Positions 1-64,000 of a DNA stretch of 64,000 nt are shown here, piece by piece; the stretch's first letter is position 1, and every line of letters starts with the position of its first letter. The position numbers and the translations under genes are program-made. The notes beneath the pieces were generated by a model. The model saw nothing but the letters and a program-made list of their open reading frames with translations, did no database searches and was not told the DNA's origin. Origin of the DNA: Geosiphon pyriformis uo1 (lineage: Eukaryota; Fungi; Glomeromycota); contig JAAOMT010000073.1 of NCBI GenBank assembly GCA_016748015.1, positions 1 to 64,000 of the forward strand, read 5' to 3'.

Positions 1-586
1 GACTAGTACTACAACAAGTTGTATAAAAGAAGAGCTTCTCTCTTCAAGAAAATGTATCTTCTCATATCTTACCATAGTATCTTACTTTAGGTATCTTAAT
101 TAGAACAAATCACTTTTTACATATCTCAAATAAAAATTAAATATTTGAAAACCAAATCCTTTGATTATTACACTTGAAATTCTCTCAACACAACTAACAT
201 TTTGAAATTGATTAGCTACCAATTTCAGTAATCTGTTAGTGACTCCAGGCCTGGATAGAAAACGTTTCCTTGACAAAATTCTATTTCTTTACGTTTCTTT
301 TATTTTTCTCTTTCTTTTCTTATCATAATCATTTGGGTAGCCTACAGACAAGATTCCTGTAGAAGAGTTGACTTTCACAGCAAAGTAACTACACATTTTT
401 AGTGAGCTTCCAGACGAGCAATTCCTGGGAAAGAGTTGACGTTTACTACAACGTAACTACATAAAGTAACTGGCACGGAATTGGCCATTCCACTTATAAG
501 CCCAGCGGTTCAAATTATAGGAGATAATTTGAAGATAAATTCAGTTATCGAAGGTTCAACTACTTCTTCTAGTCGTGAATAAAACA
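1..586 (+). mobile_element. Partial LTR of a third, less mutated LTR family, inserted into the ORF2 C-terminus of LINE A
   Basis: TATA-like GTATAAAAG (21-29), AATAAA (~129), hairpins (GAAATTG..CAATTTC, TCCAGGCCTGGA), a T-rich tract and an end at ...AATAAAACA (586), after which degenerate LINE ORF2 resumes. Same layout as the other LTRs in the window; CpGs are retained. Confidence 0.5.
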
Positions 587-2069
587 GCAAAACAACATCA
601 AAACCTTCAAAAAAAGAGACCAAAAACCTCTGGTAACAATGAGAAAAATAGCCTTAAATTCTGAAAAAATTGATAACATAATACCATAAATTTTAATCCT
701 AATGCTGAAATTAATATTTGAAAACAAAGCAGTAGCTCTTTTAACAACCATAGTTAAACCAAAATGTTTTATGAACTTATTCATATAAATATTAAACAAA
801 CATAAACCAAACTCTAATAAAATGTTTTTAGCATAACCAATTGAATTAGCCACTATGAAATCAGGAAAGTATTTATTAAAAAATTAAAACAAAGTGCCAG
901 CTATAGCCAATTTGTTGTTCAGAAATCAAGTAGCTAAGTTAAATCATATAAGAACAAGACTCTGTAAATCTAAATACTTCCAATATCTAAAAATTTTCAG
1001 TTAAAACAATATTCTTTTTTGTTTAGTAATTGTTCTATAAAAGCAATACCAAAGCATTTCAGAAAACAGGCCACTCTAAAAAATTTTTCACTTCCAAGAA
1101 TTTCAAACATTGGTGTTCTATTAGAAAATTAAAAAGCATTTGACAAAACATTAAAAAAAATAAGCCATAAAATAAAAAATTTTCACAATTTCAGCCAAAA
1201 AATTATTCATAGAAATAATATTTAATTTAATAGAATAGTATAATAGATGTATTAACAACCAGTTAATAATTTGCAAATCTATATACTAATAGATAAAAAG
1301 TTGTCTTAAAACATTAGATACATTTGTAAAACTTAAAACAACTGATAATTTACTTTTAGTCTGTACTTGGCCAAAAGTTTTTATGCCATAAAAAAATAAA
1401 TATAGCAATGTGTTTATAAAAAAATTACATGAAAGATTTGTTTTGAGTTTTAGATTTTTTTTGATTATAGCATTCTATTTAATGCAAATACTTTCAGAAA
1501 TATAATTAAATTGTGTTTTGTAACTAATGATAGACTATAGAACCAAAAAAACCAAATAACAAAATTGTTTATCAGAAATAGTTTTATACAAAACTATATT
1601 TAAAAAAAATCAAACATCTAATTAAGCTTTAACTAAACTAGACTTTAACAGCTTATCTGTTAACAAAAATATATCCAAATACTAATAAGATTCACTTTTT
1701 TTAGCAATTGTAATTGATAAGCCACTAATAAGCAAGAAAAATTTTCTGACTTTTTGATTGATAAGAATAGCAATTATTTTATCATTGTTTATAAAAATAT
1801 TATTAATTATAAAGAATTCACTAATTTTGTTCAGAATGTATTATGTTGTTGTTTGATTATTACCAACTCAAATTGTGTTATTTACAAAAGTTTCAACAGC
1901 AAAATAAGTGATTATTTCAGCTTAAGCTTTTACTTTGTTAGATTTTGCCACAAATTTTGAATCAATTCTATATTCACATAAATAATCAATCCTTTTAATT
2001 TCACACAGAAGGTGATTATAAAAAATTTTCCAAAAAAACAAAAAAAAACTTTATTTTAATTGAGTTTAT

Positions 2070-3104
2070 TGTTATCTAAGTAGAAAAACCAATTCAAGTT
2101 ATAAAAAAATGTGATCAAAAATGTAATAATACAAAATAATGTAAAAGAACACAGAATAATATGTAATAACTCAAGATAATATAATACAAAACAAAATTTA
2201 ATAATGTAATATAGCACAAAATAATGAGGATAATTAGTAATATCATAGAAAAATAAAGCAATAACAAAAATAGCAAACAATAATTAACAATAACAAAACA
2301 ATTAAAAACAATCTTATAGAACTAAAAAAAATATATAAAAAAAAGTAGTTATAGAAGATAAAAAGACAAACAAATAGACAAGAATTAACTTTCTTCTACT
2401 TATATTTATTATATATCTCTTATTATATCTTATATTTTATATTACTGAAATAAAAAAAATATTAACAAAACTTGAAATCCCTATTTGTATAATTCTTATA
2501 CTTCATATATTGTAACTAAATTACTCTTGTTTTTATCTTTGTTTCTGGTTAGATGCTCTTAGCATAAATAGCCTTAAATTATTATGACTTGGACTAATTA
2601 TTTTTAATAATGGCAATTGATAATACTAATTTATTTTCTTTTACTTTTTTTTATTTTTTTTTATTTTTTTATTTTTATTTTTATTTTTATTTTTATTTTT
2701 ATTATCTCTTATGGAATAACAATATAAGAAAATTGACTATCTGAAAATAGACTTCATAATAGCTTGGTAAAAAAAAAAGTCTTTTTTAGAATTAAATATT
2801 AATATTATCTTGTAAGCTTATCAGAAAGATGAAAAGACACTGCTGGACTTTAGCAACTGTGTTCAACTAGTTTGAAAAAAATAGTTTATATATAAAAAGT
2901 TGTAATATTATGAAACTATTTCTCTGTGTTTTATAACCAAAAAACTTTATAAATAAATTCACATTAATTAAAAAAATCTTTAGAGACTGATAATACTAAT
3001 ATACTAAACAAGCTTATTGGAAAAAAACTATCAAAAACTTCCTAGAAACCCAAATTTTGAGCACCAAATATTATTATCATATACTACCAAGTTTATTTAT
3101 AACA
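2070..3104 (+). mobile_element. Degenerate solo LTR
   Basis: Termini TGTTAT...ATAACA; flanks TTAT/CTAT (a 4-bp TSD differing by one transition); interrupts the LINE RT D-G-L-D-Q-G motif; contains a U3 repeat array, TATA, a T tract and GAGCACCAA (3059-3067). Confidence 0.7.
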
Positions 3105-5843
3105 CTATTTAGTATCTTATAATTATTTAAAAAACCAAAATCTGTTATTATTTTGTTGGTTTTATTTAAATAAATACTTCCAAAAAACTTAATAAATCTA
3201 ACACACATTTTAATTTATTTTAAACTAGCTTTTAAGTGATATTATCTAACTGAATTATATGTTTTACACATATTTTAAAGAATTAGCCAAAGCTCTCAAT
3301 TTTTTTTTAAAGTATTTTTAACTATTAAGCAGATAACAAAAATAGAAGATTGAGTTGTAGTATTTTTTAAAACTAAAAAATTGTTATCTCAGAAAATGTT
3401 GAATTTGCTACAAACTAATAAAATACAATCTGATAAAATTTTAGACAAAATTTTTTTCACTGTTTCAATCAAAACAATAGACTGTGTATTTATAAGTATT
3501 CTATTTCATTCATAAAATTTGGGGATTATTGAAACCTAGTTATTTTTTTAAAGAGCTGAAACATTATTACAAACCAAACAAAAGTTCAATAGATCCAAAA
3601 GACATTTTAATACTAAGTTATTACAATGTTTCTAAAGTTTATTCATGCTAATTTTTTTTATTACATTAGAAAAAAAATTGTCTTCTACATATTCTAAAAA
3701 TACATATTAATAAGACTATGATTCTGGTATTGTTTTATATATTTTTTACTCTCTTATTCAATTTATCATGATTTTATTTATTTTAAGCTTTATATTATTT
3801 GGTTCTAAAACTAAGTTATCTTTAATAACCAAATGGTCAAGTACCACTTTATGGAAAGATTATTCTAAAACACTTTTTATTATACTTTTTTTATTTAAAC
3901 TAAAACTTTTTATATACTTTTCAATTGCTTTTTTGATAGATTTGTCCTTAACCAATTCTGTTTTACTGTACTAGGATTTTTGATAATGTTTTTTGACTAC
4001 TACTAAGTATTTAAGAATCTCCATAAAACTAGCACCTTTACTAATTAAACTGGTAAACTTAAAAGCTTGTATGCTATTAAAAACTAATCAGATCTTAATA
4101 AAACAAGTAAAATTCGAGCTGTTGTCTAAAGTTAAAGTCTTAACCAACTTAGCAACTAATATTTTAAGCTTGTAGAACTTAAAAGTTTGTCTATTTTTTG
4201 AACAATTGAAAACATTAAACCAATGTTTAAAGAAAATCAAATCTGCCAAATTGACTATTATTATTTTCAATAACTCCTATATAGAATCTAAATTATTAAG
4301 TCTTTTTGTACTTATAAATTCATCTAAATATATTAACATTTTGGCAGAAAAACATTTCTTAAAATGAATTCACTTGGCTGTATCTGAATTCTTAATTTTA
4401 AACTTTCAGTGGTTTTTGTTAACTTGCTTTTGGATTGTATTTAGGCATTTATTCAAAAAATCACACAAACTAAAAAAAACAGAGACAGCCATATAATCTG
4501 TTTTAAAAAAATTTGACATATTGTTAACACTTTTATCTATTACAGCCATTAAAAAATGTTTACTAACAAAAACAAAATCATAATTTTTCTTACTTTCTTT
4601 AAATTATTTTATGTTGAGAGTTTAATAAAAGACTATCTAAAAAGAAATTATATAGACCCAAATTCAAATATTTTCCATAACTATCATTCTGTCTTATCTT
4701 ATTTTTATTGAAATCTCCACTTAATACTACATAAAAACTCGAATTGACAGTTTTGGCAATATAAAAGTTTATTTTGTATGCTTGACTAAATCTTATATTA
4801 GCTAAAACACCAGCATATAAGCCCAAAATTTTTACTTAAACTTTATTGGCAAAAAAAATGGATAGAAATAAGACATTCAAAAATCTCAAAAACTTTATAC
4901 ATATGTTTGGCAAGATTATTATATATTATTATTACTACTTCTAAATTCAGATAATCTACATCTAATCCAAAAACAAAAACTTTTAAACCTGAAAATCTGT
5001 TTTTGATTTAAGGTCTAGTCTGCTTTTTTAACTTTGTTTTTGTATTAATAAAAACCAAATTATCTGAATTTTTATGCTACTTAATAACATCATTTTGTTT
5101 AGCTAAATTGTTTATTCTTCTAATATTACAGATTGCAAATTTCCAAACAAAACTGGTTATTGATATAAAAAAAGTGCTTTAGAGTCTAAGCCAGTATACA
5201 ACTGATCTAATTTATTTAAAACCAAATTGACAGATACTTCAAAAACAAATATCTTAAATTCTAGACTTTTAATTTTGATGGTTAATACTTTAGAACTGCT
5301 TAAATTTAAAACTGAAATCTCAGTTATTACCAATAAAGGAAAGAAAAATAAAATCTGTAAATTATTTAATACTATATTAGAGTTTGTAAAAAGAGATACC
5401 AATAAGAAAATATTTGTAGTCAGATTTAAAACCAAACTCAAATTTGAAACTGAAAAGTCTATCAAAATAAGAGAGGGAAGAACAGACACAGAGAACACCA
5501 AATCTATTTTATTCAGCTTGCATAAAATTATTGATATCTAATCTGCTAACAGTTTTAAAGAGCATTTTAAGAAAGTTAGCTGATTATTAAAAACAAGTAT
5601 GTCTTAAAAGATAAAAAAAACACTGCCAAAATAAAAGCTACCAGAAAAAGAGGATTTGAAGAAAAAATCAGAACAAATGCTAATAAAATCAATTATTGAA
5701 GAAATTACCTGTATCCAAAATTTGCCATTAAAAACAACAAAATAGGTAATAAAATTTTTTTTTTGTGTATAAATAGACCAGCTAAAGACAATTTTTATCT
5801 GATATAATCTTTTTATAATTTTTTTTAAGATAGAAACTGATGG

Positions 5844-6666
5844 TGTTACTCATAAAAAGAAAACAGATATAGAAAAATAGTAGGCCAATAAGAAAGTAGT
5901 AGTTAACACATAAGCACATTGCTCAACAATATAGAGCAATATCAGAAATCATAGCACATTGCTCAGCAATGTGGAGCAATGTTAAGAAAATATAGCACAT
6001 TGCTAAGCAATATGAACATTGCTTGAGAAATTATAGAATATTGCTCAAGAATATGAGCAATCTCATAGAACCTAAATTATGTATATATAGTGGTAGCATT
6101 AAAAGTAGAAAAGACAGATCTCTCAGTTTAGATTTTATCTAAACAACCTTTCCATTCACAAATATCAATAAATAATTATTTTTTATTTTAAATTCACTCC
6201 CACTATCAACACTTTATGTTGATAGTAATTGATACTTAACCACACTGGAACAATAGCTCTTGATCATGGCTATTGATGGAATACTAACTTGCAATTGCTT
6301 TTGTTTAAATTTTGTTTATTTTTTTTTATTTTCTTTGTTTTATTAAAATTGATTAAGGATTAAGTGCTGAGATACAAACATCATAGGACTGGTAAAAGAT
6401 CCATGAAACAAGAGTAGAACACTTATAGATTTGAGAATAGCTTACCAGAAGGATTACCGGCCATCACACTGAAAAAGAAATTTGATGAAATTGTGATTTT
6501 GGGAGGCTACTGAAAACAATTGTTAAATCTCTGTCTATTATACAAACAACTCTACAACAAACCTTCAGATCAATAAAACCTTCAGATATCTATGCCAGAA
6601 TACCACTCAAGCACCAAGTTATGGATTTGTTATTTGCTTTGAGACCCCAAATAATCATTTGTAACA
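5844..6666 (+). repeat. 5' LTR of element 1
   Basis: Direct repeat of 14960-15782; TG...CA termini; TATATATA and AATAAA present. Confidence 0.97.
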
Positions 6667-6668
6667 TT

Positions 6669-6685
6669 TGGTGCTCCCTGTGAGG
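6669..6685 (+). other. Primer-binding site TGGTGCTCCCTGTGAGG (complementary to a tRNA 3' end, probably elongator Met or Ile-UAU)
   Basis: Starts with TGG 2 nt after the LTR; identical in element 2 (62501-62517, minus strand). Confidence 0.85.
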
Positions 6686-6689
6686 TATA

Positions 6690-9600
6690 ATCCTACAGAG
6701 AACCAGCACCAACAACCCCATCTAAACAGTAGCAAAATCTGAAGAAATAGAAACAAACCACTTGGAATTTGCGAAATTTTTATTCCAACACTATCATACT
6801 CATCTTGGATTAACAAATAATAGTTGGCCAACAGAATCAGCTTTCAATTGCTACATCAATGAGAGAATTGTATACCATTTAGGAGGCCAAGGAGATTCAG
6901 AATCCGCCTTCAACAACTTCTTTAGTGAATTGCTCCAAAGCACCACCTTTCCACAAAACTACCTATTTGTATCCCTAATTACAAAAATAAACAGGGAAAT
7001 TGAAAAATACACCAAACAGAAATTTTCTATCACTTTTGCCAACAAAGAGAAAAGAAGGTTACAAACACCAGCAGAAACACCAAAGCAAATTCAACTACTT
7101 ACTTGGAAAAAACAAAGATTTGATTTATCTGCTAATCTATCATATTATCATACATCCGGAAGCACTATCAATATAATAAGCATAGCTACAGCAAGCATGA
7201 CAATGCTGCTAAACAAAATCTCATTCCAAAGTAAACAAAAAAAAGCAGAGTTATTAGGAACATATAGTGATTTTTTCAAGGGATTTAAATCACAATCCCC
7301 AATGCTATCAGAAATTTGATCACCACCACCACAACCAGATTTCAGAGCCATTAGTCCTTGAGAAATAAATGACTCTAAAGAAGAAGAGAGTAGTGATCAG
7401 GAAGTTAACAAGCAAAACCTGATCCTAGAAAATTCAAAAATTAAAACTCCAGTTAATCAAACTCCAGAAAATCAGAATAATTAAAACTTCGACATAATTA
7501 ACCAATACTTACCTTCAGTAATTGTGATCAAACCACCACCAGCTCCACTAATTGCTGAACAGCAACAACAGTCACAACCACTACTCTAACAACAAATCCA
7601 GCAGCAACCACAACAACAACCAATGGCTTATGCTCCAATCACTAAAATAGAAAAATTTACTGGCAAAGAAGATGATATCCAAGTATGGCTTAATGATGTA
7701 GAAAAAGCCATCACAGCTAATGGGTGGAACAATGCCAGAGCTTTTCAAGCAATTCCCTATTTTCTACAGGATACTGCTGACTTGTGGTATCAGAGTTTAG
7801 CTGTTAAATTTCAAACATTCCAGGAATTTAAAACTGCATTCTTGGGATATTTCAGTAATAATAACAGCATTAATCACCTGGCCAATGCTTTTACTACAAT
7901 TAAACAGGGAGAAACTAAAGCAGTTACTACTTACTTAGGACACTTTCACAAGAACTTGCACCAAATTCAAGCAATTTAGGCTGATTATTTTACAGTACCA
8001 CAGATTCTAAACCAGTTCATCCATGGACTGTACAGTAGCCTTCTACAATACATATGCCCAATGCACCCACAAACTTTCCAAAATGCAGTTACTAATATGA
8101 AAGATTTTGAATTGGCAAAACTTGAAGCAAACCATGTTCAAGTTATTAACCTAGTCATGAATAGATTATCTGACTTGGACTTCAAATTAAAACAACTTAG
8201 TGAATTAATTAATCAGAAATTGGAAGGATACTTAGCTAACAATCATGCAATTTATTAACTACCACAATGACACAATAATCCAGGAAACACAAATCATTTC
8301 CAAAATCAGTCGTATCCATTGTCAAATCAGCTGTGGCAACAAAAAACGCATGTTTGTCATAACTGTAGTAAATAAGGCCATATTAGAGCTAACTGCCAAT
8401 TTTATAATAATAACTCACAATCAGAAAATCAATATTAAAACTCTGATTGCCAGTTTCAAGCTCCGAATTATCAACCCAACCTAGCATCATATCAACTGAA
8501 TTACTTACCTATAACACAACAGCCAATCTATTAACCACCAATTTATTAGCCAATTAACTCTGCCATTTATTAACTGCAGTCTCAACCTATTTATTAGTTG
8601 TAGCTTTAGGTAATTTATCAGTCCCAACCAATTCAAACACTGCCACAAAACTTATCTTAAAACAGAACTTAAAGGCTAAGACTAACACAACAAAGCTGGA
8701 GATCATCAATGGTAGTTTATTAACTAATCTCCAGTTTCTTAACACAACAATTGGGATCCTGACAATGGAATTCGGGCACTGGGTATGCCCAAAATCCAAA
8801 TTTCCAACACTATTTAAGTCTTCTGGTTATCCCAAAAGACACCACATCCAACAACCTGGAATCTAGCCAGAAACAGTCACTTACTAACAATATTCCACCA
8901 GCAACCATCTCCTATGACAAATCTTTAGCAGTTATTTTTCTTTTTGAACTCGAAGAAACCACAACAGTCTCATTATTCAATAGAGCTGCTCTTGACACCA
9001 AACTGATCACTGTTATATACATTGATGCAAAGGTTGATGGTCATACCATTAAGCTGATACTAGATAGTGGATTAGCTAGTAGCATCATTACATGACAACT
9101 CATGGACTAATTAGGTCACCAAGTTGATCATGCTGTTAGCATTCGCATAATCACTGCTGAGGGGCAATTAAAACCTCTATTGATGAAATTGATGACCTCT
9201 CTTTTGAAATTAATAACATTATTATTCCCATCAAAGTCTTAGTAATAGAAGCAACTTAATATCAGGCATTGGTAGAAAATGACTGGTTATCTAAACCAAT
9301 ACTGTACTTGACTAGATGATGCAAGAACTCCAACTCAGCCAGAATGGTTGACACACATAAGTACCAGCCATGTGTGGCCATTTCAAAACCCTCAACATGC
9401 CAGCACCTCTTATCAAATTTGAGGAAAAAGAGAAGAAACCTATCTGAGAAGCCTATCAAGTGTCCTAGGTCAACAAAGACCACAATGAGTTGCTGCTGAT
9501 ACTCTCCTGGGATGACAACAACAAAAAAAAACAGAAGGAAGAACTTATCTGGAATACAGACCAAGCCTGGGAAACCAATAATAACCAAGACAACTTATCA

Positions 9601-12600
9601 ACTTGGGAGTAGAAAGAGACTGACAAAGAAAAAGGAAAAGAAAAAGAAACAACACCTATCAGCACTACTTATAATTATTACACCTACATTACACCCCAAC
9701 GATCTGCCTATTATTGACCAAAACTCATATGCATCAATTGCAGTAAGAAATTGTTGTCAATAAATGCATGTTGTGGTGATGATGAGAAATATCAAATGGC
9801 AACCAAGTTTTACTGTCATCCATGTGTCATAGAATGCTTTGGATGACCAAAATGGCAAGGAAAATGGGACAATAAACCATGTTTTGTCTGTAGAACTATT
9901 TTACTTAATGAAGAAATGTGAAATAACATTCCTGGGCATAGAGGAATATACAATGAGATGTGTCAGTATACAATCTTAATCAACAACTGGGTACTCAAGG
10001 GAACACTAATTGACAACGCTTGGAAAAGAACATTATAATAATTGGAAGGATATTCCCATGACAAACATGAACTCTGGAGAATGGCATACATGAAAGCAGA
10101 AGGCATGACAACCAGCGAACTACTGGAAATCAAAAACAATCCTCTATCTCTTCCTAAACCTAAATACGTCCAAACTTTTGACATCTTTGGCAACATTGAA
10201 GACAACTCAGAAGAATTCCATGAACATTACCAGTAATTAGTGCCCACAAAGAAAGAGTAAGAGCAATACTTAGAGCAGCTGAACACTCAACTGTGTCAAT
10301 ATTGTCTAATTCCATGTGACTTCCAATATTGTAATAAGTGTGACCTTATTTACAATCTACCATTATGCATAATCTACACAATCCCAAAAGAAGAAGAACC
10401 AATCAGCAGCTGCACATCAGAATTGGAATCAACTTTCAATCCTGATTCAAACTCCAACAACAATGATAACAAAAACAACAGTTCCAGCTTCGCTCAATAT
10501 GGCAACAAAAATAACAATGATTTGGAATCCAATTCAAATCCTGAAGCATATATTACACTTCTTGATCTCACCAAGGAACAAGAACTGAAATAGTTCAGCG
10601 ATAATAATGAAGATATTATGCCTGAACACGTGCATGATACTGATGCAGGATTTGATCTAAGATATCCAAGGAAAGATCCCATTAAATTGGAACCACATTC
10701 GTACATTTGTATCAATCTGAAAATAACACTAGAAATTCTAGCAACAACAATAGTTTAACTAGCATTCAGAAGTAGTTTAGCGAAAAAAAAAATCAACATC
10801 AGAGGAGGAATAATTGATGCAGGATATGTAGGAAATATCATTGCTATGCTACAAAATGACTCAGAAAAGACCTATATTATAGAGCCAAATAAAAAGATAG
10901 CACAGACAATATTCTTGCCTCTGGTGAAAATAGCTCAGTTAGTATTAATGGGAAACAGGAAAGAGTTAGGGATTACTGCTAAAGGAATACAGAGATTTGG
11001 ATCAATAGATAAAATAGACATACCAGTTAATATAGTAGAGAAAGAGGTTATTGACAAAGGAGAAATTATCTCAACCCATTAATCAATTTCTATTCTACCA
11101 TATGACCAGTATATGTTAGCCCTAAAAAGAGAAGTAAAGAATCAAGCTTAGTTGTTTGAAGCAGAAGCCACCATTTGTGAATTAGAAGAGATTGGACTCA
11201 CTAATCTCTACATATTAGTCAAAAGCCTCAAAAATATCAAAATTTCCATCTACAACACAATGGGAAGTGTTATTGAAATACCAAAAAAAATTATTATTGG
11301 ATATTTAACCACTGAAGTTGAGGATCAACCACCAAACCACATTCCAGATTTTCTACAGCTTTGTAGATATGTGAATATTACATCACAAACCATTTATGGA
11401 CAAAGCAAATGTTATCTGCTCCAACTGAAACAATTGGAACAAATGAATTTGGGAAATTTAGACCCACTTTAACAAATACAACTTAAGATATTACTCAACA
11501 ATTTCAATAACATCTTTGCCAGTGAAAATAAATTTGGCAGAACTAACATAATCTAGCACCAGATTAAGACTGAAGATGAAATGCCAATAAAACAAAGAGC
11601 ATATAGAATACCACCAGCTAGTCATGAAATCATTTGTCAAGAAATTAATCAAATGTTTGACAATAGACTAATTCAGCCATCAATAAGCCCATGGTTATTA
11701 CCAGTGGTACTAGTTTGAAAGAAAAATGGAAAGATTCATTTTTGTGTAGACTATTGAAAACTGAATGGAGTAACTAAAAGTGATAGTTATCTAATTCCAA
11801 AGATCCAAAAACTATTTGATGCTTTTGGAGGAAATAAATGGTTCTTGACACTGGACTTAGATAGTGGTTACTGACAAGTAGCCATGCATCCAGCCAACAA
11901 AAAAAAAACAGCATTTACCACCAGAGAAAAAAATTTTGAGTTTGAAGTCATGCCATTTGGCTTGATGAATGCTCCAGCAACATTCCAATGGCTTATGAAG
12001 ATTGTCTATACTGGATTACTGTGAAAATCAGTAGTTGTTTACTTAAACAACACCAATGTGTTTTCCAAAACATTTGATGATTATCTACATCATCTTTAAC
12101 AAGTATTTGAAAGATTGAGAAGAGTGGAATTAAAGCTAAATGCCACTAAATGCTTTTTTGAAAAAACTGAACTCAAATTTTTGGGACATATTGTAAGCAA
12201 AAACAGTATCAAAACAGATCCAAATAAGATAGAGACTGTTAAAAACTTTTTAGTACCAAATAATCCCACAGAATTGAGAGCATTCTTGGGATTTGCTGGA
12301 TACTACCGCCACTTTATCAAAGACTTTTCCAAAATAGCTCAACCACTGCACTAGTTTCAAACAAAGAATGCCAAGTATAAATAGACAGAAACCCAGCAAG
12401 AAGCTTTTGATAAATTAAGAAGAAAGTTCATTCAAGTTCCAGTATTAATCTATTCAGATTATAACAAGCCATTTATTATCACTACCAATCCATTAGATCA
12501 AACATTGAGAGCAGTACTATCACAAAAAAAACCAGATGGAAGAGAACATCCAGTAACTTATGCCAGTAGAAGCTTAAGTCCAGCTGAAAAAAACTATGAA

Positions 12601-12843
12601 ACACCAGCATTAGAACACTTAGCAATTTATTGGGCAGTCATGAAATAGAAAGAATACTTAAGCCAAAAGTTTGAAATATATATGGATCACAAAGAATTAA
12701 CTTTAATCCAGAAACAAGAATTTGGAAATGACTGTCATGTCAGATAAAAAATAGAACTTTCACTATTCAATTATACAATACATTATAAAAAAGGAAAAGA
12801 CAATGGAAATGCCAACAGTTTATTACAAATGAGACAAATCTAA
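6690..12843 (+). pseudogene. gag-pol polyprotein pseudogene: Gag with CCHC knuckle, aspartic protease, Cys-rich region, dUTPase, RT, RNase H
   Basis: MAYAPITKIEKFTG capsid start (7623); CHNCSK*GHIRANC; LILDSG protease (~9055); DAGFDL, GGIIDAGYVG and QRFGS dUTPase motifs (10.63-11.02 kb); RT YLNNT (mutated YLDD); RH ending NANSLLQMRQI*. Essentially one frame with many TAA/TAG/TGA transition stops. Confidence 0.92.
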
Positions 12844-12874
12844 AAACCACTTCAACCCAAAAATATAACAAAAG

Positions 12875-14257
12875 ATAAATATACAAAAATACCAACAACT
12901 TCAACATTATATAAATACCTAATTGTTCAAGAAGAAATTATCTCAAAAAGAACAAAACAACATAAAACAACAATCAAAATATTTTATCAATCATCAAAAT
13001 ATACTGTACCGAAAAAATAGAAGAAATTCAGACCAGCCAACAAGAGTAATTACAGAACCAGAAAAAGAGACAATATTGTTCAATATGTACTCAGATCCAA
13101 CAGCAGGACATTTTTATAAAGAAGCAACCATGGAAAAAACTAGAAGAAAATACTATTGGCCATCAATATATTCAGATATTATTCAATATGTTCAAAATTG
13201 TGATGCTTGTTAGAAAAGAAGAGGAACAAAACCCAGTGAATTATTGAGACCAATTAAAATGAGACAACCATTTGATTGAATTGGAATTAACTTAGTTGGA
13301 CTATTAACAATTACCAATAGAGGCAACAAATATATTGCAATAGCCATGGATTATCTCACTAAATGGCCAGAAACAAAAGCCATTCAAAGAGCAGATGCAG
13401 AATTCATTGCCAAATTCATTTATCAAGATCTGATCTGTCAACATGGATGTTCAAAAGAATTATTATTAGATCAAGAAACTCACTTTGTAAACAAAATATT
13501 AGCAGAATTAAGCCAAAGATTTGGAATAAAAAGACTACTATCATTACTATACCATCCACAAACAAATGAGTTAGTTGAAAGATTCAATAGAATACTGTGT
13601 AAAGCAATAGCCAAAATTAGCCAAGAAAACCAGGACAAATGGAATTCATTTATACCATCAGTATTACTTACTTATCAGACAATGAAGCAAGATACTATAC
13701 AAACAACACCATTTGAATTGGTATACAGTAGAACTGCAACATTACCAGTTGAAATAGAGGTCAATACATATCCAACTAAACCAATAACAGAAGATAATTT
13801 CTAAGAAACATTGTTGAGAAGAACATATGACTTAATAAAAACACTAGAAAACAGATGACAAAAAGCAGCTGATAACATCCAAAAGTCACAAGAAAAGCAA
13901 AAAGAAAGACATGATAAACAACTACCAAATAAACCAGTTGAATTCAAGATTGGAGACAAAGTACTTTTACATTATACCAAAGCAGAAAAACAATAGAGTG
14001 GAAAATTCGACCTCAAATGGAATGGACCATTTCATATAGAAAAAATTCTAGGAAATAGAGCTTATAAATTAAAATGGGACAACAAAATCTTAACCAAAGC
14101 AGCACATGGTAATCGACTGAAACCATATCACCATACAGTATCAATATCCACCAGTAATATTTCACAATTAGGAGTACAAAAAATACTAGTTCAATCAGAT
14201 GAGATTCTACAAGATCTAGAACCAATCATAGTTATTAAACCAAACACATTAAATTGA
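12875..14257 (+). pseudogene. Integrase pseudogene in a separate ORF (HHCC, DDE core, GPY/F-type C-terminus, no chromodomain)
   Basis: AGH...YYWP...CDAC, MDYLTKWPE, YHPQTNELVERFN, WNGPF. Out of frame with RT-RH after a 31-nt spacer; 1383 nt, the same length as the element 2 copy. Confidence 0.9.
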
Positions 14258-14310
14258 ACAACCAAAAGTATATAAAAACACAGTACACACAACAAAAGCA
14301 ACCAAGAAAA

Positions 14311-14946
14311 ATGAAAATACCAGATCATATTCACACTATAGCTTAACAATTGTTCCAAGCCTTAAGTCAACAACAATTAGACATGGAAATTATTATTAAC
14401 AACCAGATAATTTGTTATCAAAACACCCAAAGAAAGATGAAAAATACACCATATCAGCGGCCACCAAAGAATAATAAAAACTGAACAAATAACTTAATAG
14501 AAAAAATGAAGAACACTTTTAGAAAAATACCTATTATGGCACCAACAGAAAAGTTTACAAAAGAAAATTGAAAGCAATGAATAGAACAACTTCCAATATC
14601 ATATTGCTATTACCAGTTAGGTCAAAAGTTGAATATTCAGGAGTTGTATATCAACAAATCTAAGAAAATATTCAACCAAGACATAATACAGCAAATTGAA
14701 GAATTTATCAGAAAGAAAACAAACTTAATACTATATGTTAAAACAATGTACCAATTATACAACATATTTCAGAACTATCCAAAAATACTATTACACTCTA
14801 ACATGGAAACCATAACCATTAACCAATGGGGAAGAATAAACAATACACAGATAGAAAATGTGAGAAACAAAGTCGAACAAACAATACTTGAAAAAAAAGT
14901 ACTAGAATTAATTCAAAATGAAGATTTCAATAGAGCTCAATATTAA
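14311..14946 (+). pseudogene. Extra 3' ORF of unknown function (~211 aa) in element 1
   Basis: ATG at 14311 is in frame with the 14629-14946 ORF; homologous in frame to 54093-54722; the stop abuts the PPT. Confidence 0.8.
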
Positions 14947-14959
14947 AAGGAGGAGATAA
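14945..14959 (+). other. Polypurine tract
   Basis: AAAAGGAGGAGATAA immediately before the 3' LTR. Confidence 0.85.
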
Positions 14960-15782
14960 TGTTACTCATAAAAAGAAAACAGATATAAAAAAATAGTAGG
15001 CCAATAAGAAAGTAGTAGTTAGCACATAAGCACATTGTTCAGCAATATGGAGCAATGTCAAAAATCACAGCACATCACTCAGCAATGTGGAGCAATGTCA
15101 AGAAAATATAGCACATTACTAAGCAATGTGAGCATTGCTTGAGAAATTATAGCACATTGCTTGATAATGTGACCAATCTCATAGAACCCAAATTATGTAT
15201 ATATAGTGGTAGTATTAGAAGTAAAAAAGACAGACCTCTTAGTTTAGATTTTATCTAAGTGACTTTCCCATCCACAAATATCAATAAATAATTATTTTCT
15301 ATTTTAAATTCACTCCTACTATCAATACTTTATGTTAATAGTAATTGATACTTAACCACACTGGAACAATAGCTCTTGATCATGGCTATTAACAGGATAC
15401 TAACTTGCAATTGCTTTTGTTTAAATTTTGTTTATTTTTTTTTATTTTTTTTGTTTTATTAAAATTGATTAAGGATTAAGCGCTGAGATACAGACATCAT
15501 AGAACTGGTAAAAGATCCGTAAAACAAGGGTAAAACACTCATAGATTTGAGAATAGCTTACCAGGAGAATTATCAGCCACTATGTTGAGAAAGAAATTTG
15601 ATGGAATTGCAATTCCAAGAGACTACTGAAAACAATTGTTAAATCTTTGTCTATTATATAAAACACTCTACAACAAATCTTCAGATCAATAAAATCTTTA
15701 GATATCTATGCCAGAGTACCACTCAAGCACCAAGTTATGGATTTGTTATTTGCTTTGAGACCCCAAATAATTATCTGTAGCA
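14960..15782 (+). repeat. 3' LTR of element 1
   Basis: Direct repeat of 5844-6666. Confidence 0.97.
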
Positions 15783-17910
15783 ATGGGCCTGAAAAATTAC
15801 ATTTAAAAAATAAATAACCAAACTGCCCATATTTTTCACAATAAACCAGATCTATTTTAGTCCAAAAAAACTTAATACTGCTCAGAATAAACTCTGTATG
15901 AAAAGCTAACTCCAATTTTTTTTTGATTTAAAGCCAATTATTGCATAGTGAATCTTATTGTCAATTTTAAATAATTGATTTATGATATAAGTTTTTCTAT
16001 TAGTTCTATCTAATAAAATACCAAAATTATAAGCAGTTGTTTTTACTAGCAAAATAAACAAAAATGACTTAAACCAATTTCTTAAAATCTAAATATTATG
16101 ATCTTTTATAGCTTTGACTATGCATACTGAATTTTTTCTAATTAAAAATAACCACTTTGCTACCAATTGATCTGTTTAAGCTAATTTGGCAAATTCTATT
16201 ACAGTTTTTTGTTACAGTCTAATTAATTATAAGCAGATTGATATTACTTGACCAAACTTAAAAAGAGCTGTGACAATTATTTTTTTTGGTATATTTATAA
16301 AAATTTTCTTAATAACTATGGCCTAATTTGAACAAATTTTTTGTCTCTTAACATTATTGTTTATGATGATTTTTTTTCTGGCCAATAATATAGTCTTTTC
16401 TATGCTCTTTTTTGATATAAATATTAATTAGATAATTTTTTTTAAATTTTAAAAGAATGATAGTCTCTTCAAAACCATGAATTATTGAAAAAATTTTCTT
16501 GAAAAATTAAGTTTTTTTCATTGCTAATTTGTTTTTAACTGCCAAAAAATTAATGTTTAAGACAAAAAACTTTTTAACAAATATTTTTACTTAAATCTTG
16601 ATTATTTTAAGATTAATTCATTTTTTGTCCAGAAAAATAGATAAGTAGAAAGGGAAAAAAACCTCATTATCATCTATGTTAAAGTTAAAAGAGCCAATTA
16701 TGAAATTAAAGGCAGCATTAATATTAATTTGCTTAGTCTTGAAAGTATTTGTTTTAGAATCTAACTGCTTTTTTTCTTTATTATTTGTTTTATAACCAGT
16801 ATTATCATCCAAAAAAACCACTTTAGAAGTATTTTTATTTGTGTTTATTTTAGCAAACTGACTAACAACATGTCTTAAACCAGCAAAACTTAAGTCTGTT
16901 TTATTATTTAAGTATTTTATTTTGTCAAAAGAAGCTTTTTACTTCTGTGTTAAGCTTTTACTAACTAAACCAAAAGCTAAAATTTGGGCTGGTCTTCTCT
17001 TACCTACAGAATTACTCATGGTAGCAGTTAATTTAACAACAAAAAAGTTTGTTTTTTGGAAAATTATGAAATATAAAAACAAAAAAAAACAAAAAACTTT
17101 TTTTACAAAAATTATTCTTTAAAGAATTATGGACATAAAAGATAAAGAAGTTTTAGTTTTTTTTAAGTTTTTATTATATTAAGCAAAAATATTTAATATT
17201 AAGTCTTAAAATAAATTTTGTAATTTGTAAATAATTTTAATTAAAAATTATTTGTTTAAAGTTATTAAGCTTAATTAAAAACCAATTAAAAAAAATATTA
17301 AATTTATTTAATTTATGTTTTTATTTTTTTATTTTATAAATACTATTTATTATAATATAATTACAAAAAATTTTAAAATAAATATAATTTATGTTTTTAT
17401 ATATATAACTAGCTATTTGAATTAATTAAGATTATATTAAATATTTACAAATTTAAAAACACTTAAATTAAATATGATTTATGCACTTTTTATATATAAC
17501 CAATTACTTAAATTAATTAAAACACAAATTAAACTAAATTAAAAAAAGCCAAAAGTAAATTTAATTTACTAAATTTATTTATAAAACTATTTAAATCTTA
17601 ATTATTAAAAACAAATTTACTTAATAATAATCTGGTTTTTTTAATATTATATTTGATATTAAAACTATTTATATATTACAATATTACCAAATATTTAATA
17701 ATTAAATTATTTAAAAAAAATGGTTTAATATTACTTAATTTATTTTTATTTATGATATTAAATTTTATTTTATTTTTTTTATTTTTTTATATATATATTT
17801 AATGAGTGAAGTCCAAATACTAAATAAAATACATCATTATATAATCTAAACTAAGCACGAATCATGCTTTTACTACACGCAACCAGCCATTCAGACCAGT
17901 CAGAACAATA

Positions 17911-20900
17911 CTAAACACTTATAAGAACAAAAACTACATCATTAACACCTGAGAAAAACAAACAGGACTTACAAAACCCAAAACTGATGCCAAATGCATC
18001 CTTGATATCCAACAACCTAACTACACTATCTGAGAGCCACTCAGATAAACCAGAAATAAAGATGGGAATAGAGCCATCACAAGGAATTAGCCCACACTTT
18101 TCCATAAAAGCTTGGTGTTTTGCATAGACCAATCAGATATTCTCCCAAAAAATGAGACAAAGCCCATGCACAAAGTCCACAATCCTTTCACACCCAACCT
18201 TAAAATCACCAAAAACCAAAACAAACTCATGACACCAACTACTAAACACAAAGCCCTTATACAAAGCCATGCCAACTCCAACCTTTGAAACACAAGAAGC
18301 CAGTAACTGCAAAACACATGAAGAAGAGCGAGACAAACCAGAAAGAGCCTTCCAAGCCAAAGCATAAGCATTCAGCAACTGAGCATGACTGGTGGCATCA
18401 TGAAGACAAGAAAAAACATGGTCCAAGACCTTGACATTACCACAGAACAAACACACCACACTGGGGTAACTCTTATTATATAAATGCTTGTGCACAGCAA
18501 CAGGCAATTGCTAATGGAAGGCTTTCATAAAATATGACTAATAGCTAGCCGTTTGCACAGTAGTGAAGCCAGCAGCCAAGTGAGAATCAAGATGCCACAC
18601 CATAGAGAACCTGGACCAGTTGATATTAGCATGCAAACTATCTACCACAATTCAAGAACCAGACTCAGCCTCTCAGCGAGCACAATGAATACCATAAAAA
18701 ACATCATAAACAAAGTGCCTAGAATTCCCAGAAACCGCAGTACCATTAGCACTCAGAAAACGTTCATTGATTAAATGAGGCAAATGCCAGACAGAGAAAG
18801 CAGCATCTTTGACAAGCACATTAGCACATTTATTGTCTGAAACACCAGAATAGCCCCTAACCTTAAACCAATTTACATTCAAATTTTTACGACTAATTAC
18901 ATTAGCAATGTGGCGACATTTGATCCAACAATGGTTTCTGAAATCAGGATAAACCAGCAAAGATTCAGATTTGCATGCATCTAAAGCAGCTTGGCTGTCC
19001 AAAAATAAGTCAACTACACAAAAAGGAGGAATACACTCAAGAGCCAAAGCAATAGCCTGCAATTCTACCAGAATAGAAAAAACCAAACCAGACACCCCTA
19101 CACCCAAACCTGCATTAATGTCTTCAAAGAAAGCAGCAGCACCTGCCTTTATGCCAACAGTATCCAGACCACTTAAAGAACCATCTGTATATACAGAGAG
19201 GTGAGCCACATCAGCATCCAACAGCTTGTTATATACAACACCAAAACCATGAGATTGACAAACATCAGAACCAGCATGAACATTCTCAAAGGAGAAACAA
19301 ACAGAAAAAGAACCAACATTGCCAAGAAAGCGAACAGATAGATCAAACCAGAAAGGGATTGGGCCACAAAAATCCAGCCTCTTCCAATGTTTAAAGGTGC
19401 TCCAGCTGAAAACACCACCAGTGCAGTCACGCAGTTGGTTCACAAAAGCAATTTCATAATGCCTAAGTGAAGACACACATCTGACAAAACAAGGTTCACC
19501 AAGAACCTGACATATGGGCATACCATTCTGGATGCAAAAAGCACTAGCCAGAGAGCCACCCAAAGACAGATCACAATCAGAAAAAATACAAACTACACCT
19601 GCCAAAAAATTATTTGAGGGGCTGACACCAACACAAGCCGGAAACAGCAAAGGATAACAAGGATGCCAGCTGAGGACCTGGAGATTATGAGACTTGTAAG
19701 AAAACAAATGACCCAAAATACCAACCAAATTCGTGAAAGCAACAACAGAGGCTGATTTACTCTCAACCTGCACTTGTTCAAAAGACTTTAAATTATACAA
19801 TGAAGAATGTTAAAGCACATCATTGGGGAAATCATGGGGCAGTCCAGACTTTGATTTCAAGACCTTGTGCAGCAGAGCATCTTATTTATTACAAACACCA
19901 ACTGGAATAAAGCTGAATTGAGTCCTGTAACTGACGATGGGAAAAAGAACTGCAGACACCAAATACACAAACTGTTTGTCAAAAACTGCTTTCTTTAAAA
20001 CCAGGTTCACAAAAAAATGGACATCTGACTGAGCTTTAGCCAGACTAGGCTTTGAAAGACCCTCAGAAGACAAAAAAATACCCAGGTAATGATGAGGTTC
20101 TCCCTTCTTGGTAACAGAAATAGGTGAACTACTGACAGTCAAATGAGACATAACAACCCAGCAGTTGATAGGAATGACAACAGTCTTATCATTATTAATC
20201 AAAATGTCATTTAACTTAAAGAATTTACTGGCAACATTGAGGATATGCTGTGTGGCAGCCTGGCTGCTACTGACCCAAATTGTATCATCAACAAAAACAC
20301 CAGCAGCCAGAAATGACATTAGCTCAGCTTAAGATTCTACCCAGCCAGTTTTGGAAATAAAATGCAAATTTAATCTGTAACCACACATGCTTTTCTGCCT
20401 TTTAACCTCACACAAAAGTAAATCATAAAATATGTGCCAAAGAAGTGGCGAAAAAACCTCCCCTTGGTCCAAACCATCATAAACTTGGTAATCATTAGTC
20501 AAGCCAAAATCAGTTATCACTCGGTTATAATAATTATTGTGAATGCTACCAAAAAATCAAACAAACTTGTCACACATCTTGATCCTAACCAAACTTCTTC
20601 TAAGATGTTCCCAACCAACAGAATTGTACACCTTATGTATATCCTGTAAAACCAGCCACAGCTTCCAGTTTTTTTCCAAAGCATCCTCGATTACAGAACC
20701 AATGGTAAAAATAGGTGATTGTGTGGTTGTGTTTTTTAGCACAAAAAAATTGTCTCTGTGGAGAACATCAAATACACTACAAGCTGAAGATATCCTGTCC
20801 GAAAGTATCTTAGAAAGTACTTTGCAAGCTGTTTTGATCAAAGCAATAGGATGCGTATTTGTAAGAACCCCCTCCTATTCATATGGTTTTGGAATCATTG

Positions 20901-22598
20901 AGATCTAAGCTTCCCTTCAAGGCCCAGACACTAACTCACTAACCAAGCAAAAGTTCAAAAGCACTAAAAGCATATCTAAAACCAATTTATCACAATGCTT
21001 CCACAATTCATTCGAGATGCCAGAGAGACCTGCTGCTTTCTCATTAGGCAAACCCAAGACCACATCAAACATTTCATCAAAACCAATAGGACTCATCATG
21101 TTAAAAAAGTCATCATCAAAAACATAATTTAAAGACTAAAATTGGGAAACCCAATCATCAAAGATATCAGTTACTATCACACGCTTCCTGGTCCAACTCT
21201 TCATAATTTCATCCACCTTAGATTTAACCAAATCAGGCTCTAGCACCAGCTTATTATCCACAACCAGATAATCCAACACCACCTTATAGAAAGAATGTTC
21301 TAGCACACTTCTGATAGTACGACTCTTGTCTAACTCAAAGCTCTCCATTCTTTTATTAATGGCCTGCTTGATACAGAAATCTTCAGCACATTTGAATTCT
21401 ACCAATTTGGATGAATGGTAAAATTTCTTTGCCTTTACCAGAGCAGAGCAAATAACATCAAAATTAGAACCTGAAAGAAAGAGAGACCTTACTGTTGATG
21501 CACCAGCAGAGTCAAAAACACACCATATATCCAAAAGCAATACAAAATTGACATCAGAAATCAAATGAGATGCCTTCACCAGCTTGGAAACCAGCAGTTC
21601 CAGCTTATGAAACCAAGAAAAAACTTTGGTGTACACACTATCAAAACCCTTAAACCATTTTTTTTTGAAAGCCCCATCTGCCGAAAGAACCATAATCTTT
21701 TGAACAATGCTCCACATCACATCCAGATCAGAAAATCTCCTGGCTGAAGAAAACTCATTCAAGAACATGGCAGTATTGGCCACTGTAAACATCTTAAATT
21801 CACGTCATTTAACATCATTTGCAGATTTGACATCAAATTTCCAATGATCCTTATTCACCTGTTTGTGCAGCAAATTCAATTAAACATTGAGCAAACCACC
21901 AACACCCACAGAGACAGAAACAGCCTTGTGATCAATATCAAAATAATCCACAACATCATCTATACCATGATCCACCATAGCATTAACAAGATTTGAGGAA
22001 ACAAACACATAGTCAATTGTCTTAGCAACACCACAAGAATTACACCAGATGGGTGTCTTTGCAAAAAGGCTCCCACCCAAAGAATTCATCAAACCTAAAT
22101 CAAAACATTTCCTGAAGCTAGTACTCTTGTGAAATCCATCTTCGTTGAAATTGCCACCTAAGATAACGAAAGAAGATTCATTTACAGCCCTTGCAATTCA
22201 AGAATTAACATCGTCTACCTGAAAAAAACGTACTGCCAAAGACACTCTAGTGTACAGACCCAAGATTGATACAAATAATTTATTTTTGAAGAGCAACTTA
22301 ATAGAAAAAAGTCTGCCAGGAATCTCTGAGACCTTACTTACATGCCGAGCTAAAGAATTGTCCATAATAATTGCCACACTAGCACCCAAATGACCAGCAT
22401 CCAAACCCAAAGTGAAACCCAAACCCCATCAAATTTGTTCATGATTTAAGGACAGATCTTACCTTTCAGCTTAGTTTCAGTAACAATAGAAACCAAATTG
22501 CCCATTTCTAAATGCCAACAAACAATGTCATTCTGCTTTGCAGAATTGTTCATGCCCCGAACATTACACATCACAATTTTCTAGACAAAACTACTCAT
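17911..22598 (-). pseudogene. LINE B ORF2: apurinic endonuclease, reverse transcriptase, RNase H, C-terminal Cys/His motif
   Basis: CNVRG/ETKL/GGNFN/IDYVF/DHKAV (APE); GLDQGEVFSPLLW and FVDD (RT); VYTDGS, ELQAI, DSQ, WFKVRGYSG (RNase H); CLFCG...DHVFSC. Interrupted by stops. Confidence 0.92.
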
Positions 22599-24394
22599 TG
22601 AAAAAGAAGTAAGGAGGAAGTATTGCCAGTCAAAACCAAACCATCAAAGCAAGCAGTCAAACTAAAAATGGATTTAGAAAGGCCTTCCAACATGTTCTCT
22701 AACTTGATAATGTGGGGGGATACCAAAAAATCCAAAGTCATAGTAGTCTTGCCACTAATGGCCTTATTTGAGCCCACTCTTATCACTATATCCTCTCCTT
22801 GATTTTGTGATGGGAGGGTCACCGGTGGCTGACATCCAGGGCTAGGTTAAGGAACTGCCAGCACAAATAAATTCAACTTCTTAGCCAATTCACCAATCTG
22901 TTTCACAAGGCTGACGAGACTGCTCTCAATGCTAATCAAACATTTTTCCAAATCATCTACAGCAAAAGGGAGCAGTACATCATTTTTTATGGAACCAAGT
23001 TGAGAATCATAACCAAAAAAATCATTCGAAGAAGAAGAACCAACCACTAACACCCAGGTCTTACCACCAAAAGCCAACAGACAGGAGATAGGTGCTGACT
23101 TCTTTTCATAAATTTTAGCCAATCTAAACCAATCTTGAGCTGAGAGAAGGGCTCTTTTGCTCTTAGGATTAGAAGACACACCTGCCAACTTACAAACTGA
23201 AATTGAGTGACCAAAAGAATTGCAACCAGAGCACAAAGGGATAACCAGACATGACTAGTAGAGACCAATGCTTTTTATTACTGGTGTATTGGCCACTGCC
23301 TGAGTTATGTTATCTTCAAAAACAAAACACACAGTGGCACAGTGTGCACGAGTATAATTGACAGAATTGCAGTCGATGATGCATGTTTTCCCACCAATGG
23401 AACCAAGAAAATCCCACAGATTATGTGTATTGGTTCTCACAGGGAGAGTGTAAAGCAAAGCCTTAAACCTGTCTCTAAAGTTCCATGTTTGTTTGTCAAC
23501 ATCAGTCTTGGCCACATATACTGCATCTTTCCCAATGAAGATAGACCATTTGGATGCCAAGAGATCAGCCTGAATTTGATTTCCCAAAATGATAATTGCC
23601 TTTTGCCACAAACCCACCAATTGCATTTTGATCAACTCAATTACTTCAAATTCGGAAACAGCCACACACACTGCCTCAATAGATGTTCCCACAGGAATTT
23701 TCCTAATCACAACTGACTGATTTGTGTGAATGTTGCCAAGGTGCTTAAGATTAGTGTTTATCACAACACTATGATTATGAGCCAATTTTCCCGCAGTCAT
23801 CATCGCCGATTCAGAAGTGAATGTAGCTCGAATGATTCTACCAAATTTTGAGGAAGTAAAAGCCCCCCCAAAATCATTCACACCTAAAAAAATTTTTCTG
23901 ATAAAACTCAATTTTTTCTGAGAAAACTTCCTAGCAATGGCCACAAGATTAATATCTAAAGCAAAGAATTTGTGAACAGACACCTGAACGGATGGCTTGA
24001 TAAGAAGAGGGGGTGGAAGAAGAAAGAAATCATTCAACACATCATTTTTTGCATTGACAGTATTATAATTAATTACACTCAGTGGCTTTCTTAATACTTT
24101 CTTGATTTTTACACACAAACTTTTTGGTGTATGATCAGAATCTCCTTTCATGAAAGTACCACTTTCACCATAGTCAACACTGGTTTCTTCAACCAAGCAC
24201 TTTTTCTCCATGTCAATACTCTTAGACTCTATAGTGTCACCAGTCTCAGAACCTCATGAACAAGCACCAGAAGCTTTAGCAGCAACCCTTTTATTATCAA
24301 TACTCTTTTCCAATATATCTTCCTTCCTTTTCTTCCTTGATGCAACAGCCTTGAAACCATCTTCAGAACCAAAATCTTTAATAGTCTTCTTTAT
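22595..24394 (-). pseudogene. LINE B ORF1 (gag-like nucleic-acid chaperone with CCHC knuckle)
   Basis: In-frame ORF fragments 23255-24211, 22847-23236 (CSGCNSFGHSISVC) and 22595-22822; the start is approximate (ATA at 24394, probably a mutated ATG). Confidence 0.85.
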
Positions 24395-24539
24395 AACAGC
24401 AATAACAAGACCAACAATGGCCTCAAAATCAAAAAACGGTTTGGTTTTATCGTACTGAATGTTGAAAAAACTTCTTTCAAAAAAAACTTTTGACTCTTTT
24501 TGGGAATTTGGGATGAACGAGAGAAAGAAGTTTTTTTAA

Positions 24540-26250
24540 CAAATTAATTTTAACAATTTATTTTTGTTTTAAAACCAATAAAGTTCTTAAACAAATAGTT
24601 AAAACATTATTAAAACTCTTAATAATATATTTTATAATATTCAAATTTTTTTATTTTAAGATTTTTGCATATATATTTAATTAGAAAAAAAATAATCAAA
24701 GTAATCAAAAAACTAATTAGTTTAACAACAAACTTAATTAATGTTATCAAATTAAAAATTTAAGATTTCAAAAAATTCAATTTAGAATTAATTAAAAAAT
24801 TAACAGTAAAAATAGTTAAAAATATAATAATAAAAAAACCCAAAAAAATCAAAACTTTAATATATAATTTTATATTAATAAAAAATAAATTAAAAATTTT
24901 AGAATTATCTATAAATTTGAAAAAATACTTAGAAAAAAAAGATAAAAACATTATATAATTCATAATTAAATAATTTTAATTTTAATACTTATAATAATAA
25001 TAACATTCAAAAATTATTTACCAAATACTATATTTATATAAAGTATTAGTTTTAAAATTACAAAATACAAAATCTTTAAAAACTTAAATATTATTAACTT
25101 AAAAAATTAAATTACTGATTTTAAAGATTATACAACCAAAAAAATATTAAACAATTTAATTTTAAAAATGTTTCTTGAAATAATAATTTTTTTTAGTTAA
25201 ATAAGAAAAAAAATTTAAGATTGTTTTTCTTAATTAATACAAACCAATAAGTAAAAATAATAATAACAAAAAAAGTTCTTAAAATAAATAATAATATATT
25301 ATTATAAGTTTATAAACTTTAATTTAATTAATATAATATTACTAAAAACATCTAAAATATTTTTAATATTATTAAGAAATTTATTAAAAAAATATTATAA
25401 AACACAATAAAGAAAAAAAAATTTATTGCAAAAAACTTTATAATCTTAAATATAATTAAAAACAAAATTACCAATAGCAATTTTAATAATAATAACCAAA
25501 AAAATTTCAAAACCAAAATTTATATAAAATAACTTAATATTGTTTTTGATTTTATTATAAAATTAAGCACTAAAATAAAAATTATTTATTTAAAAAATCT
25601 TTAATTTTTTTTTAAATATTACCAAAGACAGTACCAAAAAACAAAGAAGATATTAATTTAATTTTCGAAATCAGATAATCCAATAATATGATTAAATAAA
25701 AATATATTTAATAAAATGTCTTATTTTACTTATAAGTTTAGCAAAAATTAGTTAAAAATTAATGTATTAACCAAAAATTAAATTAAATTAAGATTGATTA
25801 TATGTTTTTATTATTGTTATTTAAAACAAAAATTTTTTTTTATCTATAATTACAATAAAATTAAGTATTATAATTAATATTAATAATATAAAATTAATAA
25901 AAAAGCCAAAAAAACAGAAAAAACAAAGTTTTATTTTTTATAAAAAAGAAATTGGTTTTAAGATATTAAAATTAACATTAAAAATTTTTTTTAGCATTTT
26001 AAAAGAATTATTATTATAAATAACAAAATTAATTTGGTTTTTTTGGTTATTTAAGCAGTAATAAGTAAAAAATAGAAGAAAAAAATAATTTAATTACTAA
26101 TTTTTTATTAAATTTTTAAAAAAAACAAAGATTATATTAAAACTATTTTAAATAAACTGTTTTAAAAAATCTTTAAAAAAAAAAAAACTTTTAACTAAAA
26201 AATAATGTTTTTAAACCAGCAAAAAATTGGCCAATTATTATTTTATTTAA
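24540..26250 (-). repeat. AT-decayed ghost repeat, probably an old LINE 3' portion; continues at ~17160-17760
   Basis: The reverse complement aligns by eye with 44900-45774, 46611-46990 and 48370-49300; 17470-17530 resembles a decayed LINE 3' UTR. Confidence 0.6.
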
Positions 26251-27813
26251 AAAAAACATTTTTATAAAATATTATTAAATAATCTTTATAATTGTTAGTA
26301 CTTTATTGATAAAAAAATTATTAATTGTTTTAAATAATAAAAAAGATAAAAAAAGTGTAATTTTTTTAATTGATTTTTAATTTTTTAAGTTTAATTTTTT
26401 ATTTATTTATTTAATAGATAATAATATAATTTTAAATACTATTAATTATTATAAAACATAATATATTCTTTATAAAGTTGAATTTTTATTTGTTTTAATT
26501 ATTAAATTTAAGTTTTTTTTAAAAAATAAAAATAGTTAAATATATTATAATAAAATTAAATTTTATTAAAATAATTTTACTTAGTAATTTTTAAAATATA
26601 TTTAATATATTTAGCTTTTTTTATCTGCTTAATATTATCTTGAATTTTTTGTTAATAAAAACTATTGTTAATTTATAAATTATTTTAGCATTATAAAAAT
26701 AATAATACTATTATATACTATTTAAAATAAAAAATTTTTTTTTTTTAGAAATTGAAAAAACATATTGGCAAACTTAATTGTAAACTTTTTTTGTTATTAA
26801 AATATTATTTAATTATAACAATAAAACCAATTAAAAAATTAAAAATAACAAAAAAAAACTCATTTAAAAACAATAATAATAAATTTAAAGTTTACTATTA
26901 TTATAATTATTAATATTAATAATTGTTTTTTAACCACTTTAATTTTTTAGTTATTTAAAAATAATAATAATAATAACAGATTCAAAATTTTAAGACTTTT
27001 GCTAATAATAATAACAATAATAATATTTTAAACTAATTAAAAATTATTATAAATTTATATTATTTAATTATTTTTATTATTAAAAAAATTTTTGGTTGTT
27101 GTTTTTTAATTACATTAACAAAAATAATTTTTTTTTGTTTTAATTATAAACATAAAATTTAAAAAATTAAAAAACAAAAAGAGTTTTAAATTTAATATTA
27201 AGTTAAGAAAATAATTAAATGTTAATTTATTAGATAAAAACATATGTATATATATAATTTAAATAATTAACATAATAATAAAAATATTTTTACTTTATTT
27301 AAAAAACAAAATCATTATAATATACTATTTATAATTATATAATTGTTATTAAATATTATAATTAAACAACAATTTATTTATAATAAATATATAAATAAAT
27401 ATTATTATTAAAAATATTTTATATATTAATATAATAAAAATAAATTAAGTAATCAAAATAATAAATGCGCCAATAATTTAAAACTAAATTGAAATGGTAG
27501 TTTCAAAATTTATTTAATAAACTACAAAACAAACTTAAAAAATATAAAACAAAAAAGGTTTATTTACATAAATATTATAAAAAAATGTAATGATAAATAA
27601 AAAAAGTCAATAATCAATTCAGTTTTTGTAAAATTCAAAAAAATACTTGATTTGTTTTTATACGTATAATTAAAATAATTTAAGATATAATCAGGCTAAT
27701 TGTAATTGATTATATATAAAGTAAATCAGTTCTTAAAATTTATAATTGACAAAAAAAATTTTAATGTAAATACGTATATCAAATTCACATTGAGTACTCC
27801 CATATTGATCAGA

Positions 27814-27821
27814 TGACGTCA
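27814..27821. promoter_or_regulatory. CRE/ATF-type palindrome TGACGTCA upstream of NELF-A
   Basis: Perfect bZIP CRE consensus ~200 bp before the ATG, at the edge of the CpG-retaining zone. Confidence 0.3.
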
Positions 27822-28024
27822 CACGACTAATGCGTCTACAGAACGCTGTTATTTCGCAACTTTATAAAAATTTATTCGCAAGTATTACTGCCAAAGAATT
27901 CCTATTTCTAATTCCTTACAAAGTTATTATCAAATCGTGGTCCACGAGGTCCGAGCATGGGAAGCGAAATACTTTAATAAAGACGTGCTAAAATAACTCA
28001 GTCAAAACGCAAACCAAGTGAAAA

Positions 28025-29924
28025 ATGACAGAACGGAATACGTCTCAAGGTGTGCGAAACTGGCTCACTACAGCTCGAGAAGATCCATGGACTTTTCCAA
28101 CCACGATAGGTCAAAACTTCAGTTCCCCTATTCTAAGAATCTTCAATCAGGACTGGCACACTTACGATGCAGATACTAAATTGGGGATTCTGCTTTCACT
28201 TTTATGCATAAAAAAGTTGCATTTGCAGACTTTGGAACAGGATATGAGCCAGGTAGAGACACCCAATTTCTATAGAGTTTTTAACCCAAGTTCTTCTTAC
28301 TATGGGTTTTCCTTTGAAAGGTACGCTCATTTAGGCACCCCAAAAGATATAAAACTTGATTTTTTTAACAGCTCATCAGGAGAAACCTCTTTTAGCTTAC
28401 CCTTAAGTCATGTAGTTTCGAGGTCTTCATAGCCTCATAAAACATAGGATCTGAATTCAAAGACCAAAGATTTCATTCCTGCACATTATTTGTTTTATAT
28501 GAATACCCACATCATCCTGCCTGACTTTAGCTATGAGCTTTACAGAATCCAAATAGAGGCTGTTTATTACTCATCTTCCTATTTATTTGCTCGCTATCTT
28601 AACCATTAATTAAAATTTAGATTATAAAAACGGGGATTCGTGATCCAGATGAGTGGGTGCGGCTTACATCTGAAATGGTAGCTGATTTTCCCCGAACTGG
28701 AGCGCTTAATATTCAAATTCTGGATATTTTACCGGGCGATTCTCGTGTCGGGCTTGAACGGTTAATAGATAAGAGTGAGTCTAAAGTATTTTTGCCTCTT
28801 TTATATATATTGATCATATTCTTCCTTATTGTAAATTTATATCGGTTGCCCTTTCCTCGGTTATCTTTGTCTTTTATGCATGAATTGAAATGGATAACCT
28901 CTCACAGTTAAAAGAAATGGCATAAAATTTCATCCAATGGAATACGCATACATAGATCTTGATATCTGTGACACTTTTTCAACATTATCATTGAACGCGT
29001 CTTCAAGAGAACATTCTGTAAAATCGCATTTCCAGGTCAACACTTCAAAAATAGCACCACAGAATGACAGATTGGCTTTATTAAGAGATCAAGGAAATTC
29101 GGGATCTTCAATAGCCTCGGGATCGACAATGAATGTTGCAGGATCCTTTCCGGCGGTATCCCAAAATTCCCCCATTGTTGCACAAAATCCTCAAATACCC
29201 GCAAATCGACCGCCCCCTCCTCGACCCCAGCTTTCTCAAAGCTCCTCTTCCCTTTTTATTCCCAAGCGCCGGCCTTCGCAAGTTTCACAGCCATCATTTT
29301 TAAGACCAGCTAATAATTCTTCAAGGCCAGCGCCGATTAACACTGCTCGAGGTTTGTTTCCCATCTTCCGCTAATAATTAAACTTGACCTTTTTCTAATC
29401 AATCTGAGATTTATATTTTGGTTCGCCTTCGTCTTAACTCAGCATCAATGTATAGTGGACAGGCAGCCCTTGGATCGGCAACTATCACAGAATCCCCTAC
29501 AGATATCACCACTGGGAAAACATTTCAGAAGCCAAAAAGAATCCAAATGCTTGATATGTCAACCGGAACCTCAATAATGAAAATTCAAGAAGAGACTTTG
29601 CTAAAGACCCAGCAAGGTAATCTTATCTTTTTAGCTTCTTCAGGTTAAAGCCTTCCTTTGATAATGATTTGTGGACAATAATTTTATCTTATCAGTGGAA
29701 GCCCAAGCGAAAGAAACAAAAAGATTAGAAAAGGAGAGAAGACAGGAAGAGAGGCGACGTGAAGAGGAGGAAAAAAGACTGCTAAAAGAAAGAGAAAAAG
29801 CTGATAAACAGAGGCAGAGAGAGGAAGCTAGGTTTGCTAAAGAAAAAGAAAAGCGAGATAAAGCTGCTGCAAAACAAGCCGCTGCGGCTGTCGTTGGAAC
29901 TTCAACAACTGATAATAATAATGA

Positions 29925-29958
<34 letters not shown>

Positions 29959-30886
29959 GATGATAATATTATTATCCCAAATATCCCACGTAAGAATCTC
30001 TCTTCAATTTCTCCAATTTCCTGTTTTCAAGATTCAATTTCTAATCTTTCGCATAATTTCAGCTGCCCAGCGAAAAAAGAAACGGATGAATAGTGAAGTA
30101 TCTCTTATGCAAATTGTAGCTGACCCTCTTATTCATAACGCGTTCTTATTTATGTCCCTATATAATTTTCCAATGCAATATATTCTTAGACGATACGACC
30201 ATCCAAGAGGAACAAATATCGGAAGAAGATCTTCACCATAAGAATGACGTCCCTAATATTGTTCCTCCTATAACCCCTGTTTCACCCACAAACACCTTCA
30301 TTTCAGTAAATCCTCCAACATTCATGACAGAGCCTTCCACAAGTGAACCTGCATCAGCGATCGACTTGCCTGATGCAAACTTAAATGCACCTAAACCCAG
30401 CGTTCCCATGGAACCCGCTACAAATGTCAAGCCAAATAATATGCCTCAAAGCATTACAGCGGAACAACTACAGGCACTCGCAGATGGGGTTTTTGAATAT
30501 GCCAATTATTTGAGTTCTGAAGATCGACAAACTATAATGGATTTCTTGGCTGGAACATACGGTAAGGCTGAGTTCAAGCTTAAATTTGTATAATTCCAAG
30601 TTTCACACATTTTTTTCCATTTCAATTTTTGGGCTTACAAATAGAGCGAAAATATTCTGCAGCAAGTTCGACACCAGGAGTTAATGATGTCATACGCGAT
30701 ATTGTTATGCACATTGACCGCACCCCACTGTATGGTGAAGGTAGAGAAATAATCGAAACAGTTGTTTTTGAAATGAACACAACTAAAGGGACATGGCGTA
30801 AACTAAAGAGGAAAAAGGTTAAAAGAATAATGCATGATGGATTAAATGGAAAAACCAATGGTAATGAACAGATTGCAGACCAATGA
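28025..30886 (+). CDS. NELFA: Negative elongation factor A (NELF-A/WHSC2) homologue, 8 exons
   Basis: Exons 28025-28252, 28621-28774, 28908-29351, 29443-29616, 29696-29989, 30063-30092, 30190-30561, 30645-30886 are all GT-AG and phase-compatible. DPDEWVRLTSEMVADFPRTGALNI, PMEYAYID, VKSHFQV, KRIQMLDM, IMDFLAG and ETVVFEMNTTKGTWRKLK parallel animal NELF-A motifs as I recall them (DSDPWV..ADILKSFPDTGSLNL, PLECQYL, VKHFQL, ILGFMAG, DTVFEMNYATGQWTRFKK). Confidence 0.85.
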
Positions 30887-31226
30887 ACCTCGCTGAAGGC
30901 GATGATTTCTGTGATGCTTTCTGCCATTTGGGAGTATTTTACATTTTTTGAATTCCATGCAGTGAGCTGATTTTCCAGTGTCCAAGTGTCAAATCTGCGA
31001 AAGACCAAGGTGGCAAGTTCGTTCGATAAGCGGCACAAAAAGTCATAAATTCAATGGGACTGTAAATCGATCAATCAAACTTCAAAAGTTTTTTTTATAG
31101 CTGATAATATACTCGTCTATGTTTAGTAAAACTCGGCACGTAGATTAAGCATTACTTGATCACCCTACAATGCTGGCTTTAGGATTATGAGAATCCTTTA
31201 ATAATTAATCAATCAGATAATCTTTG

Positions 31227-32001
31227 CTACAGAGTTCTCTGTAAACCTTTGACAATTAAAACGGGACAGTGTGCATTTTGCTGGCAATAATCCGAGAAAG
31301 AACCAACAAATAGCCTGATAATGGAATATACAGAGCTTAATTTTCATATCAGTTTAATAAATGATACAAATAACAAGATATTTAGATACCTCTTCCAGGT
31401 AGACAAATCACGGCTTCCCATGATCAATATGTCGGCTTTCTCTTTTTGAGTATAGTCAAGTATAATATTTCTTGTATCGGTTTTTGATTTAATTATTTCA
31501 ACTTTTGCAGCGATCTATGTGGAAGAAACCATTTCATTAGCCATTTAACTGATAATCATGATTCAACAGAATTTCCTCACTACATTTGCCGCTTTCAATT
31601 TTTGAAGATATTCATCAAGGGAATCCTGGGTCTTTTTTTCGATCTAATAAAACAATAATTTCCAATTAATTGAATGAAAAGATATAAAATTATTTTAATG
31701 AGTTGCTGTTACTTGCTTCTTTCTCCCAGTTCATAATATATTCAGCCGCATAATCCACATTCATTTCTTAAATAAAATACTTATTTTTATCGCCATTAAC
31801 AATGGAAATTTCGGTACTTTGCAAGTCACTACATACGGTACCCAACTCAGTTGCTTCAAAGTCCGAACTCAAAGATAGAGCTGAAACCAAATGAACATCA
31901 TCCCTTTCCGGATTTAAGAAATTTTCAATTATCCAGTCGATTGTATAGGTTGCTTCCTTTGTGGAGGAGTCTAATGCAACTACAACTTTACGCGGCTTCA
32001 T
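31227..32001 (-). CDS. Universal stress protein (UspA family), multi-exon
   Basis: RKVVVALDSS N-terminus; ADILIMGSR...FVGSFSDYCQQNAHCPVLIVK C-terminal USP signature across GT-AG introns. Confidence 0.88.
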
Positions 32002-32209
32002 GGCACAATACTGTTCGCTATCTCTAATGAGAATGATCTGCCTAAAATGTTGACTCGTTTTAAATCATGATGCCACTTTATACATCCAAATATGGGAAGG
32101 CTTATCATTTAAGTTTTAGGCAGAAACTTTATAAAGCTGAAATTATGTGTCTTCAAGTGACAAAGCAAACTTGTTAACGGACAACGAAATTTCGAAAGTA
32201 TAACTGAAA

Positions 32210-33908
32210 ATGACACACCAGTCCGGCATTAAAGGTCATTTTCTATTCACGATGATATTTGGTTCAAAATCAGTGAATAATTTTAAAAACATCATCTATA
32301 GAGTCCAAAGAACTCGCCGACTTGTTCGCTAATGCTGTGAAGACAAGGAAGCTACGTATTATTCGTGTGTCCATTGTAAATGGTGGCTATTTTAAGTATT
32401 ACAGTAATATCACAACAATTGAAATTGAAATCTAATGGTCAATTTATGAAATATAGAGTCTTTGGTACCAAATGGTACTATCGAGGCAGGTGATGACTGG
32501 GTATCTGGTTAGTTCTAAGTTTCTTCGAACTGTCCTGACTGACGAGTGTACCAAATAAAAAAAACTTATTTATTTGATCAATAATTCAGATTATGCTAAA
32601 GTTCTATCGTTTCTCGAGGAAAAAATTCCGGCCTATATTCTTTTCAGACTGGATTCCAAATCAAGCACTGGAAATTTTGAATGGCTATTTTTGTGTTACG
32701 TACCTGACCTAGCGAAGGTAACCAATTTTCACAGAGGCAATATTCAAAAAAAATCCTGAATTTATGAATTTATAATACAATAAGGTGAGAGATAAAATGT
32801 TGTATGCTTCGACCCGTGCTACTCTTACGAGAGATTTGGGAGATAATTACTTTGTAGACTCCATATACGGGACTGTGGCGGTGAGTAATGGCCTATTTTT
32901 TTTGAATTTCTTTTTCAACTCACCATAGATGCGTGTTTTTTGTTTACATTCAATAGAACGATTTCACATATGAGGGATATTTAAAGCACAAAAAACATCA
33001 ACTTGCTGATGCCCCTCTTACTGAACGCGAAAAAGAATTGGCAGAGATAAAAATTGCCGAGGTAAACTGTTTTTTATTGAGGGAAAACTAAAGTTGCAGT
33101 TTTTGATGTTCATATTTAATGATTGTGTGTTACCAGGTAAATTCATTCAGCTCATCAACGCGCAAATCCCATGCAGCAGGTGTTTCTTTTCCTATCGCCG
33201 ATGAGGCTTTGGTCGCGTTAAAACAACTTGGTAGTGCTGATCGGACCCATAATCTCGTACAACTTGTACGTAAATTTATTTCATGGTTCATATTGTAAAA
33301 TACATAAACTTTAAGAATTCATCTGCTAAATTCTAGGTCGTCGATACAATAGGCGAGAAATTTGAGCTTTCTTCATCAGATAATATTGGAGTTGATCAAC
33401 TTGCTGCCGTTCTTCCTGTTGATGCACCCAGGTTTTCCTTTTTTGCTTACAATTATTCCCACAATGGCCAGGAATTTGATTCAATAGGTAAATCTTGAGG
33501 GGTGAATTAATGAATAAATGAAATTTTGCTAAATAGCTAACATTATTTTATAGTTTTTATCTATACCTGCCCATCAACCTCTAAAATTCGAGAACGAATG
33601 TTATATTCTTCTTCCCGAGCCTCTATAATTTCTATCGCAGAAAAAGAAGCAAGTCTTGAAATAGTAAAAAAGGTAATGACAAAGGAGAATGAAGATTTCT
33701 TTACAAGTAATAAAAAGATGGGTTAAAAATTTATGTTAAAAATTAACCTTTATTTTTCATTTGTAAATAATGTCATTAGCTAGAAACAAATGATCCTAAA
33801 GATTTGAACGAATCATTTTTACTCAATGAGCTGCATCCAAAGAAAGATATTGGGATTAAAAAATTCGATCGGCCTAAACCTCCAGGAAGGAGAAATATCC
33901 GAACCTGA
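32210..33908 (+). CDS. TWF1: Twinfilin (two ADF-H domains), 10 exons
   Basis: MTHQSGIK start; [21 protein letters not shown]; [10 protein letters not shown]; [21 protein letters not shown]; C-terminal [10 protein letters not shown] tail. Confidence 0.95.
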
Positions 33909-35711
33909 ATCAGTTAATAAGGTTTTTTGACTTATTTTTCCATGTTAATTTAAACAATTTTAATATAAAGCTGGTTTTAACTTGGGGATTTCTTTATTTG
34001 TGTCCAATAATTTATATTTTTAGCTAGATTCTACTATTTGGAATTGGCTGCGATACTAAGAACTTTCTGGTTTTTTTTTCGGTAAAAAAAACAAGCCTTT
34101 TATTTGAATGTAACGTTATATTATTCAAAGTTATCAAACTTTGATTATTTTTCAACTCTTCGTTTTCTGCTTTTCACGTGACACCAACCTTAATTCTAGT
34201 CCAAAATATTTTTAAGGTTTCTTGTAGCATTTATGTTAAGTTTTAAAGAAAAAAAAACTGATTTGTAAATCTTTTAAGTTATAAGGCTTAACAATAAAGC
34301 CTTTTGTTTTTGAATGTAAATAATTGTATTTAGTATTATTATTCTTTGAAATTTTAATATTAATTTAAATAATCAAATTCAATTCTATTTTGCTTTAATA
34401 TATTATTTTTATAATACAATATATTGAATAAAAAAACAGGTTTAAATCACCTGTCAGCTAAACAACATTTATCATTGAAGAATGACATATTTTTCTGCAA
34501 AAAATAAATGATCATAGGAGGTAAAACGTATACTTCGAGTATTTGTAGCTAATCAGCGACATAAAAAACGTGGTGTTTAATTTCATTTCCTTTAACACTT
34601 TGAATGATTATAAGTTCATTCCGGTTAACTAACCTCTTAAATGAGATCTCAGACTTCTTGTCTCATGCTCTCCTATCTATCAGTCAGGTATAAATCAAGA
34701 TTCAAACCAAGTTTTTTTTTGCCTCCATTACTAATCTCTAATTCCAATCCTGTGATTTATAGCCTGCACATTCGCCACGAATGGGATTGATCGTCGTTTC
34801 TGTACTATTTATCGCTAATGAGGCACAATAATAATAATAATAATAAATCACTGGTCATCACAGAAATCGCAAAATGAGGAGTTTCGCTCTTCCCGAAGGT
34901 GATTTTTATTATGAAATTCGATTGTCCAACACTAGTGAATTAAATGACATTTAATTGTAAGAGGAACAAGTCATTCATCATTATTAGGTTTCGAGATCCA
35001 TTTATGATGTCGGTCACAGTTGCAAGCTTTACAAAATTAGAATATTTTAACTTTTTTAAATTTCGTGAGTATACACTTGATATGGATTAAATGTACAAAT
35101 TCTACTCAGGCTTTGTAATGGGAGGCAATGACGACTTGCACTTTCGCACAGGATACATTTCCCGATAGCGGATTTGAAAGAAGTGTGGGAAAATGTGTGT
35201 GACCAATGGTGGGAAGAAGACACAACCTTTTTACTAGTAGTACATAGAAGGAAACAATAGATTGGATGATCTAATAGGCTAAAAGTAGATTTCCTCGGGA
35301 ACTTGGCATTTGAGGCAGAATGATAAATCAAAAGAATGCAGCGTGCAGCAGTGTTACGGGAATGAAATCAACCCGAAATGATCAATCAAAGTTGAGTTCA
35401 ACTGGAAGAACTAAGGTGTAGGATGGCATCAGGAAGAAATACGTAAACGAGCCTAAAAGCTCCGCGATTTTTGCTAGCTGCTGTGTACAGCATCACCAAT
35501 GTATCGATTGATATCCGAAATAACGTTTGCAGGGAAGAAGCGACAAATTTTATGCAATCCCATATTATACTAAATCAAATTACTTTGTTACCCTAAATTA
35601 ATTCCAAAAATTATATATTGCACCAAGTTTTTCTCAGAATTTTTTTAAATTTCTCAATCAAATAAACGATTTATATTTGGGTTAATCGAATATTGAAAAT
35701 TTTCTGCGAAA

Positions 35712-36320
35712 ATGGAAACGTTCACCAAAGCTCTCTCCAAAACCTTTTTAGATTCAAATCAGATGGCCCCAATGGAAATGGATAATGTTGAATTAGAATT
35801 GCGAAAAATTGACCATCATAAAATCCTCAATACTCGACCATATCATCATAATGATGAGACAAATCAACCTCACCAAGCTACAATCGAGTTACCATCCCAG
35901 ACACAACTTCAACAAAAATTAGACTATTTCTCTCATGCGGCAGAATACCTCACACCGACAGGCACGCTATTTAGTGAAAGTAGAAACAGTTCAAGACACA
36001 ATAGTTTTCGAAATTCGAGTTTTTTGAATACTTTAAAACATCTGACTACCCCTAAATACGAGGAAGAAGATTGTTTTTTCTTACAGGAAATAATCCCTAG
36101 AACTTTCCATTCTCGTTCTTCTTCGTCTTCAAGTGATTATTCTGATTCAGAGGATGAACTGGATGTGGATGCGTTATTTTATAATCGACCGCGGTCAAAT
36201 GTTCGTGTGCGAACATCTGGCGTATTTGATTTTTCATTGAATGATTTTCTGAGACATAACGAATATATGGATGATACGTTGAATTTCGAAGCCTCGGAAA
36301 CTTATAAGTTAACTTCGTAG
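35712..36320 (+). CDS. Hypothetical Ser-rich protein, 202 aa, single exon
   Basis: Long open frame with gene-like composition (CpG retained) and AAAATGG start context; no family recognised. Confidence 0.65.
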   Translation: METFTKALSKTFLDSNQMAPMEMDNVELELRKIDHHKILNTRPYHHNDETNQPHQATIELPSQTQLQQKLDYFSHAAEYLTPTGTLFSESRNSSRHNSFRNSSFLNTLKHLTTPKYEEEDCFFLQEIIPRTFHSRSSSSSSDYSDSEDELDVDALFYNRPRSNVRVRTSGVFDFSLNDFLRHNEYMDDTLNFEASETYKLTS

Positions 36321-36589
36321 AAATTTTCCCTTTTTTAAATGTAAAATGATGTGAAGAGTGGAAATCTTCAAATTAAACATTTTGAGCTTTTCAAATTTCG
36401 AAAGTTTGAAATACATTTTCTTTGTAAATAATTTTTTAGTTATTCAAACCTCCCTTTTCATTAATATTTTTTTTATTAAATTGAGTACTGTAGAGTCCGT
36501 AATAATACGCGTTGACTCCCACTCAAAATTTTTATTATAAATCTAATAGAACTTTAAAATCTTTCTTGGCTTCTTGGGATAGTATGATG

Positions 36590-36592
36590 ATG

Positions 36593-36633
<41 letters not shown>
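36590..36633 (+). repeat. (TAA)n microsatellite
   Basis: Perfect ATA/TAA triplet run. Confidence 0.9.
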
Positions 36634-36634
<1 letters not shown>

Positions 36635-39348
36635 GGATTAATGTCAATTAGACGTAAAACTTAATAAAAACTTATTACAATATGGAATAAAACACTACAT
36701 AAAAGGCTTAATAATTTGGAACAATACTCGAGCGACGATTTAAAAAAGTGCAATTGTTTTTTTTTTAACAATAGATATCTGAATTGATTGTTTGTTGTTG
36801 ATTCCTATTATTCTTGGAGAAAAACAAGGGTTCTTTAGTTGCCAAATCTCAGATAATACACATTACAGAATTTTTAGTTAAATCTGGGGAATGACATTTT
36901 ACTAAATACAATTTCAGAAGTCGTAAATATTAAATATTTTTTATAATTACAAATTTGGCTTTAAGGAACAGCTTAGAAACTATAACTAAAAATATATGGA
37001 ATAAATAATCTACTTAATAAAAATTAAATAATATCGCAATTTTTAGACTTGTAATCTTTTTAATTATAAATTAAAATTATGATTTTTTGAACTTTCAATT
37101 TTTCTATAACAATAGGTTTATTAAATAAATAAATGATTATATATTGATAAACTTTAGTATTATTTTTATTTTTTTAAATTTAATTTAAGATATCCAAATA
37201 TTTAGCTTAAGAAAACAAAACTTAAAAAACTTAAAACACTAATTTTGCTTAAAAAAACAGAACTACCAACAAATATCAATTAAATAAAAACTAGCAAAGT
37301 TCAAAATATTTTAATAGTTACAAGTCAATACATTATAGTTTAAAATATATTAAACCATACTAATTACTAAAAACTTAATATTTTTTATATTAACACTTCA
37401 ATTATTATAATTAATTTATTTAAAAAAGTATTTTATTTTATTTTTTAACTAATGTCTTTGCAAATTACATAAACCAGATTTTAAAGATTTTTTTGGTATT
37501 AAAATATCTTAAAAAACTTGATTTGACAATTTTATTAATATAAAAACCAAATATAATCATTCATAATACTTTTAATAAAAAAATTTTTGTTAAATATAAA
37601 AATAATCAATAATAATGCATACTTAAAAGATAATATAATATAAATTTAAGTGTAATAATAATAAATTAAACTGTAATTTAAAAATATGTTTTATATTATT
37701 CAATTTTTAATTAATTAAATTTGTTTAGTTAGCAAAAATAATTATTTTTTAACATTTTAATAATAAAAACAATTACAAGATTTAATTTTTAATATAATAA
37801 ATATTACTAAAATTTTCAAAAATTATTTATTATAAGTAAAATTAATATTTAATATAACTTTTATTATTTATTAAAAAAAGTTTAATTAAAAAAATAACAA
37901 AATTTTAATTATTGTAAAATTTTTAATTAATTTTTAATGGCTTAAATTTATAAAGTTTTAACAATATTAAACTTGTAACTAATAAAAAAATATATTAAAA
38001 CTTTTATAAAACAAGCATTTTTTTATTGCTTAACAAAATAAGATTCGATTACACATATAATTAAATATATTTTATGATAAATTTAGTTTATATTTTGTTT
38101 ATATGTAATTAATTACTTAAGTTAATTAAAACAATATTATACTTTATTTAAAATATTTTTATTTATATTAATATAAGTACATAAATAACTAATTAATATA
38201 ACTTAAGTAATTGAATTTTATTGTATATTTAAATTTTAATTTACTATTATCTGATTTATTTGATTTATTATACTTAATTATTTTATGTTTTTTTTGTAAA
38301 TAAGATTTTGTTTTTGATTTTGCAATTAATTATAAATAAAAACAATAATATAAAATTATGTTTTTATATTTACAATAAATTAATTTAATTTAAAAAAAGT
38401 AAGCTGGTAAAAAACAAAAAAAACATTCGAATTTTCATTAAAATTGTTTTAAATAATATTTAAAATAACCATTTTTATAATGCATATAAAAAACCAGAAT
38501 CTTAATTATTAAAGCAAAAACTTATTTAAAAGTTTTAATAAGAATAAAATAACAATATTTAAATATTTTTTTTTAAATTGAAATTACTTTTATATATACA
38601 TATTTTCTATTTTTAAAATAGTTTTTAAAAGTTTGTTATTTTTATTGTTTTTTATATTATTCTATTATTATATATTATTTTATGTTATTTTTTCATATAA
38701 ATTGTTTAATTTTAAATTTAATTTGCAAATTATTTAAAATTTTGTTCAGATTTTTTACTATTTTATTAATATAATTTTAAGTATTAATTAATAAGATTAA
38801 GAATAGTTAATTCTAGTTTTTTTTTGCTAAATATTTTGAATTTGTTGAATATAATTTCTAAATTTATATTTAACTTTTGTATTGTTTTAAATAATTGGTG
38901 CAAAAACTTTAAAATATTTATATTAATAATTTTTCTGATTTTTTTAATAATTTCTTTAATGTTTATATTTTTAATTTTTATGACTTAATTTTTTTTTAAA
39001 GTTTTAAAAAAGTGATTTCGAAAATTTTTTTTGTGATTGGTTATATTAAATATGTAAATAATTTTAATTTTATAAGTAATATTACTTTTTTTATATATTA
39101 ATTCAAATATTAGTAAATTTTTAAAGAAAAATATTTTTAAATACTTGTTAATTTTTAGATATATTTAAATTTTTAAATTATTTATTAATAATTTCTTAGA
39201 AAAAAAAGAAATTGTTTTTAATATTCTTATTATGTTTTATTTATTTGTATTTTTTTCTTTGATAATTTTGTTAAGTTATTCTTGAAAATTAGTTTTAACA
39301 ATTTTTTTTGAAAATTTAAAATTTTTGTAATGTATAAAATTATTATTA

Positions 39349-39382
<34 letters not shown>

Positions 39383-41769
39383 TTGCTTTTTTTTTAATAA
39401 ATTTAAAAATGGTTTTTTTATTTACTAAATTTTTTGAGTGGTCACTTTGGTTTTTTACTAAATAATTAATAATATTGGCATTTATGTAGATTTGTTTTTG
39501 CTATTAAATTAAATTTTTTAATAATATAAAATCTTTTGATTTTAAAAAACAAATAAGTAATAAGTTAAATATTTGAGTTTAAACAAGTAAATTTAAAAAT
39601 AATATAATTAAAAGTAGTAGTTTAATACTGGTTTTTTGTTTAAGTATTTATAAATATATAATAGTAATTCTTAATATATTGTAAATTATTTAGCTAAGTT
39701 AAAATATATTTTTTTGTTTAGATTTTAAATTAAAAAAAAATTGTAAATAAACTAAGTATTTTTTTTTATAAAATTAAATGATATTATAATTAAGTTTTTA
39801 AAAATAAGTAAGATAAATATTAATACTAATAGTTTTTGGTTTAATTGAATAATAGATTAAATTTTTATAAAGATTTTATTTAATTTTTAAAAAGATTGTT
39901 ATTAATTTGAATTTTAATATACTAAAAAAAAGTTTTTTACAATTGTAATTTTGTTTTGGATTTTAAATTTTTGTTTACAATAGATGTAAATTAATTAATA
40001 ATATTTTAGAATTGTTATATTAAATATAATTCTTATTTTAAATAATATTATTATTGTGTTAATTTTTAAGAAAATATTAAATATTATCACAAATTTTTGT
40101 TCTTTTTTTTATATTGTTAATGTTAAGTTGTTATTAAATTTTTCGTTAATAAAAATTAATAAATTTTTAATAAGCTAATTTATTTTTAAAATATTTTTTT
40201 ATACTTTGAATTATTTGTGTTATTAAATTTATAATAAAATAATCAATTTTATATTAATTATTTATAATAAAAGTTAATTTTTTTACAAAAAATTTTATTT
40301 GTAAACTTCTTAATAATATGTAGTTATTTTATTATAAAAGTCGATTTTTTTACAAAAAATCTGACTATAAACTACTTAATAATATAAAAATAAAAAAAGT
40401 ATCTTGTTTAAATTTAAAATTAACTAAGTAATTACTAAAATTAATAATTAATCAATTTTAAGATATTTAATTAAAATTTATAAATTTTAAAACAATAATA
40501 ATTATTAAAAAAGTTTGATTTTCAAAATAGATTTTATTTTATTAATTTATAATAACTAATTAATTATTAAAAAAATAATTATAAACTAAAATATATATTT
40601 TTAAAAAAAAAATTTTTTCTTTTATATAATCTGTTATAATATTATTTTATAATATAATATATTTTTTTGTTAATATTTTTACAAATTAAAGTTACTAATT
40701 ATTTTGAATATTTTATTAAATTTCTAAATATTTTGATAAATTTTTAAATATTATATAGTTTAAAATATTATATATTCTAATTATTGAATTTATTTATATT
40801 TGTATATTATACAAATTAAATTATTAAATAAATAGTAATATTTAATAATCTGATTAAATAATAAATTAAAACAATAATATATATAAAAATTATAAAAATA
40901 AAGATTAAACTTAATAAAAAAAGTTATTGTTTTTATTTATTATTTCTGCATATTATTTTTGTTAATTGTTTTTTTAAAAGCTGTTTTTTAATAATTTTAG
41001 TTTTGTTTGAGTATATTATAAATATTTGTTGACAATAATATTTTACAACTTAATTTTACTATATATAAATATATTTAAATTACAATAAAACTAATAAAAA
41101 AACCAGACCAAAAAATTTTATAACTTACTTTTAATTTAAGTTTGATAACAAAAATCTAATTAAAACAGTTTTTAATTATTTATTTGTTTTAAAAAATTAG
41201 TTATTATTATATTAATAATATGTTTTTTTTAATAATTATACAAAATATACAATATTAAAACAAAGATGAACATCTATAATTTACAGTTTAAGATAACAAT
41301 TAATTGAAAATACACACTATTATACTTAATATTTAATGTAAATGTTTTTAATATATTATAATAGAAAAAAATAAAGAGATAATACTTCTTTAATATTTAA
41401 TATATTTATAATAGTAATTAATTACTTTCTTTAAATTTTATTTAATGCTATATAATTATTAGATTCTGAACTTAATTTAACAACAAAGCCAACATTTAAT
41501 CAATAAAAACAGAAGATTATTGTTCTGTAACATATTCAAGAAGTATGACTTAAAAACTGAAAAGTTGAAATTAGATTATATTAATAAACAGAATATCATG
41601 TTTTTATTTTCTATTTTTGTCAAAATTATATAAAGTATTAATATCTAATGTGGTTATATTTCTTGTAGACTAAAGTTAATCTTACTACAAAAGCAGAGTA
41701 ATAATTTAAGACCAATTTGTTTTGGTGAAAATTTTTTTTTTCGTTTGATGTGTCCAGCTTTATTTAGCA

Positions 41770-41971
41770 GAATGTTGGTCCCATGGTCCTTTTAGCCATG
41801 TGATCAAGCATAGGACCTGGTCCTACTTAAGAATCATCCCATAAAAAAATGATATAAAATTGATTCAGTTTTGGATCGGTCCCATTTTTAGGTTCTGGAT
41901 CGGTCTCATGAACTAAGTCCTTGGATCCATTCCAGCGGTCTTTGGACCGGACGGACCGATTAACATCCCTA
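41770..41971 (-). mobile_element. Terminus of a hAT-like DNA transposon
   Basis: The reverse complement begins TAGGGATGTTAATCGG (Ac-like TAGGGATG), followed by many GGTCC/GGACC subterminal motifs and the palindrome TAGGACC-T-GGTCCTA; the other end was not found. Confidence 0.55.
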
Positions 41972-42400
41972 TTCGAAAGCATTATGTGCTAATGCACAAT
42001 TGGATTTCAAGTAAAATATCCTTAAAATAATCAAACTTGGCTTTTAAAACAACCTTCTTTCGCCCACATTACAGTACAAATAAATGAACTACTCAATTAA
42101 TTTGAAGTAGCTGTGTTGTAAGTAACGACTGGGTAATTAACAGAGCAATTCTTAAAAAATCGAGAGTTCGTGTTCTTGTCTCCTTTCTAGTGCAATAGTT
42201 GGGAGAATAGCTACTAAATTCATATTTTAAATAACTATTAATATAATACATGAAATTTTTAATTAGCAGTAATTTTATTAGATAAAATTGATAAAATCCA
42301 GTATCGATAAATTATTTTAATTTGTATCGAGTAGAATTGATGCCCTATTTGCTCTATTTTTGGTATGCAATAGAAAAGCCTTTGACGGTGGATATCACCT

Positions 42401-44288
42401 TCAGACTAACGTATCAAATAAGTAACTGATACTTTCCCCATTATGTGTCCTTCGAATCGCCTCGGCTAGAGTTTGAGACACGTCAATAACAACTAACTTT
42501 GACGTTTGTGCCAATTTCTCAGCTGAAATGGGGAATGAATTCGTGACGACCAACTTTTTTAAGAGAAAATCGTGAGATAAATATACCGTAATTGAAGGAA
42601 ACAAAGAAAATTACTTGTATAAATATTTTGTTTCGTACCTGATAAATGCTTTCACAATTATGTATTTCTTTCATACTATCACCACTCAAAATTCCATGAG
42701 TCGCTATTGCATACACGCGTTTTGCATTACATTTATTCATCAAATGATCGGCAGCAGCTATAAAAGAACTAGCCTTGTCAATCATATCATCCTATTAATT
42801 TATAAGTGAGATCAATATAAATAAAGTCAAGTAAATAGAATATAATTCAATAAAAATCACTTACAACAATAAATGCCACTTTCCCAGAAACATTACCCAC
42901 TAGTGTGATTGTGCTACTGCTATTGGATTCAACATCATCTAAATCTGCTGTTAGAACTTCACCAATAACTGATGTATTGGAACTGTTTGATGGTGAAAGT
43001 AGTTCATCTTCTTCTTCCTCCTCATCATCATCGACTACTGGACCATTTATGATTGCTGTAGTTATATTATTGGGGATGGAACACTTATCAGTGTGGAATT
43101 CATTGGAATGACCACCATTGTCGCATGTATTTAAATGGTAGCGAGGACGCGTTCGCTCTGTGTGAACAAGAGCAAAATCAATCTTTAGGCGATCGGCAAG
43201 AGATGTTACTCTGTTGGGAACGAGAAATTAGTGAGATGGCAATGATCAAGATAACTATGATTATGTGGCTAATAAATAAAACAGGTTGTAAGACCTTTTT
43301 GCGCCACCAGCATTTTTACTGACGACTACACCATCCGAGTATTCAGGAACGGTGTTCTGTATCCATTTAGCAATTGTAGGTTCGGCGTAGAGGTTGTCGA
43401 CAGGTTTATTAAAAAAACCTTGTATTTGAGATGCATGAAGATCCAATGTAATGATGTGATCCACACCAGCTACGCTAAGCAAATTTGCGACCACTTTGAT
43501 AGTTCATTGACGAAATTAGCATGATAAATATGAATGGAAATCAGTTGAGATATCGCTTGCATTAAGCGAGACTTTATGAAATTAGGATCCGGTACTGAGC
43601 TAATAGAGAAAAGATGACTTATAATGGCAATAAGTACTTTTCGCAGTAATAGCCCCGCGATACTTTTTCTTTTTGCTCTGTTTGCAATAAGGAAAATATG
43701 GCATCACGGCTAAATCAAAGTATATTAAATCAAGAATTAATTTAAAGCTAGTCACTGGAGAAAATGATCCAATAAAATACTTTAAACTTACCAGTTATGC
43801 GACTAGCCGATGCACCCTTACAGGCAGAGATCATGATAAGTAACTCCATTAAATGGTCATTGATATGTGTCGATCCAGATTGTATGATAAATACATCTTC
43901 ATTACGAACCGAGCATCCTTTCAAATCGTAATTTATAAAAATCAAGATTAAAAGTGATCAAATGGAATTATTAGTAAAAAAATTTTTTAAAAAAAAGATC
44001 CCCAATTAACTATGCTTTTAAGAAAGCTTTCAAATCAGATAAAAAACCCCTTCGTTTATAGAAGTTACAGTTTAATCTAAAAAGGACAAGAAACTGACCT
44101 ATTTCCACCGAGGTTTCTTGGTTCGAAAATTTTTTGAGAGAAGCAGGCGAAGGCGAGCCTATACCTAGTTTTTCACATATTAAATTGGCAAGTTCGACGT
44201 GTGAAGATCCTGAAAAAACTTTGGTTCTGCGCATATCTTGCAAAGTTGTTGCTGTCACTTGTGGTTGAGAACATTTTTGACTTGACAT
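42401..44288 (-). CDS. PRS1: Ribose-phosphate pyrophosphokinase, Prs1-type with NHR1 insertion, 7 exons
   Basis: [56 protein letters not shown], an acidic insert after [18 protein letters not shown] and [13 protein letters not shown]. The start could instead be the Met at 44234. Confidence 0.95.
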
Positions 44289-45774
44289 TTAATATTCTTT
44301 TTTGTCCTACCACGTGTTACTGCAACTCGGAAAGGAAAAATACAAGGCGTATCAATAGCGGAAATCGGAACGTTTCTCTTGGATTTGGTTTAGATTTTGC
44401 GGCTGATCTTTCCTGGAATTGTTTAAATCCTGAGGACCAACGATTGATTATCATTTTTGATTTGAATTTAGTTAAATTTTTTTAAATACATATGAATTTT
44501 AAATTTAACCAAATATAAAATTAATTCTTTTGTATTTATTTTACCTATAAAGTAATTTAGAGTTTTATTACTTTAAACAAACTCACTTATTCAAATTCTG
44601 GTATTTTTTTACTAAATTTTATATTAAAAGTTTGCAGATTTCAAAAAATTTAATATATTTTTACTTATAAAAAGCCCAATATTATCATTTTATTTAGAAA
44701 GCATATATTATATTTGGTTTTAGTCTTAATATATTTTTTATAAAGCATAATTATTATTTTAATTTGAAACTTGAAAAATAAAAATCTGTTTTTAATCTTT
44801 ATATTTAACTTGTTTTATTAATCAATAAAAAATATATGTATTATTAAAAAATAATTTTTTTTTCTAATTTTATGATCATGATCAAAACAAAAAATAAAAA
44901 GTTTCAAATACTACTTTTCTTATAATAACTAATAAAGTTTTAACAAAAAAAATTTTTTGTTATTAAAACAGTTAAGCAAAACATCTTAATAATATTTCTC
45001 TTAAATATTAATAGTAAAAAACTGTCTTTAACAGCTTTTAAAGCATTTTTTTTATTTTTGATCAGTGATTTTTCTTTAATTAAAGTTTTTTTTAAAAAAC
45101 ATACTTGAATTAATTTTAATATTGTTTTTATTTTTATCAAGAATTCCAAAGTTTTTAATAATAAATTATTAATAAGCTGATTTTTTTTGTTCTTATTATT
45201 AATATTATTATTATTACTTTATAAATAACCAAAAAAAATAAATATTTAAAAAAACAGCAATAATTATTTATATTTGCTAATATTATACCAAATTTTTTTG
45301 TGGTTTTAAATAAAAATTTTTTCAAAATCTTTCAATAGTAATCAGTTTTTTTTTAATATATATAATAATAATAATAGCATATTTTTCAAGATAAATCAAA
45401 ATTAATTATTAATTATACTATTAAATATAATGTTTTTTAACAAATTATTAAGTTATTTAATTTTAAAAATTAAATTAATCAAATAAAAATTAAATTAATC
45501 TTTTTTTTTGTTTTTTGATACTGTTTTTGATAATATTTAAAAAACAATTTCCAATTGTTAAAAATTTTTTAAATAAATAGTTTTTACTTTAGTATTTAAT
45601 TTTATTTTCAAAATTAGTCTTTATTAATTCTTTGTTTTATTTGTTATCTGATTTTATTAAACTTAAATGTATTTTAAAAAACAATATTTAAATTGTTTTG
45701 TATAAACTTTGTTTTTCAGATTTTTTTAATTATTATTATTAAAATTTTTATTAGTAGTTCTTTTTTTTAACCAC

Positions 45775-46610
45775 TGTTACTCATAAAAAAGTATAAAAAA
45801 GAAAGTAAAAAAAACAAATAGAAAAATAAAACTTAACAAGTATGCACAATTTTAGAAAATTATAATATATTGCTTAGCAATAAATACATTGTTAATAAAT
45901 TATGACATACTGCTTAGCAATAAGCATATTGTCAAAAAAAATAGAACATATAGTTCAAGAAAATACAAAATTTTATATAACAAGAATTATGTATATATAA
46001 TAAAAATATTAAAAACAAAAAAAACAGAATTGATTCAGAAAAATTAGTTACAACTTATTAATTATCTAATATCTCTTTTTTTAAAAAGTAGTTTTCTACA
46101 ACTTAAAATAGAATTAAATTACATATTAATAAAATATTAATATTACTTAAATCCATATTATTATCACTTAATTAAGAGATATTAATCAATTCCATACTAT
46201 TAACACTCTATGTTAATAGAATCTAATACTTAATTATACTAAACCAATAGTTTTTGATTATGGCTATTGATAAAATACTAATTTTTTATTTTTTTTTATT
46301 TTTATTTATTTTATTTTATTTCTTTATTGTTTATTAATTGATTAAAAAAATTAAGTGCTGAGTATTTAACATTAAAAATAGCCCAATAAAAAACCTGGAA
46401 ATAAGAGTAAAAATTTAAAAATAGCTTACCAGAAGAGCACAACTGCCAGAATAAACTGCCTATCATGCTAAAAAAACTATTAATTGAATCTCTGTCTATT
46501 ATACAAAAGACTCAATTAAAACCTTTAAAAATTACCAATATTATCAATTATTGAACACCAAGTTACAAGTTTGTTATTTGTTTCAACATCTTAAATAATT
46601 ATTTGTAATA
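45775..46610 (+). mobile_element. Solo LTR related to element 1
   Basis: TGTTACTCATAAAAA...GTAATA; TSD CCAC/TCAT; same R/U5 hairpins; the empty site is visible in the ghost copy near 25450. Confidence 0.88.
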
Positions 46611-46998
46611 TCATATTTAAGATTACAAAATTTTTTGTAATAGCTTTTGGTTTTTTTATTTTTATTTTTGTTGTATTTTATAATGTTTCTCTTAATACAT
46701 TTTTTAATGATATTAAAAATACTTTTGGTGTTTTTGGTGTTATTATTTTAATTAAATTAAAGCTAATTAACTTATAATAATATGTTATTATTAATTTTAA
46801 AAACGGTTTTTTTGCTATTACTATTTTTAGTAATTAATTTGTATTGGTTAAAAAAGATAATATTAAAATTTTTTCTCTTTTTAATTAAAAAAAACTATTA
46901 TTTTAAAAGATATTTTTAATTTTAAATTAGTCAATTTTTTTTAGTTGTATTATTTTTAAAATCAGTAATTTGATTTCTCAAGTTGATAATTATATTTG

Positions 46999-48363
46999 TC
47001 TGTAGGGCTGGTGCTGCCACTTTTTTTGAGAACATTAGTTTGGGCCTTGGTGTTGGTGTTTCAGGTTTGATGTCATCTACTCTGGCAGAATTGCAGACTA
47101 TTGCATTGGCTTTGGAATGTGTTCTCGCATCTAGTTCTGTTCAGTTGTTCTCAAATAGTCAATCTGCTCTGGATGTGTACAAGTCTGAATTGAGTTTTGT
47201 GTGTCCAGATTTTCACAATTAGTGCTAGATAGAGTGCTGACATATTGTAAATGTTGTTAGATGTAAGAACTTAAGTGTCAGTTGGCACAAGGTAAAAAGT
47301 CACTTTAGCATTTCTGGAAATGAGCATGCTGACTTGATTGCTGGTGCTGCTTTTCTTTCTGGTCAGCATTTTATTCCTCGCTTAAATAAACATTTTATAG
47401 TTGCTGATAATAGTGTAGTTTCTGGAAATTCCAGACATTTTGTTTGCGATATTTATCGCTCCATTTGTCATGCATATTGGGAAGTTGGTTTTGGCTCTAA
47501 GTTCTTGGTTAATAGCTTGCTTTCTGAGGTAGATTGGCCCTGCTCTTCACTGGTTTGGCATCCTGATTTGCATATGGCCACCAGTTTTATTAGCAAACCT
47601 TTGGCTGGCATCTGTACTTATTTTATGAAGGCTTTGCATCATTGACTTCCTGTTGCAGTTCGAAAGTGTCTTTATAACAAACATTATCCTAGTGTGCTTT
47701 ATTTATATTGTGGCAAGATAGAGACTTTGGATCACGTGTTCTTTTGTAAAATTGACAATTCTATTTGATCCCATATATTGGATTCTCATGTCAATTCTTG
47801 GGAAACTCTTTCTGGTTTATCTCATTTTTCTTTTTGTGTGTTGCAACTGTTATTATCTTGTGTTTCTGATTTCTTAGTCTCTATGGCCCTTTATAAGGAT
47901 TTTGTGTTTAATGGTTGGTTTCGCGAAGCTGTCTCTGTCTTTTATGATCCAAAGGTTGCTGGTTTGGAGATTGTTAAGTTTGTGAGATCTCTTGGTCTCA
48001 CTTTTAGAGATAATATCTGGTTGGTCTGCATTAAACATTGAGCCTATATAAAGAAAGCCAACCTAATTCTGCTGGATGGTTCAGTTCTTGTGACAGTTTC
48101 AGGTTTGGCTTCAGGGTTTTTTGCTGGTATGGTCAAATTGCTTGGCATCGCTGAGGCATTGGACATTCATTTTGGTTTTTGCAAATCATGTTTATTTTTC
48201 TCTGGTATAGATAACTTTGTTTCTGTTCGTATAACTGTATAGTGATGTTCTGATTGGTCCAAGTGGCTGGTCACGTGTAGTAAATGCATGATTCATGCTT
48301 AGTATAAATCATTTCTTTGATGTATAACACTAGGTAGTATTTGGACCTCATTCATAATAAAAA
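46999..48363 (+). mobile_element. LINE C: 5'-truncated copy (RNase H to 3' UTR and A tail)
   Basis: AELQTIALALE, SNSQSA, WHKVKSH, WHPDLH; 3' UTR homologous to LINE B; possible TSD ATATTTG at 46992-46998 and 48364-48370. Confidence 0.88.
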
Positions 48364-49614
48364 ATATTTGCTTTATTTTTGATTTTTTTGATTTTTATTA
48401 TTGTTAATATTTTACTGTTATAATATTTAAGTTTTGTAAGTTTTTAAATTATATTGTTATAAAAACTAATATTTTATATAAATATTATATCTAATAAAAA
48501 TTTTTTAAGTATTATTATTATAAATATTAGAATTTAGATTATTTGTCTAAAAATTACAAAATATTATTTTTTTTTCTTAATTTATTATTTAAGACTATTA
48601 TTAACTTTAAGTTTTTTGTATTATTTTTTATTAATAACAAATTTTATGTTAAAATATTTATTTTTGGCTTTTTTTTTGTTGTTTTTGTGGTTATTTTTGT
48701 TGTTGATTTTGTAATTAAATTAAATTTTTTGAAATTTCAAATCTTGAATTTGGTTTTTTTAATGAAATCTGTTATTGAGTTTATTAATTTTCTGATTATT
48801 TTAATTATTTTTTTTAATTGAAAATATACATAAAATCACAAAATAAAAAAAAATTTGTTTATTATAATTAATATTTCCAAAAACTTTAACTAATATATTT
48901 AAGAACTTTGTTAATTTTAAAGCTAAAATTGATTTTAATAACATAAATAAAAATGAAATTAGTATTATTAAAGCTTTTTTTTTAAGTAAAAACACTTATT
49001 ACTATTTTGTTGTTTTGTGATAGATATGTAATTCTAATATTAAGAATAATATTAAGAAAACTAAACTGTTTTTTGGTGATTTTATTTTTAATACTTAAAA
49101 TTTAAATGGTATTATTAAAAAATTTAATGAAATAAATTTACTTTTAACAATTTTTGTTTTAACTTAATTAATATTTTAACTAATTTAAATAGTTGATTAC
49201 ATATAAAAAATATAAAAAATATATTTAATCTAAGTTATTTAATGTAATATATTGTATTAAATAGTATTTAAACACACTTTATTAAAACTTAATAAAAAAA
49301 TTATTAAAAAACCAATGAATTTATTATTAATTTTATTAAATAAGCTAATTTTTGTATTTGCAATTTTTAAAAATTTAATTTAAATTTTAAGTTTTTTAAA
49401 ACTTAAAAATAATAATAAAATATTTTTAATTATAATTAAATTAAAGAAATTAAAAAAAATATATGTATTTAAATAATTATATTATTAATTTTATAAATTA
49501 TATATTAAAAAAATTAAACAATATAATTTTAAAAATGTTTTAAAATAATGATTTTTTTAATTTAACAAAAAATTTTAATATTCTTTTTTATTAAAATTAA
49601 TCAATAAATTAAAA

Positions 49615-52600
49615 CAAAAAACTTCTTTCTTTCTTATATCCACAAATCCTCAAAAAGCATTTTTTCTGAAAAGAAGTTTTTTTTTTTTTTGTTAGTATTT
49701 CACAATTTTTATCTCTAATAACCCATTTTTCGTGGACTTGGAGACTGCTTCTAGTGATAACATGTCTAAAACAAAGACACCAAAAGGTATTTTTTATGGT
49801 TCTACAGATGGCTCTTTCTTACAGAAAAAAAAAGTTGTGCTTGGAAATATTAAACACTCTGGTAACAAAAAGGATATCTCTCTGAACAAGATTGAGCTTG
49901 GTGGCAATGTGTTTTCTAATGTGGATAGTTTGTCTAGTAATGAAGAAGGTGCTAATATGGCTGACATCAATATTGGATCTCTTTTGAGTTTGGCTGCCAA
50001 CACTCTTAAAGTAAAGCATGTTAATACTGGTGCTGTTTTTGGCTCACCACTTGATTCTCCCAATTTTAGCATGGATAATAATAAAGAAGTGTCTCTTTCT
50101 TCTTGTATCTTAATTTCTCTGAAAAAAAAGTGGGTTGACCCCAAAATCATCAAAACTCAGGTGGAGGTCTCAGTTAAGAAATTTTTTGCTTTAGATATTA
50201 ATTTCTTAGTTGTGAAAGGGAAATTGGTGATGACAAAAACCCAACTCATCAGAAAAATCTTTTCAATAATTAATGGTTTTGAGGAGATTATCAGATCTAT
50301 CTTTACTTCAGAAAAAAGCATGGAATTGGCTGTATCATTGGCCAGAAAAAAAGAGATCAACATAAACAGCAATTTCAAGAGACAAGGAATTCATTCAGAT
50401 CGGGCTGTGGTCATCAAAAAAATTTCTATGGACATGCCAAAAGAAATGATTGTCACTGCACTGGCTGAGTTTGGTGAAATTAAGTCAATCAAAATTCAAC
50501 TTATTAGATTGTGACAAAAAGCTGTGGTGGAATTTGCTGAACTAGATTAGGCTGAACAATTGACTGCTAAATGGTCTCTTTTGATTGGTAAAGATTCAGT
50601 GCATATGGCTATGGCTGTGAGAGATCATGAAACATGGGCATCAAAAAATCAGTTCAGGGCTTTGTTGTTTACTTTGCCTATGAAAACGACTGCTCATAAT
50701 TTGGGCATTCTTTTGGAGAGAGCTGGTGGGAAAACTTGTGTTATCAATTAATTAATGAATTCTGACAACTGAGTTCACTGTGCTGTGGTTGGTTTCAAAT
50801 TTAAGGAGGAATTAAAATTTGCATATTGTACTGAGCCAATTTTTGGTGGTGTTAAGTTTTCTTAGGCTAGAATGGATTTGGTTCATTGTAAAAAGTGTGG
50901 GCACTTTGGTCATTCTGCTTTAAAGTATGACATGCCAACTGTGTCTACTTCCAGGCCCTTATATCCTGTTATAAAGATACATTCGGAGGAATGTTATCTT
51001 CAGCTGGCTAAGTTGTATGTAAAAAAAAGTGTTTCTATCTCTTATTCTGCTGCCTTTGGTGACAAGTCTTGGGTGCAAGTAATTTTGCTTGCCTCTTCTT
51101 CTGGTGGTTCTCATTTTAATTCTGGTTCTGAGTCTGGCTCTCCTTCTCCTAATATCTCAACTGATAAGGGTAACACACTAATTGCTTAAAATAACTCTTT
51201 AATTAACAGTCATTTGGCTTTGCTAGAATGTTTTTTGGAATTGTTGGCTGATCAAGTTTCAAGTATTTTATGCAGATTAAATGGTATTGAGCTGGTGCCT
51301 TTGATGTCTGTATTCCAAATTATGCCACTGGTTGTGCCTGCTTCTGTATTGTCAACTTCAGATACTGATATGGTTTTGGATGTCTTACAGCCACCTCTTC
51401 ATCTTTTTTCTCCAGTTGCAGAAGAAAAGGTAGTAAATTTGGGTCTGAGCAGTTCAAAGCTTCTTACTTCCAAAGTTGGCAGTTTGGAATCTAAGATGGT
51501 GGCTCTTGAAGTTTTTATTAACTCAATTTTGGGGAAGTTAGATCTGTTGTGTATAAATTCAGGTTCTTTGGTATATCTTTCACATCAATAAGTAAGCTCA
51601 TCTGAAAAGTGGCTACATGTAATATTAGGAGTATATCAAATTTAGCTAAACAGGAAGACATTGTTTGTTGGCATAAAGATTTGGGTAACATGATTTCTAT
51701 TGTTACTGAAACAAAATTGAGGTTTAATATTAGGCCTTGGATTATAAGTAAGTTTAATGGGATTCAGATTTTTACTACTGGACTGGATATTGGGTTTTAT
51801 GGTACTAGAGTTGCTGTAATCATGAACAATTGTTTGGCATGACATGTGTCAAAGATGGAGGAGATGTCTGGTCATCTGATTTCTGTGTGTCTTTTGTTTA
51901 AAAACAAGCTTTCAGTTACAATTTTGGATTTGTATGCTGATGTGTCTATTGGCACACGTTTTGGTTAAGCTGCTGATATTAATTCTATGGTTTTTAAGAC
52001 AGTCAATTCCAGCTCTTTTGTGATTTTGGGTGGAAACTTTAATGAGAATGGTTCTGGTAAAAGTGCAAGTTTCAAGTTCTGTTTGGGTTTGGATCTGGCT
52101 AACACTTTTGATGAACACTTACTGGTCAAAGCTTCCATCTGGTGCAATTTTAGAGGTGTTGAAAAAGTGATCAATTTCATCCTAGTGAGTGAGAATTTGG
52201 CATCCACTATTGCATCGCATAAAGTCGATAATATGTCTGAGTTTTTTAATACAGATCATAAGTTAGTTTCAGTTTTAATTGAATTAGATGAACTACTGGA
52301 TGCCTATCTTACTAGCATTCACAGGCAAGCCAACTGAGACCAATGGAAGTTCAAATTGGGAAATACAAATAATATCCAGTGGTTGGGCTTTAAAAACCAT
52401 TCATCTGCTGAGTTGTTGATTAAGTCAAAAACATTTGAGAGGGTAAGAAGCAATAATGACTTAAATACAATGTGAATAATATTAAAAAAAGCCATAATAC
52501 AAGCTGCTAGTACAGTTTTCTCTAAGATTTGGTATAGTGAGTATGATTGTTCAAGGAACAAACAATCTTTAAAATTCTTTAAATTGGAAATGCTTGTTGC

Positions 52601-52994
52601 AAAGATTGTGAAATATTGGAATTTTGGTAATCTATTGAATTTCAACTGCCTTATAAAGATCTGGCTAGCTATTAATGAAGTTAAAGCTTTTAAGGTTGAT
52701 AGTATGGTTTTGAACAGTGTGAGCTCGATGAATTTAATTAAACATTTGTCAGTGGTAAGAAAAAAGTATCAGAAATCTAAATATTGTGAGTCTAAGGTTG
52801 CTAAAGATACTACTATAAGAAAAATGATTGATTGTCATATAGAAAACTTCTGTTCTAACAAAGAGAAGATGATAAAAAACATTCTGGAGCATTCATTTTG
52901 CAAGGTAGTTTTGGATCACTTGATGGTAGATGATGAGATGGTAGTTGAGCCTAATGAAGTAAAGCTTAAGGTTGATGAAATTATGGAAGGGTGG
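49615..52994 (+). mobile_element. LINE D: 5' part (5' hairpin, ORF1 ~49732-51591, ORF2 endonuclease region) interrupted by an LTR insertion
   Basis: CKKCGHFGHS knuckle; ATCNIRS, TETKL, LGGNFN and TDHKLV endonuclease motifs; ends at VDEIMEGW where an LTR begins. Confidence 0.9.
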
Positions 52995-53202
52995 TGTTAC
53001 AGTTGAATATTTGGAGTCTCAAGTCAAATAACAAACCCGTAACTTGGTGCTCAAAAGCTATTTCCATTGATGATGTTCTAAAAGTGTTGTATCTGAAGGT
53101 TTTGATGGAGTCCTTTGTATAATGAACAGAGATTCAATAATGCGGCAATTTGTCATTTGTTGTCAGTTGTTTTCCTAATTTCTTTTTCAACTTGGTGGCC
53201 AG
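52995..53202 (-). mobile_element. U5 end of LTR 3, which is split by element 2
   Basis: TGTTAC terminus after GTGG; U5 homology including TTGGTGCTC. Confidence 0.85.
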
Positions 53203-54079
53203 TGTTACAGGTAACAATTTCTGGTGTTGAATTAAATACAAATCCATAACTTGGTGCTTAAAGCTATTCTTATTGTCAATGATCTGAAGGTTTGATATCT
53301 GAAGATTTTGTATTTGAAGGGTTTGGTTGAGTTCTTTGTATAATGGACAGAGATTCAATGGTGATAGTTTTATTCATAGCTTCCCGAAACTGCAGTTTCG
53401 TCAATTTTTTTCTCAGCTTGATGGCTGGTATTTCTCCTGGTAAGCTATCCTTAATTGAGTGTTTTACTCTTATTTCTGGGTCTTTTACCAGTCATGTTTA
53501 TCCTGACGTTAGTGCCTCATGCATTAATCCTCAATAGAATTAGTAAACAACAATAAAATCAAAGCAAAAAAATAAAGAAAAGAAAATAAAATAAAGAAAG
53601 AAAAGAAATAAGCCAAGACAATTTACAAGTTAGTATTCTGTCAATAGCTGTGATCAAGAGCTATTGTTCTAGTGTGGTTAAGTATCAATTACTATCAACA
53701 TAAAGTGTTAATAGTGGAAATAGGTTTTGAGATAACAAATAGTTATTTATTAGATGCTTGTGGTTTAGAGAGTTGCTTAGATTAAATCTAAACTAAAAGG
53801 TCTGTCTTTTCAGCTTCTAATCCTGCTGCTATATATACATAATTGAGATTCCTCAATTCCTTGATTCTTCACAACAAGAATCCTGGAATTCCTAGAATCC
53901 TATGATTCTTTTGAGAGGAATTCTGGAATTCTGGAATCCTGCGATTCCTTGTCGGGAATTCTGAAATTCCTGAAATCCTGCAATTCCTGAAAGGAATCCT
54001 GAAATTTCACATTTACTATGCCTACTTCTGATTGGCTAATAATCATGTTAATATATTTCCTATATTTCTATGAGTAATA
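53203..54079 (-). repeat. 3' LTR of element 2
   Basis: Repeat of 62520-63357 with extra U3 repeat units. Confidence 0.95.
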
Positions 54080-54092
54080 TTATTTTCTTTTT

Positions 54093-54722
54093 TTAATATT
54101 AAGCTCTGTCGAAATCCAACTCATTTAATTCCCCCTCTTGAAGTATTTCCTGGATTTTGTTTTCGAGAATTATTTGTGTTATTTGTGTCTGTAATTCTTC
54201 AAATTGAGCATTGATGATCTTTCCCAATTGATTACTGGTAATCATATCTATTGCTTTGTTGAGTAATATTTCTGGTCTATCCTGAAATGCTGTGTGTATT
54301 CGGTATATAGCTCAGGTCTGTGTGGATAAGTTGTTCTTTCCCATAAAATGTTTTAATTGTTGTAGTATTTTTCTGTCGAATAATCACTTTGTTTTATCCA
54401 TATATAGATTCTGGATATTTATGTGTTGTCTCAAGTAAAAATAACAATAGTTTTGTGGAAATTGTTGTATCCACCAATTCCAAGTTTCTTTAGTCAACTC
54501 TTGATATAGTGACTCTTTTGTCAACTCTCTTATTGCTAATTTTACTTTCACAATGATTTTGTCCACAGTATTTTCAGTTTTTTTCTGTGTTCTGAGTTGC
54601 AATGTCTTTCTAGTATCTTGATATCAAATGGTTTGTTGATTGATTGTAATCTCCATTTCCTGGTGTTAGATCAATTGAAAGAGTTGTTGTGCTAGTGAGT
54701 GAATATTGTCTGTAATTTCCAT
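54093..54722 (-). pseudogene. Extra 3' ORF of element 2 (~209 aa)
   Basis: MEITDNIHSLAQQLFQ...WIQQFPQNYCYFYL...DFDRA; homologous to 14311-14946. Confidence 0.8.
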
Positions 54723-54776
54723 TTTTTTAATATTTTCTGTCACGTTTACCATGTCTTTATATATTCTTTTGATGGA

Positions 54777-56159
54777 TCAATTTGACATGTTGTTGTCAAT
54801 AATAATAATTGGTTCCAGATCTTGTGGAATCTGATCTGGTTGGACTAGTATTCTCTGTACTCTTAATTGTGGAATATTACTGGTGGATGGTGGTATGGTG
54901 TTGTGGTATGGTTTTAGTCGATCTCTATGTGCTGCTTTGGTTAAGATTTTGTTGTTCAGTCTTAATTTGTAAGCTCTATTCCCTAAAATTTCTTCTATGT
55001 GAAATGGTTCATTCCATTTGGGGTCAAATTTTCCATTCCATTGTTTTTCCGCTTTGGTACAATGTAAAAGTACTTTGTCTCCAATCTTGAATTCAACTGG
55101 TTTGTCTGGTAGTTGATTATCATGTTTTTTTTTCTGTTTCTCTTGTGACTTTTGTATGTTATCAGCTGCTCTTCTTCGTTTGTTTTCCAATGTTTCCATT
55201 AAGTCATATGTTCTTCTTAACAATGTTTCTTGGAAATTCTCTTTTGTTATTGGTTCAGTTGGATATGTGTTGACCTCTATTTCTACTGGTAATGTTGCTG
55301 TTTTACCATATACTAATTCAAATGGTGTTGCTTGTGTAGTGTTTTGTTTCATTGTTCAATAAGCAAATAGTACTGCTGGTATCAACATGTCCCAATTGTT
55401 CTGGTTTTCTTGACTGAGCTTAGCTATTGCTTTAAACAATGTTCTGTTGAATCTTTCAACTAATCCGTTGGTTTGTGGATGGTATAGTAATAATAGTGGT
55501 CTCTTAATTTCGAATCTTTGGCTCAATTCTGTTAATGTTCTGTTCACAAAATGAGTTTCTTGGTCTGATAATAATTCCTTTGGACATCTGTGTTGACAAA
55601 TTAAATCTTGATGAACAAATTCGGCAATGGATTTTGCATCTGCTCTTTGAATTGCTTTCACCTTTGGCCATTTAGTGAGATAGTCCATGGCTACTGCTAT
55701 GTACCTGTTTCCTCTTCTGGTGATTGTTAATGGTCTGACTAGATCAATTCTAATATGGTTAAATGGTTGTTCTACTTTGATTGGTCTTAATAGTTCACTG
55801 GGTTTCATACCTCCTTTTTGCTGACAAGCATCACAATTTTGAACATATTGGATGATGTCTGGATACATTGATGGTCAATAGTATTTTTTTCTGGTTCTTT
55901 CCATGGTTGCTTCTTTGTAAAAATGTCCTGCTGTTGGATTTGAGTGCATGTTGAATAATATTGTCTCTTTTTCTGGCTCTGTAATTACTCTGGTTGGTTG
56001 TTTTAGATCTTTTCTATTTTTCTAATAAAGTATATTTTGGTGAGTGATAAAATATTTTGATTGTTGTTTGATACTCTTTTGTTCCGTTTGAGATAAATTC
56101 TCCTTGAACTGTTAAGTGTTTATATAATGTAGCAATTGTTGATATTTTTGTATGTTCAT
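54777..56159 (-). pseudogene. Integrase of element 2, separate ORF starting MNIQKYQQL
   Basis: ATG at 56159 lies 62 nt after the RNase H stop; HHCC, DDE and GPF-type motifs present. Confidence 0.9.
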
Positions 56160-56221
56160 CTTTTGTTATATTTTTTGTTGGTATTGTTCTGGTTTTGTTA
56201 TATTTTTGGGTTGAAATATTC

Positions 56222-59200
56222 TTAGATTTGTCTCATTTGCAACAAACTGTTAGCATTTCCATTGTCTTTTTCTTTTTTATAATGTATAGTATAATTATAT
56301 GGTACAAGTGCCATTTTCCATCTTGATTGTCTTCTATCTCCAAATTCTTGTTTTTGAAGTGATGTTAATTTTTTGTGATCTGTGTATACTTCAAACTTCT
56401 GGCTCAAGTATTCTTTCTATTTCATAACTGCCCAGTATATTGCTAAGTGTTCTTGTTTCAGTGTTCCATAGTTCTTTTTGGCTGGTATTAAACCTCTGCT
56501 GGCATATGCTACTGGATGTTCCCTGCCATCTGGTCCTCTCTAAGATAGTACTGCTTCCAATGCTTGGCTGGATGCATCGGTGGTGATGATGAATGGTTTG
56601 CTGTAATCTGGATAGATCAGTACTGGAGCTTGAATGAGCTTTCTTCTCAGAATATCAAAAGCTTTTTTTTGACTTTCTGTCCATTCATATTTTGTATTCT
56701 TGGTTTGCAGTTGATTGAGTGGCTGCGCTATCTTGGAAAAGTTCTTGATAAAACATTGATAATAGCTGGCAAATCCTAAGAATGATTTTAGTTCTGTCAT
56801 ATTTGTCAGCACTGGAAAGTTTTTTACTATCTTTATTTTCTTTGAATCTGTTTTGATGCCGTCTTTGCTAACTATGTGTCCCAAGAATTTTAGTTTTGTT
56901 TTGCCAAAAAAACACTTTGTTGCATTTAACTTTAGTTCTGCTCTTCTTAGTCTTTCGAACACTTGTTGAAGATAATGAAAATGATCATCAAATGTTTTTG
57001 AGAATACATTGGTGTCATCCAAGTATACAACTACTGATTTTCACAATAAGCCAGTATAAACAATTTCCATTAACCATTGGAAAGTGGCTGGTGCATTGGT
57101 TAAGCCGAAGGGCATTACTTTAAATTCGAAATTCTCTTCTCTAGTAGTAAATGCCGTCTTCTCCTTGTCGGCTGGATCCATGGCTACTTGCCAGTAATCA
57201 CTATCTAAGTCTAATGTTGAGAACCATTTGTTTCTACCAAAAGTGTCAAATAGTTCTTGTATCTGTGGAGTTGGATAGCTGTCTTCACGAGTTACACTAT
57301 TTAGTTTCCTGTAGTCTACACAAAATCGGATCTTTCCATTCTTCTTTCAGACAAGTACTACTGATGATGACTATGAGCTCATTAATGGCTGAATTAATCC
57401 ATTGTCAAGCATTTGGTTGATTTCTTGACAATGATTTCATGGCTAGCTGGTAGTACTCTGTATGCTTGCTGTTTAATTGGCATTATATCTCCAGTCTTGA
57501 TTTGATGTTGGATGATATCAGTTTTGCCAAATTCGTTTTCGCTGGCAAAGATGTCATTGAAATTGTTGAGTAACATCTTGAGCTGCATATGTTGTAGTGA
57601 GTTTAGATTTCCCATGTTCATTTGTTCTAATTGTTCTGGTTGGAGCAAATAACATTTGTCTCGTCCATAGATTGTTTGTGATGTAATGTTGACATATCCA
57701 CAAAGCTGTGAAAAGTCTGGAATGGGGTTTGGTGGTTGATTCTCTATTTCAGTGTTTAAGTATCCCATGGTAGTTCTGGCTGGTATTACTATGACATTTC
57801 CTGTGTTGTTGTAGATGGGAATTTTGATGTGGCTGTAATCTTTGGCTGGTATGTAGAGATTGATGAGTCCAATCTCTTCTGATTTGCAAAGGGTCGGTTC
57901 TGCTTCAAAAATCTGATTCTGTTCTTTTTCCTTCCTTTCTATTGCTAGCATGTACTGGCTATATAATGGAATAGAAATAGCTTGACTGGTTGAGATAATT
58001 TCTCCTTGGCCAACAATTTCTTCCTCCATTATATTAACTGGTACATCTATTCTACCTGTTGATCCAAATCCTTGTATCCCTCTTGCTGTTATCCTTAATT
58101 CCTCCTTTGTTCTTACTAACACTAAGCTAGCTACTTTGACTAGTGGCAGGAATATGGCCTGTGCTATCTTTTTATTTGGCTCAATAGTGTAAGCCTTTTT
58201 TGAGTCATTTTATAGCATGGCACTGATATTTTTTGTATATTCTGCATCCATTATTCCCCCTCTAATATTAATCTTTTTTTTCGCTAAACTACTCCTAAAC
58301 ACTAACAGAACCATGGTTGTTGCTGGGATCTCTAAAGCTATTCTCAGATCAATGCATACTCATGCGTTTGGCTCCAATTTGATGGCATTTTTTCTTGGAT
58401 ATCTCAAATCAAACCCTGCATCAGTATCATGCATGCATTCTGACATAATACTTTCCCTATTGTCACTATACCATTTCAACTCCTGCTCCTTGGAGAGATT
58501 TGGTAGTACAATATATTGTTCATAGTTTATATCAGAGTTTGGATCTGAGTTGGAATCATTGTTGTTGTCATTGTCATTTTGAATGAAGCTTAAACTGTTG
58601 TTGTCGTCATCATTGTCAAAGTTTGAATTATGATTGATTGATGATTTTGATTCTGATATGCAATTGCTGATTGGTTCTTCCTCTTCAGGGATCGTGTAGA
58701 TTATGTGTGGTGGTGGATTGTAAATAAAGTCACACTTATTACAATATTGAAAGTCACATGGAATTAAACAATGGTTACATAGTTGAGTGTTTATTTCTTC
58801 CAATCTTTGTTCCTACTCTTTTCTGGTGGGTGCTAAGTTTTGATAGTGTTCATGAAATTCTTCTAGACTGTTTTCTAAGTTGAGAAAGGTGTCCGGGTTG
58901 AGAACCAAAACAATGTCTGTTGGTTCTGGAGGGTTGTTCTTGATCTCCAGAATCTCACTGGGCAAAGCACCCTTTACTTTGGCATTGGTCATTCGCCAGA
59001 TTTTATCTTCATCATGTGAATAACCTTCTAAGCGAGAGATTGTTTGGTGCTAGGCAGCTGTTATTGGCATGCTGTGACTCACCCAATTGCTAATAAGGAT
59101 CGTGTATTGACATGAAGTGTCACACATTCCTCTTTGACCAGGAATGTTGTTCCACATTCTTTTGTTGAGTAACTGTTCACTGCAAGCGAAACATGGTTTA

Positions 59201-62200
59201 TTGTCCCACTTGCCTTGTTATTTTGGGTAACCATAGCATTTTCTATGGTATGGTTTGCAGTAGTAATGGGTTCGCATCCAGTAGTCTTCATCTGGTGCGA
59301 TCTATGCTCTCATGGAAGAGAGTTTCTTCTTACAGTCTTGACATTTTAAGGGAATATAAGATGGCTCCTTCACTGGCTCACATAAGTATTCTCTTTCCCA
59401 GCCACTGGTTATTTTTTCTGTGGCTTCATCAGCTTTTCCAGATAAGTCTTCTTTTTTCTTTTTTTCTTTCCCTTTTTTTTCCCAGCTGGTTGGCATTGCT
59501 TTGTTTTTGTTGTCGTTATTCCAGGCATCAATAGTGATCTCCCAGATATGTTCTTCTGTTTCTGTTCTTTTTTTCTTTACATTGTTCCTTTTTTCCCAGT
59601 CTAGAATTGGCGGTAGCTCATTGTGCTCAACATCGGCCCACAATACTTGATATGCCTTCCAAGTAGGCTTTGGTTTTTCTTCTTCAAAATTGATGAGTGG
59701 TATTGATGATGTGATGTTGTTAGATTTGAAATGGCCACATGTGGCCAGTACTTGCGTGTATTGGCCATTTTGGCTAAGTTGGAGTTCCTGTGTGTTTCAG
59801 TCAAGCATTGTGTTGATTTTGGACAACCAGTCATTGCCAACAAAAGCTTGGTACTGGGTTGCTTCCATTACTAATATCTTGATTGGTACAGTGATACTGT
59901 TGATTTCAATAAGTAGATCATCAATCTTGCCAATGGGAGTTTTGGTTGCTCTATCAGCTGTTATAATTCTGGTGCTGGTAGCACAATCAACTCGGTGACC
60001 TAATTGGTCCATGAATTGTTATATAATAATGCTGCCTGCTGATTCACTATCAAAAATGAGCTTGATAGAATGGCCATCAATTTTGGCATCAGTATATATC
60101 ACCATGATGGGTTTTTTCTCAATAGCGGCTCCGCTGAACAAAAAAACTCCTAATGGTTTCTCAATTTCAAATGAGAATATGGCTGCGAGTGACTCATCTT
60201 CTGTAACAGTGGCTGGTGAGATATTGCTGGTGAGTGTTAATTGTTGGTTGGATCCCGAATTGGTGTTGGTGGTATCTTCTAGGATAACCAAGAGACTTAA
60301 ATAGTTCTGGAAATTTGGGTTTTGGGTGGCACCAGTACCTGAATTCCGAGAACGTGATCCTGATGGTGAGTTGGAAGAACTGGAGATCAGTTGGTGGACA
60401 ACCATTGCTGATCTCCAGTTTTGTGTGATTCTAGGTCTGAAGTGGCTTGATGTCATATTAACTGAATTTTGGGGTGGTGTCTGAATTGATTGGGGTTGAT
60501 AAATTATTTGAAATTGCAGCTGATAGATTATTGGTGGCTGCAGTTGATAAATTTGAGGTTGATATACTGGTGGTTAATAGATTGGTGGCTGTGTCATTGG
60601 CAGGTAAATAGTTTGATCTTGATTTGGGTAATGATTCGGAGTTTGAAATCTGTGATTAAGGTTTCAATATTGATTTTCCAATCATGGATTGTTGCTATAA
60701 AATCTGCAGTCTGCTCTTATGTGTCTTTGTTTACCACAGTTGTGGCAAACACGCATTTCTGGCTGCCATGGCTGATTAGGTGCTGCTGATGATAATGATA
60801 AACACGACTGATTTTGGAAATGATTTGTGTTTCCTGGATTATTGCGTCATTGTGGTGGTTGATAAATTGCGCGATTGTCAGCTAAGTATCCCTCTAATTT
60901 CTGATTAATTGAATCACTAAATTATTTCAATTTGGAATCCAATTCAAATGATCTATTCATCACTAGGTTCACAGCATGGGCGTGATTGGCTTCTAATTCA
61001 GCAGATTCAAAATTTCTGGCATATATGACTGTATCTTGGAAAGTGGTTGGATGCAATGGGCATACGTGTTGCAGGATGCTACCACGCAGGCCACGGATGA
61101 ATTGATTGAGAATTTGTGGTGCTGTAAAATAATTAGCATCAATTGCTTGGATTTGTCACAGATTTCTATGGAAGCATCCCAGATATGTAGTAACTGCTTC
61201 AGTTTCTCCTTGTTTAATTGTAGTAAAAGTGTTGGCTAATCTATTAATGCTGTTGTTATTGCTAAAGTATCTTAAAAATTTTAGTTTGAAGGTGTTAAAA
61301 TCTTGGGGTTTGTTAACCAGGCTTTGATACCATGAGTCTGCTGTATCCTTGAGAAAATAGAGTATGGCTTGTATGACTCTGACATTATTCCATCCATTGG
61401 CTACGATGGCTTTTTTTACATCATTTAGCCAAACTTGTGCATCATCCTTTTTGCCAGTAAATTTGTTAAACTTCACGATTGGTGCGTATGCTATTTGTTG
61501 TGGTTGCTGTAGTGAAAGTTGTTGTTGTTGTTAAGGTGATACTGGAGGTGGTTGTTGATTTTGTTGGTTTGGTGTTTGGATAGGCTGGCCAATTGGTTCA
61601 ACTGGTGGTTGATTGATGACAATAACTGAAGGTAAGTGCTGATTAATTACTTTGGGGTTTTGATTTTGTGGTGTTTGAATATTTGGGGTTTTGATTTTCG
61701 GATTTTTTTGCTGAGTTTGAACATTTGGGTTTTCAAATTCCGGGTTTTCAAGGATCAGGTTTTGGTAAGTAAATTCTGGATCTTCTAATTCCTCTTCTTC
61801 TTCTTCTTCAGATAGTTTTCACAGGGTAATGGTTCCAAAGTCTGGTTGAGGCAACAGTAATCAAATTCCTGATGGTGTCGGGAATTGCAATTTAAATCCT
61901 TCAAAATATTCACTGTATGGTCCTAATAACTCTGTTTTCTTTTGTTTACTTTGGAATGGAAATCGTCCAAATGTTGATGTCGCATTTAGTGTGGACACGC
62001 CTACAGATAAAATATTAATAGTGCTTCCGAGAATGTAATAATATGATAGATATGGTGGGGATTCAATTCTTTGTTTCTTCCAGATTGGTAGTTGTATCTC
62101 TTTAAGTGTCACTGCTGGTGTTTGTAATCTTCCTTTGCTTTTATCTTGGTAAGTAATTGGATATTTTTGTTGGGTGTGATGTTTAATTTCTTTATTGATC

Positions 62201-62495
62201 TTAGTAATGATGAAGGCAAAATTGTGATTTGTTGGCAGGTTGGTATTTTGAATTAATTTTCTGTAGAAAGTTTCTCTGGCTGATTCAGTATTTACTGGTG
62301 TTTCTAACAAAGAGAAAATCTTTTCATTGATGTAGAAATTAAAGGCTAATTCAGCAGATATATGATTGTGATTTAATCCCAAGTGTTGACAATAGTATTG
62401 AAATAGGAATTTCACGAATCCTAAATGGTTTGCTCCTATGTTTTCTGATTTTGCCACTTTTGGATGGTGTTTGTTGGTGCTGGTTCTCTGTAAAA
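56222..62495 (-). pseudogene. gag-PR-Cys-rich-dUTPase-RT-RH polyprotein pseudogene of element 2
   Basis: KFTGKKDDAQVWL capsid; LIFDSESAG protease; DAGFDL and RGIQGFGST dUTPase; YLDDT RT; TTDAS RNase H. Confidence 0.92.
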
Positions 62496-62519
62496 TTATA
62501 CCTCACAGGGAGCACCAAA

Positions 62520-63357
62520 TATTACAGGTGACAATTTTTGGTGTTGAATTAAATACAAACCCGTAACTTGGTGCTCAAAGCTATTCTTGTTGTCAATAAT
62601 CTGAAGGTTTGGTATCTGAAGGTTTTGTATCTGAAGAATTTGGTTGAGTTCTTTGTATAATGAACAGAGATTCAATGGTGATAGTTTTATCCATAGCTTC
62701 CCAAAACTGCAGTTTTGTCAATTTTTTTCTCAGCTTGATGGCTGGTATTCTTCCTGGTAAGCTATCCTCAATCGAGTGTTCTATCCTTACTTCTGGGTCT
62801 TTTACCAGTCACATTTATCCTGACATCAGTACTCCATGTGTTAATCTTCAATAAAGTTAGTAAACAACAATAAAATCAAAGCAAGAAAATAAAGAAAATA
62901 AAATAAAATAAAAAAAGAAAAAAAATAAGCCAAAATAATTTGCAAGTTAGTATTCTGTCAATAGCTGTGATCAAGAACTATTGTTTCAGTGTGGTTAAGT
63001 ATCAATTACTATCAACATAAAGTGTTGATAGTGGAAATAGGTTTTGAGATAACAAATAGTTATTTATTAGATGCTTGTGATTTAGAGAGTTGCTTAAATT
63101 AAATCTAAACTAAGAGGTCTGTCTTTTCAGCTTTTAATCTTGCTACTATATATACATAATTGAGATTCCTCAATTCCTTGATTCTTCACAACAGGAATCC
63201 TGGAATTCTGGAATCCTGCAATTCCTCATCAGAGAATCCTGAAATTCCTGGAATCCTGCAATTCCTGAGAGGAATCCTGGAATTCCATATTTACTACACC
63301 TACTTCTGATTGGCTAATAATTATGCTAATATATTTCCTATATTTCTATGAGTAACA
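62520..63357 (-). repeat. 5' LTR of element 2
   Basis: Adjacent to the PBS; ends GTAACA at 63357. Confidence 0.95.
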
Positions 63358-63361
63358 CCGG

Positions 63362-64000
63362 ATTTATTCTGGCAGTCTTGCCTTTCTGGTAAGTTAACTG
63401 ATAATATATATAAATCTACTCTTATTTCTGGGTCTTTTACCAGGCTATCCGTGATGTCAATAACTCAGCACTTTTAATCCTTAGTTAATTAGTATGCACA
63501 ACAAAATCAAAGAAAGAAAAATAAAAACAAAGAAAATAACAATGATGAAAATAAGCCAAGACAATTTGGTAAATTAGTATCCTGTCAATAGCTGTAATCA
63601 AGAGCTATTGTTCCAGCATGATTAAGTATCAATTACTATCAACATGAAGTGTTGATAGTGAAGAATGGATTGAGATATAAAATAATTATTTATTTGATAA
63701 TTGAAAACTGAAAAGTTGCTTAGATTAAATCTAAACTGAGAGGTCTGTCTTTTCAGCTTCTAATACTACTGCTATATATACATAATTGAGATTTCTCAAT
63801 TCCTTGATTCTTTATGACAGGAATCCTGGAATTCCTAGAATCCTGCAATTTCTTTGAGAGGAATCCTGGAATTCTGGAATCCTGCAATTCTTTGTGAGAA
63901 TCCTGTAATTCCTGGAATCCTGCAATTCTTGAAAGGAATTCTGAAATTCCATCTTTTACTACATCTACTTCTGATTGGCTAATTACTATGCTAATATATA
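63362..64000 (-). mobile_element. Remainder of LTR 3, running off the window
   Basis: Continues the LTR sequence broken at 53202; carries the same GGAATCCT U3 array as element 2. Confidence 0.85.

Follow-up and report, generated by a model that had tools for sequence, protein, structure and literature searches.

All-context C-to-T hypermutation of repeats in Geosiphon pyriformis, with a possible coupling to cytosine methylation

Introduction

How do transposons come to be filled with stop codons in frames that otherwise remain collinear, while neighbouring genes stay intact? The question is raised by a window of 64,000 nucleotides, the whole stretch of DNA analysed, from Geosiphon pyriformis (GenBank assembly GCA_016748015.1, contig JAAOMT010000073.1, positions 1 to 64,000). 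A sequence-only reading had ascribed it to an early-diverging fungus and its repeats to RIP-like hypermutation. The first ascription was right, the host being a member of the Glomeromycotina and a relative of mycorrhizal fungi: two of its genes, one for PRPP synthetase and one NELF-A-like, have 99% matches among named G. pyriformis proteins. The second is right only in part, and which part is the subject of what follows.

Repeats, genes and deserts in the window

The features are collected in Table 1. Element 1 has the organisation of a Ty3/gypsy element, with LTRs, a target duplication, and gag followed by reverse transcriptase (RT), RNase H and integrase. Compared over their whole length (5844-6666 vs 14960-15782), its LTRs differ at 79 positions, comprising 74 transitions and 5 transversions, and the estimate previously made by eye for the first ~450 bp, about 40 differences with three transversions and no indels, was close to the actual 41, 3 and 0.

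Table 1. Features of the window (coordinates on the forward strand)
Feature	Position	Strand	Remarks
Older LINE relic	1021..5815, resumes 15813-17763	-	21% GC; ORF1 is the insertion site of element 1
Element 1 target-site duplication ATGG	5840..5843	+	second copy 15783-15786
Element 1 5' LTR	5844..6666	+	Ty3/gypsy, 823 bp, TG...CA
Element 1 PBS-like TGGTGCTCC...	6669..6685	+	putative; immediately inside 5' LTR; identical in element 2
Element 1 gag, stop-interrupted	7590..8480	+	Pfam Retrotrans_gag
Element 1 dUTPase region, stop-interrupted	10534..11079	+	Pfam dUTPase on 10759-11079
Element 1 reverse transcriptase and RNase H	11473..12831	+	single frame with stops
Element 1 integrase	12875..14128	+	6 stops/418 codons; CpG o/e 0.11
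Element 1 3' LTR	14960..15782	+	vs 5' LTR: 74 transitions, 5 transversions, 0 indels
LINE with endonuclease, RT and RNase H pieces	18050..24500	-	38% GC, CpG o/e 0.18
AT desert next to gene island	24520..27700	.	10% GC, 3 CpG
Gene island	27750..36950	.	34% GC, CpG o/e 0.90
NELF-A-like gene	28025-30883	+	GC4 0.31, introns 32% GC, CpG o/e 0.79
Similar AT deserts	37000-41500 and 44520-45750		
Repeat relic within 9-10% GC desert	40082..40399	-	related to repeat 314-638 (37% GC)
Gene island	41750..44500	-	CpG o/e 0.92-1.0
PRPP synthetase gene	42404-44288	-	GC4 0.33, introns 26% GC, CpG o/e 0.92
Strongly decayed LTR, relative of element 1	45770..46611	+	~17% GC
Element 2, gypsy	53203..63357	-	~72% identity to element 1; nested inside third LTR
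Element 2 LTRs	about 62520-63357 and 53203-54079	-	833 aligned bases: 67 transitions, 1 transversion, plus single gap block; flanks CCGG / CTGG

Composition boundaries coincide with the gene islands. The deserts are 10-13% GC as against 26-32% in host introns, 31-33% at 4-fold sites and 25-33% in spacers within the islands, where CpG o/e is about 0.8-0.9 (introns 0.56-1.0). Exon reconstruction recovered 411 of the 412 PRPP synthetase residues and 642 of the 645 of the NELF-A-like protein, in agreement with the claim that the adjacent host genes (CpG o/e 0.92 and 0.79) keep CpG and clean frames. Single-copy genes are spared, as judged by composition and intact frames rather than by divergence.

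Where the better-kept LINE copy has C/G, the older LINE relic has T/A at about half of the sites, whatever the context, and cytosine loss is greater in older insertions than in the younger ones nested inside them. Relics that are only ~60% identical to any window copy have already lost the majority of their C. What, then, were the deserts? In one piece of 10% GC desert, at 40082..40399, descent from a repeat can still be recognised, and there C/G of the related repeat has become T/A at 75/114 sites and the reverse holds at 4/202. Deamination-aware alignment, whose scoring favours C>T matches so that its counts lean toward C>T, placed five of 15 segments well above shuffles (373, 279, 135, 104 and 73 vs <=32), two modestly (48 and 42) and eight at or near the null; by that alignment most desert DNA has no traceable repeat parent within the window. 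Permissive self-BLAST hits among the 10% GC deserts were mostly low-complexity noise and were discarded, only near-ungapped LINE/LTR hits being retained, and a three-way polarisation among LINE copies, confounded by deep divergence, was set aside. A search of viral contigs gave three weak loci, which were left unused.

The spectrum of change

Pooled over both LTR pairs there are 141 transitions to 6 transversions (96% transitions, ts:tv 23). On both strands the changes run from C to T and from G to A: when conserved codons were polarised, non-CpG C>T had occurred at 21/129 sites, T>C/A>G at 1/463, and transversion routes had been taken at 2/1617, so that the directionality previously claimed is borne out. 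The balance of C>T to G>A in the two LTRs of element 1 (17/21 and 19/17) reveals no strand bias. Of the 16 LTR5/LTR3 transition sites that fall in 40 listed rows of 235, 15 have C/G as the family majority in a public sequencing run.

Could decay of methylated CpG suffice? Even with C/G assumed ancestral at every transition site, 57 of the 74 transitions in the element 1 LTRs are non-CpG, many such changes having been pointed out already. Non-CpG transitions make up 109 of 115 events, which has P = 6e-6 even under a background ts:tv of 4; 38 of 85 deamination-type residue changes require a non-CpG event, and 37 of 159 C-pyrimidine-pyrimidine sites are altered. Deamination of methylated CpG alone is thus insufficient, as the sequence-only reading had argued. 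The context spectrum that it proposed as a check, computed on the window elements, has all four contexts altered with CpG highest (0.76), followed by CpC (0.31), CpT (0.19) and CpA (0.16), CpA counts being upper bounds as site 5953, scored CpA, was a masked CpG. CpC, CpT and CpA together contribute 109 of the 141 events. TpCpG selectivity is absent (TCG 10/12, ACG 10/12, GCG 7/9), CHG (0.17) is close to CHH (0.21), with no plant-like CHG effect in these context rates, and non-CpG changes prefer a 5' T (0.28 vs 0.14-0.17, P = 0.009). The spectrum is a CpG layer above a context-loose layer. Per LTR, ~10% C>T per non-CpG cytosine has accumulated since insertion, with far more at CpG and little else; the C>T excess over other changes is roughly 75- to 130-fold and the equilibrium GC implied is about 1-8%.

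Decay of reading frames across the family

Elements 1 and 2 share 1588 collinear codon pairs, with 42 in-frame stops, 12 of them common to both. The contention that the frames are filled with stops from Gln, Arg and Trp codons holds for 24 of the 30 private ones, which lie opposite such a codon reachable through transitions alone; single-step routes to a stop number 668 by transversion vs 138 by C>T/G>A. Likewise the RT motif, YLDD in element 2, is YLNN in element 1 (TACTTAAACAAC, 12040-12051), the change that had been proposed. The family is very numerous, one LTR alone being covered by 13353 contigs. In a 136-bp RT stretch covered by 1613 contigs the 8 transversion variants, without exception, leave the amino acid unchanged, and each of the 16 non-synonymous variants is a transition; about one third of the depth has a stop at one Trp codon. 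The transition bias is raised in related metagenome elements too, and the phenomenon could extend wider: 23 pairs gave a pooled ts:tv of 4.4, with some near-identical pairs from other soil organisms at 10-27. With a range of 2-27, a high ratio does not by itself set the G. pyriformis genome apart.

Assembly error and sample damage were ruled out, the substitutions being without indels, the genes spared and most words recurring in the public run. A sequencing-run search with element 1 words listed that one DNA run and no RNA run. Its possession of 67% of sampled element 1 31-mers argues against consensus error, though the run may itself be the source of the window's assembly.

What process is responsible?

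On balance, if with considerable reserve, we favour a hypermutation of heterochromatin that is coupled to methylation, acts in all contexts and resembles the Dim2-dependent mutator of Zymoseptoria. Silenced repeats would be methylated by DNMT1 at CpG and by two DIM-2-type enzymes elsewhere, and methylated cytosines would then deaminate, spontaneously or with enzyme assistance, to yield C>T on both strands in four contexts. That these repeats have non-CpG methylation, and that DIM-2 is the source of the non-CpG changes, is what we infer; the process would go on continuously in vegetative nuclei and take its cue from heterochromatin, not from repeat pairing, and its outcome would be RIP-like (dead copies, AT-rich relics) without the CpA signature. 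Dataset S1 of PMC9963178 has, for G. pyriformis, DNMT1 (1384, one full) and DIM2 (14231 and 17547), but among its rows with a C5-methyltransferase domain neither RID1 nor DNMT5; the five other glomeromycetes listed have one DIM2 each. The table of one review gives the contexts of DIM-2 as all CpN (PMC13297926).

In the available text on Zymoseptoria tritici, >95% of changes are C>T with Dim2 vs about 32% without it (PMC8016269), which the 96% transitions here resemble. Common to both are ~95% C>T, confinement to repeats, lowered GC and the presence of DIM-2 homologues. In contrast, Z. tritici, of another phylum, has >98% of its changes at CpA with CpG spared, and there the cause was demonstrated by experiment where in Geosiphon it is inferred (PMC8016269, in the same text). 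CpA, nearly the sole target of Zymoseptoria Dim2, is the weakest context in Geosiphon, where CpG is hottest and all are hit; the 5' T preference at non-CpG sites is also unexplained by the methylation model. Rhizophagus and Gigaspora also encode DIM-2 (PMC9963178), yet G. margarita is reported to lack RIP signatures (cited in PMC8647823); the enzyme by itself may thus be insufficient.

Is it instead true RIP, with a homology-sensing, premeiotic pairing of repeats followed by bursts of mutation in both copies, the work of a RID-like methyltransferase of loose context? This we consider unlikely, though a ts:tv of 23 with collinear frames would suit it, as would G. pyriformis protein 12536 (540 aa, a lone C5-methyltransferase domain weakly assigned to DNMT1) and the short RID1-assigned proteins listed for Gigaspora (both PMC9963178); one paper, in its available part, credits the AMF clade with RID (PMC8298701). 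Runs tests for strand clusters were borderline for LTR3 (P = 0.065) but LTR5 is unclustered (P = 0.71), from 36 and 38 events respectively, and clusters would be blurred after many rounds. CpA is hit least of all, and TpA/ApT (0.81) and (CpA+TpG)/(ApC+GpT) (1.45) are negative by the customary thresholds, opposite to RIP. RIP requires identity of roughly 80%, and the C-depleted relics are ~60% identical to window copies, though close copies may exist elsewhere in the genome. The family attained its very high copy number, and G. pyriformis is without a RID1 row (PMC9963178). What survives of the RIP-like label, and of the likeness to Neurospora, is the dense both-strand C>T/G>A excess in repeats, the collinear dead frames, the AT-rich relics and the sparing of genes. 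What is not supported is the label in its strict sense, that of the RID-dependent, premeiotic process of Neurospora: Geosiphon has no CpA preference, negative indices, no significant strand clustering and, in place of a listed RID homologue, two of DIM-2.

Also unlikely is that no special mutator is involved, ordinary deamination going unrepaired in compact untranscribed chromatin, together with decay of methylated CpG, and repair and selection sparing genes. All contexts are altered, load rises with age, boundaries track gene islands and a new enzyme would be unnecessary, but the repair gap alone must then give the whole C>T excess without a rise in transversions, and the two DIM-2 homologues are a more direct cause. 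A genome-wide AT/transition bias with CpG decay, the case named beforehand as the one to overturn hypermutation, is improbable: the high ts:tv of some related pairs and AT-rich host introns favour it, but those pairs are coding with differences mostly synonymous, and introns, 4-fold sites and spacers are nowhere near the GC equilibrium that the repeats imply. An AID/APOBEC-like deaminase editing elements at reverse transcription or in the chromosome is very improbable, since, although TpC is the classic APOBEC3 target and a 5' T is preferred at non-CpG sites, CpG is hottest, significant clusters are absent, LINEs are altered too, and the C>T/G>A balance with separate changes in each LTR excludes pre-integration single-strand editing.

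Significance

Clutterbuck reportedly described, in 2017, TpCpG/CpG hypermutation of basidiomycete transposons. In the accessible portions of PMC3318451 and PMC4352252 such hypermutation shares with Geosiphon the prominence of CpG, a link to DNMT1/Masc2-type methylation and occurrence outside Ascomycota, but there non-CpG change is not elevated, unlike the non-CpG majority and lack of TpCpG selectivity here. Closer relatives, Rhizophagus irregularis and Gigaspora margarita of the same subphylum, have methylated repeats and DNMT1; the available parts of PMC8647823 and PMC13443276 score CpG methylation only, say RIP signatures are undetected and contain no all-context mutation spectrum. RIP signatures are cited as not detected in G. 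margarita or Mucoromycotina (PMC8647823, available part), and RIP-like signatures are called unique to Ascomycota in the accessible text of PMC12543289, 'Geosiphon' not being found in the 12 of its 19 supplementary files searched. Our literature search found no report of such hypermutation in Glomeromycotina.

Decay as strong as that caused by RIP occurs in Glomeromycotina, in a context invisible to CpA-based indices, and the two DIM-2 homologues are named candidate enzymes. The window bears on whether repeats can be mutated by a methyltransferase where RID and sex play no part. A tentative, even doubtful, proposal is that there is a RID-independent enzyme-driven defence outside Dikarya, in which duplicated DIM-2 would be an all-context mutator that has killed nearly all LTR/LINE copies, makes 10% GC deserts, escapes CpA-based screens, may occur in other soil fungi (loci L011, L019, L029, L040 and L065) and lets the 'old' Archaeosporales LTR burst look about 5-10 times its true age. 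For transposon dating, the anticipated inflation of LTR-based ages would follow from a K2P distance of 0.097 vs a transversion distance of 0.0036 (95% CI 0.0013-0.0079); for a background ts:tv of 2-4 it would amount to about 5-9-fold. Such an inflation is relevant to the LTR expansion that PMC11952901 reports from Geosiphonaceae and Ambisporaceae, and hypermutation may be a reason why so many G. pyriformis gene models, 61% in that work, overlap transposons.

Transition decay of the gypsy elements

The two LTRs of element 1 differ at 41 sites in their first 450 bp, three of them transversions, much as the sequence-only reading had counted by eye (about 40, three transversions), and over their full length at 79 sites, comprising 74 transitions and 5 transversions; its claim of no indels holds for the whole pair. 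The element 2 pair has 67 transitions and one transversion. An early-diverging fungus had been proposed as host, and since two host genes give 99% matches to named Geosiphon pyriformis proteins, the host is indeed a glomeromycete. Much of the window beyond the features tabulated is LINE copies, whose ages differ.

Features of the window and their coordinates
Feature	Position	Strand	Basis or remark
Element 1, Ty3/gypsy retrotransposon	5844-15782	+	823-bp LTRs, ATGG target duplication, gag, dUTPase, RT, RNase H, integrase
Element 2, relative of element 1	53203-63357	-	gypsy element
4-bp target duplications, element 1	5840-5843 / 15783-15786		ATGG/ATGG
4-bp target duplications, element 2	63358-63361 / 53199-53202		CCGG/CTGG
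dUTPase, element 1	10534-11079		directly upstream of RT
dUTPase, element 2	57397-58525		directly upstream of RT
Extra reading frames, present in both elements	14300-14950, 6726-7319		between integrase and 3′ LTR, and upstream of gag
LTR of related family	63417-64000 and 52995-53141		element 2 nested in it
LINE	49.7-53 kb		broken up by the LTR hosting element 2
Gene islands	27750-36950, 41750-44500		
Further multi-exon host genes	32400-33910	+	presumably twinfilin-like
	31771-32064	-	presumably universal-stress-protein-like
Deserts	24500-27750, 36950-41600, 44500-45750		edges to islands within about 250 bp

Both further host genes lie in the first of the two islands; their labels were given by eye, with no search match behind them, and the extra reading frames gave no convincing Pfam match. 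As to the dUTPase, such an enzyme guards the nucleotide pool and would give no protection against deamination in place.

Sequence context

Which cytosines changed? With both LTR pairs pooled and C/G assumed ancestral, the rates are 32/42 at CpG, 34/108 at CpC, 40/213 at CpT and 35/214 at CpA, some of the CpA calls being masked CpG (one was found, at 5953); CHG sites changed at 0.17 and CHH at 0.21, and non-CpG sites with a 5′ T at 0.28 versus 0.14–0.17 otherwise. CpG decay is unable to produce changes at C-pyrimidine-pyrimidine sites, of which 37/159 were altered, and 24 of the 30 private stops lie opposite Gln, Arg or Trp codons. From these observations it follows that mCpG decay has the largest effect per site, yet is a minority of events; the earlier views that simple mCpG deamination is insufficient, and that the stops derive from CAA, CAG, CGA and TGG, were well founded.

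Direction of change

Because pair counts by themselves carry no direction, the changes were polarised in three ways. With 13353 contigs of a public sequencing run, X1, aligned to the 5′ LTR, 16 of the 40 variants listed (of 235) fall at sites of LTR5/LTR3 transition; the family majority is C or G at 15 of the 16, and 14 of those 15 lie outside CpG, though CpG is under-counted in this listed subset since the family majority there has already decayed. Secondly, where a residue is conserved in at least 85% of 42–80 related metagenome elements and kept by one window element, the other shows non-CpG C>T/G>A at 21/129 unambiguous sites, T>C/A>G at 1/463 and transversions on 2/1617 routes; changed conserved residues were reachable by C>T/G>A alone in 85/123 cases in elements 1 and 2 versus 245/707 in controls. 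Thirdly, the complete set of 32 variants in a 136-bp RT stretch covered by 1613 contigs includes 8 transversions, every one synonymous, and 16 non-synonymous variants, every one a transition, and so the pattern is true of the family genome-wide. The feature is real, strong and well polarised.

The integrases of 80 metagenome relatives have a median CpG o/e of 0.74; they contain 59 stops across 30438 codons versus 10 in 838 for the window elements, but were recovered via intact motifs. Their 23 near-identical pairs give a pooled transition:transversion ratio of 4.4 (range 2–27), and the changes in the highest-ratio pairs are mostly synonymous.

Islands, deserts and age

The gene islands have CpG o/e of 0.90–0.93 versus 0.08–0.25 for the elements, so that the sparing of neighbouring host genes, as first suspected, is seen in the window's composition and is compositional in kind. 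Deserts of 10–13% GC adjoin the islands with sharp edges, which suggest a firm chromatin boundary. Decay deepens with age: element 1 (32% GC) is nested in an older LINE (21% GC) that has T/A at 217/416 of the C/G sites of a better-kept copy (reverse direction, 57/646), and the desert stretch 40082–40399 is a decayed remnant of the 314–638 repeat, with C/G to T/A at 75/114 versus 4/202 in reverse. Five of the 15 low-GC segments tested could be clearly traced to a repeat within the window.

Mechanism

On balance we lean to the reading that DNMT1 would methylate CpG, and DIM-2 homologues the remaining cytosine contexts, in silenced repeats, with the methylated cytosines turning to thymines over time, probably in mitotic growth. 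By the BLAST assignments of PMC9963178 Dataset S1, all 83 of whose C5-methyltransferase-domain rows were covered, G. pyriformis has one full DNMT1 (1384), short or fused models assigned DNMT1 (12536, 12541) and two DIM2 proteins (14231 and 17547), the other five glomeromycetes listed there having one DIM2 apiece. The model is Zymoseptoria: according to passages of PMC8016269, mitotic mutation there ran more than ten times faster with Dim2 and was >95% C>T, though at CpA, the least-hit context here.

True RIP is an unlikely alternative. The element 1 indices, TpA/ApT of 0.81 and (CpA+TpG)/(ApC+GpT) of 1.45, lie on the non-RIP side of the usual thresholds; the decay is RIP-like in effect, as the sequence-only reading held, and is not RIP by the features testable here. 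Among the 83 rows there is none for RID1 or DNMT5 in G. pyriformis; short Gigaspora proteins are assigned RID1, the preprint text restricts RID-1 to Pezizomycotina, and one passage of PMC8298701 states that the AMF clade possesses RID. Next, and also rather improbable, is deamination left unrepaired in compact chromatin. A genome-wide bias, equally felt in introns and 4-fold sites, is less probable again: the equilibrium GC implied by the repeat spectrum, about 1–8%, is close to the deserts and far from introns (GC 0.26–0.32; 4-fold sites, 0.31–0.33). A deaminase is the most doubtful, C>T and G>A being in balance within each element 1 LTR, which places the changes post-insertion in double-stranded DNA, and runs tests giving no clear strand clustering of LTR changes (P = 0.71 and 0.065).

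Wider relevance

Clutterbuck, in 2017, reportedly described CG-deficient repeats in some early fungi. In available extracts, PMC8647823 cites RIP signatures as absent in G. margarita and Mucoromycotina, PMC12543289 has RIP-like k-mer signatures in Ascomycota only, and basidiomycete hypermutation is limited to CpG (PMC3318451, PMC4352252), whereas the Geosiphon elements are also altered at CpC, CpT and CpA. The accessible part of PMC11952901 gives G. pyriformis an LTR content of 41.2% and mentions neither RIP nor CpG. Our literature searches turned up no account of C>T hypermutation across all contexts in Glomeromycotina; the Geosiphon genome papers, Venice 2020, Clutterbuck 2017 or supplements could each contain part of it.

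Is the process confined to Geosiphon? The soil-metagenome relatives L011, L019, L029, L040, L065, L026 and L035, with which L062 is listed in the same gypsy integrase group, carry stop codons and numerous non-synonymous transitions, with rates of about 0.2–0.5 in all contexts; with L062, they possibly reflect the same process in another organism, and the process may therefore extend beyond Geosiphon. Pieces of decayed integrase also occur in P0032 and P0037, two ‘hypothetical proteins’ annotated for G. pyriformis, so that some of the species' gene models are probably remains of transposons. The target duplications of both elements are compatible with NCGN or decayed NCGN; if insertion requires CpG, fully decayed DNA would no longer be a target, and the oldest relics could end up at the edges of transposon blocks.
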